The notes under the pieces are model-generated. The model did not search any database. It was given only the letters and a program-made list of their open reading frames with translations, and was not told the DNA's origin. The translations under genes were made by a program, and so were the position numbers. 64,000 bases of DNA from Spirochaetia bacterium (GTDB lineage Bacteria > Spirochaetota > Spirochaetia > SZUA-6 > Bin103): assembly GCA_965208065.1 (NCBI GenBank), contig OZ242313.1, positions 253,207 through 317,206 of the forward strand, written 5' to 3'. Positions 1 through 64,000 of the stretch are shown here, one piece after another; the stretch's first letter is position 1, and each line of letters starts with the position of its first letter.

Positions 1-2
1 GC

Positions 3-170
3 GATCAAGTCTGGTTCGCCGAAAAGAACCCGTATGGCGCAACGTTGTTGTTCCCTTTGACGGAGATTCGGACACGTAGCGGCGACAATTTCGAGAAGGG
101 GTACCTGCAAGGTCGATATGGGGCGGTACCGTTTTCCGGCCCGCTTTCCGCTCTTGGCGCGCCGGAGTAG
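3..170 (+). CDS. 3' end of AAA_21/RloA-like ATPase (partial, begins upstream of the window)
   Basis: Own translation: DQVWFAEKNPYGATLLFPLTEIRTRSGDNFEKGYLQGRYGAVPF...*, matching the C-terminal 'DQ(I/V)WF.EK...EKGYL.GRYGA.P' signature of this family. Confidence 0.75.
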   Translation, partial: DQVWFAEKNPYGATLLFPLTEIRTRSGDNFEKGYLQGRYGAVPFSGPLSALGAPE

Positions 171-341
171 CGGACGGCGCCGTTCGGCGCCGGATCTCCG
201 TGAGGCCAACAGCCTCGCGACGCGGCACGCTGGCGATGCCCAACGCAGCGGTTCGTAGCGCTCGGCACAGGGCCAGGCCCACGCGTGCCGCCGGCCGAGA
301 TTGCGGCGGTGCGCCCAGTCCGCGGAGCGTGATTAAGGGGC

Positions 342-366
342 ATTAATCTTGGATAGTTAGATTAAT
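342..366. promoter_or_regulatory. AT-rich inverted repeat, putative operator upstream of the ABC ATPase pair
   Basis: ATTAATCT-N9-AGATTAAT, a perfect 8-bp inverted repeat in an AT-rich patch ~150 bp upstream of 514. Confidence 0.45.
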
Positions 367-513
367 CATTTCCTCTTGCGCAGTTCGATGATTCGGGGTG
401 GTTGACTTATGCCGGCGGCCGGATAAAATTGGCTGGCTTGCTAGGTCCATGCTGCGAGGGCTCTATTGCCCCCGCGTGCGTGGCACGGGCAAATCGAACA
501 GAAGGATACTGTT

Positions 514-1554
514 GTGGAAACGCCTGTTCTCGAGGTCAAGGACCTTCGCACCTACTTCAAACTGGAGGAGGGCACGCTGAAGGCGGTCGACGGCGTCAGT
601 TTCTCGGTGGCGCCGAAGAAGACGCTCGGCATCATTGGCGAGAGTGGCTGCGGCAAGAGCGTCACGGCGCAGTCGATCCTGCGCATCGTGCCGCCGCCCG
701 GCGAAATCAAGTCGGGCGAGATCGTCCTCAACCGGGAGGGCCACGATTCGGTCGACCTGACCCAACTCGACCCGTTCGGCCAGTCGGTGCGCTCGATCCG
801 CGGCAAGGAGATCTCGATGATCTTCCAGGAGCCGATGACCAGTCTGTCGCCGGTGCACACCATCGGCAACCAGATCGAGGAAGCGATCCTGCTGCACGAG
901 ACCGACGACAAGAACAAGGCCCGCGAGTTGGCCATCAGCATGGTCGACCGGGTCGGCATCGGCAACGCCAGCCAGCGCATCGAAGAGTACCCGCACCAGC
1001 TTTCGGGCGGCTTGCGGCAACGCGCCATGATCGCCATGGCGCTGTCCTGCAACCCGTCGCTGCTGATCGCCGATGAGCCGACCACCGCCCTTGACGTGAC
1101 GGTGCAGGCGCAGATCCTGGACCTGATGGCGCACCTCCAGGAGCAGTTCGGTATGGCGATCCTCTACATTACGCACGACTTGGGTGTGATTGCGGAGATT
1201 GCCGATGAGGTGGCGGTGATGTACCTGGGACGGGTGGTCGAGCACGCCGATACCAGGGAGATCTTCCGCAACCCGATGCATCCATACACCCGCCTGTTGC
1301 TGAAGTCGATTCCGCGGATGGGCAAGGAAGCGAAGAAGCGGCTCGACGCGATCCAGGGAACGGTGCCCATTCCGCTCGATCCGCCACGCGAATGCGGCTT
1401 CTTCAGCCGCTGCCCGGATGCGATGGACGGCAAGTGCAACGCCGACATCCCGGCGTTGATACAGGCCAACGAGGCACACCGCGTACGCTGTTATCTGCAC
1501 AGCGAGGAAATCGAAGCAGACGCAGAAGCCGAATTGGCAGGAGCAAAAGCATGA
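514..1554 (+). CDS. Oligopeptide/dipeptide ABC transporter ATP-binding protein (OppD/DppD-like)
   Basis: [27 protein letters not shown]-terminal oligo_HPY Cys domain; GTG start at 514 after AAGGA. Confidence 0.93.
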
Positions 1555-2588
1555 GCAACGCAAGTAACGGAAGCAACGGCAAGCGCACGCTGCTGGAAGT
1601 AGATCAACTCCGCAAGTACTTCCCGATCGAGAAGGGCTTTCTGCGCCGCGTGGCAGGCCACGTGAAGGCGGTGGACCGCATCAACCTGTACATCAACGAG
1701 GGCGAGACGCTCGGCCTGGTGGGTGAGTCGGGTTGCGGCAAGACCACCCTGGGACGCTGCATCCTGCGCGCCATCGAGCCCACCGACGGCAGCATCAAAT
1801 TTCAGTTCAGCGCCGACGACGAGAGCCTGGACATCACCCAGCTCGACAAGAGGCGGCTGCGCGCCATTCGCCGCCACATGCAGATGATCTTCCAGGATCC
1901 CTATTCCTCGCTCGACCCGCGCATGACGGTGCTGGACATCGTTGCCGAGCCGCTGGTGTCCAACAAACTCGCCAGAGGGCAGGAACTGGAAGATCGGGTC
2001 AAGGATCTGATGCGGGTGGTCGGCCTGGAGGTAAAGCACCTGAAGCGCTACCCGCACGCCTTTTCCGGCGGCCAGCGGCAGCGCATCGGCATTGCCCGGG
2101 CGCTGGCGCCGCGGCCGGAGTTCATTGTGTGCGACGAGGCGGTGTCGGCGCTGGACGTGTCGATTCAGGCGCAGATCCTCAACCTGCTGCAGGACCTGCA
2201 GGCGGAGTTCAACCTGACCTACCTGTTCATTGCGCACGACCTGAGCGTGATCGAGCACATCTCCGACCGGGTGGGCGTGATGTACGTGGGCAAGATGGTG
2301 GAGCTCGCGGAAACTGAAGAGCTGTTCAGCAGTCCCAAGCACCCGTACACCGAGGCGCTGCTGTCGGCGGTGCCGCAGCCCGATCCGGAAACCAAGATGG
2401 ATCGGATCATCCTGCCCGGCGAGGTGGCCAACCCGGCGAATCCGCCGTCAGGCTGTTACTTCCATCCGCGTTGCGTGTACGCCAAGGACGAGTGCAAGAC
2501 GGTGGAGCCGGAGTGGCAGGAGGTGGAGCCGGGCCATTTCGCGGCGTGCCACTTCGCCAAGGAGTTGAGCCTCAAGGGCGTCCAGTAA
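1551..2588 (+). CDS. Oligopeptide/dipeptide ABC transporter ATP-binding protein (OppF/DppF-like)
   Basis: [37 protein letters not shown]; ATGA overlap with the upstream gene. Confidence 0.93.
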
Positions 2589-2598
2589 ACGGGAACGG

Positions 2599-3456
2599 TC
2601 AGCCGAGCAGCAGTTCGCGCACCAGGATTCCCGCCGCCGCCACCAGTACGAACCAGCCGAACGCGGGGCGCAGCCTTGCACCCGGCACGTGGTGGCCGAT
2701 CCGGCTGCCGGCCAGGATCCCCACCACCGCCAGGCCGGTGAAGGCGAGCAGCAGGCCCCAGTCGAAATCGCCCTGCAGCGTGATGTCGCCGACGAACCCG
2801 GCCAGCGACTTGGCCGCGATGATGGTCAGCGAGGTGCCTACCGCGACCCGCATCGGCAGGCGGGACAGCACCACCAGCGCCGGTACGATGGCGAAGCCGC
2901 CGCCGGCGCCCACCACGCCGGTGAACACGCCGATCACCGTGCCTTCCAGCGCCGCCAGCGGGATGCTCACCTTGACCGGCGCGGCCGGTTGGCGCGCCGC
3001 GGCGCCGGAATCCTCCTCCGCAGCCGGTGTTTCCGCCAGGCTGATCCGGTAGCGCGGCTTGACGATCATCGACAGCGCGGCGAGTGCCATTATCACGGCG
3101 AACAACACCAGGATGAACAGATCCTTGCTGACCGCCACCCCGGCCACGGTGCCAAGCTGCGCCGGAATGGCCGGCACCAGCAGGCTGCGGGTGAAGAACA
3201 CCACCACCAGCGACGGGATCGAAAACGCCACCGCGGCGCGCACGTTCACCTGCCCGCGCCGCCAGTGGCTGGCCGCGCCCACCACGCTGGTTACCCCCAC
3301 CACGAACAGCGAGTAGGCGGTGGCGGTGACCGCGTCGACGCCCACCACGTAGACCAGGATCGGTACCGTCAGGATCGATCCGCCGGCGCCGGCCAGCCCC
3401 ATGATCACGCCCACCACCAGGGCGAGCGCGACCCCCCAGATCAAGCCCGCGGCCAT
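2599..3456 (-). CDS. Sulfite exporter TauE/SafE (TSUP) family protein
   Basis: [17 protein letters not shown] and [16 protein letters not shown] internal repeats, multiple TM helices. Confidence 0.88.
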
Positions 3457-3481
3457 TGCTCTACGTACTTCCGGCGGCGCA

Positions 3482-4636
3482 TCAGTATTGATCGAGGGCG
3501 TGACCGAACGGCTCCGCCAGTACGCGGCTGCCGCCGCCGGGGAACCACGCCTGCGCCACGTCCCACAGCCCCGAATCGTTCCCGCGCCGTTCCTCCGGCA
3601 CGTCGTCGAAGCGCTCGTATCCGAACGCGAGCTGCAGGAGGTCGCCGCCGCCCGGCAGCAGTGCGCCGCCGCGCAACGCCGCAAGGGCGGGGACTTGCGC
3701 CGCCGTGGCGATGCGCGCCGCCGCCGCCCGGCGCGCCAACTCGGGCTCGAACGCGTCGAGGAACCGGCCCCGGTCGAGCAGCGCCGCCATCCCGCCAGCC
3801 GCCGCGTAGTGGCGGTGCACGGCCTCGCAGCCGATGCCGCGCGCCGCGCGCGCGACCGCCGAGTCGCCCGGCTCCTGGAATACGATGCGCTCGTGGTCTA
3901 GCCGGCGCGCGCGCCGTGCCACGCCGGCGAGCAGCATGCCGGCGGTGGCCTGGTCGCGCGCCACGATTTCGTGCACCTGCACGTGTTTGGGGCGCCAGCC
4001 GAGAAACGTCTCCTCGATCAACGCGTATCCGGTCAGGCCATCGCCGTTGCCGGCAACCACGATGTCGACGCCGGGGTTCCATTCGCGCGTGCGCGGGATG
4101 CGATCCCAGTGGTCCGCCCGCACGACCGACCACGGCCGTGCACCGTGCACGGAATTGAACAACGCCCGCAGCGCCGGCAGGTCGGACAGACTGCCGGCGC
4201 GCAGGGCTCCCTCCGGCACCACCGGCAGCCGGCGCGTGTTGTACAGGGATACGCGCCACTCGATATCCCGCTGGCAGGTTACAAAACCGAAGCGCGGGTA
4301 GAAATCCGCGATCCCGTACAGGCAGGCGACGCTCACCCGCCGTGCGGCGCTGCGCAGCGAGCGGCGAATCAGGCGGTCCATGTATCCGCGGCGGCGGTGC
4401 TCCGGAGGCGTGCTGACCACGGCGTAGCCCTCCACCGGCAGCGCCAGCGCGCCGAAACGCACGTCCATGCCGAGCAGCGCCAGCGAACTGACCGGCTCCT
4501 CGGCATCGTCCGTCCACAGCGCGCAACGCCGCGACGGGAAACTGCGCCGCGGCTCTACCCGTTCCTCGGTGTAGCGCAGCCCACCGTCCCACGCCTCCTC
4601 TACCAGGCGCTCGGACTGTTTCGCCTGCTGTTCCAT
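3482..4636 (-). CDS. GNAT family N-acetyltransferase (Eis-like)
   Basis: V.TPPEHRRRGYM acetyl-CoA motif A, LYGIADFYPRFGF. Confidence 0.8.
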   Translation of the reverse strand: MEQQAKQSERLVEEAWDGGLRYTEERVEPRRSFPSRRCALWTDDAEEPVSSLALLGMDVRFGALALPVEGYAVVSTPPEHRRRGYMDRLIRRSLRSAARRVSVACLYGIADFYPRFGFVTCQRDIEWRVSLYNTRRLPVVPEGALRAGSLSDLPALRALFNSVHGARPWSVVRADHWDRIPRTREWNPGVDIVVAGNGDGLTGYALIEETFLGWRPKHVQVHEIVARDQATAGMLLAGVARRARRLDHERIVFQEPGDSAVARAARGIGCEAVHRHYAAAGGMAALLDRGRFLDAFEPELARRAAAARIATAAQVPALAALRGGALLPGGGDLLQLAFGYERFDDVPEERRGNDSGLWDVAQAWFPGGGSRVLAEPFGHALDQY

Positions 4637-4761
4637 CCGCCCGGAAGTTGGCAGGAGCGCCCACGGCTGTCAATGCGCCGGCCGAGAAATCCGCGCCGGC
4701 CACCCCTCACGGCCACCGCCGCCATTGCCGAGGACGGCTCTCCCAAGGCACAATCGAGCCC

Positions 4762-5673
4762 ATGAAAACCCCGAAAATCTCCCTCGGGAGCTGGGCCTTC
4801 TCATTCGGCCCGTTCGAATCGGACCCCTGGTCGTGGGATCGCTTCGTGGACTTCAGCGCCGACAACGGCTACGACGGCGTGGAAATCAACGCCCAGGCGC
4901 CCCACCCGCATCCGCACCAGTACGACACCCGCGCCAAGTGCCAGGAACTGATGACCCGCTTGGCCGACAAGGGGCTCGGCGTGTCCGGTTACGCGGTCAA
5001 CGGCCACTTTCCCGACATGGCGGCGGCCGCGCCGGCTACCGCCAGTCCCGACCAGCTCATAGCCGCGCTGCGCCCCTACCTGCAATTCTGCACCAACGCC
5101 GGCATCGGCGCGCTGCGATTCGATACCGCCAGCCCGCCGGACGAACTGGAGCCGGGCGAGTACGAAAAACGGTTCGCCAACGCCGTACGGTGCCTGCGCG
5201 CGGCGGCCGGCGCGGCGGCCGACCATGGCGTGACCATGATGTGGGAGTTCGAGCCCGGATTCTGGCTCAACAAGCCGAGCGAGGTGGTACGCCTGCACGA
5301 CGCGGTGGACCACGCCCACTTCAAGCTGCTGTTCGACACCAGCCACGCCTACATGGGCGCCGTGGCGGCGTCGCGGCACACCGGCGCACCGGAAAAGCTG
5401 GCCGGCGGCACCGCCGCGTACGCCGCCCTGATCCGCGACCGCATGGGCCACCTGCACGTGATCGACTCGGACGGCGAGCTGCACGACGACGACACCAGCA
5501 CCCACATCGCATTCGGCGAGGGGTACGTGGATTTCCCGGCTACCCTGGAGGCACTGAAACCGCGCCTCGCCGACATGTCGTGGTGGTGCGTGGACTTCTG
5601 TTTCAACCCCGCGGGGCCGGCGGCCGCCCGCGCCGCGGTGCCGTACCTGCACAACCTGGCGGGATCGCTGTGA
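4762..5673 (+). CDS. Sugar phosphate isomerase/epimerase (xylose isomerase-like TIM barrel)
   Basis: GYDGVEI, WEFEP, FDTSH, HLHVIDSD metal ligands. Confidence 0.85.
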   Translation: MKTPKISLGSWAFSFGPFESDPWSWDRFVDFSADNGYDGVEINAQAPHPHPHQYDTRAKCQELMTRLADKGLGVSGYAVNGHFPDMAAAAPATASPDQLIAALRPYLQFCTNAGIGALRFDTASPPDELEPGEYEKRFANAVRCLRAAAGAAADHGVTMMWEFEPGFWLNKPSEVVRLHDAVDHAHFKLLFDTSHAYMGAVAASRHTGAPEKLAGGTAAYAALIRDRMGHLHVIDSDGELHDDDTSTHIAFGEGYVDFPATLEALKPRLADMSWWCVDFCFNPAGPAAARAAVPYLHNLAGSL

Positions 5674-5684
5674 GCGGGCGCACG

Positions 5685-6818
5685 ATGAAGCAGCTCAACG
5701 TCGCCATCATCGGGTATGGCTTCATGGGCCGCGCCCACTCCAACGCCTACCGCAAAGTGAACAACTTCTTCGACCTCGCCTACCAGCCGGTGATGAAGGT
5801 GGCCAGCGCCCGGCAAGCGGACCAGCTCGACGCGTTCGCCGCCAACTGGGGCTGGCAGGAGACCGACACCGACTGGCGCCGGGTGGTGGAGCGCCCCGAC
5901 ATCGACGTGGTGGACATCTGCGCCCCCAACAACATGCACCTGGAAATTGCCTCCGCGGCCGCCGCCGCCGGGAAGATCATTGCCTGCGAGAAGCCGCTGG
6001 CGATGGATGCCGCGGAGGGGCAGCGGCTGGTGGACGCGGTGGCGGCGAGCGGCAAGCCCAACATGGTGTGGTTCAACTACCGGCGCGTGCCGGCCATCGC
6101 CCTGGCCAAGCAGATCGTGGACGAGGGGCGCATCGGACGCGTGTTTCACTACCGGTCGCGCTACCTGCAGGACTGGACCATCAGCGCCGACGTGCCGCTC
6201 GGCGGCAACACGCTGTGGCGGCTCGACAAGAGCGTGTCGGGCAGCGGCGTCACCGGCGACCTGCTGGCGCACTCCATTGACACGGCGATGTGGATGATCG
6301 GCCCGATCGCCAGCGTCGCCGCCACCACCGAGACGTTCATCAAGGAGCGCGAGTTGCAGGACGACCCGGGCAAGCGCGTGACGGTGGAGATCGACGACGC
6401 CTGCGCGTTCCTGGCCCGGTTCGCGGGCGGCGCCATGGCCACCTTCGAGTCGACCCGCTACGCGCGCGGGCGCAAGAACGAGAACTATTTCGAGATCAAC
6501 GGCGAAAAGGGATCGCTTGCGTTCAACCTGGAGAACGCGCATGAGCTCGGCTACTTCACGCACGACGACGAAGGACACCTGCGCGGCTGGCGCAACATCC
6601 AGGTGTGGGACTCCGACCACCCCTACATGGAACACTGGTGGGTGCCCGGCTGCTCGATCGGCTACGAGCACACCTTCATCAACGCGCTCGCCGACTTTCT
6701 CGGCGGCCTGGCGAGCGGCACCAAGACGTGCCCGGACTTCGCCGACGCACAGGCCACTCAGGTGGTGTGCGACGCCGTGTTGCAGGCCGCCGACGAGCGC
6801 CGCTGGGTGGACCTTTGA
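5685..6818 (+). CDS. Gfo/Idh/MocA family oxidoreductase
   Basis: IIGYGFMG Rossmann motif, CEKPLA, GDLLAHSID. Confidence 0.92.
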   Translation: MKQLNVAIIGYGFMGRAHSNAYRKVNNFFDLAYQPVMKVASARQADQLDAFAANWGWQETDTDWRRVVERPDIDVVDICAPNNMHLEIASAAAAAGKIIACEKPLAMDAAEGQRLVDAVAASGKPNMVWFNYRRVPAIALAKQIVDEGRIGRVFHYRSRYLQDWTISADVPLGGNTLWRLDKSVSGSGVTGDLLAHSIDTAMWMIGPIASVAATTETFIKERELQDDPGKRVTVEIDDACAFLARFAGGAMATFESTRYARGRKNENYFEINGEKGSLAFNLENAHELGYFTHDDEGHLRGWRNIQVWDSDHPYMEHWWVPGCSIGYEHTFINALADFLGGLASGTKTCPDFADAQATQVVCDAVLQAADERRWVDL

Positions 6819-7687
6819 GCCGCTTCATCCTGTCCTGCACCACGTGCGCGACGCGTGCCATCGACGGCGACGAGACCGCCGCCTGCTTCCGCCATGCGCC
6901 GCGCGCCGGCTTCCGCGCCTGGGGCATTGCCTCGGTGGCGCAGCGCGCGCTCGGCGAGGCGCGCTGGCTCGATGCCGGCAAGCTGCGGGGGGCGGCGCTG
7001 GCGGTCGGCCTGCGCCGCTGCACGGAGGTGTATGCGCCCGCCTTCCCGGCCGACTCGGAGGCGGCCGCGGCGGCGGCGGCCGAGCAGATGGCGAGCGTGT
7101 TCGCCCTGGCCGTCGGGCTGCAGTCGCCGCTGGTGGTGATGACCGGCGGCATGTCGCCGGCGCAGGCCGCGGCGATCCGCGACGGGCTCGCCTCCGCGCC
7201 GCGCCGCGGGCGCATCCGCTCGGTGGGGCTGGCGGCGCCGATCGCCGGCATCAAGCGGCTGCTGCCGCTGGTGGAGCATCTGCCGGTACGGCTGGCCCTG
7301 GAGCCGCATCACGGCTCCAACTTCTCGGTGCGCGCCGATTTCGACCGCATCTTCAGCGAGATCGACCATCCGAAGGTCGGCATCACCATCGACACCGGCC
7401 ATTTCCACCGCTCCGACGTGGACTGGCGCTCCTTCATTCGCGCTTACGGCGACAAGATCTGGAACCTGCACGTGAAGGATCACCGCGGCCCGGTGTCGGT
7501 GCCGCTCGGCAGCGGGGAGGTGGACCTGCGCGGCTACCTGGAAGAGCTGCACGCGCTCGACTACGACGGCCCGCTGGCGCTGGAACTGGAGGTGGAGGAT
7601 CCGGAAAACCTGCCGCGCTACGTTCGCGACGCTCACGCACACCTGTCTCGGCTGGTGCGCGAGGTAACCGGCAACGACCCGGGATAG
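6815..7687 (+). CDS. Sugar phosphate isomerase/epimerase
   Basis: ALEPHHG, IDTGHF, LHVKD, LALELE; TTG start overlaps the upstream stop. Confidence 0.82.
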   Translation: MSRFILSCTTCATRAIDGDETAACFRHAPRAGFRAWGIASVAQRALGEARWLDAGKLRGAALAVGLRRCTEVYAPAFPADSEAAAAAAAEQMASVFALAVGLQSPLVVMTGGMSPAQAAAIRDGLASAPRRGRIRSVGLAAPIAGIKRLLPLVEHLPVRLALEPHHGSNFSVRADFDRIFSEIDHPKVGITIDTGHFHRSDVDWRSFIRAYGDKIWNLHVKDHRGPVSVPLGSGEVDLRGYLEELHALDYDGPLALELEVEDPENLPRYVRDAHAHLSRLVREVTGNDPG

Positions 7688-7700
7688 GTCGGATGACGCC

Positions 7701-9938
7701 TTGCCGGTAGCTCAACAATCGCCCGCCCGGAGACGGCCGATCCGGGGCCTGGCCGCCGAGTTGCGTGCCGACCTCGTGTCCCCGCGCGCCGTGCCGGCGC
7801 TGGCAGCCGGACTCACCTCGGGATTGGGGCTGCTGGTGGCGCAGGTGGCGTTCGGGAGTTTCATATTCTCGGGGCCGCTCGCGGCCTACTCCTCCCAGGG
7901 CGTGGGCCTGGTGCTGTTCGGCAACTTCGCGACCTGCCTGGTGGTCGCCCTCGCCGGCGGCTACCGCGGGGCGATTGCGGGTCTGTCTCCCGCGCTGGTA
8001 ATAGTGATGGCCACCATCGGCTTCTCCATGGACGCCGCCGGCCACGCGCTGTTCGTTACCACGGTGTGCGCGCTGGTGATCAGCGCGGTGACCACCGGCG
8101 CGTGCTGTCTGCTGGTCGGACGGTTCCGGCTCGCCAACCTGGTGCGCTTCATCCCGTTTCCGGTGGCCGGAGGCTTTGTCGCCGGGATTGGCGGCGCCGT
8201 ATGCCTGGCCGCGATGTCGCTGATGGGAGCGAAGCCGGACTGGCGGACGCTGCCCGCCCTGCTGGAGCCCTCGGTGCTGTGGAAATGGAGCCCCGGCGTG
8301 GTATACGGAATCGCCCTCTACCTGGCAATGAAGCGCTGGCGCAACCCGCTGATCCTGCCGGCGAGCGTGGCACTGGCCGTCGGCGCTTACCATCTCGCGC
8401 TCGACGCCCTGGGCATCTCCGGCGACGCGGCGCGGGCGGCCGGCCTGCTGCTCACCAGCACCGCCGACGGCGGCCTGTGGCCGGCGCTACTGCCTGCCGA
8501 CCTGGCACTCGTCGAATGGAGCGCGCTGGCCGGGCAGGTTCCCCACATGCTGACGGTGGTTCTGGTTGCCTTCATCTGCGTGGTCCTGAACGTGGCCGGC
8601 CTGGAGCTGGCGGCGGATCAGGAACTGGACTGGGACCGGGAGTTCCGGGTTACCGGAGTGGCGAGCATGATCTCCGGGCTCGGCGGCGGCACGGTGGCGA
8701 CCATCGTGGTGCCTGCCTCACTGCGCAGCAAGCTGTTCGGGGCCGCCACGCGGCTGACCGGGGTGATCGCCGCCCTGGTGGTCGGCGCCGCGCTGTTCCT
8801 GGGCGACGGCATGCTGGAGCTGGTTCCGGCGCCCCTGGTGGGAGGAATACTGGTGTTCGCCGGGCTCGGCATGCTGGACGAGGGGCTGGTAAGGAGCCGC
8901 CGACGGCTGCCGTGGTCGGAGTACGGCATCATCGTGCTGATCTTCGTTACCATCACCGCATTCGGGCTGCTGGAGGGAGTGGCAGCCGGGATGCTCGCCA
9001 CCCTGGTGTTCTTCGCGGCGCGCCTGAGCCGCGTCGACCCGGTGGAAGCGCACTTCACCGGAAGCGACCGGCACAGCAACAAGGCGCGTCCGGTACCCGA
9101 CCGCGCCATCCTGCTGGACGAGGGCGGCCGGCTGCACGGCTACCGGCTGCGCGGCTACCTGTTCTTCGGCAGCGTGTGCCCATTGGCGGACCATCTGAAG
9201 GCGTCGTTGAGGGGCGCGTCCCGCCCGCAGTGCCTGCTGCTGGATTTCGCCGCGGTTTCCGGATTCGACTTTTCGGCGGTGAACGTCCTGTGCCGGTTCC
9301 TGCAGGAGGCGCATGCGGCCGGGGTGCGCGTGGTGCTGAGCGCCGCCTCCGAGGCGCTGTCCAGCGGGCTCGAGCATAATCTGGCCGCGCCGCTGTACGC
9401 GGATCTGCCGATGGAGCCGAATCTGGACCGCGCCCTCGAGCGCTGCGAGGAGATCGTGATCGCGGCGTGGCGGGAAGACGCGGACCGGGCCGACGCGCGC
9501 CGGGCCGCCCTGTTGGAGCACGCCGCGGGCGACCTCGACCGCTACCTGCAGCGGCAAATCGACTTCGAGTCGCTGATCGAGCAGTTGCACCCGTGGGCGA
9601 CTGCCTGCCGGTACGACTCCGGTGCCGCGCTGAAGGGACCCGGGGCGCCGCGCGACGGCCTGCAACTGCTTATTTCCGGACAAGCCTCCGGCTACGATGG
9701 CGCGGGAGCGCGGTTGAACCAGTATCGCCCCGGCGACATGGTATGGCCGGCCGGGACGTTGCACGAGCGAGCGTCCGCGGTGGTCGCCGACGAGCCGTGC
9801 CGCACGGTTCACCTCACCCCGGACGCCCGGATTCGGCTGGAGCAGCAAGAACCGCAACTTACGCTCAAGCTGTACCGGTACCTGCTCGGCGCGCGCAAGG
9901 TGGACGACACGGAAACGGAAGCGGAACCGGAGCGCTGA
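7701..9938 (+). CDS. SulP family anion transporter with STAS and degenerate cNMP-binding domains
   Basis: RFIPFPVAGGFVAGIG TM core, LRGYLFFGS...LDFAAVSGFDFSA STAS motif, C-terminal cNMP-like region. Confidence 0.85.
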   Translation: MPVAQQSPARRRPIRGLAAELRADLVSPRAVPALAAGLTSGLGLLVAQVAFGSFIFSGPLAAYSSQGVGLVLFGNFATCLVVALAGGYRGAIAGLSPALVIVMATIGFSMDAAGHALFVTTVCALVISAVTTGACCLLVGRFRLANLVRFIPFPVAGGFVAGIGGAVCLAAMSLMGAKPDWRTLPALLEPSVLWKWSPGVVYGIALYLAMKRWRNPLILPASVALAVGAYHLALDALGISGDAARAAGLLLTSTADGGLWPALLPADLALVEWSALAGQVPHMLTVVLVAFICVVLNVAGLELAADQELDWDREFRVTGVASMISGLGGGTVATIVVPASLRSKLFGAATRLTGVIAALVVGAALFLGDGMLELVPAPLVGGILVFAGLGMLDEGLVRSRRRLPWSEYGIIVLIFVTITAFGLLEGVAAGMLATLVFFAARLSRVDPVEAHFTGSDRHSNKARPVPDRAILLDEGGRLHGYRLRGYLFFGSVCPLADHLKASLRGASRPQCLLLDFAAVSGFDFSAVNVLCRFLQEAHAAGVRVVLSAASEALSSGLEHNLAAPLYADLPMEPNLDRALERCEEIVIAAWREDADRADARRAALLEHAAGDLDRYLQRQIDFESLIEQLHPWATACRYDSGAALKGPGAPRDGLQLLISGQASGYDGAGARLNQYRPGDMVWPAGTLHERASAVVADEPCRTVHLTPDARIRLEQQEPQLTLKLYRYLLGARKVDDTETEAEPER

Positions 9939-9966
9939 GCACGATTCCTGCGCCCGCCGCCGGCCG

Positions 9967-10884
9967 TCAGTCGAGGGTAACGACCCCCTTGATGTAGCCG
10001 GGATCGCCGGCGGCGACGTTGGCCAGCAGGTCGGGGTAGCCGTCGAGCGGCACGGTGTGGGTGATAAGCGGTTGCAGGTCGATGATGCGCTTGGCAATGA
10101 GGCGGATTGCTGGCGGGAAGGGGTTGCGGATCCGGGAGCCGGGGGCGGAATTGACCACCGTGAAGCCGCCGAGGTGCCAGCGGTCGCCGTTGAACGAGGG
10201 GCGCCCGTGATTCCAGCCGAACAGGTTCAGCACGCCGCCGCCGGCGAGCATCCCGGTGGCCAGGTCGAGGCCCGCCTGCGCGCCGGAGGCATCGACCACG
10301 CAGTCGAACGGCGCCTCGCCGGCGAGCGCCGCATCGTCCGGATGGTAGACGGCGTCCACGCCGAAGCGGCGCGCCAGGGCCAGCCGGTCGCGGTTCACGT
10401 CGATCGCCGCCAGGTGGTGCACGCACGAGCGCACCAGCCCCTGCAGCAGCATCAGCCCCATGAAGCCGCAGCCGATTACCGCCACCCGGTCGCCGGCGCG
10501 GGCGCGGGTATGGTCCAGGCCGGTGACCACACAGCTCACCGGCTCCACGATCCAGCGCTCGAGCGGAATGCCGGTGTCGGGAATGGGCAGCGCCCGCTCG
10601 GCGGGCACGTTGTGCACGGTGGCGAAACCGCGCGCCACCACCGCGTCGCCTTCGGCCAGGCCGCTGACGCCGGCGCCCACCTTGAGCACCCGGCCGACGC
10701 CCTCGTGACCCGGCGGCGCCGCGCTCGGGGCATCGCAGCCGTGCCGGTAGGTGTACAGGTCCCAGGCACAGATGCCGCATGCGGCGGCGCGCACCTGCAC
10801 TTCGCCCGGTGCCGGATCGGCAACTGCCGTCTCGACCAGGCGGACCCCGCCGCCCGGCTGATACTCGATAGTCCGCGCTTTCAT
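9967..10884 (-). CDS. Zinc-binding alcohol dehydrogenase (MDR family)
   Basis: CGIC..D, GHEGVG, IGCGFMG; start 10884 or 10902. Confidence 0.88.
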   Translation of the reverse strand: MKARTIEYQPGGGVRLVETAVADPAPGEVQVRAAACGICAWDLYTYRHGCDAPSAAPPGHEGVGRVLKVGAGVSGLAEGDAVVARGFATVHNVPAERALPIPDTGIPLERWIVEPVSCVVTGLDHTRARAGDRVAVIGCGFMGLMLLQGLVRSCVHHLAAIDVNRDRLALARRFGVDAVYHPDDAALAGEAPFDCVVDASGAQAGLDLATGMLAGGGVLNLFGWNHGRPSFNGDRWHLGGFTVVNSAPGSRIRNPFPPAIRLIAKRIIDLQPLITHTVPLDGYPDLLANVAAGDPGYIKGVVTLD

Positions 10885-10973
10885 CCTGCAAGACCGTGGC
10901 ATGCCGCCTCACCGTTGCTCAACCCCGCCGAGGGCGCTTGCCTTGCACCGGAAGGTGTGCGGACCATTGAACC

Positions 10974-11915
10974 GTGTTTCGCGCGCCTGCCACAGCCGTC
11001 CGCCTGCCGCTGCTGCTCGCCCTGGCCCTGGGCTGCGCGGCGTGTTCGATGAACGACGACGGCATCTCGCTGATCGGCTCGCGCGGCTATGAGCCGGGCG
11101 AATTCTTCACGCCGGCGCACATCGCCGTCGACCGCGCCGGCTTTCTCTACGTTGCCGACACGGACAACCACCGCGTACAGAAGCTAACCGCGGACGGTGA
11201 GTTCGTCGATTCGTTCGGTTCATGGGGATCGGAGCCAGGACAGTTCCTGGGGCTGAGCGGCCTCGCCGTCGGCGGCGACGGGGCCGTGTACACGGTGGAG
11301 TTCACCACCCACCGCGTACAGAAGTTCAGCGCCGCCGGGGAGTTGTTGACCACCTGGGGCGGCAGCGGCAGCGGTCCGGGGCAGTTCGCCCGCCCGCGGG
11401 CAATCGCCGTGGCGCCGGACGACAGCGTGTACGTGGCCGACACCGGCAACCACCGCATCCAGCGCTTCTCCGGCGACGGCGTCTGGCTGGCCTCCTGGGG
11501 AAGCGAGGGTCCGCGGCCAGGGGAGTTTCGCGAGGTGCGCGCCGTGGCGGTCGACTCGGCCGGCTCGGTGTGGGTCGCGGACGCGCACAACCACCGGGTA
11601 CAGAAGTTCACGGCGGACGGCGCGTTCGTGTCCGAGTGGGGCGAGCGCGGGCGCAGCAGCGGAGCGTTCATCTTCCCCTCCGGGCTGGTGGTGGACAACG
11701 TCGACCGCGTGTACGTGGCCGACCGCTCCAACTACCGCATCCAGGTGATCGCACCGGACGGCACCTTCGAGCCAGCCATCGCAGCCGGCTACGTCAGCTT
11801 GGGCCGGCGCGCCATCATCGGGCCGTTGGCGTGGGCACCGGGCTCCCTGTACACGGCGGATCGCTACCACCACGTGGTGCTGCGCCACGACCTGCAGGCC
11901 GTGGAAGTGCGATGA
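10974..11915 (+). CDS. NHL-repeat beta-propeller protein, putative lipoprotein
   Basis: About 5-6 repeats of F..P.GIAVD...VYVADT.NHRVQKF; signal peptide with Cys (LALGCAACS). Confidence 0.88.
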   Translation: MFRAPATAVRLPLLLALALGCAACSMNDDGISLIGSRGYEPGEFFTPAHIAVDRAGFLYVADTDNHRVQKLTADGEFVDSFGSWGSEPGQFLGLSGLAVGGDGAVYTVEFTTHRVQKFSAAGELLTTWGGSGSGPGQFARPRAIAVAPDDSVYVADTGNHRIQRFSGDGVWLASWGSEGPRPGEFREVRAVAVDSAGSVWVADAHNHRVQKFTADGAFVSEWGERGRSSGAFIFPSGLVVDNVDRVYVADRSNYRIQVIAPDGTFEPAIAAGYVSLGRRAIIGPLAWAPGSLYTADRYHHVVLRHDLQAVEVR

Positions 11916-12565
11916 TCGAGTTGCTGTTCCGCGGCGAGGTCCTGCTCTTTGCGCTGCTGGTGGCGGCGCTGATCACGTCGCTGTCGATACACGAGTTCGG
12001 CCACGCCTACGTGGCCAAGCTGAACGGCGACCGCACCGCCGAATACGCGGGCCGGCTCACCCTCAACCCGGTGCGCCACATCGATCCGATGGGCCTGGCA
12101 ATGGTGGTGCTGGTCGGCTTCGGCTACGCGCGCCCGGTGCCCACCGATCCGCGCAACTTCCGCACGCCGCGCGCCGACCTGTGGATTGCCGCCGCCGGCC
12201 CGGCCGGCAACCTGCTGCTCGCGGTGGTGACCTGGAACCTGTTCCTGCTGCTGCGCGCCGCCGGCGTGGACCTGTTCTTTGCCGAGGGCCCGGTCACCTT
12301 CTTCGTACTGCTCGCGCGCGTCAACCTGTTGCTGATGCTGTTCAACCTGATCCCGCTCGGCCCGCTCGACGGCCACTACATCCTGCCCCACCTGCTGCCG
12401 GCGCGCGCCGCCGACGTCTACCGCCGCTACAACGCGCGCTTCGGCTCCTACCTGCTGCTCGGGATGATCCTGCTCAGCGTGGTCGGCGTACCGGTATTCT
12501 CGCGCCTGATGGCGGTCGCCGGCGCCCTGCTCCGCTACCTCACCTTCGTGCCGCTGAGCTTTTAG
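11912..12565 (+). CDS. Site-2 protease (peptidase M50)
   Basis: HEFGH, AAAGPAGN, FNLIPLGPLDG motifs. Confidence 0.92.
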   Translation: MIELLFRGEVLLFALLVAALITSLSIHEFGHAYVAKLNGDRTAEYAGRLTLNPVRHIDPMGLAMVVLVGFGYARPVPTDPRNFRTPRADLWIAAAGPAGNLLLAVVTWNLFLLLRAAGVDLFFAEGPVTFFVLLARVNLLLMLFNLIPLGPLDGHYILPHLLPARAADVYRRYNARFGSYLLLGMILLSVVGVPVFSRLMAVAGALLRYLTFVPLSF

Positions 12566-12577
12566 TTTTAGTCTGGG

Positions 12578-13717
12578 TTATTGGTGGTAGGGGTCGGCGG
12601 AGTCGCGCAGGCCGTCGCCGACGAAGTTGAAGCACAGCACGATCACGATCACCAGCAGCGCCGGCAGCAGCATCCACGGGTGGGTGGTGAGGGTGGCCAC
12701 GTTCTGGGAGTCGATCAGCAGCGACCCGAGGCTGACCGCCGGCGGGCGGATGCCGAAGCCGAGGAAGCTGAGCGCGGTCTCGCCCAGGATCATGCCCGGG
12801 ATGCGCAGCGAGATGTCCACCACCAGGTAGCTGGCGAAGGAGGGCAGCAGGTGCTGGCGGATAATCGGCAGCTCCCGCTTGCCGGCGATGCGCGCGGCCA
12901 GCACGAAGTCGGCCTCGCGCAGTTCCAGCAGCTTGCCGCGCACCACGCGCGCCAGGCCGGTCCAGCCAATCAGCGACAGGATCACCGTGATGCCGAAATA
13001 AACGGCGACGATCGACCAAGTCGCCGGCAGGGCGGCGCTGAGCGCCAGCCACAACGGGATGGTCGGCACCGAGATCAGGATCTCCACCACTCGCTGGATG
13101 ACGTTGTCCACCCAGCCGCCGAGGTATCCGGACAGGCCGCCGAGCAGGCAGCCGAGAATGAAGGCGATGAACACCCCCACCAGGCCCACGCTCAGCGAGA
13201 TGCGCGAGGCGATGACAATTCGCGACAGCACGTCGCGTCCGAGCCGCTCGGTGCCGAACAGGTACACGTAGCCGCCTTCGTCGCGGGTGCCGAAAAAGTG
13301 CAGGTCCGACTTGAACAGCCCCCACAGCCGGTACTCGCCGCCGCGCACGAACAGCCCGATGCGGAACCGCTGGCTCTGGTCGACCGTGAACTCCTCGCGG
13401 AACGTCTCCAGGTTGCGCTCGGTGGTGTAGCCGTACACGAAGGGCGCGGTGAGCCGGCCCTCATGGAATACGCGAATCCGCTGCGGCGGGGCAAAGCGCA
13501 GATCGGTGTTGCGCAGCAGCTTGTCGTAGGGTGCGAAGAACTCGGCGAACACGGCCACGAGATAAAGGACTGCAAGAACGCTCATGCCCAGCACCGCCAG
13601 GTGGTGGCGGCGGAACTTGCGCCACACCAGCTGCCACTGGGAGGCGATGAAGTACTGCTCCTGCAGCTGGTCGGGGCCTGAGGGGTCCTTTACCGCGATG
13701 GCGACATCCGCGCTCAT
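12578..13717 (-). CDS. Peptide ABC transporter permease (OppC/DppC-like)
   Basis: FGTERLGRDVLSR, EAA-like FVLAARIAG, ETALSFLGFG, NFVGDGLRD. Confidence 0.92.
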   Translation of the reverse strand: MSADVAIAVKDPSGPDQLQEQYFIASQWQLVWRKFRRHHLAVLGMSVLAVLYLVAVFAEFFAPYDKLLRNTDLRFAPPQRIRVFHEGRLTAPFVYGYTTERNLETFREEFTVDQSQRFRIGLFVRGGEYRLWGLFKSDLHFFGTRDEGGYVYLFGTERLGRDVLSRIVIASRISLSVGLVGVFIAFILGCLLGGLSGYLGGWVDNVIQRVVEILISVPTIPLWLALSAALPATWSIVAVYFGITVILSLIGWTGLARVVRGKLLELREADFVLAARIAGKRELPIIRQHLLPSFASYLVVDISLRIPGMILGETALSFLGFGIRPPAVSLGSLLIDSQNVATLTTHPWMLLPALLVIVIVLCFNFVGDGLRDSADPYHQ

Positions 13718-14715
13718 GCCGCGGCGGCCTTGCGCTCCATGCGGATGCGGGGATCGACCACCGCCAGCAGCAGGTCGGAGAGCAGCGTGCCGACCACGGT
13801 GAGCAGGCTCAATACCACGATGATGCTGCCGGCCAGGTACATGTCCTGCTGCAGCAGGGCGGTGAGCAGCAGGGGTCCGACCGTGGGCAGGCTCAGCACG
13901 ATGGCGGTGACCGTTTCTCCGGAGATGATCTCCGGCAACAGCCAGCCGATGGTACTGACCAGCGGATTGACGGCGATCCTTACCGGGTACTTGAACAGCA
14001 GGCGCTGTTCCTCGACGCCCTTCGACCGTGCCGTGATCACGTATTGCTTGCGCAGCTCGTCGAGCATGGTGGCGCGCATGATGCGGATCAGCGCCGCGGT
14101 GCCGGCGGTGCCCACCACGATAATCGGCACCGGCAGATGCTTGATCAGATCCCACAGCTTGGCCAGGCTGAACGGCGCCGTCACCATCTCCGGGGAGTAC
14201 AGGCCGCCGATGCTCACCCCCAGCCAGCGGCTGGCCAGGAACATCAGGATCAACGCGAGCAGAAAGTTGGGCGTGGCCAGGCCGATGAACCCGAGCGTCG
14301 ACACCGAGTAGTCGGTCAGCGAGTACTGGTGGGTGGCGGCGAAGATGCCGATCGGAATTGCCACGGCGAAGGTGAACACGGTGGTGAGCAGGGTGATCAT
14401 GGCGGTCAGCGGTACCCGCTCGCCCAGGATGTCGATTACCTCCTGTTGGGTGGCCAGCGACTTGCCCAGGTCCAGCGTGATCAGGTTGCCCATCCACTTG
14501 AAGTACTGCACCAGCACCGGCTGATTGAGCCCGTAGCGCGCTTCCAGGCCGGCCAGTTCCTCGCGGTCGGTCTCGATGCCGCGCTCGCGCAACTGCTGGA
14601 TATAGATGTCGAGGTAGTCGCCCGGCGGCGCCTGGATCACGATGAACGCCAGAATGGAAATCCCCAGGAGGGTAACGAGCATGTAGCCGACTCGGCGAAA
14701 AAGGTACTGAACCAC
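13714..14715 (-). CDS. Peptide ABC transporter permease (OppB/DppB-like)
   Basis: PPGD, DLGKS, YVITARSKG, DPRIR. Confidence 0.92.
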   Translation of the reverse strand: MVQYLFRRVGYMLVTLLGISILAFIVIQAPPGDYLDIYIQQLRERGIETDREELAGLEARYGLNQPVLVQYFKWMGNLITLDLGKSLATQQEVIDILGERVPLTAMITLLTTVFTFAVAIPIGIFAATHQYSLTDYSVSTLGFIGLATPNFLLALILMFLASRWLGVSIGGLYSPEMVTAPFSLAKLWDLIKHLPVPIIVVGTAGTAALIRIMRATMLDELRKQYVITARSKGVEEQRLLFKYPVRIAVNPLVSTIGWLLPEIISGETVTAIVLSLPTVGPLLLTALLQQDMYLAGSIIVVLSLLTVVGTLLSDLLLAVVDPRIRMERKAAAA

Positions 14716-14795
14716 CGCTCTCCGACCTTAGCAACGTGCCCGACCCCGGTCAACCGGCCGGAGCGCTACGATGCGGTACGGGCGGTGCGGCGCGG

Positions 14796-15626
14796 CTATT
14801 GCATGTACAGGCCGCCGGCCACCGGTACGGCCAGGCCGGTAACGAAATCGCTGTCCGGGCCGGCCAGAAACGCCGCCACGCGGGCGACGTCGGCTGCGTT
14901 GCCGACCCGGCCCAGCGGGGTGGCGCGGGCGGCGCCGGACAACAGGCTCGCGAGCCGCTCCTCGGTGGTAGTGTCGGGGTCGCGGGTGGCGTTGGCGATA
15001 TCGTCATAGCGCTCGGTGTCTATCACGCCCGGGCACAGCGCATTGACCGTAATGCCGTGCGGGCCGAGCTCGTGCGCGAGCGCCTGGGTCAGCCCGATAA
15101 CGGCAAACTTGGACGCCGCGTAAGCGCCGAACCGCGCCCGGCCCTGCTTGCCCGATACCGACGACATGGTGATGATCCGCCCGCCGCGCCCGGCCGCGAT
15201 CATTGACCGCGCGGCCGCCTGGCAGCACAGGAACGTGCCCTTCGCGTTCACCCGCAGCACGCGATCCCAGTGCTGCTCCTCGAGCTCCACGATCGCCACC
15301 CGGTCGCGCCCGGCCGGGGTCCCGGCGTTGGTGACCAGGATGTCCAGGCTGCCGAGGCCATCCACCACACCGGCGATCATCGCCTGCGCCTGCGCCGCGT
15401 CGCCCACGTCGGCGGTAACGGCGAGCGAGCGCCGGCCGAGCGCTTCGATCTCGCGCACGAGCGCCGGCAGGCCGTCCCAGTCACTGCCCGCGCGCGGCTT
15501 GACGACCAGGTCGTTTACCGCCACGTCCGCGCCGTCCTCCGCCAGGCGCAGCGCCACCGCCCGGCCGATGCCGTTGCGCCCGCCGGCGCCGGTTACCAGC
15601 GCGACCTTGCCATCCAGGATTCCCAC
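14796..15626 (-). CDS. SDR family oxidoreductase
   Basis: TGAGG..GIG, NAG, YAASK, NALCPG. Confidence 0.92.
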   Translation of the reverse strand: MGILDGKVALVTGAGGRNGIGRAVALRLAEDGADVAVNDLVVKPRAGSDWDGLPALVREIEALGRRSLAVTADVGDAAQAQAMIAGVVDGLGSLDILVTNAGTPAGRDRVAIVELEEQHWDRVLRVNAKGTFLCCQAAARSMIAAGRGGRIITMSSVSGKQGRARFGAYAASKFAVIGLTQALAHELGPHGITVNALCPGVIDTERYDDIANATRDPDTTTEERLASLLSGAARATPLGRVGNAADVARVAAFLAGPDSDFVTGLAVPVAGGLYMQ

Positions 15627-15638
15627 GGTAGCTGCAGT

Positions 15639-16076
15639 TCAGGCGGAGGGTTCGGCGCGAAATACCGGGATACGGCGCGCTGTCTTGTTCTGGTAGTCGG
15701 CGTAGGGCGGGTAGGCGGCCACGGCCAGGGCCCACAGCCGCGCCCGCTCCAAGTCGTCTTCCACCTCGCGTGCGCGCATCTCCTGCACCGACGTGGCGTC
15801 GCGGATGGTCACGGCCGGGTTGGCGCGCAAATTGTACACCCACACCGGATTCTTCGGCGCGCCGCCCTGGGAACCAACGAGCACGTAGCCGTCGCCGTCC
15901 GCCACCCGCATCAGCGGCGTCTTGCGAACGGCGCCGGTCTTGTTGCCGACGTGCGTCACCACGATCACCGGCAGCCCGGTGTCGCGCAGCGTCAGCCCCT
16001 CGGTACCGCCGCTGCCCTCATACAGCTCCACCTGTTCGCGCACCCACTGCGCCGGGCTCGGAATGTACTCACCCAT
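15639..16076 (-). CDS. Deazaflavin (F420)-dependent nitroreductase family (Ddn-like)
   Basis: GNKTGAVRKTPL, VGSQGGAPKNPVWVYNLRANP, YADYQ.KT.R.IPV; GGAGG RBS. Confidence 0.9.
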   Translation of the reverse strand: MGEYIPSPAQWVREQVELYEGSGGTEGLTLRDTGLPVIVVTHVGNKTGAVRKTPLMRVADGDGYVLVGSQGGAPKNPVWVYNLRANPAVTIRDATSVQEMRAREVEDDLERARLWALAVAAYPPYADYQNKTARRIPVFRAEPSA

Positions 16077-16142
16077 CAAGCCTGTCCTCCTTTCGCTTTC
16101 GCAGGAACGATGCTACCGCAATCCGGGTCCGCGCGTCCGCTC

Positions 16143-16361
16143 TCAGCCGGGGTTCGCGGTGCGATGGTCAGCTATCGGCGGGCGCCACGGCATCAACTCC
16201 TCAATCGCGCCGTACAGGTTGTGGAGTTGGTAGGAGAGACTCTCCAGCCCGGCCACGCCGCGCTCCCGCTCGCGGTGGTCGATGCGCTCGTGGATGAGCG
16301 CAATCTGCTGCAGTTGAGCACGTGCTTCGGCGGCGAAGACTACGTAACGCGCCTCGTCCAT
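16143..16361 (-). pseudogene. Truncated HepT-like (HEPN) toxin
   Basis: ESLSYQLHNLYGAIEEL N-terminal signature, then homology is lost; no C-terminal RH..H motif; overlaps the MNT gene. Confidence 0.65.
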
Positions 16362-16702
16362 GTCGTACCGGTGCGCCGGATGGTTGCGGTGAAGTGGATA
16401 CGGTCGAGCTCTACCAAGTCGACCTCGCGGCACACGGCATGCTCCAGGTGGCTCTTGAGCGTGAAGTAGTCGCGCGCCGGGAGCTCGCCGACGGCGACGT
16501 CGACGTCGACGTCGGAGTTGGCGTCGAAGTGGCCGGCTCGCTCAAGGGAGCCGAAGATTATCGCCTCTGCGACGGGCACCGGTGCGGCCTCCAGTGCCTG
16601 CACCAATCGCGCTCTGGTCGCCACCCGGAACTGCTCAGCGACGCGTTTCCGCCGCTCGATCGCCCGGTCCAGGACATCAGTGGAAAATCGGGAACCTGCC
16701 AC
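16340..16702 (-). CDS. Minimal nucleotidyltransferase (MNT antitoxin)
   Basis: IFGSL...SDVDVDVAV...REVDLVEL. Confidence 0.82.
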   Translation of the reverse strand: MAGSRFSTDVLDRAIERRKRVAEQFRVATRARLVQALEAAPVPVAEAIIFGSLERAGHFDANSDVDVDVAVGELPARDYFTLKSHLEHAVCREVDLVELDRIHFTATIRRTGTTWTRRVT

Positions 16703-16763
16703 ACCGTCAAGGGTAACAGCAGCCGCCGCCCGCTCTCAAGCACGCTGAGCACTCTGCCATGAT

Positions 16764-16802
16764 TGACGAGGGCCGGCCACTCTTGGCGGCCGGCCCTCGT
16801 CA
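16764..16802 (-). terminator. GC-rich stem-loop downstream of the SBP gene
   Basis: TGACGAGGGCCGGCC / GGCCGGCCCTCGTCA perfect 15-bp inverted repeat 20 bp after the stop at 16823; weak U-tract. Confidence 0.6.
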
Positions 16803-16822
16803 TCAGTTTGCGAATAGAGGGG

Positions 16823-18850
16823 CTATTCGCGGTCGAACCAGAGCTGGTCGGCCCAGTACATCAGGTTGCCCTTCCAGTCGGTGTTGGAGACCGGGAACTC
16901 GGTCGGGATGTTGCGCAGGTCCTTGCTGGTGAGCAGGACCGCGGGCGCCTCACCGACGGTACCGATGGCGAACACGTTGTCGCCGGTCCAGTCGTACATC
17001 TTCTGCGCAATCTCGGCCCACTCGGCAGTACCGAACTCGGACAGCCCGAAATCCCGCTGCCACTGGAAGTAGCGCTGCCACTCCTCGGGCGGCTCGGTGC
17101 CGGGCAGCTCGCCGCCGTAGTCCTCGATCTTGCGCTCGCCGCGCTCGACCGCCACGCGCGCGGTCTCCCAGATGTCGTAGCTGCCGGCCATGTTGAAGTC
17201 GCCGTGCAGGCCGACGCCGCCGGAGCCGGCACCGTCGTTGATCCAGTTCCAGAACTCGGTGATGGCGTCGATAGTGCCCGGCTGCAGCATGAACTCGTCC
17301 TGATCGCGGTTCTCACCCCAGGCGGCGTTGTCCACCAGGCGCGGCGTGACGCGCAGGCCGACATCGCCCCACTGTGCGATCTCGATCTCGAACAGCTTGC
17401 TGATGTCCACCGAGCCGCCGGTGCGGGCGGCGACCTGGATGGTCAGGTTGGAGCCGTCCGGGAAGGTGCGGAAGCCGTCGCGGTCGCGGCCGTCGAGGCC
17501 GATCTCGTCGAGCAGCTGGTTGGCCAGATCGGGATCGTAGGTGGCCCACAGGGTCTGCCACTCCGGCCGGTAGAAACGCGCACCGGAGTGGATGGTGGCC
17601 GCGGTCGGGCGGCCCAAGCCGAGGAAATACACCTCGTTGAGCTCGTCACGGTCCAGGGCCACCGACATGGCGCGCCGGAAGCGCACGTCCTGCATCAACG
17701 CGCGGTACTTCTCATCCTTGTAGGTAGGATTAAAGCCGAACGCGCGGCCCACGTCGATGCCCGGGATCAGGGTGATCTGGTAGTTGCCGCGATCCTCGTT
17801 CTCCTTGTAGTCGGGCAGCGACGCGAAGTTGGTCTGCGCGATGGCCCAGTCCACCTCGCCGGCAATCGCCTTGAGGTTGAATACCTCCACGTCGGCGTTG
17901 GGCGTGGACAGCACGCGGTCGATGTAGGGCAGCTGCTGCCCTTCCGGGTCGACCTTCCAGAAGTAAGCGTTGCGCTCCCAGATCTCTGCCTGCGCGCCGA
18001 TCTCCTTGGGAACCCACGGGAACATGGTAGGCGTCTCCAGCAGGCCGACGCCGACGACGATGTCCCAGTGCGCGACCAGCGCCTCGGCCCAGGTCTCGAA
18101 ACCCTCTTCCTCGGCCAGCTTCTGCGCATCCGGGTTGTAGCGGATGTGCCACTGCTTCAGGTGCGTGCTCGGCGCGTACTGCACGTAGTTGCCGCCCTTC
18201 CAGGTGGTCCAGCCGGGGATGATCACGTGGTCCCTGGCCGACAGGTTGAACTGCAGGGTGTAGTCGTCGATCTTGGTGACGCTGGTGGCGGTGGGCGGCG
18301 TCTCGTTGGGGCGCCAGCCGGGATCGACCCGGTCATCCCAGCGCAGATCCTCCATCACGAACATGACGTCGTCGACGATGAATGGATCGCCGTTGGACCA
18401 CTTGGTGCCGGGACGCAGCTCCAGGGTAACGGTCAGGCCGTCGCCCGACACATCGTAGCCCTTGGCGATGTTGGGCAGGATCTCGCGCGTTTCCTGGTGC
18501 ATCTTGAGCAGGTAGATGTCAACCTCCTGGTTGGTCATCTCGTGCCCGCGCTGGTTCATTGCGCCAACGGCGTCCGAAACTCGTAACGTGCCGCCATACT
18601 TGCCAACGCCGTCGCCGAGCATCTCCTGCACCACCGGTTCGACGGCGATGCGTTCCTCGAGCGGCGGCAACTCGCCGGCCGCTACCATGGCTGCCAGCAT
18701 CGGCGCCTCGCTGAACTGGCCGGGGGCCGCCATCGCGGCGGCACCGGAACTGCTGGTCCCGCCGCTGTCGGACTCGCCGCCGGCCATCAGCATCGCCGGC
18801 GCCGCCACAATCAGGCCGAACGCCAGCAAACGGTTCATGAATACAGTCAC
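16823..18850 (-). CDS. ABC transporter substrate-binding protein, family 5
   Basis: Signal peptide, EAPMLAAMVAAGELPPLEER, GKYGG, KWSNGDPF, YFWKVDPEGQQLPYID; GGAGGAG RBS. Confidence 0.9.
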   Translation of the reverse strand: MTVFMNRLLAFGLIVAAPAMLMAGGESDSGGTSSSGAAAMAAPGQFSEAPMLAAMVAAGELPPLEERIAVEPVVQEMLGDGVGKYGGTLRVSDAVGAMNQRGHEMTNQEVDIYLLKMHQETREILPNIAKGYDVSGDGLTVTLELRPGTKWSNGDPFIVDDVMFVMEDLRWDDRVDPGWRPNETPPTATSVTKIDDYTLQFNLSARDHVIIPGWTTWKGGNYVQYAPSTHLKQWHIRYNPDAQKLAEEEGFETWAEALVAHWDIVVGVGLLETPTMFPWVPKEIGAQAEIWERNAYFWKVDPEGQQLPYIDRVLSTPNADVEVFNLKAIAGEVDWAIAQTNFASLPDYKENEDRGNYQITLIPGIDVGRAFGFNPTYKDEKYRALMQDVRFRRAMSVALDRDELNEVYFLGLGRPTAATIHSGARFYRPEWQTLWATYDPDLANQLLDEIGLDGRDRDGFRTFPDGSNLTIQVAARTGGSVDISKLFEIEIAQWGDVGLRVTPRLVDNAAWGENRDQDEFMLQPGTIDAITEFWNWINDGAGSGGVGLHGDFNMAGSYDIWETARVAVERGERKIEDYGGELPGTEPPEEWQRYFQWQRDFGLSEFGTAEWAEIAQKMYDWTGDNVFAIGTVGEAPAVLLTSKDLRNIPTEFPVSNTDWKGNLMYWADQLWFDRE

Positions 18851-18889
18851 TTCACTCTCCTCCTTCCTTGCCTCTGTTTATGGGATTGC

Positions 18890-20617
18890 GTGACAGGCTA
18901 CCATACCGACGCTTTGTATACGAGGTCAACCTTCCGTCGTTTCGCCTCATTCGCCCCACCAGCGGTGCTCGCGCTGGCCGCCGCCGTTGGTCTCGGCGGG
19001 TGCGCCTCCCTTGCAGACGTGCTGGCGGGCCATGCTCCAGTGACCGTCGAGACGTACCCGCTGGCCGCCGGCGAGTGCAGCGGCACCTTCGCCGCCGCCG
19101 ACCTGCCGCACGAGATCGAAGTGGACTCGCCGCGCGTGTTCAACTACGACTCGCTCGGCGCCGGCCTGGCTGCCGGCGACCTGGACAACGACGGCGACAT
19201 CGACCTGGTGCTGGCCAACCTGGACGGGCCGACCGCCCTGCTGTGGAACGAAACCGCGCCCGGCGGCGCGCTGCGGTTCCGGCGCACCGATCTGACCAGC
19301 GCCGCGGACAGCAAGCCGACCAGCGCCATCGTGGCGGTGGATACCGACGCGGACGGCTGGCTCGATCTCGCCGTAACCCATACCGCCCGCCCGCCCGCCC
19401 TGTGGCGCAATACGCCGGCGGAGGACGGGACCGGGCGCCGCTTCGTGCGCGACCCGGATTTCGGCGCCGGCTACTTCGCGCACGTGATGGACTGGAGCGA
19501 CCTGGACGGCGACGGCGACCTGGATATCGTCACCGCCACCTACGACTACCTGCTGGCCAAGGAGTTCGACGGCTTCATCCCCGGCGGCGGCGTGGCCTAC
19601 TACGAGAACCGCAATCCCGGCCTGCTGCCGGCGCTGCTGGTCTCCGGCGCCGACGCCCTGGCGGTGCTGGTGACCGACCTGGACGGCGACGGACGGCGCG
19701 AAATCGTGATCGGCAACGACTACGCCCGGCCCGACTACGTGTTTACCCGCGACGCCGAGGCGCCGATGGGCTGGGCGCAGGTGGAGCCGCTCGCCGCCAC
19801 CCCCACCAACACGATGAGCTACGACGCCGGCGACGTGGACAACGACGGCCGCTTCGAGCTGTTTGCCGCCGATATGAAACCGTACCGGGACGATGCCGAG
19901 ACGCGCGACGCGTGGGGCGACCTGGGCACCGCCAGCCCGCCGGACGAAGTGCAGGTGAACGCCAACGTGCTGTTGGCCGCCGACGCCGAGGGCGGCTTCC
20001 GGGATCGCGCCGAGGCGGCCGGCGTGGATGCCACCGGCTGGAGCTGGTCGGCCAAGTTCGGCGACCTGGACGGCGATGGCTACCTGGACCTGTACGTGGT
20101 GAACGGCGTGATCACGGTGGAAGTGTTCGGCCACCTGCCGGGCGACGAGTTGGTGGAGGAGAACCAGGCGTTGCGCGGCGCCGGCGACGGCAGCTTCGCG
20201 CCGGTGCCGGAGTGGCGGCTGGGCAGTTCGCGCAGCGGGCGCGGCATGAGCATGGCGGACCTGGACGGCGACGGCGACCTGGACATCGTGGTGAGCAACC
20301 TGCGCGCCCCGTCGCAGGTGTTCGAGAACCGCCTGTGCGGCGGCGGCGGCAACCTGCTGCTCGACCTGCGCCAGCCCGGCACTGGCAATACCCACGCGCT
20401 CGGCGCCGGGGTGGTGCTGACCACCGCCGACGGCGTCGAGCAGCGCCGCGAGGTGCGCGCGCAGAGCGGCTACCTGTCCGGCGACACCAGCCGCCTGCAC
20501 TTCGGCATTCCGGCCGGCGACGCACCCGCGGCGCTGGAGATTACCTGGCCGGACGGCGAACGCTCGGTGATACGCGACCTCGCCGCCGCGACCCGCGTCG
20601 TAGTAACCCGCCGGTGA
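18890..20617 (+). CDS. CRTAC1/ASPIC-UnbV family FG-GAP repeat lipoprotein (copy 1)
   Basis: Multiple GDLDNDGD.D FG-GAP repeats, C-terminal SGYLSG...LHFG...EITWPDG, lipobox LGGC. Confidence 0.88.
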   Translation: MTGYHTDALYTRSTFRRFASFAPPAVLALAAAVGLGGCASLADVLAGHAPVTVETYPLAAGECSGTFAAADLPHEIEVDSPRVFNYDSLGAGLAAGDLDNDGDIDLVLANLDGPTALLWNETAPGGALRFRRTDLTSAADSKPTSAIVAVDTDADGWLDLAVTHTARPPALWRNTPAEDGTGRRFVRDPDFGAGYFAHVMDWSDLDGDGDLDIVTATYDYLLAKEFDGFIPGGGVAYYENRNPGLLPALLVSGADALAVLVTDLDGDGRREIVIGNDYARPDYVFTRDAEAPMGWAQVEPLAATPTNTMSYDAGDVDNDGRFELFAADMKPYRDDAETRDAWGDLGTASPPDEVQVNANVLLAADAEGGFRDRAEAAGVDATGWSWSAKFGDLDGDGYLDLYVVNGVITVEVFGHLPGDELVEENQALRGAGDGSFAPVPEWRLGSSRSGRGMSMADLDGDGDLDIVVSNLRAPSQVFENRLCGGGGNLLLDLRQPGTGNTHALGAGVVLTTADGVEQRREVRAQSGYLSGDTSRLHFGIPAGDAPAALEITWPDGERSVIRDLAAATRVVVTRR

Positions 20618-22347
20618 CCGGCTCGTTCTGCCGAAACGCCCTGCCTCTGGTGCTGCTGGCCGTGCTGGCAGGATGCGCATCGGATCCGCCGCCGCTCGTG
20701 GCCAGCGCGCCGGCGCCACCGTATACCGTGACCGCGTTGGCCGAGCCGGGGGCGTGCGACGGCGGTTTTGCGGCCATCGACCTGGACCACCGCATCGAGT
20801 GGCTCGGCGGACGCATCACCAACTTCGACACTATCGGCTCCGGCCTCGCCGTGGGCGACCTGGACAACGACGGCGACCTGGACCTGGTGCTGGCCAACCT
20901 GGCACGCCCAAGCACGATATTCTGGAACGAAGGACTCTGGAACGAAGGGCTCTGGAACGACGGCGGCATGCGGTTTCGCCCCGAACCGCTCGCCACCGGC
21001 GCCGCGCGGGCGGTCAACGCCATCGACTTCGACGGCGACGGCTGGCTCGATCTGGCCTTTACCCATCCGGGAGCGCCGCCGTCGCTGTGGCTCAGCGTGG
21101 CGGCGGCCGGCCCCGACGCCGCCGCCTACGACCGCTTCCACCGCGTGTCCCGGCTCGGCGCCGGCTACATCGCCAACGCCATGGGCTGGGGCGACCTGGA
21201 CGGCGACGGCGACCTGGACCTGGTGACCGGCAGCTACAACAGCGAGCTGCCCGACCTGGGCGGCGGCTTTGCCATCGGCGGCGGGGTGGCCTACTACGAG
21301 AACGACGGCGGCAGCCTGACCCTGACCCTGCTGGCGCCCACCGCCGAGGCGCTGGCCGTGCTGCTCACCGACCTGAACGGCGACCGGCTCGCCGACATAG
21401 TCATCGGCAACGACTACGACCATCCCGACCAGGTGTTCCTGCGCGCCCCGGATGCCGACGCCGGCTGGCTGGCCGCGGCGCCGTTCCGCGCCACCGCCAC
21501 CAACACCATGAGCTACGACGCCGGCGATATCGACAACGACGGCCGCGCGGAATTGTTCGTGGCGGACATGAAGCCGTACCAGCGCGACCCGGCGGTAACC
21601 TACGCCTGGGAGCGGATCACCATCCTGCCGCCGCCCGACGACGTGCAGGCCAACGAGAACGTGCTGCTGCTACCCGCGGCCGGCGGCGACGCAGGCGCGG
21701 GAGGCGTGACGTTCGCCAACGCCGCCCCGCAACGCGGCGTCGATGCCACCGGCTGGACCTGGTCGGCCAAGTTCGGCGACCTGGACAGCGACGGCTTTCT
21801 GGACCTGTACGCAGTGAACGGCATGATCGACTCGCTGGTGTTCGGCCACCTGCCGGACGACGAGCTGGTGGAGCAGAACCAGGCGCTGCGCAACCGCGGC
21901 GACGGCAGCTTTGCGCCGGCGCCGGAATGGCGGCTGGGCAGCGAACGCAGCGGGCGCGGCATGAGCATGGCCGACCTGGACGGCGACGGCGACCTGGACG
22001 TGGTGGTGAGCAACATGCGCGAACCGTCACAAGTGTTCGAGAACCGGATCTGCGGCGGCGCCAACCTGCTGGTCGACCTGCGCCAGCCCGGCACCGCCAA
22101 CACGCACGCCATCGGCGCGCAGGTACGGCTGGTCGGCGAGTTGGGCGGCGCGCCGCTGCACCTGACCCGCGAGGTGCGCTCGCAGAGCGGCTACTTCTCC
22201 GGCGACACCAGCCGCCTGCACTTCGGGGTGCCGCGCGGCGCAACGCTCACCCGGTTGGAGATACGCTGGCCGGACGGCACCCGCTCGCACATTCCGGCGC
22301 CGGCGGCGGGCACGCTGGTCGCGGCGACCCATCCCGCCGCCCGGTAG
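20614..22347 (+). CDS. CRTAC1/ASPIC-UnbV family FG-GAP repeat lipoprotein (copy 2)
   Basis: Same architecture, lipobox LAGC, GTG start overlaps the copy 1 stop. Confidence 0.88.
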   Translation: MTGSFCRNALPLVLLAVLAGCASDPPPLVASAPAPPYTVTALAEPGACDGGFAAIDLDHRIEWLGGRITNFDTIGSGLAVGDLDNDGDLDLVLANLARPSTIFWNEGLWNEGLWNDGGMRFRPEPLATGAARAVNAIDFDGDGWLDLAFTHPGAPPSLWLSVAAAGPDAAAYDRFHRVSRLGAGYIANAMGWGDLDGDGDLDLVTGSYNSELPDLGGGFAIGGGVAYYENDGGSLTLTLLAPTAEALAVLLTDLNGDRLADIVIGNDYDHPDQVFLRAPDADAGWLAAAPFRATATNTMSYDAGDIDNDGRAELFVADMKPYQRDPAVTYAWERITILPPPDDVQANENVLLLPAAGGDAGAGGVTFANAAPQRGVDATGWTWSAKFGDLDSDGFLDLYAVNGMIDSLVFGHLPDDELVEQNQALRNRGDGSFAPAPEWRLGSERSGRGMSMADLDGDGDLDVVVSNMREPSQVFENRICGGANLLVDLRQPGTANTHAIGAQVRLVGELGGAPLHLTREVRSQSGYFSGDTSRLHFGVPRGATLTRLEIRWPDGTRSHIPAPAAGTLVAATHPAAR

Positions 22348-22377
22348 CGAGCCGGGAGCGGCGCCGTCGACGCAGCG

Positions 22378-23580
22378 TCACTTGTCCCCGGTGTCGGGCT
22401 CCGATGCCAGTTCAGCCAGCACCGGTGCGGTGTGCTCGCCGAGTTCCGGCGCCGGCGGGCGCTGCCGCTCCATCGCCATGCCGGCGAACTTGAGCGGCGA
22501 ACCGGGCACCAGGAACCGCTCCAGCCCGGCCACCGGCACGAGCATGCCGCGGGCGGCAATCTGCGGATCGGCAAACAGATCGGCGACCGTGTTCACCGGC
22601 GCGGCCGGAACGCCGGCGGCCGCCAGCCGCTGCAGCCAGAAGGAGCCCGGCTGCGACCGCAGCGCCGACTCCAGCTCCCCCTTCAGCACCGCCACGTGTT
22701 CGTTGCGCGCCGCGTTGCTGGCAAACCGGCGGTCGGCGGGCAGGCGGTCCAGGCCGAGCACCGCGCACAGGGCGGCGAACAGGCGGTCGTTGCCGGCCGC
22801 GATCACGATCTCCTGGTCCGCCGTGGCGTAGGCTTCGAACGGGGTGATCGAGGGGTGGCGGGTGCCGAGCGGCCCCGGCACCGCGCCGGTGACCTGGAAG
22901 CGGGCCACCGCGTTTTCCAGCACCGAAACGGTCGCGTCGAACATGCCGAGGTCGAGCATGGCGCCGCGTCCGGAGTGCGCGCGCTGCGCCAGTGCCGCCA
23001 CGATGCCGAGCGCGGCGTACAGCCCGCTGACGATGTCGGCGATCGATGTCCCGACCCGCACCCGGCGCGGCTGCGCCAATGGCTCCGGCTCGGTGCCGGT
23101 TATCGACATCAGGCCGGACAGCGCCTGGATAATCATGTCGTAGGCAGGACGCTGCGCGTCCGGGCCGGTGGCGCCGAACCCGCTGATGGCGGCGTACACC
23201 AGCCGCTCGTTGAGCGTGACCAGGCGCTCCGGCGGAAACCCCAGCCTGGCCAGCGTGCCGGGACGGAAATTTTCCACCAGCACGTCGGCGCGGCGGATCA
23301 GCGCGGCCAGAGCGGCGCGGCCCGCGTCCCCCTTCAGGTCGAGCACCACCGACCGCTTGCCGCAGTTGAGGCTGGTGAAATAGGCGGATTCACCGCGCCC
23401 GCCGCCATCCCCGTCCGGCAGGAAGGGCCCGAACCCGCGCGCTTCGTCGCCCTGCGGGGGCTCCACCTTGATCACGTCGGCGCCGAGGTCGCGCAACACC
23501 ATGGTGCAGTACGGGCCGGCGAGCACCCGGGTCAGGTCGATCACGGTGATGCCGCTCAGTGGGGGCGACGCAGCAGCCAT
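22378..23580 (-). CDS. CoA transferase family III (CaiB/BaiF)
   Basis: DLTRVLAGP, GADVIKVE, VENFRPG, YDMIIQA. Confidence 0.92.
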   Translation of the reverse strand: MAAASPPLSGITVIDLTRVLAGPYCTMVLRDLGADVIKVEPPQGDEARGFGPFLPDGDGGGRGESAYFTSLNCGKRSVVLDLKGDAGRAALAALIRRADVLVENFRPGTLARLGFPPERLVTLNERLVYAAISGFGATGPDAQRPAYDMIIQALSGLMSITGTEPEPLAQPRRVRVGTSIADIVSGLYAALGIVAALAQRAHSGRGAMLDLGMFDATVSVLENAVARFQVTGAVPGPLGTRHPSITPFEAYATADQEIVIAAGNDRLFAALCAVLGLDRLPADRRFASNAARNEHVAVLKGELESALRSQPGSFWLQRLAAAGVPAAPVNTVADLFADPQIAARGMLVPVAGLERFLVPGSPLKFAGMAMERQRPPAPELGEHTAPVLAELASEPDTGDK

Positions 23581-23794
23581 TGCCGCCACCCTACCGCCAT
23601 TCGCCCGCCGCCGTCGACGGCAGTTCCGACTACCCCGCGCTCCGCGCCGCCGGTACAATGGCTCAGGTGAGCGAACGAGTGCGCATCACGCGCATCACCG
23701 GGGCCGTGGCGGAAATTCCTGTGCATGTTATGCTGACGGCCAGTATGCGATTACCCGCGCGCGGCGTTACCTTCACCGCAGGAAGCCCCACGTT

Positions 23795-24313
23795 ATGACC
23801 TTTGCACTCCTGGGTGGCCTCATCATAGCCATCTACGTTCTGTACCGCACCTTTCGCAAGAAACCGGAGCCGCCTCCCGCTCCGGCCGCAGACCCGAATG
23901 CGGATGCGGGCACGGCAACCGCGGGCGAGCCGGCGGCGGACGCTGCCGCCGCGCAGGCCGCAGAAATTGCCGGCGAGGACCCCGATTCCACCGTCACACC
24001 GTTCGTCACGGCCGAATCGGTGCCCGAGGAGCCGAACGTGAACAAGTCGGAGCTGGTCGAGATGATCGACTCGCTCATTGAGCAGTACGACGAAGAGATT
24101 CGCGAGATGACGCCGGCACAGGTCAAGAAGAAGAAGTCGTCGTGGGAACAGATCGAGAACCTGCAGCGGATCACCCAGATCGATTTCGCGGAAGAGGTGA
24201 TCGAACGATTCTGGGGCTACCCGAAGGGCTCCACCCCGGAGATCTCCAACGTCAAGAAATTGTCGCTCGGGCGCGGCGTTTGGTATACTACACGCCTGCC
24301 GGAGAACGAGTAG
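23795..24313 (+). CDS. Hypothetical membrane-anchored protein
   Basis: N-terminal TM helix, Pro/Ala linker, globular C-terminus; GC3-biased codon usage. Confidence 0.7.
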   Translation: MTFALLGGLIIAIYVLYRTFRKKPEPPPAPAADPNADAGTATAGEPAADAAAAQAAEIAGEDPDSTVTPFVTAESVPEEPNVNKSELVEMIDSLIEQYDEEIREMTPAQVKKKKSSWEQIENLQRITQIDFAEEVIERFWGYPKGSTPEISNVKKLSLGRGVWYTTRLPENE

Positions 24314-24378
24314 CGGTATTCCGCCCCGTCAGCGGGTAGTCCGGTCAGCAGACAACGACGGCCACAAGAGGCAGCAGC

Positions 24379-24630
24379 GTGCAGCAACAGATTCATCCCA
24401 AGTACAACTTCGTGGTGTTCAAGGACACCTCGTCCGACTTCGCGTTCCTGAGCCGGTCCACCCAGACGTCGCGAGACAAGATCACCTGGGAGGACGGCAA
24501 GGAGTACCCGTTGATCAACATCGAGATATCGAGCGCTTCGCATCCGTTCTATACCGGCAAGCAGACGCTGATCGACAGCGCCGGCCGCATCGAGAAGTTC
24601 CGCCGCCGCTACGGTCTGCGCAGTTCCTGA
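24379..24630 (+). CDS. rpmE2: 50S ribosomal protein L31 type B (zinc-independent)
   Basis: [34 protein letters not shown]; no CxxC. Confidence 0.95.
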
Positions 24631-24778
24631 CGCACCTGAGACCTCCCTTTCGCTCACCTGCAGCGGTTTCGCAGCCGAACATTGAGGTAACTCGATCGCG
24701 CTGGGGGGGCTCGTGCGCACTGTCACCGATCCGTTCAAGAATGCCAGTTCAACAGCCGTTATCGGCCTTGGCCGCACG

Positions 24779-24823
24779 GTGCCGGCCACCGACGTGCCGG
24801 CCACCGGCGTGCCGGCTACCCAT
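24779..24823 (+). repeat. Three imperfect 15-bp tandem repeats upstream of or within the murA 5' region
   Basis: gtgccggccaccgac/gtgccggccaccggc/gtgccggctacccat. Confidence 0.6.
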
Positions 24824-24838
24824 GGGCCGGGCGACCTG

Positions 24839-26218
24839 ATGCCTGACGCCATCGCGCCGGCGGCCGACCCGTCGACCACCGCCGAACGTGCCTACCGCGT
24901 CAGCGGCGGACAGCCGTTGTGCGGCGAGATTACCGTCGCCGGAGCCAAGAACGCGGCACCGAAGATGATAATCGCCGCGCTGCTCGCCCCGGAGCCGAGC
25001 GTGCTGGAGAACGTGCCGCGGATCGGCGAGGTCGAACTGACCCTGCGCATCTGCGACGCTCTCGGGGTGCGCTGGCGATGGCTCGACGAATCGAGCCTGG
25101 AGATCGATCCTTCCACCGTGACCGGCTGGCGGATCCCGGCGGACGTGAGTCCCGAACACCGCTCCTGCATGCTGTTCGTCGCGGCGTTGCTGCACCGCGC
25201 CGGGCGCGCGCAGATCGCCGCCATCGGCGGCGACGCCATCGGCGCCCGCCCAATCGACTTTCACCTGCAGGCGCTGCGCCAGCTCGGCGTCGACATCGAG
25301 CGCGACGGCGCTATTACCCGATTTCGCGGCGAGGTGCTGCGCGGGGCCGAGATCCGGCTCGCCTACCCAAGCGTCGGCGCCACCGAACAGGTTCTGGTCG
25401 CCGCTGCCGGGGCGATGGGACGCACGGTGCTGCGCAACGCCGCCATAGAACCGGAGATCGACAGCCTGGTCGGCCTGTTGCGCGCCATGGGGGCGCGCAT
25501 CGAACGCCCAAGCGGGCGCACCTGGGTGATCGACGGGGTGGCGTCCCTGCACGGCGCCCGCCATTGGGTGATCGGCGATCGCCTGGAAGCCGCCTCCTAC
25601 GCGGCGGCAGCGGTCGCCACCCACGGCGACCTGTTCGTGCGCGGCGCCGAACCCGAGCACCTGCAATCCTTTCTGGCCGTGTTGCGCAGCGCCGGAGGAA
25701 TCTGCGAAGAGGATACCGCGGGCATCCGGTTCCGCGCTTCCGACCGGCTCCTCCCGGCAACGCTGGAGACCGCGCCCCATCCCGGATTCATGACCGACTG
25801 GCAGCCGCCGCTGGTGGTCCTGCTCACGCAGGCGGACGGCGTGTCCATTGTGCACGAAACGGTGTACGAGCGGCGGCTCGGGTATGCCCGCGCCCTCGGT
25901 GAAATGGGCGCCTCGGTAGACCTGCGCACCGAGTGCCTGGGCAGCGCCGCGTGCCGGTTCCGCGGCCGCGGCTGCAACCACAGCGCGGTAATTTCGGGTC
26001 CCACGCCGCTGGTTGCGGGCGAACTGGAAGTGCCCGACCTGCGCGCCGGGTTCGCCTACCTGTTGGCCGCCCTGGTGGCCGACGGCGAGAGTACGCTCAC
26101 CCAGGTCGGCAACATCGAACGCGGCTACCAGGAGGTGCTCGTCAAGATCCGAACGCTCGGCGGGCAGATCGAGGAACGGGTACTGGAAGCGCCGGTCGCG
26201 CAGCAAGCCTCCGCATAG
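24839..26218 (+). CDS. murA: UDP-N-acetylglucosamine 1-carboxyvinyltransferase (Cys-to-Asp type)
   Basis: GAKNAA, GGDAIGARPIDFH, SVGATE, PGFMTDWQ, PDLRAG; start uncertain (24713-24839). Confidence 0.92.
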   Translation: MPDAIAPAADPSTTAERAYRVSGGQPLCGEITVAGAKNAAPKMIIAALLAPEPSVLENVPRIGEVELTLRICDALGVRWRWLDESSLEIDPSTVTGWRIPADVSPEHRSCMLFVAALLHRAGRAQIAAIGGDAIGARPIDFHLQALRQLGVDIERDGAITRFRGEVLRGAEIRLAYPSVGATEQVLVAAAGAMGRTVLRNAAIEPEIDSLVGLLRAMGARIERPSGRTWVIDGVASLHGARHWVIGDRLEAASYAAAAVATHGDLFVRGAEPEHLQSFLAVLRSAGGICEEDTAGIRFRASDRLLPATLETAPHPGFMTDWQPPLVVLLTQADGVSIVHETVYERRLGYARALGEMGASVDLRTECLGSAACRFRGRGCNHSAVISGPTPLVAGELEVPDLRAGFAYLLAALVADGESTLTQVGNIERGYQEVLVKIRTLGGQIEERVLEAPVAQQASA

Positions 26219-26257
26219 GGTCGGAGCACCCGGAGCACCGGAAAGCAACGACACGCT

Positions 26258-27082
26258 GTGGAGAAACGCCGCACCGCCACCTGGCGAGTAAGACTTCGCA
26301 GCGTCATCTTTCTGTCCGACTCACGCGTCGGGAAGATCTTCGACATCGCCGTCATCGCCACCATCATCGCAAGCGTCGTGGTGGTGATGCTGGAGAGTTC
26401 CCACGCGGTGGACTCGATGCTCGGTCCGATATTGCGCGTGGCCGAGTGGTGCTTCACCATCGCGTTTCTGATCGAATACATCCTGCGTCTGCTGACGGTG
26501 CGGCGGCCGCTGCACTACGCACGCAGCTTCTTCGGGATCGTCGACCTGCTGGCGGTGCTGCCGGCGTTCGTCGCCCTGCTGCTACCCGGCACCCACTACC
26601 TGGCCGTGTTGCGCCTGTTGCGCGTGCTGCGCGTGTTTCGGGTACTGAAGCTGGTTCCCTACATGAAGGAAGGGGTGCTGATCCTGGAAGCGCTGCGCGC
26701 GAGCCGTCGCAAGATCACCGTGTTCCTGTTCGCGGTGCTGATCGTGGCGGTGATTCTCGGTTCGCTGATATACGTAATCGAGGGAGAGGAGAACGGCTTC
26801 ACCAGCATCCCGCGCAGCATGTACTGGACCGTCGTGACCCTCACCACGGTCGGCTATGGCGACTTGACCCCGCAAACCGGGCTCGGCCAAATGCTGGCCA
26901 TGGCGATCATGGTTATGGGCTACGGCATCATCGCGGTCCCTACCGGCCTGGTTACCGCCGAGGTGGTGTCGCAGTCGTTTCGCCTACGCGACCAGCGCCG
27001 ATGCCACGAGTGTGGCCGGACGGGCCACCAGCCCGATTCGGGGTTCTGCCGCCACTGCGGAAACAATTTGGACAGGGTGTAA
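26258..27082 (+). CDS. Voltage-gated potassium channel / ion transporter
   Basis: S4 LRLLRVLRVFRVLK, filter TTVGYGD, C-terminal CxxC..CxxC. Confidence 0.92.
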   Translation: MEKRRTATWRVRLRSVIFLSDSRVGKIFDIAVIATIIASVVVVMLESSHAVDSMLGPILRVAEWCFTIAFLIEYILRLLTVRRPLHYARSFFGIVDLLAVLPAFVALLLPGTHYLAVLRLLRVLRVFRVLKLVPYMKEGVLILEALRASRRKITVFLFAVLIVAVILGSLIYVIEGEENGFTSIPRSMYWTVVTLTTVGYGDLTPQTGLGQMLAMAIMVMGYGIIAVPTGLVTAEVVSQSFRLRDQRRCHECGRTGHQPDSGFCRHCGNNLDRV

Positions 27083-27103
27083 ACCTTCTGGTGTCGCAAC
27101 CTG

Positions 27104-27132
27104 CTGACGCGCGACGCGCTATCCTGTATAGT
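27104..27132 (+). promoter_or_regulatory. Sigma70-like promoter for the histone gene
   Basis: CTGACG-17 bp-TATAGT; AGGAGG RBS at 27184-27189. Confidence 0.55.
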
Positions 27133-27197
27133 GCCGCCGGTGGTCGCGACATGCACGCGTACCGAAACACTACACTTTGGAACAGGAGGCCTGATTA

Positions 27198-27380
27198 ATG
27201 GCTGACATTTTGATCGTTACCTCCAAGGTCAAGAACTACATCAAGGAAAAGGGCGACATGAATACTGCCGCCTCGGTCGCCGAAGCACTGTCGGACAAAG
27301 TACGTGCAGTGTGCGACGAAGCGATGGAAAACGCACGGGTTGCCAAGCGCAAGACCGTGCGCGGCACCGACATCACCTGA
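27198..27380 (+). CDS. Bacterial histone (Bd0055-like histone-fold singlet)
   Basis: MADILIVTSKVKNYIKEKGDMNTAASVAEALSDKVRAVCDEAMENARVAKRKTVRGTDIT closely resembles B. bacteriovorus Bd0055 (recalled) and has the RKTV...D motif; strong RBS. Confidence 0.88.
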   Translation: MADILIVTSKVKNYIKEKGDMNTAASVAEALSDKVRAVCDEAMENARVAKRKTVRGTDIT

Positions 27381-27404
27381 ACACGCACACCGGAAGCAGA
27401 TCCT

Positions 27405-28790
27405 TCACGCTGCCGGGAAACGGTCCGCCTCCACGGCGGGCATAAGCTCTTCCCGGACCTCGGCCGCCACCGACAGAGAGCCGGTGGCGAGCACGAGTCC
27501 GTTCGTGCCTGCGTCGGCCATGAGTTGGCGCAGCGTACCTCCCACCGAAAGCGAACTTGCGCGAGCAGGAATACCGGCGGCCCGCAGGGCTGCGGTGAGT
27601 TCCGCGGCGGCCAGGGCGCGCGGGTGGCGTGACTGCACGGCGACCACGGACTCCGTGAGCGCGCGCAGGCGGCGGAACGTGGGTTCTGTCTGGTGGCCGC
27701 TTTGGCAACCTACCAGGGCGGTCACCTGCCGGCCGCGGTTGCCTATACGCAGTCGGCGCAGTTCGGCGAGCAGACAATCCATGGCGCGTGCGCAATGGGC
27801 TCCGTCGACCAGCACCGGCACCGGGTTGCGGCATACCAGTTCAAGCCGCCCGGGCCAGGCGACGCTGCCCAGCCCGCGGCAGATGGCGTCGGCGGTGAGC
27901 GGGGCACCCAGGTCGATCAGCCGCTCGGCCGCCGTGATGGCGACGGCGGCGTTCTCGCGCTGCATCAGGCCGCGCAACGGCAGGGCTGCCCGGTATTCAC
28001 CGTGCCGGCCACGCCACAGCAGCTCCTGATGGGAGTCCTCCAGCGCGGGGGCGCGGGGCGGAGCGGGCGGCCGGGCAACCGTCTCGATGCGTGAACCGGC
28101 GGCGGTTGCCTCGCGTGCCAGCACGGCATGCACGGCGGGCCGTTGCGGGCCCGTGACCACCGGGACGCCGGGCTTGATGATGCCCGCCTTGGCGTAGGCA
28201 ATGGCGCGCAGGGTGGTACCGAGGGCGGGAACGTGATCGCGACTGATATTGGTGATGACCGAGAGCGCCGGTTGTACGACATTGGTGGTGTCATGGCGTC
28301 CGCCCACGAACGCCTCCACCACCTGGTACGCGGCGCCCGCTTCGCGGAAGCAATGCAACGCCATGGCGGTGAGCATTTCCAGCGTAGTCACGGCGCCGCG
28401 CTCGCCGGGCAGCGCCGGGTCGCGCGCGACCGCCTGCGCGGCCTCCCACACGTGCGCGAACAGGCCGGCGAACTGGTCGCGGGTGACCGGCGCAAGCCCG
28501 AGGCGGATCCGTTCCACGACAGAATGCAGGTGCGGAGAGGTGAACAGGCCGACGCGCAGCCCCGCGGCGTGCAGAATGGCCGCGATCATGGCGGCGGTGG
28601 AGCCCTTGCCGTTGGTGCCGGCGACATGGATCGTGGGGACGGTCAGGTGAGGGTCGTGCAGCCGGCGCAGCAGCGCCCGCATGCGTTGCGCGCGGTAGTG
28701 GTGGCGCTCGCCGGGGGGCGCGGTACGGCGCAGGTCGGTAAGGCTCATCAGCCGTTCCACTGCCGCCTCGAACGTGCCCGTTTCCGCCAT
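27405..28790 (-). CDS. folC: Folylpolyglutamate synthase/dihydrofolate synthase
   Basis: HVAGTNGKGST, FTSPHL, D.TNVV, KAGIIK, WPGRLE, DGAH. Confidence 0.9.
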   Translation of the reverse strand: MAETGTFEAAVERLMSLTDLRRTAPPGERHHYRAQRMRALLRRLHDPHLTVPTIHVAGTNGKGSTAAMIAAILHAAGLRVGLFTSPHLHSVVERIRLGLAPVTRDQFAGLFAHVWEAAQAVARDPALPGERGAVTTLEMLTAMALHCFREAGAAYQVVEAFVGGRHDTTNVVQPALSVITNISRDHVPALGTTLRAIAYAKAGIIKPGVPVVTGPQRPAVHAVLAREATAAGSRIETVARPPAPPRAPALEDSHQELLWRGRHGEYRAALPLRGLMQRENAAVAITAAERLIDLGAPLTADAICRGLGSVAWPGRLELVCRNPVPVLVDGAHCARAMDCLLAELRRLRIGNRGRQVTALVGCQSGHQTEPTFRRLRALTESVVAVQSRHPRALAAAELTAALRAAGIPARASSLSVGGTLRQLMADAGTNGLVLATGSLSVAAEVREELMPAVEADRFPAA

Positions 28791-28852
28791 GGCAGGATCG
28801 TAGACGCGCGCCGAATCCGCTGTAAAGGCGGCGGTACGGCGGACGGCGGCGC

Positions 28853-29623
28853 GTGCTGATGCCGGTGGCCAAGGACCGGTCCTGGCTGCAGCGCACCAGC
28901 TACCCCGGGCGCGGGCTGGCGGTGGGCCGTACCGCGGACGGCGCTTCCGGCGTGCAACTCTACTGGACCATGGGGCGCAGCACCGGCAGCCGCAACCGGC
29001 GGCTGGTGCACGAACCGGACGGCAGCGTGCGGGTGGTGGTGGCCGACGCCGCGACCGGCGTGCAGCGCGGCGACCCGAGCCTGCTTCTGTACCGGGCGCT
29101 GTGTGCCGTTCGGCACGGCGACGGGCGCGTAACCCACGTGGTAGGCAACGGCGACCAGACCGATACCATCGCCGCCGGTGTGAGTGGCGGCGAGTCGTTC
29201 ATGGCCGCGTTCTCGCGCCGCGACGTGGAGCCGGATCCCCCGCACTACACGGCGCGCATCGCCGGTGCGCTGACCGTGGGCGGCGCTGTTGGCGGACCGG
29301 GCGAGCTGGCAATTGTGAAGACGACCGGGGGCGAGCCGCCGGGCAGCAGCCACCAGCACTTCTGCTACCACCGCATGCGGCCCGGCTGGGGATACTGCAT
29401 CACCACCTACGAAGGGGACGGCTCGCCGCTGCCGCCGTTCACCGGCGAGCCGTTCCCGCTGCCGGTGGCCGATGAGCCGCGCCGCGCCGTGACCGAGCTG
29501 TGGGAGCTGCTCGACCGCGACAACCGGGTGGCCGCGGCGGCCAAGTTCATCGGCCTGGACGGCGGCGCGGTGCGCATCGAGCTGATCAACCGCAACCCCG
29601 GCGGCGGGGAGACTGGCCCATGA
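28853..29623 (+). CDS. Stand-alone IMP cyclohydrolase-like protein (PurO-like)
   Basis: YPGRG, Y..MGRS..SRNR, NGDQTD, EPDPPHYTARI, TTY..DG.PLP.F.GEP. Confidence 0.8.
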   Translation: MLMPVAKDRSWLQRTSYPGRGLAVGRTADGASGVQLYWTMGRSTGSRNRRLVHEPDGSVRVVVADAATGVQRGDPSLLLYRALCAVRHGDGRVTHVVGNGDQTDTIAAGVSGGESFMAAFSRRDVEPDPPHYTARIAGALTVGGAVGGPGELAIVKTTGGEPPGSSHQHFCYHRMRPGWGYCITTYEGDGSPLPPFTGEPFPLPVADEPRRAVTELWELLDRDNRVAAAAKFIGLDGGAVRIELINRNPGGGETGP

Positions 29624-30333
29624 CCGGCACGCCGGCCCGCTGTCCCTGGTGCGCGGGCGATGCGCTGATGCAGGCGTATCATGACCACGAGTGGGGCACA
29701 CCGGTGTGGGACGACGACCGCCGCCAGTTCGAGTTCCTGATCCTGGAAGGGGCGCAGGCGGGCCTGAGCTGGCGCACCATCCTGCACAAGCGGGCCGGCT
29801 ACCGGCGCGCCTACCGCGACTTCGCGGCTGCCGGCGTGGCGCGCTTCGGCGCCGCCGAGCGGGATGCCCTGCTGCGCAACCCGGAGATCGTCCGCAACCG
29901 GCTCAAGATCGATGCGTCGATTGCCAATGCGCGCGCCTTCCTGGCCGTGCAGGAGCAGTTCGGCAGCTTTTGCGCCTACCTGTGGCGCTTCGTCGATGGG
30001 GTGCCGGTGGTGGGCGGCTGGCGCGGCGACGGCGAGGTTCCGGCGCAGACCGGGTTGTCGCGAACGGTAAGCCGGGATCTCAAGGCGCGCGGGTTTCGCT
30101 TCGTCGGCCCGATAATCGTATACTCGCACCTGCAAGCGGTGGGCCTGGTGAACGACCATCTGCGCGACTGCTTCCGCTTTGCCCAACTTACCGCAGCCGC
30201 CGGGCACCGCCCGGTACCGCTCTCCAGCGCACCGGCCGGCACCTCCCCATCGACCGTCAGTCCCCGTGCCGACCCGCGCGCCGACGCGCCCGGCTTCGGT
30301 GCGCAAATCTCAACCAACAAGAGGAATACATGA
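29620..30333 (+). CDS. tag: DNA-3-methyladenine glycosylase I
   Basis: RC.W, YHDHEWG, LEGAQAGLSW, IVRNRLKI, GLVNDH. Confidence 0.92.
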   Translation: MTGTPARCPWCAGDALMQAYHDHEWGTPVWDDDRRQFEFLILEGAQAGLSWRTILHKRAGYRRAYRDFAAAGVARFGAAERDALLRNPEIVRNRLKIDASIANARAFLAVQEQFGSFCAYLWRFVDGVPVVGGWRGDGEVPAQTGLSRTVSRDLKARGFRFVGPIIVYSHLQAVGLVNDHLRDCFRFAQLTAAAGHRPVPLSSAPAGTSPSTVSPRADPRADAPGFGAQISTNKRNT

Positions 30334-31160
30334 GTACCAATACCACTGAACGGCGTCTGGCCGTCCTGATAGATGGCGACAACGCCCAGGCATCGCAAAT
30401 CGAACACGTCATGAAGGAAATCGTGAAATTCGGCGTGGTTACCATCCGCCGCATCTACGGCGACTGGACCACCACGCAGCTCGATTCCTGGAAGAAGAAG
30501 CTGCCGGTGCACGCCATCCAGCCGGTGCAGCAGTTCAGCAACACGGTGGGCAAGAACGCCACCGACTCGGCGATGATCATCGACGCGATGGACATTCTGT
30601 ACAGCGACCACGTCGGCGGGTTCGTGATCGTGTCGAGCGACAGCGACTACACGAAGCTGGCGATCCGGCTGCGCGAGGCGGGGATGGAGGTGATCGGCAT
30701 CGGCAAGCACCACACGCCGAAGCCGTTCGTGAACGCCTGCAACGAGTTCCGTTACGTCGAGAACATCATGAAGAGCTACGAGGGCGACAATCGCCGCCGC
30801 CGCTCGCGCCGCCGAGACGGACGCAGCGGAGACGGCGCCGGCGCAGCCGATGGTGCAGGAAGTGCCGATGGTTCCGGCTACACGGCAGGCAGCGACGCGG
30901 CGGCAGCGAGCGACAGCAACGGGTTCGAGGATGCCGACCTGGTCTCGATCGTCACCGAGGCGCACGAGATGGTGGACCAGGAGTCTGCATGGGTGGACCT
31001 GCGCAAGATCGCCAACAACCTCAAGAAGCTCGATCCGGCGTTCGACCCGCGCACCTACGGCTCCTCCAAGCTGGTCAAGATCATCGCCTCCCGGCAGGAC
31101 GCCTTCGAGGTGAAGCGCGACCGCATTCGCCACCGCATCATGGTGCGCATCAAGGACTGA
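30330..31160 (+). CDS. NYN domain protein with OST-HTH/LOTUS domain
   Basis: LIDGDN, GKNATD, VSSDSDY, FDPRTYG..KL. Confidence 0.88.
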   Translation: MSTNTTERRLAVLIDGDNAQASQIEHVMKEIVKFGVVTIRRIYGDWTTTQLDSWKKKLPVHAIQPVQQFSNTVGKNATDSAMIIDAMDILYSDHVGGFVIVSSDSDYTKLAIRLREAGMEVIGIGKHHTPKPFVNACNEFRYVENIMKSYEGDNRRRRSRRRDGRSGDGAGAADGAGSADGSGYTAGSDAAAASDSNGFEDADLVSIVTEAHEMVDQESAWVDLRKIANNLKKLDPAFDPRTYGSSKLVKIIASRQDAFEVKRDRIRHRIMVRIKD

Positions 31161-31199
31161 GCGCTGAGCGGGTCGTCAGCCGGATTCGCCGGCTCGGGC

Positions 31200-32246
31200 A
31201 TGAGCTACGCCGCGGCCGGGGTAGATATCGACGCCGCGGACGCCGCCAAGCGCGACATGGCGCGGCTGCTGGAGCCGCGCGATCCGCGCATCCTGAACGG
31301 TGTCGGTCCGTTCGCCACCCTGATCGACGCCACCTTCCCGGAATACCGGCACCCGGTAATCGTGTTCAAGACCGAGGAACCCGGCTCCAAGCAGAAGCTG
31401 GCGGTGGCCCACGGCGCCTACCGGTCGCTGTGCTTCGACCTGGTCAACCACCTGGTCAACGACATTGTGGTGATGGGCGCGCTGCCAGTGGCGGTGCAGG
31501 ACGCGATCATCTGCGGATCGCTGCAGCCCGGCGCGGTCACCGCGATGGTCGCCGGACTGGCCGAGGCGTGCCGGGCGCAGGAGTGCAGCCTGACCGGCGG
31601 CGAGACCTCCGAACAGCCGGGCGTGCTGGAGCCGGGCACCTACGTGCTGGCCGCGAGCGTGGTGGGCGTGGTGGAGCGCAAGGCGGTGATCGACGGCAGC
31701 CGCATCGCCCCCGGCGACACGGTGCTGGCGCTCGCCTCCAACGGCGTCCACACCAACGGCTATTCGCTGGTGCGCCGGCTGCTACAGGAGGATCCTTCGC
31801 TCGCCGCGCGCCCGCTCGGCAAGAGCTCGGTGCTCGATGCGCTGCTGGTCCCGCACCGCTGCTACCTGCCCGCGCTGCGCCCCTGCCTGACAGGTGAGCA
31901 CCTGCACGGCCTCGCGCACGTCACCGGCGGCGGCATCGCGGACAACCTGAGCCGCGTGCTGCCGGCCGGCACGGCCGCCGAGATCGACCTGTCGCGCATC
32001 GCGGTGCCGGAGATCTTCGCCGTGCTGCGCGCCGCCGGATCGCTGCCCGACGCCGAGATGCTGCGCGTGTTCAACGTCGGCGCCGGCATGCTCGCCGTGG
32101 TCGCGGCCGGCAGCGAAGGCGCGGTGCGGTCTGCCGCCGGCGCCGCCGGCGTGGCCTGCTACCCGGTGGGCCGCATCGTCGAGGCAGACGCGGCGGCCCC
32201 CGACCGCGTAACATTCTGCGGCGCCCTGCGCTGGCGCACAGCCTGA
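31200..32246 (+). CDS. purM: Phosphoribosylformylglycinamidine cyclo-ligase
   Basis: SYAAAGVDI, VNDI, GGETSEQPG, SNGVHTNGYSL, HVTGGG. Confidence 0.92.
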   Translation: MSYAAAGVDIDAADAAKRDMARLLEPRDPRILNGVGPFATLIDATFPEYRHPVIVFKTEEPGSKQKLAVAHGAYRSLCFDLVNHLVNDIVVMGALPVAVQDAIICGSLQPGAVTAMVAGLAEACRAQECSLTGGETSEQPGVLEPGTYVLAASVVGVVERKAVIDGSRIAPGDTVLALASNGVHTNGYSLVRRLLQEDPSLAARPLGKSSVLDALLVPHRCYLPALRPCLTGEHLHGLAHVTGGGIADNLSRVLPAGTAAEIDLSRIAVPEIFAVLRAAGSLPDAEMLRVFNVGAGMLAVVAAGSEGAVRSAAGAAGVACYPVGRIVEADAAAPDRVTFCGALRWRTA

Positions 32247-32392
32247 TGACCGCGCCCACCAGAGGGCGGCGGCCACGCGGTCACCCCGCGCTGGTGCCAT
32301 GCCGGGTAGGTCGTCCGTTGGTGTGCCTCCCACTACCAGGCTGCCTCGGTGCGGGCCACCGGAGTGGCGCCCCACAGTTGGGGAGCCGCCTC

Positions 32393-32947
32393 ATGACGGC
32401 GCCGCATTGGTCGGCGGCCGCGGCGGCGGCCGGCGCCGAGCAGGGCAGCTTGGCGACTGCCCGCGGCGAGTCCGCCGCCTCCCGCGCGAGCGCCGGGCCG
32501 CAGCAGCCCGGGCGTGGGACCGGCGCCGCCGCGGACCCGCGTCATGAAAACATTCTCGCGGCGCCGCCGGAACTTGACGAACCGCGTCCCGACGAGGCCG
32601 AACGCTTCCGGCCATGCGCTGCGCCCGCGGGAACTACAAACTCGCCGGAGAGTGGCCTGCTGCAGCGCATCGCGGCGGTGGTGGCAGCGATCCCGCACGG
32701 GCGGGTGGCCACCTACGGCCAGGTGGCGGCGCAGGCGGGTAGCCGGCGAGCGGCGCGGCAGGTGGCCTGGGCGCTGCGCGCTTACGCCGACAGCGGGTTG
32801 CCTTGGCATCGCGTCATCGGGGCCGGCGGCGCTATCCGCCTGCCCGGCGACGGGCTGCAGCGGCAGCGCTCCCTCCTGCTCGCCGAGGGCGTGGCCGTGG
32901 ACTCAAACGGGCGCCTCGACCTCGCCGCCTATCAATGGCGCCCATGA
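32393..32947 (+). CDS. Alkyltransferase-like (ATL/MGMT family) protein
   Basis: IPHGRVATYGQVA, RQV, PWHRV (Trp in place of the catalytic Cys); start uncertain. Confidence 0.8.
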   Translation: MTAPHWSAAAAAAGAEQGSLATARGESAASRASAGPQQPGRGTGAAADPRHENILAAPPELDEPRPDEAERFRPCAAPAGTTNSPESGLLQRIAAVVAAIPHGRVATYGQVAAQAGSRRAARQVAWALRAYADSGLPWHRVIGAGGAIRLPGDGLQRQRSLLLAEGVAVDSNGRLDLAAYQWRP

Positions 32948-32951
32948 CCGG

Positions 32952-33491
32952 ATGTGGCACACGCCGCGCAGGGTTGCCGTGAGCAGCACCCGCCGCTACC
33001 CGCGCTGGTGCCTTGAGGAGAAGCGCTACCCGGACGGGCGCCGCAACCGGTTCCGCTCCCGCCTGCTGCTGCTGCGCCCCGGCCACGGCGTGCTGCACTT
33101 CGTCAGCGACCGCGCCTACGACCTGGGCGGCATCTACCTGCCGCGCCGCACCGTGACCTTCGGCCTGTTCTGGGAAGACCGCCCCTACAACCTGTACGCC
33201 TGGATGGCGCCCGGCCTGGCCGCGCCGCGCGCGCTCTACTTCAACATCTGCGACCAAACATCACTGGCCGCCCACCGCTTCGATTGGCGCGACCTGTGGG
33301 TGGACATCCTGTTCACTCCGCACTCCGGCCCCCGCATCCTCGACCGCCACGAGATCCCCGCCGACGCCCCGCCCCACCTGCGCACCGCCATCGACACCGC
33401 CACTCGCCGCGTGCTCGCCGAACACCGCGACGTGGCCCGCTACCTGCAAGCTCTCCTCCCCACCCTCCGCCACCGCGCCGCAATCCGGTAA
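32952..33491 (+). CDS. DUF402 domain protein
   Basis: FWEDRPYNLY, YFNICD, WRDLWVDIL. Confidence 0.7.
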   Translation: MWHTPRRVAVSSTRRYPRWCLEEKRYPDGRRNRFRSRLLLLRPGHGVLHFVSDRAYDLGGIYLPRRTVTFGLFWEDRPYNLYAWMAPGLAAPRALYFNICDQTSLAAHRFDWRDLWVDILFTPHSGPRILDRHEIPADAPPHLRTAIDTATRRVLAEHRDVARYLQALLPTLRHRAAIR

Positions 33492-34113
33492 AGGCGAGTG
33501 CTCGGGGCTCAATCTCTTCTGATCGCGTTGGATTCCTGACCGACACCTGCTCGACCAGAGTGTCGAAGAACTCCTCGAACGGTTGCGAGAGCGACCGGAT
33601 CGCTGAGCCTGAGCCGAAATCGACTTCGACCAGGACGAAGTCCTCCACCGTGCCGGTAGTCCAGGACGGAGCGCGGCGACCTGACAACGACGTCAATCGG
33701 CTACGGAGCAGATTCGCCCAGGTGGACCGGTGCTTGGGCGAGAAGGCATCTCCCTGTGCGTTGAAGATCATGACGTAACCGATCACGATCTCCGGAGAGT
33801 GAAGTTGGGCGTTGGCGACTTCGCCGATGAGGTCGCCGATTCGGTTTGGAACGGTTCCTCCAAGGTTCCCCAGCAATGACTTGAGAGAAAGTCCCAGCCG
33901 GTACTTGCCGTCGTACCGCCAAGCGACATTCCATCTCTTTTCCCGTCCAGCTCCGGGAACGGACGCTTCCTTCTCAACGCCGAGCAAGCCACGCCGGTTC
34001 AACTCCTGTACGCAGTACTCGGCAAGCGTATCGAGCCGCGCCGTCGACGTGGCTCTCTTCTCCATGACTGCGATGCGATACAGATCGTCCACGGCCTGTT
34101 GGGCGTTAATCAC
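33313..34113 (-). pseudogene. Type II restriction endonuclease (PaeR7I/XhoI-like), probably degenerate
   Basis: GREKRWNVAW...LSLKS...TVPNRI.DL.GE; coupled to a methyltransferase; C-terminus runs antisense into DUF402. Confidence 0.55.
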
Positions 34114-34773
34114 GTGTCGACTCGGGCTTTTACCGACACGCCATTCACGCCGGCCAAGCCCCCCGCGCAGATGTCGGCGGTGCTCAACAGGCCGCCGCTC
34201 TCGCGGTGCAAGCGCTCCAGGCCGTCCGCGTAGTACCCGGGGTCGACCTCGATGCCGATGCTGTTGCGGCCACAGGCGGCGTCCGCGACCTGCGTCGTGG
34301 CGGTACCGTTGAACGGATCAAGGACCGTGTCCCCCACGAAGCTGAACATCCGGATCAGACGGTTTGCCAGGGAAAGCGGGTAGGGAGCGGGGTGATCCCG
34401 GGTCGACTCGCCCGGGATGTCGGACCAAATCTGCCGAAAAAACCGCTTGAAGGAGGTCTCCGAGGGCAGACTGAGGATCCGTGCCGAGAGATCCGGCTTC
34501 CGGTACCCGCCACCCTTCCGCTGCATCAGGATGTACTCGATGTCGCCAGTATGGCGGCGAGGTTACCACCAAGTGGACCGACTCAGCCGCCAAGTCCGCC
34601 AGCCGGGCATCTCCAAGCAGCAACTGATGCCGCGTTGGCACCTCGACCACCGCCGCGTCGATCGCCGCCATCGCCACCCGGTCCTTCGCCACGCGCGGAA
34701 GATCCCGCGACGGATCCGCCAGATCGCGAAGGGCCTCGGGGACGAACGTACCGAGCAGAGCAGTTTCGACCAC
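34110..34773 (-). pseudogene. Site-specific DNA methyltransferase (beta class, SPPY) with internal deletion and frameshift
   Basis: VVTSPPYW joins out of frame to DIEYILMQRK at ~34545; HPAPYP and VLDPFNGTAT follow. Confidence 0.8.
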
Positions 34774-34830
34774 GCCCCGAGTATAGCGGCGAGGGCTCAT
34801 TGTGACGCCATGCGCATGGTGATAGAAACC

Positions 34831-34998
34831 AGGATGCCCCATCGGTTCATGCTTGCTCTCGTACGCCTCGACCAGATCGACCAGGATATCGAGTTCGTCT
34901 CCTTCCGAGCTTCCCGCCTCGGCATCCATCAACTCGTCTACTCGGGCGAGTGCTGCTGCATAATCCGCTTCGGTCAGGATCGGCCTCACCTTGGCCAT
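34831..34998 (-). pseudogene. HigA antitoxin N-terminal fragment
   Basis: MAKVRPILTEADYAAALARVDELMDAEAGSSEGDELDILVDLVEAYESKH; no HTH follows. Confidence 0.75.
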
Positions 34999-34999
34999 T

Positions 35000-35044
35000 T
35001 CACACCTCCTCCACGTTGACCGTGTCATACTCCGCGTGGGTTCC
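35000..35044 (-). pseudogene. HigB toxin C-terminal remnant
   Basis: GTHAEYDTVNVEEV* ending 1 bp before the HigA ATG. Confidence 0.7.
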
Positions 35045-35199
35045 CGTTCGATCAACAGGGGGAATCCGACGTTGTGGCGGTTTGACCGGGGGATGGGGGG
35101 TTCGTTATTTTCGGGGCAGCCCGATTGAGAGCATTCCAACGCACTGCCGTGGGTGGAATTGCGCGCTTCGGGCAGTCACGAAGTGAGGTTGGCAGGCTC

Positions 35200-36258
<1,059 letters not shown>

Positions 36259-36317
36259 TCGCGGTGCCGGCGGACGGCGGACGGTAAACACCCCGGGCAA
36301 GGACAAGAGAAAGGAAC

Positions 36318-38201
36318 ATGGCAAAGCATCGATTCAAGACCGAGGTCAGCCAACTGCTCGACCTCATCATCCACTCGCTGTACTCGCACAAGGAGATCTT
36401 TCTGCGCGAGCTGGTTTCCAACGCCTCCGACGCGCTGGACAAGCTGCGCTACCTCACCCTGACCGACGAGGACTTCAAGGGGTTGCCGTTCACTCCGCGT
36501 GTCGACATCTCGTTCGACGCCGACAGCAAGCCGCGCACACTGACGGTCGCGGACAGCGGCATCGGCATGAGCGCCGATGAACTGCGCGACAACCTCGGCA
36601 CTATCGCGCGCTCCGGCACCAAGCGCTTCCTGGACGTGATGCAGGCGAAGGCCAAGGATGCAAAGCAGGGCGCCGCGGGCGACAGCAACCTGATCGGCCA
36701 GTTCGGCGTCGGCTTCTACTCCAGCTTCATGGTGGCCGACCGCGTCGAGGTGCTCAGCCTGCGCGCCGGTGACGAGCAGGCGCAGCGCTGGGTGAGCAAC
36801 GGGCGCGGCTCGTTCGAAATCTCCCCGGCGGAGCGCACCGGCGCCGGCACCACCGTCACGCTGCACCTGAACGAGGAAGGCGCCGAGTTCGCCGCGCAGT
36901 GGCAGATCCAGGATCTGGTCAAGAAATACTCCAACCACATCCCCTACCCGATCCACCTGCACTACACCGAGACCAGGGACGACAAGACCGAGCAGCGCAG
37001 CGAGCAGATCAACGCCGCCAGCGCGCTCTGGCAGCGCCCCAAGTCGGAGCTGACCGACGACGACTACTTCGAGTTCTACCGCGGCCTGGGCCACGACCAG
37101 GAAGACCCGCTGCACTACGTGCACACCCGCGCCGAGGGAACGCAGGAGTACACCACCCTGTTCTATATCCCCAAGACGGCGCCGCCCGACCTGTTCTACG
37201 CCGACTACCGGCCCGGCGTGAAACTGTACGTGAAGCGGGTGTTCATCACCGACGACAACAAGGAACTGCTGCCCACCTACCTGCGCTTCGTGCGCGGGGT
37301 GATCGACTCCGAGGATCTGCCGCTCAACGTGAGCCGGGAGATCCTGCAGCAGAACCGCCTGCTGACCAGCATCCGCAACGCCTCGGTCAAGAAGCTGCTG
37401 GCGGAGTTCCGCGACCTGGCCACCAACAACCCCGACCTCTATAGCTCGTTCGTGACCGAGTTCGGGCGTCCGCTCAAGGAGGGCCTGTACCAGGACTTCG
37501 CCAATCGCGACACGCTGCTGGAACTGGTGCGATTCCGCACTACCGCCCACGACGGCCTGACCAGCCTGAAGGAGTACGTGGAGCGAATGCAGGAGGAGCA
37601 GAAGGCGATCTACTACATCACCGGCGAGCGCGGCGCCAACCTGCGCCATTCGCCGCTGCTGGAGGTGTACCGTACGCAGGAGATCGAGGTCCTGCTGATG
37701 GACGACGAGATCGACGGCTTCGTGATTCCCACCATCGGCACGTTCGACGATCACGAGTTGAAGTCGGTGAACCGCAGCGACACCGCCGACGACCTGAAGA
37801 CCGCCGACAGCAAGGCGCAGGAGAAGGAACTCGATCCGCTCCTGAAGCGAATTGCCGACGTGCTCGGCGACGCGGTGAAGGAGGTGAAGGCGAGCGCCCG
37901 GCTGACCGACTCGCCGAGCTGCATTGTGGCCGACGCCAACGACCCGACGGTGTCAATGCAGGGCGTGCTGCGGGCGCTCGGCCAGGAGGCGGAGAAGTTC
38001 CAGCCGGTCCTGGAGGTCAACCCGTCCCACCCGATCGTGACCAAGCTCGATGCCATGCTGAAACAGGGCGAGGACGACCTGGTGGCCGATACCAGCCACC
38101 TGCTGCTGGAGCAGGCGCTGCTGATCGAGGGCGCACAGCTCACCGATCCGGTCGCCTTTGCCGGGCGGCTGAACCGGTCGCTGGAGCGCGCCCTGCCATG
38201 A
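36318..38201 (+). CDS. htpG: Molecular chaperone HtpG
   Basis: [39 protein letters not shown]. Confidence 0.96.
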
Positions 38202-39439
38202 CCGCGGCAGGCGCACTGCAGTGGGCCGTGCTCGCGCTGTGCGCCTCCATGCTGCTTACCCACGGCGCCCTGGCGGTCGGCGTGCTGCTCGCGCGCCTGC
38301 GTGACCGCCGGGACGATGCGCGGCGCCGGCGGCAGCCCGCTCCGCGGCGGGGTGCACCGCCCGTTTCCGTGGTGGTGGCGGCCATGAACGAGGAGCCGGC
38401 GCTGCCGCGGCTGCTCGCCTCGCTGGCGGTGCAGACCACCAACGCCTTCGAGCTGGTGCTGGTCGACGACCGGTCGACCGACGCCACCGCCGCGATCATG
38501 GAAGCCCACCGCGCCGCCGCCCCCTACCCGGTGCGGGTGGTGCGCAACCGGCAGCCGCCGGAGGGTTGCACCGGCAAGCAGCAGGCCCTGGACCTGGGCG
38601 TGGCGGCGGCGGCGGGTGAACTACTGCTGTTCACCGATGCCGATTGCACGGTGCCGCCGGCGTGGGTGGAGCGGCTCACCGCCTACTTCACCGCCGCCGC
38701 CGGCAGCCGGACCGGCGTGGTGTTCGGCCAGTTGGCGGTGCAGGCCCCCGGCGCGGGCGGCGGCCACGCTCGCGAACGCTTCAGCGACCGCTACCAGGCG
38801 TTCGACCAGCCGCTGGTGCACCAGTACTCCACCGGCACCGCCGGGCTGGGCCAGCCGACCGGCTGCTTCGGCAACAACCTGGCCCTGCGGGCGCCGGTTT
38901 TGGCCGGGATCGGCGGCTTTCGTTCGCTCGGCTACACCATTACCGAGGACGCCGCCCTGGTGGGCGCCGCCAGCCGCGCCGGCTGGAAGGTGCGCGCCGC
39001 CACGCTTGCCGAGACCCTGGTCACCACCGAACCGCAACCCGACTGGCGCGCGTTCATCAACCAGCACGTGCGCTGGAACGGCGGCGCCTTCTACAGCAAT
39101 GACCCGGCCGCCGCCTGGGGCTACCGCTACGTGACGCTGTTCCTGATCCTCAGCGTGGCGGCGGCGCCGTTCGCCCTGCTGGTGCCGTGGCTGGCAGTGT
39201 GGCCGCTCACCTCGCTGCTGAGCATCGGTACGCTGGCGGCCCTGGCCGCGGCACTGCACCACCACCCGCGCCGGCGCCGCGCCCTGGCCCGGGTGGTTCC
39301 ATACACGCTGTTTTTCATGGGGTTCTACGCGTACATCACGGTGCTGGCCATTGTCGGCGTACGCGCGGATTGGAAGGGATCCCGGCTGCCGGCCACGCAT
39401 GCGCCGGCGCCATCGAATCCGGATTCACATGCGTCCTGA
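38198..39439 (+). CDS. Glycosyltransferase family 2, membrane-bound
   Basis: VDDRSTD, GK, FTDAD, TED, Q..RW. Confidence 0.88.
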   Translation: MTAAGALQWAVLALCASMLLTHGALAVGVLLARLRDRRDDARRRRQPAPRRGAPPVSVVVAAMNEEPALPRLLASLAVQTTNAFELVLVDDRSTDATAAIMEAHRAAAPYPVRVVRNRQPPEGCTGKQQALDLGVAAAAGELLLFTDADCTVPPAWVERLTAYFTAAAGSRTGVVFGQLAVQAPGAGGGHARERFSDRYQAFDQPLVHQYSTGTAGLGQPTGCFGNNLALRAPVLAGIGGFRSLGYTITEDAALVGAASRAGWKVRAATLAETLVTTEPQPDWRAFINQHVRWNGGAFYSNDPAAAWGYRYVTLFLILSVAAAPFALLVPWLAVWPLTSLLSIGTLAALAAALHHHPRRRRALARVVPYTLFFMGFYAYITVLAIVGVRADWKGSRLPATHAPAPSNPDSHAS

Positions 39440-39479
39440 CAGCCGGCCCGGCGACCGGCTCGCGTGACACCGGCAGGCT

Positions 39480-40178
39480 ATGTCGAAAACCAATCAAGTA
39501 TTGATCGTCGAGGATGACGACGACATCATGGAGCTGATCCGCTTCAATTGCGAGCGGGAGGGGTTCGTCACCGCCGCCGCCGGTTCCGCGGAAGAGGCGC
39601 TGCGGCTGGTGGATGACAACGTGCCGGCGCTGATCCTGGTCGATCTCATGCTGCCGGGGATGGACGGGCTGGCGCTATGCCAGATCCTGAAGTCCAACGT
39701 GCTCACCCGCGGCGTGCCGATCGTGATGGTCACGGCAAAGGGCGAGGAGGCGGACATCATCGCCGGCCTGGAACAGGGCGCCGAGGATTACGTCACCAAG
39801 CCGTTCAGCCCGCGCGTCCTCATTGCGCGGATCAAGGCGGTGCTGCGCCGCCACGGCACGGAGGTGCACGACCGGCGGGCGCCGCTGATTGTCGGCGACC
39901 TGACCATCCACCCCGGCCGGCGGGAAGTAAGGGTCGGCGGGCACCCGGTGCGACTTACCGCCACCGAATTCTCGGTGCTGCAGTTCCTTGCCAGCCATGC
40001 CGGCTGGGTGTTTACTCGTGACCAGCTCATCGCCGCGGTGCACGGGCCGGACTACCCGGTAACCGACCGCTCCATCGACGTGCTGATCGCCGGCGTGCGC
40101 AAGAAGCTGGCCGACAGCAGCCAACTCATCGAGACCGTGCGCGGCGTCGGCTACCGATTCCAGGACGCCGCCGAGTAG
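39480..40178 (+). CDS. OmpR/PhoB-family response regulator
   Basis: VEDD, DLMLPGMDG, DYVTKPF, winged helix ETVRGVGY. Confidence 0.92.
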   Translation: MSKTNQVLIVEDDDDIMELIRFNCEREGFVTAAAGSAEEALRLVDDNVPALILVDLMLPGMDGLALCQILKSNVLTRGVPIVMVTAKGEEADIIAGLEQGAEDYVTKPFSPRVLIARIKAVLRRHGTEVHDRRAPLIVGDLTIHPGRREVRVGGHPVRLTATEFSVLQFLASHAGWVFTRDQLIAAVHGPDYPVTDRSIDVLIAGVRKKLADSSQLIETVRGVGYRFQDAAE

Positions 40179-40181
40179 CAC

Positions 40182-41540
40182 GTGCCACGCGGCCCGTTCA
40201 GCCCCGCCCGCCCCACCGGCGTCGCCGTGACCGTGATCGCGCTGGCCGCCGCGGCGGCGGGCACCGGTTTCGCCATGCACGCGTGGCAGCACGTTGCGGC
40301 TACCGTGGCGGGAGTGCTGCTGCTGTGTTGCCTTGCCGCGGCCGCGGCGAGCGCGCTGTGGCGCCTGTACGCCGGGCCGGCGGTGCGCGGCGCACGGCTG
40401 CTGGCGGGTGCCGCCGGCCACGGCCGGCCTCCCGCCGCGACGCTCGATGTCCTGGCCGCACAGGTGCGCGAACGGCTGGACCACTTCGAACGATCGCATC
40501 GGCGGCTGCAGGCGGTGATCCGCGACCTGCCGCACGGGGTGCTGGTATTCGACGGCGACGCAAATCTGCTGGAGATAAACGGCACCGGACTGGCGATGCT
40601 GGGCGCCCGCGAGCGCGACGGCGACGGCGACGGCGACGGGCCGATGGTGGTGGCGGCGGCGGCGCGGGCGGTCGATCGGTACGACCTGGCGGCGCTGGCA
40701 CAGCGGGCGGTCCGCGGCGAGGACACCGAGGTGGACATTTCGATACCCGGCGCTGAACCGCGCTGGCTGCGGGTACGCGGACGCCCCTTTTCCGGCGATG
40801 CCAGCGAGCACGGCGCCCTGGTGGTGCTGCACGACGTCACTCGCCTGCACCACCTGGAGCAAGTACGGCGGGACTTCGTGGACAACGTGTCCCACGAGCT
40901 GCGCACGCCGTTCACCCTGGTGAGCGGCTTCGCCGAGACCCTGCTCGACGGAGACATGTGCCCCAACCCCGAGGCGCGCCATTTCCTGGAGATCATCCAC
41001 AAGCACTCGACGCGCGTGAGCGCCATCATCGACGACCTGCTCCTGCTCGCGCACATAGAGCGCGCCGAAGATCGCTCCGGCATCACGTTCGAGGACTCCC
41101 TGCTTGCGCCGGTGATCTCGGCGGCGCTGCTGTCGTGCGGGCGCACCGCCGAGCCGCGCGGGGTTACGCTGCAGGAACGGTGCGAAGCCGGGCTGACCTG
41201 CCGCATGAACGCGCTGCTGGTCGAGCAGGCGGTGACCAACCTGGTCGACAACGCCATCAAGTACAGCAGCCGCGACACCCGCGTCACGGTACGCGGCTTC
41301 CGCCGCGGCGGCGACGTGGTCGTGGAGGTGATCGACACCGGCATCGGCATCGCGGGGGAGCATCAACAGCGCATCTTCGAACGCTTCTACCGCGTCGACG
41401 CCGCGCGCAGCCGCGACTCCGGCGGCACCGGCCTCGGTCTGGCGATCGTCAAGCACATCGCCGGGGTGCACGGCGGCGAGGTGACGGTGCGCAGCGCGCC
41501 GGGCGGCGGCAGCACGTTTACCCTGCACCTGCCGGGCTGA
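40182..41540 (+). CDS. PhoR-like PAS sensor histidine kinase
   Basis: RRDFVDNVSHELRTP, NLVDNAIKY, FERFYRVD, GTGLGL. Confidence 0.9.
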   Translation: MPRGPFSPARPTGVAVTVIALAAAAAGTGFAMHAWQHVAATVAGVLLLCCLAAAAASALWRLYAGPAVRGARLLAGAAGHGRPPAATLDVLAAQVRERLDHFERSHRRLQAVIRDLPHGVLVFDGDANLLEINGTGLAMLGARERDGDGDGDGPMVVAAAARAVDRYDLAALAQRAVRGEDTEVDISIPGAEPRWLRVRGRPFSGDASEHGALVVLHDVTRLHHLEQVRRDFVDNVSHELRTPFTLVSGFAETLLDGDMCPNPEARHFLEIIHKHSTRVSAIIDDLLLLAHIERAEDRSGITFEDSLLAPVISAALLSCGRTAEPRGVTLQERCEAGLTCRMNALLVEQAVTNLVDNAIKYSSRDTRVTVRGFRRGGDVVVEVIDTGIGIAGEHQQRIFERFYRVDAARSRDSGGTGLGLAIVKHIAGVHGGEVTVRSAPGGGSTFTLHLPG

Positions 41541-41607
41541 CGCGGCGGACCTGACCCGCGGGGCTGACCGGCCGATGGGGAGGGGGTTATATTACTTTGC
41601 GTTGGCG

Positions 41608-42900
41608 ATGGGCGAATCAAAGAAGGCACAACTCACCATAGACGGATCCAGCTACGAACTGCCGATCATCCGCGGCACCGAGAACGAGGTGGCCGTGGAC
41701 ATAAGCCGGCTGCGCAACACGGCGGGGGTCATCACCATGGACCCCGGCTACGGCAACACCGGCTCATGCAGCAGCGCCATCACCTTTATCGACGGTGAAC
41801 GCGGCATCCTGCGCTACCGCGGCGTGCCGATCGAGGATCTGGCCGAGCACAGCACCTTCCTGGAGGCGGCGTGGCTGTTGATGGAGGGCGAACTGCCCAC
41901 CCAGGAAGAACTCGACACCTTCAAGGACCACATCACCTACCACACCATGGTCCACGAGGACGTGAAGCGGTTCTACGCCGGGTTCCCCCACAACGCGCAC
42001 CCGATGGCGGTGACCGGCGCGGTGGTGGGGGCGCTGTCCACCTTCTATCCCGACTCGATGCAGGTTACCAACGACCGCGAGATGGAGATCGCCATCCACC
42101 GGCTCATCGCCAAGGTGCCGACCATCGTCGCCTACTCCTACAAGCACTCCATGGGGCAGCCGTTCATGTCGCCGTTGAACAAGCTCCGCTACGCCGCCAA
42201 TTTCCTGCACATGATGTTCGCCACCCCCGCCGAGGAGTACGAGGTGGATCCGGTGGTGGCGCGCACCATGGACCTGATCTTCCTGCTGCACGCCGACCAC
42301 GAGCAAAACTGCTCGGCGAGCACGGTACGCATGGTGGGCAGCTCGCAGGCCAACCTGTTCTCGGCCATTTCAGCGGGGGTGCACGCGCTGTGGGGACCGC
42401 TGCACGGCGGCGCCAACCAGGCCGTGGTGGAGATGCTCGAGCAGATTCTCGCCTCCGGCGACGATGGCAAGCAGTTCCTGGACAAGGTCAAGAACAAGCG
42501 CGCCGGTACGCGGCTGATGGGGTTCGGGCACCGCGTGTACAAGAACTTCGATCCGCGCGCCACCATCCTCAAGCGCGCCTGCTTCGAGGTGCTCGAACGG
42601 CTCGGCGTGTCCACCCCGCTGCTCGACATTGCCGTACAGCTCGAGGAAATCGCCCTGCGCGACGACTACTTCATAGCCCGCAAGCTGTATCCCAACGTGG
42701 ACTTCTACTCCGGTATCATCCTGCAGGCGCTTGGCGTGCCGGTGAACATGTTCACCACCCTGTTCACGATCGGGCGGCTGCCCGGCTGGATCGCGCACTG
42801 GACCGAGATGATCCACGACCCGCAGAATCGCATCGCGCGCCCGCGGCAAGTCTACACCGGCGCACGCGAACGTCCCTACGTGCCCATGGAGCAGCGTTAG
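41608..42900 (+). CDS. gltA: Citrate synthase
   Basis: DPGY.NT, HADHEQNCS, GPLHGGAN, MGFGHRVYKNFDPR, YPNVDFYSG. Confidence 0.96.
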   Translation: MGESKKAQLTIDGSSYELPIIRGTENEVAVDISRLRNTAGVITMDPGYGNTGSCSSAITFIDGERGILRYRGVPIEDLAEHSTFLEAAWLLMEGELPTQEELDTFKDHITYHTMVHEDVKRFYAGFPHNAHPMAVTGAVVGALSTFYPDSMQVTNDREMEIAIHRLIAKVPTIVAYSYKHSMGQPFMSPLNKLRYAANFLHMMFATPAEEYEVDPVVARTMDLIFLLHADHEQNCSASTVRMVGSSQANLFSAISAGVHALWGPLHGGANQAVVEMLEQILASGDDGKQFLDKVKNKRAGTRLMGFGHRVYKNFDPRATILKRACFEVLERLGVSTPLLDIAVQLEEIALRDDYFIARKLYPNVDFYSGIILQALGVPVNMFTTLFTIGRLPGWIAHWTEMIHDPQNRIARPRQVYTGARERPYVPMEQR

Positions 42901-42905
42901 CGCCG

Positions 42906-43457
42906 CTACGAATCGGCGGCGGTCGTGTCGAGGTGGATGCGGCTGCCGACGGCGGCTGACTGGTGCTGGTACTTGCCCTGGTAGGGGCGGGTCGTGCTGC
43001 GGTCGAGTTGCGCGAAGACGATCTGGCAGATTCTGCGCCCGGCGCGCAGGCGAATCGGCAGGCGGTTGGCGTTGAACAGCTCCAGGGTAATGGTGCCGTC
43101 GAAGCCGGGGTCGACCCAGCCGGCGTTCTGAATGAACAGCCCGATGCGCCCGATCGAGCTGCGCCCCTCCACGAACGCCGTCATGTTGGCCGGCAGGCGG
43201 ATCCGTTCGCGGGTCACGGCAAGCAGAAACGACAGCGGCGGAATGACGATCTCCTCGTCGGCGCCGGTGTGCAGGTCGAGGTAGCGCAGCTCCGAGTCCA
43301 GCGTGATCCGGTCGATGGAGTTCTCGTCCACCTTCAGGAAGTGGGTGCCGAGGGTCAGGTCGATGGATGCCGGCTGCATGTGGGCCGGATCGAGCGGCTC
43401 CACCACCACCTCGCCCGCCGCGATAAGCTCCTGCAGGGTCTCTCTGGAAACGATCAC
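42906..43457 (-). CDS. dcd: dCTP deaminase
   Basis: QPASIDL, EGRSSIGRIG, AGWVDPGF.G.ITLE, Y.GKYQ.Q. Confidence 0.93.
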   Translation of the reverse strand: MIVSRETLQELIAAGEVVVEPLDPAHMQPASIDLTLGTHFLKVDENSIDRITLDSELRYLDLHTGADEEIVIPPLSFLLAVTRERIRLPANMTAFVEGRSSIGRIGLFIQNAGWVDPGFDGTITLELFNANRLPIRLRAGRRICQIVFAQLDRSTTRPYQGKYQHQSAAVGSRIHLDTTAADS

Positions 43458-43596
43458 GATGCGGAGGATAGCCGCAAACCCGACAGCCCGGCCACACGTT
43501 CCCAGACCGCCTTGACCGCCTTGACCGCCGGGGGCGGGAGCCGTATGCATACGCCCCTTCGATGAGCGATGCCGCAGCAACCTGAGGAGTACACCC

Positions 43597-43920
43597 ATGG
43601 CCCATGAGCATGCGAATCCCGGAGCAGTAATGGATCTGCTCACCTTCGGCGAGACGATGTCCACCGCCCTGGTAAAGGAGCGTGAATTCGAGTCGATTCT
43701 GCTCCGGCTCGAACCGGGACGATCAATCCCGGAACACAAGGTGGACGGCCCCATCACGGTGCAGTGTGTGAGTGGTGCGTGCGCCTTTACCGTCGGCGGC
43801 GAGCCGCGCGAGATGGTTGCCGGTTCCTGGCTCTACCTGCGCGGCGGCGCGTTGCACGCCCTGCAGGCGAACGAACCCTGCACACTCCTCGTCACCATCA
43901 TGTTCCCGCACCACACCTGA
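43597..43920 (+). CDS. Cupin domain protein
   Basis: IPEHKVDGPITVQC..G, H.LQA; GAGGAG RBS. Confidence 0.8.
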   Translation: MAHEHANPGAVMDLLTFGETMSTALVKEREFESILLRLEPGRSIPEHKVDGPITVQCVSGACAFTVGGEPREMVAGSWLYLRGGALHALQANEPCTLLVTIMFPHHT

Positions 43921-44085
43921 CCACCGGCATGCGGGCCGTCCGGCTGTCGCGAGCGCCCGGCGCGGCGTCTCTGCGGATCAGGACCCCTAGTTTGCTTGAG
44001 CCTTACGTAGAGCGTAGCGTACTACACTGCACCAGCGGGCGGACGCGGCGTCACCCTTGGCGGCGGCGCCGCGCAACCACGACAG

Positions 44086-44880
44086 TTACAGGGCAAGGTA
44101 GGCCGTATTGCCAATCCGCCGGCCGCCGTCATCCGGCAGCTCCTCCTCCGGCGCGGTGCGGTCGCGCAACTCGCCCCTGTTCTCTCCGATGCGCTGGTGC
44201 AGCGCGCCCATCTGCGCGGGCGTACAGATGATCGTGCCGTGGTTGTGCACCTTTGCCAGCTTCTCGGCCAACATACTCGGGGATACGGCGGCATCGATCA
44301 CCAACTCCCCGCCGACCCATAGCGTGGCCGTGCCATCCAGTGCGGCGAGGCGCTGGGCGTAGAGGGTCGCTTCGCCGTCTTCCAGCCACAGCGTGCATTC
44401 GATCCGCCGGCGCAAGAGCTTTCGTGCCGCGTGCAATCGTGAGCGAACCGTTGCCGGCGGAACGCCTAACGCGCGCGCCAACTCGATCCCGCTCATCCCG
44501 TCGCCGTACCTCCGGCGCCACAGCTCGCGCAACGGCACCGGCAGCGTGTTGAGCAATCCCTCAATCTGGAGCGGTAGCAGCTCGTCGACCTCGGGTGACG
44601 CTGACTGCGGTTCCAACTGCGACAGTAGCTGTTGCTCCCGAGCGGAGCGTCGGCACTGATCGATGAACAGGTTCTTCAACACCCGGCGCAGCCACGCTCG
44701 CCGCTGCGAACGCGTCAACTGGCCCAGCAACGGCAGGTGTCCCCAGGCGCGGATGAACGTCTCCTGGACCAGATCCTCAGCCCACTCCCGATCGTGCACC
44801 AGCGTCGCGGCGTAACCATGCAGCGGCCCCTCGAGCTCTCCGAACAGCTCTGCAAATGACACTGGCCAACCTGATCGCAC
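44086..44880 (-). CDS. ECF sigma factor with an ~85-aa C-terminal extension (possible deletion fusion)
   Basis: AEDLVQETFIRAW (sigma2), LGVPPATVRSRLHAAR (sigma4), followed by unrelated sequence ending IGNTAYLAL. Confidence 0.75.
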   Translation of the reverse strand: MRSGWPVSFAELFGELEGPLHGYAATLVHDREWAEDLVQETFIRAWGHLPLLGQLTRSQRRAWLRRVLKNLFIDQCRRSAREQQLLSQLEPQSASPEVDELLPLQIEGLLNTLPVPLRELWRRRYGDGMSGIELARALGVPPATVRSRLHAARKLLRRRIECTLWLEDGEATLYAQRLAALDGTATLWVGGELVIDAAVSPSMLAEKLAKVHNHGTIICTPAQMGALHQRIGENRGELRDRTAPEEELPDDGGRRIGNTAYLAL

Positions 44881-45117
44881 GCTTCCCGGTTCCTCCCCAT
44901 CGGCGGATTCTATAAGGGTAACGAACCGAAGCTCACCTCTGTTCGACCTTTCTTCGGCGTTCCCGTGCTAACCTCGCTTCCGAGATGCCGCCGTACGCCG
45001 CGATTCCCGGTCAGTTTCATACGTTGCAATCCTTGCGGCGAACCCATGGATTCTTCCTTTCTGCGATGGCCCGGCGGTTGCGGACCTGCCAGGGTCTGAT
45101 CGTAAGCGCATAGTTCC

Positions 45118-45525
45118 TTGTCATTCGAAGCCCTCCGCCGGCGTGTCCGGGTGCTGGTCGCCAAGACCCCGGTGGTGGGAATCATCCTGTCGGTCGCCAC
45201 CCTGTACGGACTGTGGCTGGTGGCAACCGCGACCACGGTCCCGGAGTTCATCTCTGCGGCGGCGCAACCGTCGGACGAACGGGTGTTCTTCGCCGATTTT
45301 CCTGCTACGCCCGGCACTTCCATAACGCGAGTATCGATCGTCGACGGCAACGGAAAGCGATTCGATGCGAAGCTGCTCCGCCGCGAGAGTACCGCGGCAC
45401 GAACCCACGTTTGGGCGCGCTCGGCCGGCGGGATCGAGACTCCGGATGCCACGATGGAGCTTGCCGTGGGTGAGCGATCCCTGCTCAGCTACGCCGTTGC
45501 GGTGCTGTTTCGGCGGGACCGATGA
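45118..45525 (+). CDS. Small membrane-anchored protein, truncated HlyD-like accessory
   Basis: N-terminal TM helix; C-terminal ELAVGERSLLSY resembles MFP ends; ATGA overlap with the ABC gene. Confidence 0.5.
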   Translation: MSFEALRRRVRVLVAKTPVVGIILSVATLYGLWLVATATTVPEFISAAAQPSDERVFFADFPATPGTSITRVSIVDGNGKRFDAKLLRRESTAARTHVWARSAGGIETPDATMELAVGERSLLSYAVAVLFRRDR

Positions 45526-47285
45526 GCCCGGATCCCGGCGCCACCGGCAGGGCAGGTCAACGCAGCCGCCTGGCGTTCGCGTGGCGGATGGCGCGTGGCG
45601 ACCGGATGGCGTGGGTCACGTCCCTTGTCAACGCTCTGTTCACCCACTTCTTCCGTGCTCTGCTGCCCATCGTGTACGCACTCGTTGTCGACCAGGTAAT
45701 CACCCACCGGGATCTGTCGTTGGTGCCGGCGCTGGCGTTGTGTTTCGCCATGATGCTGGCCGCCAACGAAGGGCTGTTCGCCATCGGTCACGTGTCCTGG
45801 GTCTACAAGGTTACCGACTTCGACGCCAAGGTGCGCCGGCGCATATTTCGCCGCATCCTCTCGGCGCGGAGCGAGTCGCTCGAACGCCGCAAGACGGGCG
45901 ACCTGGCGGAGACGGTGGAGACCGATGCGCAGCAGATCACCTGGTACGTCGACGAACTCGGCATCTGGATTCCGGATGCGTTCATCGGACTGGTCATAGC
46001 GTTGCTGTTCATGGGAGCCATCAGTCCGCTCCTGGCGCTCCTTGCCGCCATAGCCGCACCGCTAACCGCTTTCCTCTCCCACCTGATGGGGCTGCGCGGG
46101 CGGCGCGTGGCCGACGCCTATCGCACCCGCTACGGCGGCTACTCGAGTTGGCTGTTCGAAGTCATCCGCGGCGCGGCCGATCTGCAGCAGATGGGAGCCA
46201 CTACCACGGTGGCGCGCTGGCTGGTGGCCCGGCTGCGGGGATTGATCCACCTCAAGGTGAGGCAGTCTCTGGTGGAGCTCTCTTCGGAGCGGGTTCGCGA
46301 ACTGGTCGCGACGGTGCTGGAGATCGCGTTCTTCGTGGCGGTCAGTGCGCTGGTCCTTTCCGACCGGCTTTCCATCGGCGGATACATCGCGGTGGCGACT
46401 TACTTCCTGACCGCCCGCGACGAGCTCAGCAAGATCAGCGACGACCTGTTCCAGCTGCGCATCTACTCGGTGGGGGTGGACCGTATCCGCGATGTGATGG
46501 ATTTGCCGTCCGAACACGACCGCGGTCCGGCCCTCGACGCTGCCCCGCGAGCGGTCGTCTTCGATGACGTCAGATTTCGGTACCGCCAGGACGTTCCGGT
46601 GCTGGAGGGGATTTCGTTGCGGGTGGAGCCTGGCGAGCAGGTAGCGATTGTCGGCGGCAGCGGCGCGGGCAAGTCCTCGATCGTCACACTGCTCGCACGG
46701 CTGCGCGATTCTGAGTCCGGCTCGGTCATGATCGGTGAGCACAACGTCGCGCACTACTCCCGTACGTCGGTGCGCAGATGGTTTGGATTCGTGCAGCAGG
46801 ATCCGCTGATATTCAGCGACACCGTGCGCGCCAACCTTTGTCTGGAAGCCACGAACGAGAGTGCCGAGAGGATCTCCGACCAACTGCTGTGGGAGGCCTG
46901 CCGGGTTGCGCAGATCAGTGACACCGTGCACCGCTTCCCGGACAGCTTGGACACGTTGATCGGATCCGAAGGGCGGACGCTTTCGGCGGGTGAGAAGCAA
47001 CGGCTGGAGCTGGCCCGGGTGCTGCTGCGGCAACCGACCGTGCTGGTGATCGACGAGGGGCTTTCCGCGGTCGATCCGGACACCGAGCGCTCCATCTACC
47101 GCCGGCTGTTCGGCGCCGACCGGTGCCGTTCGACCATCATCATTGCTCACCGTCTCAGTTCGATCATCGATTGTCAGCGCATTCTTGTCCTGGACGGAGG
47201 GGTCATTGCCGCATCCGGTTCGCACGATGAACTGATCCGCGACTGCGCCGCCTATCAGCGGCTCTTTCGGGAGCAGGTCGAGTGA
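45522..47285 (+). CDS. ABC exporter, TMD-NBD subunit
   Basis: TM domain, GGSGAGKS, LSAGEKQR, IDE, IAHR. Confidence 0.9.
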   Translation: MSPDPGATGRAGQRSRLAFAWRMARGDRMAWVTSLVNALFTHFFRALLPIVYALVVDQVITHRDLSLVPALALCFAMMLAANEGLFAIGHVSWVYKVTDFDAKVRRRIFRRILSARSESLERRKTGDLAETVETDAQQITWYVDELGIWIPDAFIGLVIALLFMGAISPLLALLAAIAAPLTAFLSHLMGLRGRRVADAYRTRYGGYSSWLFEVIRGAADLQQMGATTTVARWLVARLRGLIHLKVRQSLVELSSERVRELVATVLEIAFFVAVSALVLSDRLSIGGYIAVATYFLTARDELSKISDDLFQLRIYSVGVDRIRDVMDLPSEHDRGPALDAAPRAVVFDDVRFRYRQDVPVLEGISLRVEPGEQVAIVGGSGAGKSSIVTLLARLRDSESGSVMIGEHNVAHYSRTSVRRWFGFVQQDPLIFSDTVRANLCLEATNESAERISDQLLWEACRVAQISDTVHRFPDSLDTLIGSEGRTLSAGEKQRLELARVLLRQPTVLVIDEGLSAVDPDTERSIYRRLFGADRCRSTIIIAHRLSSIIDCQRILVLDGGVIAASGSHDELIRDCAAYQRLFREQVE

Positions 47286-49012
47286 ACACCGGGGCCTCCG
47301 ACCTCAGCCTGGACCAGACCAAGGCGGCCCTGCGCCCGGCAGGTTTGTTGACCGTGCTGCTGGTGGTGCTGAAGGGCCTCCTGGTTGTCACCACGTTGAT
47401 CCCGCCGGCGCTGACCGGACTGTTCGTCGACGAGGTGCTGGTCGGTCGAAATGCGGATCGCCTCTGGCTGATGCTTGGGGCCTTCCTCGCAGTCTACGGA
47501 GTGGAAACCGTACTCAAGGCGGTGGAGATCCTGATGCAGAACCGCGCGGTCCACCGCGTGGTCTTCCGCCAGAGAATGCGGGTCTTCCGCTCCATCCAGC
47601 GGCTGCCGTGGAGCGAATTGATGCGTCATGCCCCCGGCGAGTTGCTCAAACGCGTGGAGGACGACAGCGAGGAACTGGGCGCATTGTTGCTGCAGCGGAT
47701 CGAACGCATCTTCAACTGGTGTCTCATCGTGGCGGGGGGCGTGGTGTGCGTCGCCATGAGCTGGCAGCTCGCGCTGGCCGCCTCCGCGCTCACGACGCTC
47801 CTCTGGCTGGCGGGGCGGTGGATCAAACGGCAAGCCGGCGTGCGCAGCCACGCGCACCGGGAAGCGATGGGGAGGTGGTCCGCCTGGTTGCACGAGTCGC
47901 TGCTCGGCTGGCGCGAGGTGCGCATGCTGGCGATCGAGAACGAACAGAGCGCGAAGATGGCGGCCTGGCTGCGCAGAATCAACCGGCTGCGCGGGGCAAG
48001 CCATACCTTCACGTACCTGCAGCACGCCATCGGACGCCTGCAGGAGCACTACGTCTCACAGGCAACGCTGTACTTTCTGGGCGGCGTGCTGATCTTCGCC
48101 GGGTCGCTGACCCTGGGCGGGCTGATTGCTTTCATGCGCTACTTCGCGCGCGTCCTGGATGCCGCCGATCGAATCAACGCACTGAACGCCGAGCTGGGTA
48201 ACCTGCAACCACGCCTGAGGCGCTCCTTCGAAGTTACCGAATGGCCGCAGATTCCACCCCCGAGGGCGCGCCTCGCACCGGCTGTCGTGCCCGAAATCGA
48301 GCTGCGTGACGTGGTCCTCGCGTACGACGGAGCCGAGCCCGTGCTGCGCGGCGTCGACTGCGTCATTTCCGCCAACAGCCGGGTAGCTGTCGTGGGCTCG
48401 TCCGGCAGCGGCAAGTCCACCATTGCGCGCATCGTTGCCGGTCAGCAATTGCCCACTTCGGGCGAGTTGCGTATCGGCGCCCGCCGGTTGCAACCGACCG
48501 ATGGCATGCGGGCGCTGGGAACCGCGATTCTGATTGGCCAGGACAGCGTCGTCTACAACATGTCGCTCAGGGAAAACCTGCTGCTGGCTCGTCCACGAAG
48601 TACCGACGGCGAGCTGTTGGCAGTCTGCGCCGACGCCCAGCTGCAGGAACTGGTCGAGCGCTTGCCCGGGGGGCTTGATGCGGTGGTCGGCGAGCGCGGG
48701 CGGCAGCTCTCGGCCGGAGAGCGGCAACGGCTCATTCTCGCCCGAACCATGCTGCTCGATCGTCCGATCCTGGTTCTCGATGAAGCGATGTCGCAACTCG
48801 ACGACCCCACCGCACGGTCAATCAATCAGAAACTGGTCGGCGAACGAGATCAGGGAACGGTGATCGTTATCGCTCATCGGGTCAGTACCATCGTGGATCT
48901 GCCGCGCATCCTGGTGCTCGACGGCGGACGGATCACGGCGGACGGCCGACACGCCGAATTGCTGCGCACCAGCGAAAAATACCGCACCCTGTTTGCTTCG
49001 GAGCCCGAGTAA
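47282..49012 (+). CDS. ABC exporter, TMD-NBD subunit (heterodimer partner)
   Basis: GSSGSGKS, LSAGERQR, LDE, IAHR. Confidence 0.9.
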   Translation: MNTGASDLSLDQTKAALRPAGLLTVLLVVLKGLLVVTTLIPPALTGLFVDEVLVGRNADRLWLMLGAFLAVYGVETVLKAVEILMQNRAVHRVVFRQRMRVFRSIQRLPWSELMRHAPGELLKRVEDDSEELGALLLQRIERIFNWCLIVAGGVVCVAMSWQLALAASALTTLLWLAGRWIKRQAGVRSHAHREAMGRWSAWLHESLLGWREVRMLAIENEQSAKMAAWLRRINRLRGASHTFTYLQHAIGRLQEHYVSQATLYFLGGVLIFAGSLTLGGLIAFMRYFARVLDAADRINALNAELGNLQPRLRRSFEVTEWPQIPPPRARLAPAVVPEIELRDVVLAYDGAEPVLRGVDCVISANSRVAVVGSSGSGKSTIARIVAGQQLPTSGELRIGARRLQPTDGMRALGTAILIGQDSVVYNMSLRENLLLARPRSTDGELLAVCADAQLQELVERLPGGLDAVVGERGRQLSAGERQRLILARTMLLDRPILVLDEAMSQLDDPTARSINQKLVGERDQGTVIVIAHRVSTIVDLPRILVLDGGRITADGRHAELLRTSEKYRTLFASEPE

Positions 49013-49033
49013 AGTCGTATCTCCCATCCCGAG

Positions 49034-49447
49034 CTACAACTGCGTGGCAAGGCGCGTGCGGACGGTGTCGATCTGGTTCAGGAGCCGGTCTGCTCGCTGC
49101 ACGGAATCTTCCGCCTCCGACCGCGAGGTGGACTCGAAGTCGCCGTAGTCCACGTCGGTACGCCGGGTCATCAGCGTTTTGAAATCCTTGGCAACGCTGA
49201 CCGGCAACAGCTTGGTCCTGATGAACCGCAGGCTGAGGATAGTCACCGCGCCGCCGTGTGATTCCGGATTTACGCCGTCGAGAATGAGCAGCGCGCGTAC
49301 CGCACTCAGGGCGGCGTAGTAGCTGCGGTTCACCGCGTTATTCAACCGCTCGTCGGCCAAGGTTGCCCGTGCATCGGCGAGAGCCTCGCGCGCCTTGGCG
49401 AAGCGGATATCGCTGAGCGTCTTCTTGTCGTCGACGTTCAGCGTCAT
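49034..49447 (-). CDS. HEPN domain protein (UPF0332-like)
   Basis: AVNRSYYA, SHGG, RTDVDY (R-x4-Y). Confidence 0.85.
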   Translation of the reverse strand: MTLNVDDKKTLSDIRFAKAREALADARATLADERLNNAVNRSYYAALSAVRALLILDGVNPESHGGAVTILSLRFIRTKLLPVSVAKDFKTLMTRRTDVDYGDFESTSRSEAEDSVQRADRLLNQIDTVRTRLATQL

Positions 49448-49782
49448 ACCGGGATGGCCTCCCGCGCCACGTTCTCGTAAAAGGGTGAGTGGTACCGGCG
49501 TTCGAGCGCGAAGCTGGCAGAATCCTTGATCACCGGATCGAATGGGATGCCAGTGCGCAATTCCTCCTCGACGCAACTGTCGATGACGGCGCGTTCTACC
49601 TCCGGGGTACGTCCCGTGACGACCACAAGCAAGTCGAGGTCCGACTCACCCCCGTGATCGCCTCGCACGCGCGACCCGAAGGCGTAGATGGCCTCCAGCC
49701 GGACGTCTCCCTGGCTGTTCTCCAGACGTGTTCTAATCGCTGTGGCGACTCGCGCCAATGCCTGTCGTGTGGGCGTATACAC
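49444..49782 (-). CDS. Minimal nucleotidyltransferase (MNT)
   Basis: FGSRVRGD...SDLDLLVV; overlaps the HEPN start. Confidence 0.85.
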   Translation of the reverse strand: MYTPTRQALARVATAIRTRLENSQGDVRLEAIYAFGSRVRGDHGGESDLDLLVVVTGRTPEVERAVIDSCVEEELRTGIPFDPVIKDSASFALERRYHSPFYENVAREAIPV

Positions 49783-49812
49783 TGACGTGCTTCCGCATCA
49801 GGATAACCGTAA

Positions 49813-49988
49813 CTCGGCGAGCGCTTCCAGGGAACGGTGATCGTCATCGCCCACTGCGTCAGTACCATCGCCGACCTGCCGCGCATCCTGGTGCTCGACG
49901 GGGCCGCATCGCAGCGGACGGCACCCACGCCGACCTGCTGCGCACCAGCACCAGGTACCGCAACCTGTACTCCCCACCACCCGAGTAG
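49813..49988 (+). repeat. Diverged copy 2 of the 3' end of ABC gene 47282-49012
   Basis: GERFQGTVIVIAHCVSTIADLPRILVLDG..(frameshift)..DGTHADLLRTSTRYRNLYSPPPE*, homologous to ~48836-49012. Confidence 0.88.
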
Positions 49989-50113
49989 CCCGCTGGCGAC
50001 TGGCTCGCGCCGCTGGCGCCCCGGCGGCTGGACATCGGAGCCAGCGTGAACCACCATTGCAGCAGCCCGCTGGGCTTCCCGGTCGCCAAGCACAACACCA
50101 TCGGAGGAATGCG

Positions 50114-50464
50114 ATGAGAGAATCCGTGCCCCGACGCGTCACCGAATCAGGAATCTTCGTATGGCCATGGGCTACGCCACACGGTCTCGCGATTGTTGTG
50201 GGCGCGGCGGGCGGCGGCGGTGGCGGGGGCGGGGCCCTTTGTCTTGAGGGCTTGAACCTCTTTGGCGCGGGCGGCGGCGGTGGCGGTGGTGGCGGCGCCG
50301 CCACCACCGTTCGCACTGGAGACAAGATACACAGGGCTGCCGGCGGCAGTGGTGGTGACGGCGGTGGTGGTGGCGACGGCTACAAACAAGGTGATACGGG
50401 AGCCAGCGGCAACGGTGGAGTTGTATTGTTCGTGCCTTTGCCTGCTGAGGAAGGAGACGATTAG
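50114..50464 (+). CDS. Small glycine-rich protein (Gly-rich domain-like)
   Basis: GGAGG RBS; TESGIFVWP...VVGAAGGGGGGGG...GASGNGGVVLF. Confidence 0.6.
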   Translation: MRESVPRRVTESGIFVWPWATPHGLAIVVGAAGGGGGGGGALCLEGLNLFGAGGGGGGGGGAATTVRTGDKIHRAAGGSGGDGGGGGDGYKQGDTGASGNGGVVLFVPLPAEEGDD

Positions 50465-51076
50465 TGGATTCCGCTCAAGCCGAGACTGGCCGTGTTGGTC
50501 TGGCTTCACGCGATGCGTTTCTTTCGGAATTGGATCTGGATCCCGATGGTCGTGTGGAGTTGTTGGAACTACTGTCTGGAAGGATACCTGAAGACTCGGT
50601 CGAAGAGCTGCTCGATGGTCCGTTTCGTCGACGAAGAAAACTGCGGACCAGAACGCGTTATTCGGATGGGTCGTATCCCGTGTTCTACAGTGCTCTGCAG
50701 GAAGAAACCGCCGAGTCTGAAGTGGCTTTTCTGGTTTGGTAAAGAGTACGTTGGAAGGCCGAAGCGCAGTCGTACCGCCTACTATCAGGGATTCCGTTGC
50801 ATGTTCGATGGTGTCGAGAAAGACCTTCGGTCCAGGGCACAGGAGTGGCCAGACTTGGTCCACGATAGTGATTATTCGTTTTGCAACCAACTCGGCGCAG
50901 AAGCCCTCGCGTTGGGCATAGATGGACTGGTCGTCCCGTCAGCCCGGCATGAAGGCGCAAACATGCCGATTTTCGTGCGCCGGGCGCTGAGCAATCCGAA
51001 GTTGGCCGACATCGTGGCGGTAACTTACCGGATCGACAGGAATGACGTAGTGGTCGCTCGTCCGAATCAGCGATAG
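50464..51076 (+). pseudogene. RES-domain toxin split by a frameshift
   Basis: TRYSDGSYPVFYSAL.EETA.SEV in one frame and DY..CNQLG...GL.VPSAR..G.N in the next; shift at the T-run ~50727-50730; AAGGAG RBS. Confidence 0.78.
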
Positions 51077-51162
51077 CGCAGCGGCAGCAATGCGAACCTC
51101 CGAAACGACAACCTCCCTCGCTCGGCAAAGATTCGCGGAGACTTCCGGAGCGAGCCAATCAC

Positions 51163-52203
51163 TCAGACCACCGCGGACTCGGGGATCGAGAGCTTGCGAC
51201 GGTTAGAGTCGATGCGGAGGCGGACGCCCAGTGGCAGCACCATCATCGGGTCGGTGTGGCCGCAGTCGATGTTGCTGACGATCGGCAGGTCACGCATTCC
51301 GTACTCTTCCCGCACCGTGCGGCACAGCGTGTCCGCGTAAGCCGGGAACTGCGCCGGATCGATCTGCCCACCCGGACGCCCGAGCAGAATGCCGGCGAGC
51401 GGCTGCAGGCAGCCCATGGCCGCCAGTGAACGGATGAACCGCGCCAGCAGCTCCGGCGACGCTGCCTCTTCCGACGTCTCCAGAAACAGAATGGAGCCGT
51501 GTAGCGAGTCCGCCGCGGGGAACACCGGGGTACCCCGCAACCAGTCCAGCACCTCGACGCAGCCGCCGAACAGCCCGCCCTCCACAACGCCCTCCCGCTG
51601 GTGGAAGACCCAGCCGGTGCACGGATTGAGCTTGCGTGCGACCGGCTGCGTCGAGGGATCCGCCCAATCCGTGTGCTCAACCGTCCAGCCGCTGTCATTC
51701 GGCGCCAGTGCGCCGATCGGCTCGCAGTCGAACAGCGTCCGGCGCACGGAGTCCACCATGTAGGGAAACATGCCCCCGTTCTCGCCGAACCCCGCCATGA
51801 ACGAGGGCCCGTAGAAGGACACCAGCCCGGCCGCGCGGCACACGCAGTGCGTTACCGTGGTGTCCGAGTAGCCCAGGAACACCTTGGGATTGCTCCGTAT
51901 CACGTTCGTGTCGAGGTACGGCAGGAGCCGGATCGAATCGTCTCCGCCAATGGTGGAGATGATGCCGTCCACGCGCGGGTCGGCGAACGCCGCCATCAGG
52001 TCATCCGCGCGTGCCCGCGGGTTGCGCGCCAGCCAGTCGGGATCGCGCAAGGCGTGCTCGGTCTCGGTCACGGCGACCCGGAACTCCTCCTCAAACTGCC
52101 GCTTGCCCGCGGCATAGCGATGCGGAAACGCTCCCGGCCCGCCCCAGGACAGAGAGACGGCCGCTACGCAACCACCCCGTATCAGTCGCTTCGGTTTGAT
52201 CAT
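51163..52203 (-). CDS. LD-carboxypeptidase / S66 peptidase (MccF-like)
   Basis: IGGDDS, FLGYSDTT, LFLETSE, GHTDP triad motifs. Confidence 0.9.
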   Translation of the reverse strand: MIKPKRLIRGGCVAAVSLSWGGPGAFPHRYAAGKRQFEEEFRVAVTETEHALRDPDWLARNPRARADDLMAAFADPRVDGIISTIGGDDSIRLLPYLDTNVIRSNPKVFLGYSDTTVTHCVCRAAGLVSFYGPSFMAGFGENGGMFPYMVDSVRRTLFDCEPIGALAPNDSGWTVEHTDWADPSTQPVARKLNPCTGWVFHQREGVVEGGLFGGCVEVLDWLRGTPVFPAADSLHGSILFLETSEEAASPELLARFIRSLAAMGCLQPLAGILLGRPGGQIDPAQFPAYADTLCRTVREEYGMRDLPIVSNIDCGHTDPMMVLPLGVRLRIDSNRRKLSIPESAVV

Positions 52204-52218
52204 GCAGACGGGCGGCTT

Positions 52219-52398
52219 TCAATCCTCGCGCCAGGGCAGCCGCCAGGTGCCCAGCGACGGCGCGAAGCTCACCACCAACAACGTCAGGCCGGCCATGGTC
52301 AGCACCGCCAGGGCCAGCACCGGCGCCAAGCCCCAGGTGAGGTGGGTCTCCACGCCGGCCAGCAGCCCGAAGCCGAACAGGGCGGGGACGATGATCGC
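52219..52398 (-). pseudogene. 3' fragment of a membrane protein gene
   Basis: AIIVPALFGFGLLAGVETHLTWGLAPVLALAVLTMAGLTLLVVSFAPSLGTWRLPWRED*, with no start. Confidence 0.45.
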
Positions 52399-52494
52399 TC
52401 CGGACCCAACGCGATCACCTGGAAACCGAACGACTGGCGAGGTTCATGTTCCCGGACGCTATCACGAGCTCGATACGGCGTCCATAAGGGCCGT

Positions 52495-52635
52495 GAGCGA
52501 CGAGCGCCGCCGGGGGGGACGGTGATTGTCATCGCGCATTGCGTCAGCACGATCGTCGATCTGCCACGCATCTTGGTCCTCGACGGCGGGCCGATCACCG
52601 CGGACGGCCGGCTCGCCCCTCTGCGGCGCACCAGA
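52495..52635 (+). repeat. Diverged copy 3 of the 3' end of ABC gene 47282-49012
   Basis: DER..GTVIVIAHCVSTIVDLPRILVLDGGPITADGRLAPLRRT. Confidence 0.85.
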
Positions 52636-52721
52636 TCTCAAGGAGACGGCCCCGCCAGCGGCAAGTGGTGGCCCAAGTAGCGCCAGGTGAGGTCAGATTC
52701 GAGTTTGTCGTATATTGGCGC

Positions 52722-53547
52722 ATGCGAGGGGCCACTCGGCAGGACGCGGCAGCGCTGCGTTTCGAAGCGGATCTGGACCTGGACGGCCGCTACGCGTGCG
52801 AAACGGTGGAGGCGAGCGCGGACGAGGTGCGCGTCCTGGACGGTGCGGGGCGCGCGCGGGTCACCTTGCCGCGCGGCCGCGTGGCCGGCCTCGATGTGGA
52901 GTCCTACGTGTCGAGCGGCGCGCTGTATGCGCGGGTGGACGGTGCGCCGTGCGAGCTGGTGCGCTTCACCAACGGGCGGATACCGGCGGCCGCCGCGTTC
53001 GTCCGGGCAATGCGCGACGGCGCGGCGACGGCGGAGGCACCCGCGCAACGCGCGGAGCAGGGCACCGGAGATACGGGGCACGCCTTTACGCGGTGGGCGG
53101 TATTCAGGCGTACGATGCGGTTCGCGCCGAGGCAGCCGGCGAAGCTGGCGTTGGTGGTGGCGGCGCTCTTGCTGCACACCGGGGCCAACGTTGCGGCACC
53201 ATATCTCGCCGGGACCGTGTTCTTCGACCGCGTTCTCACGCCAGCCGACACACTGTTCGGCCAGGTGGGACTGCTGGTGGCGATGATCGCCCTGGTGCGG
53301 CTCGCCGAGTTGGTGTTCCGTGTCGTGTGGGGCTGGATCTGGGGCCTGTACCATCATCGCATCGGCCTGAACCTGCGCTCGGCCGTGTTCGCCGGGGTCC
53401 ACCGCCTGTCGCTCGGCTTCTTTTCCAACAACCTCACCGGCTCGCTGCTCACGCGCATGAACAGCGACATGAACGGAGTGGGCTCGCTGCTCGGTACCAT
53501 CGCGCCGAATGGCTTCGTGCAAGCGGTCATGATGGTGGGCAGCATCG
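52722..53547 (+). pseudogene. ABC exporter with N-terminal extension, truncated in the TMD
   Basis: DLDLDGRY..ESYVSSG..LVRFTN extension, TMD motif TGSLLTRMNSD, no NBD; sequence switches to foreign fragments at ~53547. Confidence 0.75.
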
Positions 53548-53698
53548 AGCGGCACGCGCCAAGCGTCCCGTTCGGCGGACGTCAAGGTGCGGTCCTGCAG
53601 CGCCTCCAGCGCCAGCTGCTCGGCGCGGTCCCAGTCGAGTGTGTTCGTGGCGACGTGGAAGTCCAACTCGCGTTGCCAGCGTTCTACTTGGTCATGCT

Positions 53699-53900
53699 TC
53701 ACTCGCATCCCTCCAGCACGGCCTCGAGGGCGTCGACCTCGCGCCGGTCGATCGTCAGGCCGTACTCCTGGCGGACCGCGATCACCGTGCGGGCAAACCG
53801 GCAGCGGTTGAGATCCGGCAGCCAGTCGGCCGCGTCCTTCGCGACCTTCTCGTGGCGGTTCAACGCCGGCGTTGCGAGCGTCAGGTTGTCGAGGTCGCTG
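53699..53900 (-). pseudogene. C-terminal fragment of a DUF1524/GmrSD-like HNH nuclease
   Basis: DLDNLTLA.PALNRHEK.AKDAADWLP..NRC.F...V..VR..YGLTID..E..AL..VL.GC. Confidence 0.65.
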
Positions 53901-53996
53901 ACGCAACGCTTCCGCACCGCCAGGCTAGCCCGCGCAGAGTCCGCTGTCGTGCGCTTCCGACCGCGCGACTATGTGTTCGATGTCCGATTCCTTGAG

Positions 53997-54024
53997 GCTC
54001 AGTTGCTCAGTTGCTCAGTTGCTC
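53997..54024 (+). repeat. 8-bp tandem repeat, 3.5 copies
   Basis: (GCTCAGTT)3 GCTC. Confidence 0.7.
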
Positions 54025-54128
54025 GACAATCAGGAGCTCGAGATCCTGCGCGTAGTCGAAGTGACAAGTAATCGCTACTCAACGTCCGAATCGTCGCTCC
54101 TCCGGTACCAGGTGGCCTAGCCGTGAGA

Positions 54129-54866
54129 CTATCGGAGCGAAATAACCTCGCCGTGCCAACATCCGGTGCATCGGCGCGCCACCAACAGGGACTCCCCGTT
54201 GGAATCCACTTGAGCAATGAGATCCCCTTGTTCGTCCCAAATCGCACTCCTTCCGGCAGATTCCCGCCCGCCGCTTTGCCCAGCATAGTTCGACGTCAAG
54301 ACAGCCATTCGATGAGAGGTCGCGTATCGCTTCATCCTGTATGCATGATTCGCCATCTCATCTTCTGTTTTCATTATGGACGCAACGTATAGCTGAGCGC
54401 CGCGCGTGGCCACGGCGGCGACGTGAGAGGGGTAGCTCGTATCTGCGCATATCGCTAGGCCCACACCAACTCTGCGAACTGAAACTACACAACTGTTTTC
54501 GCCAGAGATGAAATACGGAGATTCGCTCGCAGGGATATGTACTTTCGCGTAACAGACAGTTCGTTGGGGTGAAACTATCAGTGAGCCGAGATACGGCCTC
54601 TCTTCCTCCGATGTTAGAGGTCCACCGACAACTACATGCATTTGATGTTTTTTTGCCGCTCTTCGTATCGGCTCTAGACGAGTGTCGTCTCTCTTCAACT
54701 GTATCGAGGCAGCAAGATCCAACTCGTATCCGATAAGAGACAATTCAGGGAACACGAGCAGACTGCAACCAGCAGAAGCGGCTCTTTTGATGAACCGCAA
54801 ATGAGCAATGGTGTTTTCCTGCAAGTCGCCCCTCACAGCCGATGATTGTGCGGCGCCGATGATCAT
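54129..54866 (-). CDS. Carbon-nitrogen hydrolase family protein (lower GC, likely foreign)
   Basis: VFPELSL.GY, YAKVH, LAICAD (E-K-C triad), G.SAIW. Confidence 0.87.
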   Translation of the reverse strand: MIIGAAQSSAVRGDLQENTIAHLRFIKRAASAGCSLLVFPELSLIGYELDLAASIQLKRDDTRLEPIRRAAKKHQMHVVVGGPLTSEEERPYLGSLIVSPQRTVCYAKVHIPASESPYFISGENSCVVSVRRVGVGLAICADTSYPSHVAAVATRGAQLYVASIMKTEDEMANHAYRMKRYATSHRMAVLTSNYAGQSGGRESAGRSAIWDEQGDLIAQVDSNGESLLVARRCTGCWHGEVISLR

Positions 54867-55810
54867 GTTGTTCTGTTGTTCTCTATGGATCCCACGAAGG
54901 TAGTAACATTCCGCGTCAATCTCATGGTGGACGACGGACTTAGAAACTGTCAAGCCGACCTCTATCCGCCCCAACCCACCTTTCACGAGCCGGGCCGCCG
55001 CCCGGGCGTAATCAACCGTCGGCGCCTCCTCCGCGGTCGCACCGCCTCCGGGTGGACGCAGCCGCTTCGCGGGCGCTGCTGGGAGATCCTGGACTGCTGG
55101 TGCTGGATGAGCCGGGGAATCACCTGGACTACGCCGGTCTGGAGTGGCTGGAGGAGATGCTCGCCGGCTTGCCGGGCGGCGTACTGCTGGTCTCCCACAA
55201 CCGGCGCCTGCTAGACCGGACGGTTACCAGCATCCTGGAACTGACCGGAGGCCGTATCCGTGAATACCGCGGCAACTACACCGACTACCGGCTCGCCCGA
55301 CTGCAGTCACTGGTCGCCCGCCTGGCGGCGGTCGCTGCCGTGCGTTCCGATAAGGCGCACGGCAAGCGGCTGCGGGCGCGGCGCACGCAGCTCGCCCGCG
55401 AAGAGAGGCAGGCCGTGGCACGGCCCGATCTCCGGGAGGAGCGGGTGTCGGTGGTGTTGCCGCCGGCTCGCAGCGAGGCGAACGTGGCGTTGCAGGTGAT
55501 TGGCTATGAGCGGGGTTTCGGTGGACGGGTCCTGTTCCGGGACGCGCGCCTGGAGATCTCCTGCGGGGAGCGGGTCGCGCTGGTGGGGCCCAACGGCTGC
55601 GGCAAGAGCACGCTGCTGCGCGACATCGTGACCCACGGCGCGTGGGAGCACCCGGTGCTGCGCGTGGGGCCGAGCCTGACCGTCGGCTACTGCGCTCAGA
55701 ACCAGGACGCGTTCGCCGCGGATCAGACTATCCTGGATGCGTTCGTCGACTTGGGGCTGGGCAACCGACGGGAGGTCCTGGGTGCCCTGCGGTGGTACCT
55801 GTTCACGTGG

Positions 55811-57208
55811 GGGATATGATCAGAAGTTGTGGATGAGATAAAATGAGCGTACCCCCTGAAATACAGATTCGACCCCCGAATCAAGAGGAGTACGCTCGTG
55901 GAGAATATTACGCTCAGGGACATCGAGGCACAAGGGCCTGGATCGGTACTGGAAGAACTAGCACGCCGGGGAGCGCAGCAGATGCTGGCCCAGGCGATGG
56001 AAGCTGAGGTGGCGTTGTTCATCGAGAAGCACGCCGACAAGGTGGACGGAAACGGCCACCGGACGGTGGTGCGGAACGGGCACATGCGAAAGCGGGAGTT
56101 GGTGACCGGGATAGGCCGGGTGCCGATCAAGCAACCGCGGGTGGATGATCGCCAACTCGCCAAGCAAGGGGAAGAGAGGTTCAGCAGCGCGATCCTGCCG
56201 CGCTACCTGAAGCGAGTGGCGAGCGTGGACAGCCTGATTCCGGCGCTGTACCTGAAGGGAGTGTCGACGGGGGACTTCTCGGAGGCGCTGAAGGCGATCC
56301 TGGGGGAAGGAGCGCCTGGGCTGAGTGCGAACAGTGTGGTGCGGCTGAAGGCGGTGTGGGAGCAGGAGTATAGGCAGTGGACGCGGCGCGACCTGAGCGG
56401 CAAGCGGTACGTGTATATGTGGGCCGACGGGCTGCATGTGAACGTGCGGCTGGATGAGGAGCGCAGTTGCATCCTGGTGATCATGGGGGCGGACGAGTAC
56501 GGCAACAAGGAACTGGTGGCGGTCAGCGACGGCTATCGGGAGAGCGCGGCGTCGTGGCGAGAGATACTGCTGGGTGTGCGGCGGCGCGGGCTGGTGATCG
56601 GGCCGCGGCTGGCAACGGCCGACGGCGCGCTGGGGTTCTGGAAGGCGTTGCGGGAAGTGTATCCGGGTACGGGCGAGCAGACCTGTTGGTTCCACAAGGC
56701 AGGCAACGTATTGGACAAGATGCCGAAGTCGGTGCAGAGCAAAGGCAAGGCGATGGTCCGCGAGATGTGGCAGGCGCCGTCGCTGGAGAAGGCCAAGGCA
56801 GCCTACGACCAGTTCTGCGAGGCATGGGCGGACAAGTATCCGAAGGCGGTCGAATGCCTGCGCAGGGATGAGCAGTCGTTGTTCAGCTTCTACGCGTTTC
56901 CGGCGGCCCACTGGGTGCATCTGAGGACCAGCAACCCGATCGAGTCGACGTACGCGACGGTGCGCTTGCGGACCAGGCGGACGAAGGGCTGCGGATCGCG
57001 GACGGCGACCCTGACGATGGTGTGGAAGCTGGCGTTGGAGGCGGAGAAGACCTGGCGCCGACTGATGGGCTTCAAACTGATCCCGCTGGTGATGGAGGGG
57101 CGGGAATTCGTCGACGGAGAGCTGACGGAGGCAGCTGCTTAGGCAACCGGATCAGGGGATGACGGCGCTCGCGATTCGACCCTCATCCACAACACTTGAC
57201 AATATCCC
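55811..57208 (+). mobile_element. IS256-family insertion sequence with 9-bp target duplication
   Basis: IRL GGGATATGATCAGAAGTTGTGGATGAG, IRR (rc) GGGATATTGTCAAGTGTTGTGGATGAG; TSD TTCACGTGG at 55802-55810 and 57209-57217. Confidence 0.93.
55898..57142 (+). CDS. IS256 family transposase
   Basis: RNGH, LYLKGVST, YMWADG, ADGALGFW, Q.CWFHK, RTSNPIES. Confidence 0.95.
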   Translation: MENITLRDIEAQGPGSVLEELARRGAQQMLAQAMEAEVALFIEKHADKVDGNGHRTVVRNGHMRKRELVTGIGRVPIKQPRVDDRQLAKQGEERFSSAILPRYLKRVASVDSLIPALYLKGVSTGDFSEALKAILGEGAPGLSANSVVRLKAVWEQEYRQWTRRDLSGKRYVYMWADGLHVNVRLDEERSCILVIMGADEYGNKELVAVSDGYRESAASWREILLGVRRRGLVIGPRLATADGALGFWKALREVYPGTGEQTCWFHKAGNVLDKMPKSVQSKGKAMVREMWQAPSLEKAKAAYDQFCEAWADKYPKAVECLRRDEQSLFSFYAFPAAHWVHLRTSNPIESTYATVRLRTRRTKGCGSRTATLTMVWKLALEAEKTWRRLMGFKLIPLVMEGREFVDGELTEAAA

Positions 57209-57316
57209 TTCACGTGGGACGACCTGGACAAGCAGATCGGCGTGCTGTCGGGCGGCGAACGCAACCGCCTGCAGATTGCAGCGGCGGTGCAGCGCCGGGC
57301 CAACTTCCTGATCCTC

Positions 57317-57535
57317 GGGCGCGCGCTTGTTGCGATCCTCACAAACCGTTTTGGGTACCACGCTGTCCATTAGCGCGGCAGTCACATCGTGCTGGAGACC
57401 TTGGAGCCTTCAAGACACCGGGTCGTGGTCCCTGACCATCCCGCAATTCGCATCGGAACCCTCAACTCGATGCTGCGAGCAGTAGCAGCCCACAAAGGGA
57501 TCGACCGCGGAGAAATCCTCGGACAGGGGCGGTGA
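57317..57535 (+). pseudogene. HicA-family toxin remnant with an internal stop
   Basis: GRALVAILTNRFGYHAVH*RGSHIVLET...VVVPDHPAIRIGTLNSMLRAVA; TAG at 57371. Confidence 0.75.
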
Positions 57536-57834
57536 GTCTGAGACGCTGCGCATGATGAGCGCGTGAACGTGCGACTCGACCCGGTTCGTGGAGTACGTTC
57601 GCACCATTTCCTCCGCGCTCCACGTCGCCTTGTCCAGCACCCACACGGAGCTGCCTCGGTCGCGCCAGGTCGGCTTGTGCTTGTCGCTATCCGCGCCGGG
57701 CCACTTGCAAGCTGTCGGCGAGCGCAGTCGAGTGGCGCGCCGGCAGCGCGGAGGAGGCGCAAAATGGGGGGCTGCGGCGGAGCGGCCGGTCCGTAGCCGT
57801 GGCGCATTCTGTGATGAGCAAAGCAGCGGAGCCA

Positions 57835-57854
57835 TAATGCGGTGCACCGCATTA
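57835..57854. repeat. Perfect 20-bp palindrome built from the RIT terminal core
   Basis: TAATGCGGTGCACCGCATTA, 6 bp outside the RIT end. Confidence 0.9.
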
Positions 57855-57941
57855 GCCTTATAATGCGGAGTCCGGGGTAATGCGGAGTGACATGACTGAA
57901 ATCCTTGCGGGAAGGGCTGTTGAGGCGTGGATCGCTGCGCA

Positions 57942-58934
57942 TTATCCCGGGGCCAGAAGCGAGGAGATCAGTTCGTCGGGAGCCTTGAATCGCCCGCGGC
58001 GGAGTTGCGGCGGGAGCACGGCTTCGACGGCCTCCAGCTTGTCAGTGGGATCGACGCGCAGGTAGACCTCGGTGGTGCGCACGTCGGCGTGCCCCAGCCA
58101 CAGCGCCACCTTGCGGATGTCTCCGGTAGCCTGCAGCATGGTGAGGGCGCAGCTGTGGCGGAGTTGGTGAGGTGAGATCGAACGTCCCGCCAGCGAAGGA
58201 CAGGCGGTCGCGGCGGTCCGCACATGCTTGTCCAGGATGTACTCGAATCCGGCGCGGCTCATCGGCCTGTCGGTGGCGTTCAGGAACACCTCCCGCGCCG
58301 GGTTCTCGCCGCGGACAGCGAGCCAAGCCCGGAGGTCAGCGACGGTTTGTTTCCACAGCGGGAGACAGCGTTCACGGCGGCCCTTGCCATGGACGCGGAG
58401 ACTCGCGGTTCCGCGCAGCGACAGATCTGGCAGCTGCGCCGTCACCAGTTCGGACACGCGCAGAGCAGCAGCGAAGCAGAGATGGAGCATGGCGCGGTCG
58501 CGGACGCCGAACCGAGTGGTGATATCCGGAGCGTCCAGAATCGCGTTGACCTCGTCCATAGTCAGGTGGCGGACGAGCGGATGATCATGGCGCTTGGAGG
58601 GGATGGCGCGGATCTGTCTGGCTTGTTCCAACGCAGCCGGATGACGGAATTCGACGTAGCGCATGAAGGCTTTCACGGCCGCCAGTCGGACGTTGCGGCT
58701 GGCCGGGCTGCCGCCACGATCGACCTCGAAGTGGGTAAGGAACGCGACGATGAGCGGGGCATCGAGATGTTCAAGATGAAGCGCCGACGGTGTGATGCCG
58801 AGGCGTCCGGCGGCGAAAGTGAACAACAAACGGAAGGCATAGGCGTAGCTCTCGCAGGTATGCGGGCTGAAGCCGCGCTCCACGGGAAGGTAGTCACGCA
58901 GGAAGTGGGTAATCAGTGGTGCGATGGGAGTCAT
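57942..58934 (-). CDS. Tyrosine recombinase (RitC)
   Basis: LRVSE, GKG, PHQLRHS, LGH, TEVY. Confidence 0.92.
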   Translation of the reverse strand: MTPIAPLITHFLRDYLPVERGFSPHTCESYAYAFRLLFTFAAGRLGITPSALHLEHLDAPLIVAFLTHFEVDRGGSPASRNVRLAAVKAFMRYVEFRHPAALEQARQIRAIPSKRHDHPLVRHLTMDEVNAILDAPDITTRFGVRDRAMLHLCFAAALRVSELVTAQLPDLSLRGTASLRVHGKGRRERCLPLWKQTVADLRAWLAVRGENPAREVFLNATDRPMSRAGFEYILDKHVRTAATACPSLAGRSISPHQLRHSCALTMLQATGDIRKVALWLGHADVRTTEVYLRVDPTDKLEAVEAVLPPQLRRGRFKAPDELISSLLAPG

Positions 58935-59842
58935 GCCAACCTCCCGGAAACGAAGTTCTCGCCGGTCGTGGCGATGTCGGCCATCAATTCGGGAGTCGCC
59001 TCCAGATACCAGTAGGTGTGGACGACGTTGGTGTGCCCGAGATAGGTGGAGAGCGCGACCAGGTGACGCGCCACTGATTCGCGCCGCACCGCACAGCGTT
59101 GCAGGGATCTGGTGGCAAAAGTGTGGCGCAGATCCACCATCCGCGGACGGCGCTGGCGGCCAACAGCGATGCCGGCAAGCCTGACCACCCGCTGGAAGGT
59201 GCCACTGGCCGTAGGTGTCGGGATGCGCCGGTGGTGAGCCGACACGAACAGGTGGTCGTCGGCGATGGCGACGCTCTGCCGCTCGTGCAGGTACTCAGTC
59301 AACGCTTCGACCGTCGTCGGATGCAACGGCACCAGGCGGCTCTTGGCGAACTTGGTTCGGCGGATGCACAGGACAGAGTTGGGAAGCAGGTCGTCGAAAC
59401 GCAGGTCGAGCGCCTCCGAGACGCGCAGGCCGGTGGCGGCGATGAGTCCGATCAGGGTCGCATAGACGGACCGACGCAGCGCGTAGGAGCACGGCAGACG
59501 GCGCGCCGCCGCCAGTAGTTGCCCGATCTCGGTCGGCGTATAGATGTAGGGCGGCTGGCGGACCACGCGGACATGGAAGTGGCGAGCTGGGGGGATCTCG
59601 TGGGTGGCGTCCTCGGCGAACAGGAAGCGGGCCAGCACGACGACATCGTGAAGTCGAACCGCGCGCGCGTGCGGTGTAGACGCCTGCGCCGCCCACTGCA
59701 CGGCGGTGGCGGCGCGGATGTGGGTGTCGCCCTTGTCGCCGGCGAAGGCTGCGAATGCTTGCAGATTGCGGCCGGTGTCGTGGAGCTTGTAGCCGAGGGT
59801 TCGCCGCAGTGCGAGATAGCGGTCTACGTGGTCACTCAGCAT
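58931..59842 (-). CDS. Tyrosine recombinase (RitB)
   Basis: TGLRVSEA, TKF.KSR, DLRHTFA, YLGH..TYWYL. Confidence 0.9.
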   Translation of the reverse strand: MLSDHVDRYLALRRTLGYKLHDTGRNLQAFAAFAGDKGDTHIRAATAVQWAAQASTPHARAVRLHDVVVLARFLFAEDATHEIPPARHFHVRVVRQPPYIYTPTEIGQLLAAARRLPCSYALRRSVYATLIGLIAATGLRVSEALDLRFDDLLPNSVLCIRRTKFAKSRLVPLHPTTVEALTEYLHERQSVAIADDHLFVSAHHRRIPTPTASGTFQRVVRLAGIAVGRQRRPRMVDLRHTFATRSLQRCAVRRESVARHLVALSTYLGHTNVVHTYWYLEATPELMADIATTGENFVSGRLA

Positions 59843-61077
59843 GTCGTCGTCTGGGGCCACGGCTGGACGATCTCGCCCAGCAGGTCGAAATCTATCTTGG
59901 CGTAGTGCGCGGTGGCTCGCGGATCGCGGTGTCTCAGAACACTGGCGATGCCGGCCAGGGACACCCCGTTGCGCAACATGGCGGTCGCCGCCGAGTGGCG
60001 CAGGAGGTGTGCACCGTGCTGAGGCGCCTTGACCCCTGCTCGACGAAGCGTCCTGTCCACGACACCGGATACGGCGAGCCGAGTCATCGGGCGCCGCGGC
60101 GCCAGCGCAGAGATGAACACCTGTGGCACCGGCAACGGCGGTCTTCCACGGCGCAGATAGGTGACGATGGCGTCGCCAACCTGCTGCGGAAGCGGCAGCC
60201 AGTGTTGGTACCCACCCTTGCCGCACACAGCGATGCGCCCGTTCTGCCAGTCGATGGCATCGAAACTCAGTTCGGCGACCTCGCTGGCGCGCAGGCCCAA
60301 CCGAGCGAGCAGGAGGACTACCGCCCGATCCCTGGCTCCCACGGCATCCTGATCGCTGACGGCGTCGATTACCTTCTCCAGATCGTCAGGCTCGAGGAAC
60401 CGAGGCGTGGAGGCGAGTTGGTAGGACGCGATCCGCGGCACCGCATGGATCAGCCCCTCCGAGCATTGCCCGGTGGCGGCGAGGAACCGCAGGAAGGCGC
60501 GCATCGCCGTTGCGATCCCTTGCGCCGTGGCTACCTTGTGGCCAGCACACCGTCGTAGCATGAAGTCTCGCACCGACGTGGCGCTATAGCTCGACGGATC
60601 AACTCCACAACTAACGATGAAATCGACCACGTAGCGCTGGTAGCCTTCCATCGTGACAGCCGCCACGCCCTGTCGTTCAATCATCCAATCCCGAAATCGC
60701 TGCAACAGTGGCCAGCGCTCGTGCGGCGCCATCGGTTGCTCAGCAGCCGCCAGTACGCCCCGCTCCCGCAGGAACCGGATCAGCGCCTGAGCGGCCGCCA
60801 TCGAGTTTACGTTGGGACCCCGCTGATAGCGAACTCGACCGTGCTCGGACAGCTCCGTACGGCACGCCTCGTATCCCGCCACCAAGTCGACGGCAGTGAA
60901 CGACTTCTCGGTGAGCCAGTCCGTCCATGCCGCCATACTGCGCAGCGTGAGACTGCGCGAGTTCGGCGGAGAGCCGCGGTCCTGCAGCCAATCTGCAAAG
61001 TCGTCGATGTGGCCGCCCGCGGGTCCAGAACGGAGTCGGCGACAAGTGGTCGCCGATTTCAGATGGTCTTCAAGCAT
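59836..61077 (-). CDS. Tyrosine recombinase (RitA)
   Basis: LGLRASEV, GKG, HLLRHS, LRH, HYAK. Confidence 0.9.
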   Translation of the reverse strand: MLEDHLKSATTCRRLRSGPAGGHIDDFADWLQDRGSPPNSRSLTLRSMAAWTDWLTEKSFTAVDLVAGYEACRTELSEHGRVRYQRGPNVNSMAAAQALIRFLRERGVLAAAEQPMAPHERWPLLQRFRDWMIERQGVAAVTMEGYQRYVVDFIVSCGVDPSSYSATSVRDFMLRRCAGHKVATAQGIATAMRAFLRFLAATGQCSEGLIHAVPRIASYQLASTPRFLEPDDLEKVIDAVSDQDAVGARDRAVVLLLARLGLRASEVAELSFDAIDWQNGRIAVCGKGGYQHWLPLPQQVGDAIVTYLRRGRPPLPVPQVFISALAPRRPMTRLAVSGVVDRTLRRAGVKAPQHGAHLLRHSAATAMLRNGVSLAGIASVLRHRDPRATAHYAKIDFDLLGEIVQPWPQTTTC

Positions 61078-61210
61078 GGATGCCTCCTTGCTTGAAGGAG
61101 CGCGATAATGCGAAGTATCGGCTACTCCAACTACCCCCTACACCTGCTTGAATCCCTCTTTATCATCCACGCCGCGCCATCTACTCCGCATTATCCCGGA
61201 CTCCGCATTA

Positions 61211-63232
61211 GAGAGCCAAGTTGGACGGCTCCGGGCCACCGCCCTCGGCAACTGGCAACAGGTGGTCTATCTGCAGCAGATGGGCAGAGGTGCAGCGCCG
61301 CCCGGTGAGCGGGTCGCGATAACAGCAGCGGCCTCCGTCGCGTTGCCAGATGTGGCGTCGGACAGCCGCGGGAATGTGGCGCCGCCGCGGCGATTCGCGG
61401 CGGCTGTGAACAGGTTCGCGGCTCGTGTGCGCCGCTGCTCCCGCTGCTGCGTCGGGCGGTCCGCCGTCAGGGGACACCCCAATCGCCCGCTCCGGCGCCG
61501 AAGTGGCGACCGGCGAGCCCGGTACACCAGCGCCCGCATCGGAGCCATCCAGCAAGGCGCCGAACGCGAACTGCGGCGCCGAAGTAGCGGCGGACGCGCC
61601 CAATGGAACGCCACCTGCACGGGCGCCATCCAGGAGCGCGGCGGGCGCTGACTGACTCGGTGGAGCGTCGCTGGCCAGCACCCCGATCGGATTCTGCCTT
61701 TCGGTAGCGGCGGTGCCGCCCGGCGGCGCCGGAGTAGCGCCGCCTCGGTGCCGGGCCGGGGCCACCGGCGCCACGTCGGCACGTGTCCGGTTCTGCGCCC
61801 GCCCCGAGGATTCGTTTACGCGTTGAGCCGATCCGGCGGCTGCCCCGGCAGCACCGGTCCGATTCGGCGCCCGCCCAGTGGATTCGCCTACGCGCTGAGC
61901 CGGTCCGCCCGCGGCCCCGGCAGCACCGGTCCGATTCGGCTCCCGCCCCGTGGATTCGCCTACGCGCGGAGCCGGCCCGCCCACGGCCCCGCCCGCACGT
62001 GTCTCCTTTGGTGTCCGTCGCGGTGATGCGCCGGCGCTGTCTGCACCCTTCCGGCGCTGCCCGCGCCCGCCGCCGCGCGGGTCGTGCCGCGCCACCGCCT
62101 CGCGCACCACACGCGCCACCAGGTCGCCCCACGACATGCGCGGGTCGAGGTGCGCCATGAGATCCTTCAGCAGGCGTAGCCCCTGTTCGCACTCCTGGTC
62201 GATGCTCACCTTCAACGTGTAGCGGTCGGGCGCCACGGCGCGCAGTGTGTCGCGCGGTGGCAGCACCTCGGGAGCGGCGGCGGCGAGCAGGCTGGCGACC
62301 TGGCGGGTGCTCATGCCGGCGGCCTGCTCGATCAGTTCGCGCTGGCGCTGCGGGTGCAGCAGCGGCGCCGCCGACACCGTGCCGGGCGACAGCTCCGCAA
62401 ACGGATCGTCCCTGGGTGGTTCCGGCGCGTGCGTAGCGGCGTTCCGCGACTCCGCTGCAGCCATGACCGGCTCGGGCTCGGGCATCGACGCCGAGAACTC
62501 GGTCGGCGGCAGAAGTTGTGCAGCCGGGCCTTCGTCCGATGACGGCGCGGTGGTGCCGGCACCGGCACGGGGAGCGGGAACGGGAACACAGGAGGGTGCC
62601 GGAAATGGCGGCGCGTTTCCGTTCAACTCCAGCCGCGGCAGCAACGCGCCGGCATGCCCGGCGCCGGGGGTCTGCGCACCAGAGCGGCTCCCCACCGGCA
62701 CCGCGGGCGTGTTCCCGGCCGTCACATCACCGCAGCACTCGCCGGCCGGCGGTGCACTCCCCGGCGTCGATCTGAGCCCGCGCTCCCTCACATCACCGGA
62801 GCACTCGGCGGCGGGCGGCGTAAACCCCGGCTCCGATCGGTGGCCGCGACCCTCACCGACATTCCGATGCCCTGTGCTCTGGCGCTCGGCCCGCTCGGCA
62901 CCGGCAAAGGTGGTCTCCAACTGACCGGCCGACGTCATACTCAACTCGCCGCACTGCAGGCTGGCCCGCACGCACCCATGGCGCCGGCACAGCCGCATCG
63001 CCTGGATGCGCCGCTGCGCGGCGGCGTCGCTGAAGCGCAGTTCCCGCACCGCGTAGTCGAACAGGCTCGAGAACCCGCGCCGCAGCGCCAGACCGCGCCG
63101 GTCGATTTCGTCGAGATGGTCCAGGATGTGCACTTCAAGGCAGCGCTGATTGGCGGCCAGGCGCTTGGTCCGCTCGAGGAGCTGCCGATCGCCCAGCTCG
63201 CTGAACGGTCTTCTTTCAATCACACTTATCAT
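61211..63232 (-). pseudogene. Large HNH endonuclease (DUF222-like N-terminus, low-complexity linker) interrupted by the RIT; its C-terminus continues below 57829
   Basis: GFSSLFDYAVRELRFS, RHIPAAVRR.IWQRDGGRC, IDHLLPVAEGG...NLAL | RCFAHHRMRHG beyond the RIT. Confidence 0.82.
61780..61995 (-). repeat. Three ~72-bp in-frame tandem repeats in the HNH linker
   Basis: RVGESTGREPNRTGAAGAAGGPAQ-like unit, three copies. Confidence 0.75.
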
Positions 63233-63499
63233 GCCGTAATTATATCCCCGGTTTAGAGATATAAGATTGTTGCCAGTCTTCGACCGGGCTCCGTCAGCCC
63301 CCAGGATGCTCACCATGACACCGGTAACAGCACGCGGACGGTCAACGGTAGCGCGCAGACCATTGCCGGGTTCCGAGGCGCACCAGCGGCCAGCAACGAC
63401 GGCGAAAAAGTGTGTCAACCCCTGCGCCCAATTTTCCACCGGTTGTCCGACAGATTTTCGGCACAAGCGGCTTCTAACGCGCTCAGTCACTCTGGCAAG

Positions 63500-63700
63500 T
63501 CCGGGCTGAAGGGCAACCGAGACGCTCTGCTGTTCGACGAGGAAGTCGATGCGGAGCGGGTCATAACGGTGCTGGCATCAGGCTACGCGCCAGACCTGAA
63601 CGACGTGGAGCTCGAACGGCTCGGCGCGGATCCGTTTCTGATCGCCTGCGCGCTCGTTGATCCCGCCCGGCGCCGCGTCGTCACCACAGAGATGTCGAGG
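63500..63700 (+). pseudogene. DUF4411-like PIN domain fragment
   Basis: GYAPDL.D.ELE.LGADPFLIACAL....R.VVTTE.SRP, with no proper start or end. Confidence 0.55.
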
Positions 63701-64000
63701 CCAGACCCGCGCGCTGACCCGATCCGAGAAAAATCGCCTCAAGTCGACCCGGCTCCATACATTCGCCGCATGCCGAACGCTACGCTGGCAACTGTTTGCG
63801 CTCGCTACCGGATGGAGGCCGCCGCCGCTGCCACCGCACGGTGTGCGGCGGTGCGGAAGATGCCGGTCTCATCCAGGTCAGTTTCGAAGACTTCTTTGAC
63901 CAGGAAGACCCGCCAGTGCGGCGGTTCAGAGTCCGTTACCACCGAACGGCGTAACAGGTTCGAATCAGACCCCGGTTCTGCAGTCGACTGATGTCCGTGG

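Follow-up and report, generated by a model that had tools for sequence, protein, structure and literature searches.

The window analysed here, a stretch of 64,000 nucleotides from the genome of an uncultured Spirochaetia bacterium, carries a 60-codon gene that is almost certainly real, conserved and of the histone-fold type represented by HBb (Bd0055) of Bdellovibrio bacteriovorus. The initial annotation had recognised a stand-alone bacterial histone gene of the Bd0055 type in a Spirochaetia genome, and our analysis supports this identity. For its function, we lean towards a reading in which the protein would form an HBb-class dimer, bind the DNA backbone nonspecifically, bend it, be expressed from its own promoter and operate alongside the HU protein of the same genome.

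The host genome consists of a single contig of 5.04 Mb, is 97.9% complete and has a G+C content of 67.1%. The nearest loci, with 95–73% protein identity and the same gene order, belong to metagenome-assembled genomes (MAGs) labelled Spirochaetia, Spirochaetales or Spirochaetaceae bacterium, in agreement with the earlier attribution of the DNA to a high-GC, probably spirochaete, genome.

The gene, its signals and its neighbours

Table 1. Features of the histone locus (positions are those of the window).
Feature	Position	Strand	Remarks
Histone gene	27198–27380	+	60 aa; classed with the α3-truncated "bacterial dimer" (HBb/Bd0055) type; starts MADILIVTSKVK
Shine–Dalgarno sequence AGGAGG	27184–27189	+	ATG 8 nt further on
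-35-like hexamer CTGACG	27104–27109	+	Putative promoter of the histone gene itself
-10-like hexamer TATAGT	27127–27132	+	17-nt spacer from the -35-like hexamer
Channel gene (upstream neighbour)	26258–27082	+	Ion_trans (PF00520), 131 bits
folC-like gene (downstream, convergent neighbour)	27405–28790	-	Mur_ligase_M and Mur_ligase_C matches; FolC size

An in-frame TGA at 27192–27194, two codons upstream, leaves the ATG at 27198 as the sole possible start of the gene. A consensus scan of positions 26900–27600 returned CTGACG-17-TATAGT as the only sigma70-like site, matching the consensus at 9 of 12 positions; 50 shuffles of the sequence gave a mean of 0.1 sites. When the upstream spacers of ten genus members were aligned, the block TGACGCG...GTATAGTGCCGCC was found to be conserved in nine of them (the exception being genome G002), while the remaining spacer had diverged. 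The -10 hexamer reads TATAGT in eight of these ten rows, TATGGT in G010 and TATAAT in G002. Taken together, the scan and the conservation point to a promoter role for this site. All ten genus members have the GGAG of the ribosome-binding site, and GGAGG-type sites also precede the gene in 10/10 orthologs checked from the family and order, every one of which is a stand-alone singlet. The 60-aa open reading frame, its AGGAGG ribosome-binding site and the spaced promoter hexamers had all been described in the initial annotation, and each lies where it was placed, the promoter site being one that nine of the ten genus members keep. No terminator-like site was found after the histone gene on the + strand (folding of 27370–27470 gave a z of -0.41), and no Rfam family reached its gathering score between 24000 and 31000.

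The surroundings are also as first described, with the histone gene standing alone between a gene with a PF00520 match and a convergent Mur-ligase-family gene of FolC size. The latter is compatible with FolC or another Mur-type ligase. Nearby genes encode ribosomal protein L31, a MurA-like protein of the EPSP_synthase family, an IMP-cyclohydrolase-like protein, a Tag glycosylase and an NYN/OST-HTH protein. The nearest relatives share the order L31, murA-like, channel, histone, folC-like; the folC-like gene adjoins the histone gene in all ten genus loci and the channel gene does so in nine. A synteny comparison across relatives had been suggested earlier; at the 82 loci compared outside the genus, no neighbour from the window turned up. 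Gene order is thus conserved within the genus only, and the neighbours are unrelated housekeeping genes.

With only 60 codons, and with the many long spurious frames to be expected at 67% G+C, the frame could in principle have arisen by chance. However, comparison with six genus orthologs gave dN/dS values of 0.04–0.16. A search of a 185,579-species collection with two peptide patterns yielded 537 tblastn-confirmed loci, and 488 cluster representatives (50% identity) match at E ≤ 0.001. Together with the confident fold prediction and the conserved promoter and ribosome-binding site, these results refute a chance frame for practical purposes, and we give it next to no weight. Within the genus, protein identity is 73–95% for the histone, 59–85% for the channel and 44–83% for the folC-like protein. 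We also considered a recent transfer, given the G+C content of the histone gene (55.6% vs 67.1% for the genome), and rejected it, because six genus orthologs have 56–62% G+C, the synteny is conserved and the L31 region is similarly low in G+C.

Fold and class of the protein

The best PDB matches found by phmmer are those of Bdellovibrio HBb/Bd0055 (8fvx/8cmp; E 2.1e-12, 49.6 bits), in an ungapped alignment of residues 1–59 to 1–59 with 29/59 identities, as counted on the printed alignment. The resemblance to Bd0055 that had been noticed at the outset is therefore borne out, and the absence of gaps implies for the window protein the helix lengths of HBb. Ranked below are HLp of Leptospira perolatii (9qt0; E 7e-9, 38.7 bits), archaeal HTkC (9f2c; E 3e-3), and NF-YB and archaeal HMfB (E 0.05–0.3). 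The proposed HMM search was passed narrowly: PF00808 (CBFD_NFYB_HMF) scored 22.7 bits against a cut-off of 21.4, over residues 26–59 only, and 21.8 bits, also above the cut-off, in the search of the whole genome. The NCBIfam model NF043032 (archaea_histone) gave 24.3 bits, below its cut-off of 50.

The AF2 model, built on an alignment of 87 relatives, has a mean pLDDT of 85.9 and helices at residues 8–19, 25–48 and 56–59. The last of these, α3, is predicted to span four residues, a single turn, and the protein terminates at residue 60. In a Foldseek search against the PDB, all seven matches at E ≤ 0.001 are bacterial histones, five of HBb (TM up to 0.92) and two of HLp (TM 0.83). On the strength of these helices and of the HBb and HLp matches in both searches, the protein is predicted to be a histone fold with a one-turn α3, that is, a member of the α3-truncated family. 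Schwab et al. 2024 (PMC11390915) describe this family as having an α3 of 3–4 residues and a shortened α2, whereas the α3 of nucleosomal histones has about 10 residues according to the same source, against four in the window protein. Features shared with archaeal HMfB (PDB 1A7W) and with NF-YB/CBF are the histone fold, the RKT loop, the RD clamp and the PF00808 match; HMfB reaches a TM of 0.75. Residues R51-K52-T53-V54-R55-G56-T57-D58 form an RKTxxxD motif with a putative R51–D58 clamp. S9, K10, K12, R51, K52 and T53 do not vary among the 87 aligned relatives, and D58 hardly does. The AlphaFold check and the R-D clamp, RKTV loop and short α3 anticipated by the initial annotation thus agree with a protein of the HBb kind.

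Two classes of bacterial α3-truncated histones are in print, the "bacterial dimers" (HBb) and the face-to-face (FtF) tetramers (HLp). The former were delimited by CLANS clustering, without recourse to structure, and are described as lacking the R and N pair that appears as R48/N52 in the FtF logo (Schwab et al. 2024, PMC11390915). According to the source on HLp, the FtF tetramer needs R49, S52 and N53 of one chain together with R55, T61 and F63 of the other; judging from the residues named there, the PDB chain of HLp runs two ahead of the numbering of the paper. In the phmmer alignment the first set corresponds to N45, V48 and A49 of the window protein, and hence the α2 side of the tetramer interface is absent. 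The second set corresponds to R51, T57 and I59, so that among HLp R49, N53 and R55 just R55 is kept, as R51. Among 110 distinct sequences, R45 together with N49 occurs in all three Leptospira-like rows and in none of the 11 genus rows; neither residue occurs even singly in any of those 11.

The protein also has the three α1 lysines typical of the class, K10, K12 and K16, which appear to match K11, K13 and K17 in the logo of that class; the first two never vary, and the third position holds K or R in 109 of the 110 rows. As a proxy for class clustering we compared the phmmer scores, 49.6 bits to HBb and 38.7 to HLp. Since the FtF R/N pair is missing, the HBb score is higher and the class lysines are kept, we file the protein with the bacterial dimers, a class defined by CLANS that is approximated here by scores and a tree.

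A complex prediction with four copies scored 0.90, against 0.02 for the best of three controls. In calibration, 20 of 30 proteins whose solved structure is a pair of one chain reached this mark, compared with one of 23 solved as single chains; these counts hold only roughly for the four-copy job, as the calibration used two copies and different alignments. At least 83% of contacts are common to the three runs, and the pLDDT of the partner is 88 or higher. The confident contacts that were named link two copies only and form the classical handshake, with residue 35 touching 35 and 53–54 touching 21–24. The dimer interface is thus supported by the prediction; because HBb dimers have already been solved, the result may reflect the memory of the model, and it speaks for likeness rather than for binding. 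We dropped the four-copy job as evidence for or against a tetramer, the unnamed residues being merely uncertain.

The overall resemblance to HBb (PDB 8FVX, 8CMP, 9EZZ, 9F0E) extends to a length of about 60 aa without an extra domain, the TSKVK start of α1, K12, K16, N22-T23, C39, the RKTV segment, the clamp between R51 and D58, a one-turn α3 and the absence of the FtF R/N pair. On the other hand, HBb R57, S24, D49 and M55 are T, A, A and R in the window protein. The hosts differ as well: B. bacteriovorus has a second histone, Bd3044 (Hocher et al. 2023), whereas the window genome, an uncultured Spirochaetia MAG that is not a predator, has a single histone-fold gene above the Pfam cut-off. HLp of L. 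perolatii (PDB 9QT0-2) and the L. interrogans histone come from the same phylum and share the α3-truncated fold. They differ from the window protein at HLp R49, S52, N53 and F63 (N45, V48, A49 and I59 here), and the Leptospira-like proteins have S, M and I in place of K52, N22 and C39. The SMC–MAP synteny reported in the literature for hlp was not seen among the neighbours examined at the window locus.

DNA contacts, assembly and expression

The numbering of HBb equals that of the window protein, which makes the comparison of DNA contacts straightforward. The ten leading contact residues of HBb are given as N22, R57, S9, T53, T8, S24, K10, K12, K52 and K16, and HBb contact residues are said to be conserved in relatives from Spirochaetota (Hu et al. 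2024). Eight of the ten are identical in the window protein; R57 is replaced by T and S24 by A, and the extra clamp residue D49 of HBb by A49. These three replacements mean that the DNA contacts of loop L2 and α3 cannot equal those of HBb. The protein would nevertheless be expected to act in a similar way. Two chains would form a head-to-tail histone-fold dimer, α2 crossing α2 and loop L1 of each chain pairing with loop L2 of its partner. By analogy with HBb, this dimer would grip the phosphate backbone across minor grooves with no sequence preference, probably through the start of α1 (T8-S9-K10, K12, K16), L1 (N22-T23) and L2 (K50, R51-K52-T53, R55). Binding would bend and hence compact the DNA, as reported for HBb. 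The same analogy is the source of the high abundance that we expect of the protein, in addition to DNA binding, bending and sequence-nonspecificity. The gene would be transcribed singly from its sigma70-type promoter, with a strong ribosome-binding site for translation.

Contigs assembled from RNA libraries (runs of three studies) cover the histone gene with 0–1 differing letters. Those of run X19 cover 27140–27393, four of five with no difference and one with 3, those of runs X15 and X16 cover 27224–27393, and X17 covers 27295–27496; the tables of X15 and X16 are identical, and hence the two may be one data set. Such contigs give neither strand, ends nor level, and DNA may occur in RNA libraries; they lend weak support to transcription of the histone gene. 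One X19 contig starts to align at 27140, which is compatible with the promoter, although contigs cannot mark the start of a transcript; from the -10 hexamer, transcription is predicted to begin at about 27139. We rejected 27393, where X15, X16 and X19 all stop, as the 3′ end of the transcript: X17 has A>G at 27394 and continues to 27496, which makes an interruption of the assembly graph just as likely. Contig cover was likewise rejected as a means of ranking genes or excluding DNA carry-over, the cover of a 6.9-kb stretch being uneven and most neighbours having no contig.

Codon adaptation was calculated with 17 ribosomal-protein and elongation-factor genes as a reference. The histone value is 0.583, which is the 22nd percentile of all values and the 52nd against those of first 60 codons. 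The reference genes themselves span 0.585–0.714 around the median of 0.671 for 3285 GC3-filtered ORFs, so the index carries no expression signal in this genome; it was rejected as a proxy, being uninformative either way.

The genome encodes one HU protein (PF00216, 90.1 bits), and a search of 23 other family genomes recovered HU in 22; the one without a match, G004, is 76% complete. The histone would therefore add to HU, as in B. bacteriovorus, where the HLp paper notes their coexistence, and not replace it as reported for Leptospira; the Leptospira species in question lack HU according to the literature. We thus picture it as a nucleoid-associated protein acting next to the one HU. The phrase "histone-based chromatin", used in the initial annotation, is overstated for a lineage in which HU is kept in the window genome and in nearly every family genome sampled.

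How HBb itself binds DNA is a matter of published dispute: one study describes straight DNA encased by dimers (Hocher et al. 2023) and another bending (Hu et al. 2024). The window dimers might accordingly bind edge-on through a single L1–L2 site and polymerise as a sheath, a nucleohistone filament, around straight DNA. This mode was seen in a Bd0055–DNA crystal (Hocher et al. 2023), and the L1–L2 motif used there (N22-T23, R51-K52-T53) is fully conserved in the window protein. However, later work with another crystal form, measurements in solution and simulations favours bending by individual dimers (Hu et al. 2024; summarised in Schwab et al. 2024, PMC11390915), and about one dimer per 2.5 bp, a very high dose, would be required to build the filament (Hocher et al. 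2023). We regard the filament as unlikely, yet worth keeping in mind. It is less probable still that the protein has the histone fold without being a general chromatin protein, and serves as a low-abundance specific regulator or as the partner of another protein. HU could indeed be the main nucleoid protein here, and not every histone-fold protein need organise the genome (Schwab et al. 2024, PMC11390915). Such a role is difficult to reconcile with a protein that has no extra domain and a gene that has no conserved partner among its unrelated housekeeping neighbours; the orthologs checked are all singlets with strong ribosome-binding sites, the invariant residues are those contacting the backbone and not reading bases, and both HBb and the L. 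interrogans histone are reported as highly abundant (Hocher et al. 2023; PMC11390915).

The possible assemblies larger than a dimer come into view through the C-terminal end. R55 and T57 are found in all 11 genus rows and all three Leptospira-like rows of the 110 distinct sequences. The other 96 never have R at position 55, which is occupied by M, K, L or Q, and at position 57 nearly all of them have R or K (94 rows), T being found once; the V-R-x-T-D end is therefore common solely to the genus and the Leptospira-like group, but for a single T57 elsewhere. In the HLp literature R59 (R55 here) contributes more to the DNA-binding energy than any other residue, K54 (K50 here) makes persistent DNA contacts, and T61 and R55 (T57 and R51 here) belong to one side of the tetramer interface. 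Seen in this way, the genus joins the body of the dimer class to the L2–α3 end of the tetramer class (R55, T57, K50), and since R55 and T57 are states of the tetrameric, HLp-like group, an assembly larger than the dimer may exist. The genus histone might tetramerise, always or on DNA only, and wrap DNA like HLp, for which MNase-protected fragments of 35–72 bp are reported, with V-R55-x-T57-D in the interface and in the DNA path. Matches at both interface positions (T57, R51) and both contact positions (R55, K50) of HLp speak for this, as do the absence of R55 and the near absence of T57 from the other 96 rows. Against it stand the missing other side of the interface, with N45, V48 and A49, the replacement of F63 by I59, the description of bacterial dimers as lacking precisely this R/N pair (Schwab et al. 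2024, PMC11390915) and the higher bit score to HBb, and we consider the tetramer improbable. Only marginally less doubtful is the broader speculation that the genus histone is an intermediate of the two α3-truncated classes, its main arginine contact shifted from α3 (R57 of HBb) to L2 (like R59 of HLp) and its dimers perhaps assembling or stacking on DNA as HLp-like units. The R55/T57 state shared with Leptospira could be either ancestral or convergent. The HBb-class dimer that bends DNA remains our preferred model.

Distribution and significance of the histone

The histone is single-copy in the window genome, where it is the sole PF00808 match above the cut-off. It occurs in all ten other genus genomes and in 13/13 genomes of the sister genus, that is, in 23/23 other family genomes, and in 5 of 17 genomes that belong to the order but not to the family. 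When the phylum was sampled evenly, 64 of 301 genomes had a match. Forty-two of these matches fall into one family (42 of its 45 genomes); they score 52–60 bits and carry KRTESNKR as in HLp, and the family is evidently the Leptospira-like FtF group. The remaining matches mostly score 70–107 bits (37 bits in G109), and many families of the same class have no match among the genomes searched in this sample. Labels among the 537 collection loci include Myxococcota, Gammaproteobacteria, Planctomycetota, Bdellovibrionota, Opitutales and Chlamydiota. Searches of phage and plasmid collections gave no tblastn match to the histone.

A phylogeny, another of the checks proposed earlier, was computed from 110 distinct rows and 58 columns, leaving out duplicates, rows shorter than 50 aa and the loci L103 and L108; its 80 collection loci are the best matches to the spirochaete query, which makes the sample biased. 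The genus forms its own clade (support 83/94), excluding the Leptospira-like rows, and falls among the non-FtF rows, with the Leptospira-like rows set apart on a branch of length 0.65. The tree does not separate the deep forks. As the deepest split has support of 14/85 and the root is a midpoint root only, neither a donor nor a direction of transfer can be named.

Schwab et al. 2024 (PMC11390915) count Spirochaetota (class Spirochaetia) among the groups in which bacterial dimer histones are chiefly found, and 18,343 genomes were surveyed for histones by Hocher et al. 2023. With the class already in print as such a group, the present find is sound but unsurprising, and the locus opens no new question; the supplementary lists of Hocher et al. 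2023, Hu et al. 2024 and Schwab et al. 2024 may include this very lineage, and the histone sets published by Schwab et al. 2024 and by Hu et al. 2025 may likewise include the genus and its R55/T57 state. The HLp paper states that bacterial histones have been characterised experimentally in two organisms only, Bdellovibrio (HBb) and Leptospira (HLp), and beyond surveys we found in the literature no experimental work on any Spirochaetia histone. The earlier remark that the lineage had probably not been studied therefore stands as far as experiments are concerned, but not for the presence of the histone, which is catalogued.

What the locus adds is an HBb-type histone conserved throughout a family of uncultured Spirochaetia, found together with HU, unlike in the HU-less Leptospira of the same phylum, and carrying an L2–α3 motif that is specific to the genus and otherwise confined to the Leptospira-like group. 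Should the genus histone truly be an intermediate of both classes, the split between dimers and FtF tetramers would have happened within Spirochaetota. As a soluble protein of 60 residues that should be easy to express, it could be used to test which residues decide between bending by a dimer and wrapping by a tetramer.

Histones of the sister genus and histone doublets

The sister genus g2, which belongs to the same family, encodes histones with only 49–55% identity to the window histone (loci L016–L021), less than the 60–65% reached by histones from other families within the order (L012–L015). In the tree, the g2 proteins form their own clade (support 100/100), which is not sister to the histones of the window's genus, and their genes lie in neighbourhoods that differ from the window's. 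The discrepancy reflects either fast divergence or replacement of one of the two histones.

Many of the top-scoring cluster representatives (50% identity clusters; P0055–P0068 and others) are 126–149 aa long and contain two stretches matching the histone. They are tandem doublets, P0055 and P0056 among them, in which one chain carries the bacterial-dimer histone fold twice. In protein P0059 (274 aa), two histone folds come after an N-terminal part rich in Cys.

Genomes of family f1 contain one HU-family match each, except G002 with two and G004 with none. Among relatives G024–G040, several of the order's families that yielded no histone have two or three HU-family matches. No clean inverse relation between histone presence and HU-family count was seen in this set; G039, for instance, combines a histone with four HU-family matches.

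Genes surrounding the histone

The G+C content of the histone gene (55.6%) and of the upstream L31 gene region (about 58–59%) is well under the genome value of 67.1%. The ion-channel protein encoded upstream of the histone carries a C-terminal C-x2-C-x13-C-x2-C stretch, matched weakly by zinc-ribbon profiles (E about 0.01, under cut-offs). A zinc ribbon joined to a voltage-gated-type channel would, if true, be unusual.

Elsewhere in the window, a HEPN gene and an adjoining small, unassigned ORF are arranged in the manner of HEPN/MNT-type pairs. Separately, the stretch 52539–60226 has the appearance of a mobile-element patch.

Features of the window discussed in the text
Feature	Position	Strand	Remark
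L31 gene region	24379–24630
Ion-channel gene	26258–27082	+
Histone gene	27198–27380	+	60 aa
HEPN-domain protein	49037–49576	-	59.7 bits
Small ORF	49862–50101	-	adjoins HEPN gene
ABC_membrane fragment	52539–54068		one side of gap without called gene
Short ABC_tran fragment	55052–55816		other side of the gap
Mutator-family transposase	55898–57139	+	after ABC_tran fragment
Tyrosine recombinase	57945–58934	-	first of two
Tyrosine recombinase	58934–60226	-	second of two

Occurrence in sequencing runs

DNA near-identical to the segment 26258–28790, spanning the channel, histone and folC-like genes, is present in 14 runs (X1–X14) from 11 studies, with 0.68–0.93 of the sampled words recovered; one of these runs is possibly the source sample of the window itself. 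Six of the 14, each from a different study, are labelled "sponge metagenome" (X3–X6, X9 and X13); the source organism may be sponge-associated.

Follow-up and report, generated by a model that had tools for sequence, protein, structure and literature searches.

Integrase-free hotspots hold a large share of accessory genes, and the route by which DNA enters them is mostly inferred. The swapping of gene ends together with cargo has so far been described mainly for toxin genes and for islands that carry an integrase. For rhs genes the displacement of tips has been proposed to proceed by homologous recombination with a circle as intermediate (Jackson et al. 2009, PMC2935791), and the route suggested for T6SS effector-immunity arrays is homology-facilitated illegitimate recombination (Kirchberger et al. 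2017, PMC5361080). In E. coli K-12 the gene ends at e14 (icd/icdC) are described as differing mainly by synonymous changes (PMC13626634). Accretion at a single target is further reported for tycheposons and tRNA islands (bioRxiv 10.1101/2020.12.28.424599) and for the ssrA-targeted islands of Dehalococcoides (PMC3146451), and restriction-modification genes have been described to insert with a long target duplication, with repeats of 46-423 bp (Furuta et al. 2010, PMC2853133).

The window analysed here, a stretch of 64,000 nt in full, belongs to the 5.03-Mb genome of an uncultured sponge spirochaete. It contains a pair of ABC exporter genes (ABC1 and ABC2, Table 1) with synteny kept in five congeners; the ABC2 orthologues show 87% amino acid identity in two of these (G003 and G005) and 66-67% in the other three (G014, G018 and G022). 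The final ~176 nt of ABC2 (~55 codons) are present again at two positions downstream, and all three copies of this end have a direct orientation. The same layout is seen in an independent metagenome contig from a 99%-identical strain (L060) and in contigs of four sequencing runs from four studies, which means that it is no assembly artefact, a possibility that had been raised before. Along ABC1 and ABC2, sliding-window identity revealed no clear breakpoint at 48836. The sole local oddity that we noticed, read from the alignment, is an 11-nt near-palindrome (GCTCG-G-CGAGC) in the ABC2 orthologues.

Table 1. Features of the ABC2 locus and its flanks, with positions in the window.
Feature	Position	Strand	Basis
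ABC exporter gene 1 (ABC1), pair with gene 2	45522..47285	+	TMD and NBD; Pfam ABC_membrane and ABC_tran
ABC exporter gene 2 (ABC2), intact; 3' end repeated downstream	47282..49012	+	Pfam
Copy 1, working ABC2 3' end, VGERDQGTVIVIAHR...ASEPE and stop	48836..49012	+	alignment
HEPN toxin gene	49034..49450	-	Pfam PF05168, E=1.7e-16
MNT nucleotidyltransferase antitoxin gene	49444..49782	-	Pfam PF01909
Copy 2, displaced end of ABC2 with AHC and a 1-nt deletion after LVLDG	49813..49988	+	alignment, blastn
Gly-rich ORF, variable length, without family	50057..50464	+	no Pfam match
RES-domain toxin gene, frameshifted	50464..51076	+	Pfam PF08808 in two frames
S66 LD-carboxypeptidase gene	51163..52203	-	Pfam PF02016 and PF17676
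ABC-2 permease remnant, 5'-truncated, internal 74-codon deletion	52219..52410	-	tblastn
Filler, permease remnant to copy 3	52411..52496	.	no significant match
Copy 3, displaced end of ABC2 with AHC, a poly-G frameshift and a tail no longer recognisable	52497..52680	+	alignment, blastn
ABC3, third ABC exporter gene, 5' part only	52722..53543	+	Pfam ABC_membrane positions 2-131 of 274
ABC-F-type gene, 5'-truncated, right border of variable region	55052..55819	+	homology
IS, Mutator-family transposase, inside ABC-F remnant and outside array	55802..57208	+	Pfam PF00872

An earlier note on this DNA, made from the letters alone, had claimed that two decaying copies of the ABC2 end begin at nearly the same codon, carry many synonymous changes and share an AHR-to-AHC change. 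All of this is borne out. Whole-genome blastn recovers copy 2 at E=3.7e-36 (81% over 155 nt) and copy 3 at E=4e-27 (82% over 120 nt), and the next best of 40 matches reaches only E=2e-6 (78% over 59 nt), so both copies are specific to ABC2 and do not reflect generic ABC similarity. In the alignment they share a 5' boundary within ~4 nt, at the GER codons (48836-48840 in the register of copy 1). Both read AHC (TGC) versus AHR (CGG, two changes away) in copy 1 and all five orthologues. Apart from this shared AHC, copies 2 and 3 show no greater similarity to one another than to the other ends: core identity is 85.6% between copies 1 and 2, 81.5% between 1 and 3 and 79.7% between 2 and 3, and copy 1 is 85.7% and 82.4% identical to the orthologue ends of G003 and G005, respectively.

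Decay of the displaced ends grows with distance from ABC2. Copy 2 is directly preceded by TAA and reads LGERFQGTVIVIAHCVSTIADLPRILVLDG up to a 1-nt deletion, then RIAADGTHADLLRTSTRYRNLYSPPPE to a stop; this single frameshift is polymorphic, being missing in the second haplotype of run X11 (+G after 49899). In copy 3, where DNA homology is firm from ~52497 to 52634, the poly-G frameshift precedes GTVIVIAHC and alignment is lost over the final ~15 codons, to a TAG at 52678-52680. In addition, 62 nt across its start (52470-52531) are deleted in L060 and in three of the four runs (X13, X16 and X1). A weak protein resemblance upstream of copy 3 (ELD..TASI) is not significant.

Pfam supports the earlier naming of the cargo, and the supposed membrane fragment turns out to be an ABC-2 permease remnant. 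The HEPN gene ends 21 nt past the ABC2 stop and the MNT gene starts 30 nt from copy 2; HEPN and MNT (NTP_transf_2) are adjacent with a 7-nt overlap, the arrangement of a type II/VII toxin-antitoxin pair. HEPN homologues adjoin an aldehyde dehydrogenase gene in two relatives (G004 and G010). The entire unit (49007-49829) is missing from the second haplotype of X11. On the MNT side, homology to G001, G003 and G004 stops exactly at 49813, and microhomology at this junction is at most 1-2 nt. The Gly-rich ORF is ~224 nt longer in L060 and X1 and co-occurs with RES in G005 and G007. A base at 50727 in the RES gene is missing in runs X13, X16 and X1, and judging from the reading frames its loss would join both RES frames. 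The S66 ORF by itself is conserved at other loci in five relatives (G003, G004, G007, G017 and G022). The permease remnant corresponds to residues 122-171 (90% by tblastn) and 246-256 of a 256-aa G003 protein with a Pfam ABC2_membrane match.

The earlier note had divided the cargo into two blocks, HEPN-MNT and the genes from the Gly-rich ORF to the permease piece. Three congeners, however, have HEPN-MNT next to the permease, with order and orientation conserved: G001 (at a distance of 314 nt), G003 (930 nt) and G004, whose MNT-side flank is the same as in G003. This suggests that the blocks may not coincide with the insertion units. Either a HEPN-MNT...permease block was already in place and copy 2 with the Gly-rich ORF and RES (and possibly S66) was inserted into it, or the permease formed the right flank in both donors. 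Unless the latter holds, the adjacency fits better with a single block split in this way than with two replacements of the ABC2 end.

The ABC exporter gene that had been pointed out after copy 3 (ABC3) starts 41 nt after it and is truncated here at ~53543, whereas L060 has an intact ABC3-DUF1854-ABC4 operon at this place. Further to the right, the ABC-F remnant resumes beyond the IS (57209-57700) and shows 81% amino acid identity to an intact gene of G003, which there lies 3.1 kb after ABC2. The IS is missing in run X16, and its transposase has nine matches genome-wide at 91-100% amino acid identity (seven of them full-length at 99.5% or more), plus weaker ones. Overall, the left side of the region is always precise, with ABC2 intact, and the right side is destructive, with the permease, ABC3 and ABC-F genes truncated. 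Comparison with relatives shows that the content is variable: extra ABC2 ends occur in none of the five orthologue-bearing congeners and the genes downstream of ABC2 differ in all five; in G003 and G005 the ABC2 stop is followed at 7 nt by a convergent SDR gene. A donor genome in which ABC2 is followed by any of these cargos was not found among 40 relatives.

The three ends differ from each other mainly by synonymous changes. Among copies dS is 0.43-0.72, compared to 0.57-0.92 between species, and dN/dS is 0.14-0.19. Omega=1 is rejected for the copy pairs (P = 0.002, 0.0002 and 0.0006) and omega=0.5 marginally only (P = 0.03-0.08). Such mostly synonymous change implies that, in its own lineage, each copy once served as a functional gene end; the test between copies 2 and 3 excludes that both have been dead fragments since their split. 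Orthologue-level dS together with low dN/dS thus points to functional ends in separate lineages, not to duplication in place.

The explanation that we find best, with confidence and doubt about evenly balanced, is that repeated recombination anchored in ABC2 imported a foreign end with the cargo downstream of it and left the former end in place as a stump ("3'-end displacement", as at rhs and T6SS loci). As to how this happened, from which donors and in what order, we infer the following. The region from ABC2 to the degraded ABC-F gene would be a hotspot of gene acquisition, and the recombination that filled it would have had its left-hand anchor in the 3' part of ABC2. On at least two occasions, DNA of a related lineage of the same genus would have recombined with the resident ABC2, bringing the donor's own ABC2 end plus the genes downstream of it, and the incoming end would have become the working end. 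The right-hand join may have been illegitimate, or the DNA may have entered as a circle via a single crossover; by either route the old end, from the GER codons to the stop, would stay behind as a stump beyond the new cargo. Copy 3 would then be the oldest end, still at 41 nt from its old neighbour ABC3. Copy 2 would have arrived with the Gly-rich ORF and RES, possibly also with S66 and the permease piece, and copy 1 with HEPN-MNT, or HEPN-MNT may have come afterwards. Host RecA-type recombination and end joining would be sufficient, and ComEC and Ku are present in the genome; the array is now eroding through small deletions. Points against this reading are the AHC shared by both displaced copies, the lack of a donor among the 40 relatives, the marginal rejection of omega=0.5 and the absence of a clear identity breakpoint at 48836.

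The earlier proposal of repeated insertions at one site gains partial support from the orthologue-grade ends with their mostly synonymous differences, the common boundary, the graded decay, the lack of extra ends in the five relatives and that of an integrase in the block. As to mechanism, the recombination could be homology-anchored, of the Campbell type or driven by a recombinase in trans. Homology-facilitated illegitimate recombination is recognised by one precise homologous side, an illegitimate junction on the other side that shows 0-8 nt of microhomology, and damaged recipient DNA. Here ABC2 is intact, the junction at 49813 falls within this range and the genes on the right are truncated, yet the same recipient position was used twice. 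Two independent illegitimate joins within ~4 nt are unlikely unless there is a hotspot or the boundary is inherited. To our knowledge, retention of the anchor (i.e. its duplication) is also not the usual outcome of this process. An inherited boundary is what a recombinase-free "gene-end cassette" would provide, though we think it unlikely that such cassettes are at work. These would be small circles in which cargo (here toxin-antitoxin modules) is joined to the final ~58 codons of a host gene. They would move between congeners and enter the resident gene end through one RecA-type crossover. Selection would keep the cassette end functional, since each insertion turns it into the working end, and the fixed 5' boundary would stem from the founding cassette. 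The shared AHC would lie in the portion of the homology arm that is never called upon to function, and older ends would be pushed downstream, so that the array grows.

Site-specific accretion, in which small elements with a replacement 3' end target the GER site in tandem and the integrase acts in trans or was lost, is a tentative alternative to 3'-end displacement and rather doubtful. The pattern would match that of e14 at icd, tycheposons at tRNAs and cis-mobilizable elements lacking an integrase, and the likeness to tRNA-targeting islands drawn before is a fair analogy. With a fixed crossover point, copies 2 and 3 would be expected to share their 5' boundary, as they do, a selected element-borne end would explain the synonymous bias, as described for icd/icdC (PMC13626634), and integration at a secondary site could explain the position of copy 2 inside the HEPN-MNT...permease block. 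However, att-type arms were not found: the sequences upstream of copies 2 and 3 show no similarity, nor do those downstream of the three stops. As the earlier note had stated, the block carries no integrase; Pfam detects neither an integrase nor a resolvase in 48836-55000, and a block integrase is absent in every strain seen. Genome-wide, the 16 PF00589 matches comprise two adjacent Xer-like genes, twelve genes in four trios, one weak match and one broken gene, PF00239 serine recombinases (resolvase-type) have no match, and an ordinary island integrase is lacking. A helper recombinase may come from outside the genome. The supposed elements would also be only 0.8-2.5 kb long, and no related element was found at the ABC2 site in the 40 relatives.

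It might also be argued that copies 2 and 3 are remnants of whole ABC2-type genes that came in larger foreign blocks and were trimmed by deletions, with their boundary shared by chance. The genome is indeed rich in gene fragments beside intact homologues: in a crude screen 3'-end fragments were counted 17 times downstream and 8 times upstream, and the respective counts were 6 and 5 among 5'-end pieces and 21 and 12 among pieces from the middle of a gene. The permease with its internal deletion is such a remnant, deletions are ongoing in the population, and an orphan pseudogene piece resembling ABC2 (~400 nt, bounded differently) lies 4 kb from an ABC3-like fragment in G003. Nonetheless, both remnants start within ~4 nt in a 1.7-kb gene and both extend to the position of the stop codon. 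Copy 2 has hardly any lesions and keeps its frame in one haplotype, yet 1.55 kb of its gene would be gone, and no further ABC1 or ABC2 remnants were found in 49013-52496, which makes this reading quite improbable. Still less probable, to the point of being hard to believe, is an insertion in place that doubled the last ~176 nt around the cargo, followed by divergence in situ. It would have the same form, i.e. direct gene-end repeats around an addiction-type module without a mobility gene, and some other duplicated gene ends in the genome do look neutral (5 of 13 pairs, omega 0.75-1.1). But a dead copy should give omega near 0.5-1, dN/dS here is 0.14-0.19, the repeats are only 80-86% identical with dS at the between-species level, and the published repeats are described as near-identical (PMC2853133).

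Compared to the known systems, restriction-modification insertions resemble the ABC2 locus in their long direct target repeats, sometimes over a gene 3' end, around an addiction-type module without mobility gene; their repeats, as reported, stem from a single target, whereas those of ABC2 are orthologue-grade alleles. At tycheposon and ssrA islands, according to their descriptions, integration at one site likewise pushes older inserts and partial target copies inward, and degenerate integrase-less remnants occur, but the targets are tRNA or tmRNA genes, the enzymes are tyrosine recombinases and the att repeats measure ~20-40 nt. With e14 the locus shares a working gene that runs into the insert and a C-terminal pseudogene at the far side. 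However, e14 is described as a 15-kb prophage with its own site-specific system, whereas here the inserts are 0.8-2.5 kb, without recombinase, and two displaced ends stand in series.

The rhs and T6SS arrays, as far as described, likewise consist of an intact gene and, behind it, a row of orphaned 3' pieces that each have downstream genes of their own; an integrase is missing. The tips displaced there are toxin domains unrelated to one another, each with a cognate immunity gene directly downstream, and only a short conserved core is common to them. ABC2, in contrast, is an ordinary ABC exporter gene, its three ends are orthologous NBD C-termini over their whole length and not variable toxin tips with immunity genes, and the cargo (HEPN-MNT, RES, S66 and the ABC operon) has no evident functional link to it. 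The locus is a readable record, with three orthologue-grade ends in series, a common breakpoint, graded decay and strain polymorphism. If the process is homology-anchored, it would offer a general way to spread defence and toxin-antitoxin modules among related symbionts without mobile-element machinery, and a diverged stump of the upstream gene's end would be a signature searchable in any genome. In that case, 3'-end displacement would be no speciality of polymorphic toxin genes.

The end of the second ABC exporter gene of the window (ABC2) is present two more times in direct orientation. The genome (G000) is a single contig of 5.03 Mb, in which the window occupies C1:253207-317206, and behind ABC2 the genes follow in the order HEPN, MNT (minus strand), Gly-rich ORF, frameshifted RES toxin gene, S66 peptidase (minus strand) and a truncated third ABC exporter gene (ABC3). 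In a whole-genome match copy 2 is found at E=3.7e-36 and copy 3 at E=4e-27, the next best of 40 matches being at E=2e-6 over 59 nt; these scores rule out generic ABC similarity and unrelated paralogues. Both extra copies start at the same position within about 4 nt, at the GER codons, and have TGC (Cys) after the H-loop His against CGG in copy 1, the gene's own end, and in all five orthologues. Copy 2 consists of LGERFQGTVIVIAHCVSTIADLPRILVLDG, a 1-nt deletion, RIAADGTHADLLRTSTRYRNLYSPPPE and a stop; its allele carries AHC and ...STRYRNLYSPPPE. In copy 3 homology is firm from about 52497 to 52634, there is a poly-G frameshift, and the tail to the TAG at 52680 is unalignable. Proposed upstream extensions of copy 3 (ELD..TASI, or DPT.RS..GE at 52403-52441) do not reach significance in a tblastn search (E about 1-11). 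Three copies of one gene end, with the extra ones starting at nearly one codon, sharing an AHR-to-AHC change and decaying, were claimed in the earlier note and are all borne out.

Coordinates of the features discussed (positions in the window unless a contig is named)
Feature	Coordinates	Remarks
ABC exporter gene 1	45522-47285	
ABC2, second ABC exporter gene	47282-49012	plus strand, intact
Copy 1	48836-49012	own 3' end of ABC2
Copy 2	49813-49988	displaced end
Gly-rich ORF	50200-50380 (within the ORF at 50057-50464)	GGC/GGT repeats
RES toxin gene	50464-51076	frameshifted in G000
Copy 3	52497-52680	displaced end
Low-GC patch	53544-55050	52-56% GC; also holds an HNH-like fragment
Carbon-nitrogen hydrolase gene	54129-54986	in the low-GC patch
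IS	55802-57208	Mutator-family transposase; inside 5'-truncated ABC-F gene
Three-recombinase element	57852-61219	recombinase hits 57942-61200; 37-nt terminal inverted repeats
Tandem repeat	61770-61985	72 nt, 3 copies
Tandem repeat	62719-62848	66 nt, 2 copies
~290-nt sequence abutting SBF-gene stump	G000:C1:242113-242408	L095 3113-3408
Second ABC-2 permease remnant	G000:C1:1247800-1249300	shorter

The layout, for which the earlier note had allowed that long reads might reveal an assembly chimera, is upheld by independent contigs. A chimera is ruled out by the same order of parts in a metagenome contig of a near-identical strain (L060; 99% identical over 13 kb) and in contigs of four runs from four studies, which cover or bridge the copies. 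Runs holding this stretch are mostly sponge metagenomes, and one of them (X11) may be the source sample. A 62-nt deletion (52470-52531) is found in runs X13, X16 and X1 and in L060; the base at 50727 is absent in three runs, which would put RES in one frame; and the IS is not in X16, where the uninterrupted site joins 55801 to 57209. Run X11 also contains another haplotype, in which 49006 is joined to 49830 and HEPN-MNT is gone; there ABC2 is inferred to end ...EPRER, and an extra G after 49899 cancels the frameshift of copy 2. We read this joint as a deletion derivative instead of an empty site; missing from it are the last two codons in the form that orthologues have, together with 17 nt of copy 2. 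The runs show that erosion of the array is still under way in the population. No circles or back-joints between copies are present among the 15 joints listed of 17, rare forms being invisible in contigs.

Strains also differ in the Gly-rich ORF, which has no family match and occupies the place expected for a RES antitoxin: its length is variable (L060 and X1 have about 224 nt more), and several run joints fall within 50232-50362. The low-GC patch stands in for the remaining ABC3-DUF1854-ABC4 operon carried by L060, X1 and X13; its hydrolase is also in X16.

Orthologues of ABC2 are found in the related genomes G003 and G005 (87% aa identity) and G014, G018 and G022 (66-67%). None of the five has extra end copies in the 9-19 kb fetched per locus, and homology to the window ends at the ABC2 stop codon or 28-67 nt before it. 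G003 and G005 carry a convergent SDR gene directly behind the stop instead, in line with the variable content that the earlier note had proposed to look for in relatives. In G003 the SDR gene is followed by an FMN reductase gene, a third ORF and a PIN gene, and ABC-F is intact there, 3.1 kb behind ABC2; its counterpart in the window is 5'-truncated and IS-split. Since ABC-F lies behind ABC2 in both genomes with differing content between, the two genes bracket a variable region. A broader contig search of genomes and metagenomes added one near-identical strain to the four or five orthologous loci already described, and nothing more. G003 further holds an orphan ABC2-like pseudogene piece of ~400 nt that has AHR, differs in its boundaries and lies 4 kb away from a fragment resembling ABC3; such remnants therefore also arise through plain decay. 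The piece is frameshifted and far from that genome's own ABC2 (5780-6200 in L116, G003:C5:617000-629000), and the N-terminal ABC3-like fragment is downstream at 10198-10342.

Over a 119-nt core, copy 1 is 85.6% identical to copy 2 and 81.5% to copy 3, copies 2 and 3 share 79.7%, and copy 1 is 85.7% and 82.4% identical to the G003 and G005 ends. Nei-Gojobori dS is 0.43-0.72 for pairs of copies, compared with 0.57-0.92 for pairs of species. The dN/dS ratios among copies are 0.19, 0.14 and 0.16 (0.04-0.11 for working orthologues), and neutral divergence is rejected for the copy pairs (P=0.002, 0.0002 and 0.0006); a ratio of 0.5, expected with one partner dead throughout, is only marginally rejected (P=0.03-0.08). 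Duplication in place followed by decay does not fit these values. Given species-level dS, low dN/dS and the rejection of neutrality, the three ends are alleles that stayed functional in separate lineages over most of their history. This signature is the main support for the claim that each end once worked. Within ABC2, sliding-window identity to G003 and G005 gives no clear step at 48836; identity in the final 177 nt is 83.6% and 80.2%, compared with overall values of 84.5% and 86.8%.

The content between the copies is less simple. G004 and G010 have HEPN-MNT next to an aldehyde dehydrogenase gene, and in G001 it is near such a gene; the homology of HEPN-MNT in G001, G003 and G004 to the window stops exactly at 49813. 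On its MNT side lies a homologue of what the earlier note called a membrane fragment, 314 nt off in G001 and 930 nt off in G003, and G004 has the same MNT-side flank as G003. In G003 this homologue forms the 3' portion of a complete permease gene of the ABC-2 type (256 aa), which follows a gene for an ABC ATPase; only permease residues 122-171 and 246-256 are left in the window. Given this neighbourhood in congeners, HEPN-MNT and the permease remnant appear to be a single block, split in the window by copy 2, the Gly-rich ORF and RES (perhaps with S66). Such a split is at odds with a simple stack that has the newest unit next to the gene, unless both donors' ABC2 hotspots had a permease-operon right flank. 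Of the serial insertion units proposed earlier the displaced ends therefore stand, but the cargo blocks as then delimited may not be the units that were inserted, HEPN-MNT and the permease being neighbours in G001 and G003. The second permease remnant of G000 has as neighbours an aldehyde dehydrogenase gene, a 195-aa ORF and a HEPN-like ORF. The HEPN-MNT/permease block probably had its ancestral home there; MNT-HEPN is no longer present at that place.

As the earlier note had stated, there is no integrase inside the block: Pfam finds no recombinase in 48836-55000. Genome-wide, PF00589 gives 16 hits (two adjacent Xer-like genes, four three-recombinase elements, one weak, one broken), and no resolvase-type gene was found in G000; Ku and ComEC are encoded. 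The four copies of the three-recombinase element, which we take to be of the 'recombinase in trio' type, consist of three adjacent tyrosine-recombinase genes and share 99.7-100% aa identity; the one in the window is missing at this site in L060. The IS transposase has 9 hits in G000 at 91-100% aa identity (7 full-length at at least 99.5%), plus weaker ones. Apart from the copies, no att-like or inverted repeats are present at the block borders, and the two occurrences of a CTCGGC hexamer (49814 and 51118) are no more than expected by chance. An 11-nt near-palindrome, which reads GCTCG-G-CGAGC in G003 and copy 2, spans the breakpoint of copies 2 and 3 (register 48833-48845) and is a possible hotspot.

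A self-comparison of G000 (GC3-filtered ORFs; hits >450-700 nt or >97% identity dropped) yields further loci at which an intact gene is followed by cargo and then by a diverged 3' stump: an SBF-like transporter (site without insert seen in G001), a 354-aa protein of unknown family (cargo an HTH/ImmA gene), a GFO/IDH oxidoreductase (13 kb cargo including a Fic gene) and three OppC-type permeases (ParE in one, AAA_14-DUF4143 in another). In a crude count, fragments downstream and upstream of the intact homologue number 17 and 8 for 3' ends, 6 and 5 for 5' ends, and 21 and 12 for mid-gene pieces. Dozens of OppC paralogues at 75-80% exist in the genus; one 5-kb query with OppB/OppC-type permeases matched 55-59 places in each of G001, G003 and G005, those listed being at 72-94% nt identity, mostly 75-80%. 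The duplicated gene ends sought genome-wide thus exist, but a uniform selection signature does not: among 13 stump pairs, omega is 0-0.25 in six and 0.5-1.1 in seven, so we claim no single mechanism for all. Gene remnants abound in G000 and have several origins, and the ABC2 array is within the class with a clear past-function signature. Directly adjoining the SBF-gene stump is a ~290-nt sequence that congeners have in multiple copies (G005 in 6 places, at 90-91%); it is possibly a small non-autonomous mobile element.

Repeated replacement of the 3' end, the interpretation offered earlier, is thus partly supported: its once-working ends stand, while its simple stack of cargo units is in doubt. 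Recombination anchored in ABC2 would account for an exact left side, a destructive right side, the junction at 49813 (poor in microhomology), the lack of an integrase and the orthologue-grade ends. It might proceed by homology-facilitated illegitimate recombination, a route put forward for T6SS effector-immunity arrays (PMC5361080, in excerpt), or by one crossover with a circular molecule of end and cargo, as put forward for rhs tips (PMC2935791, in excerpt). Alternatively, a site-specific step could act at GER, as at icd/e14 (PMC13626634, in excerpt) or tycheposon islands, to which the boundary common to copies 2 and 3 may be likened; that boundary is its best argument, though it could also be inherited from a founding cassette. 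Compared with known systems, the array has the same form as the products of insertion with long target duplication (PMC2853133, in excerpt), where the repeats are, however, near-identical. In a search by mechanism names, with supplements outside its scope, all the displaced-end arrays listed were at toxin, T6SS or RM loci; the combination of TA cargo with an ordinary ABC gene is therefore a new setting for them.
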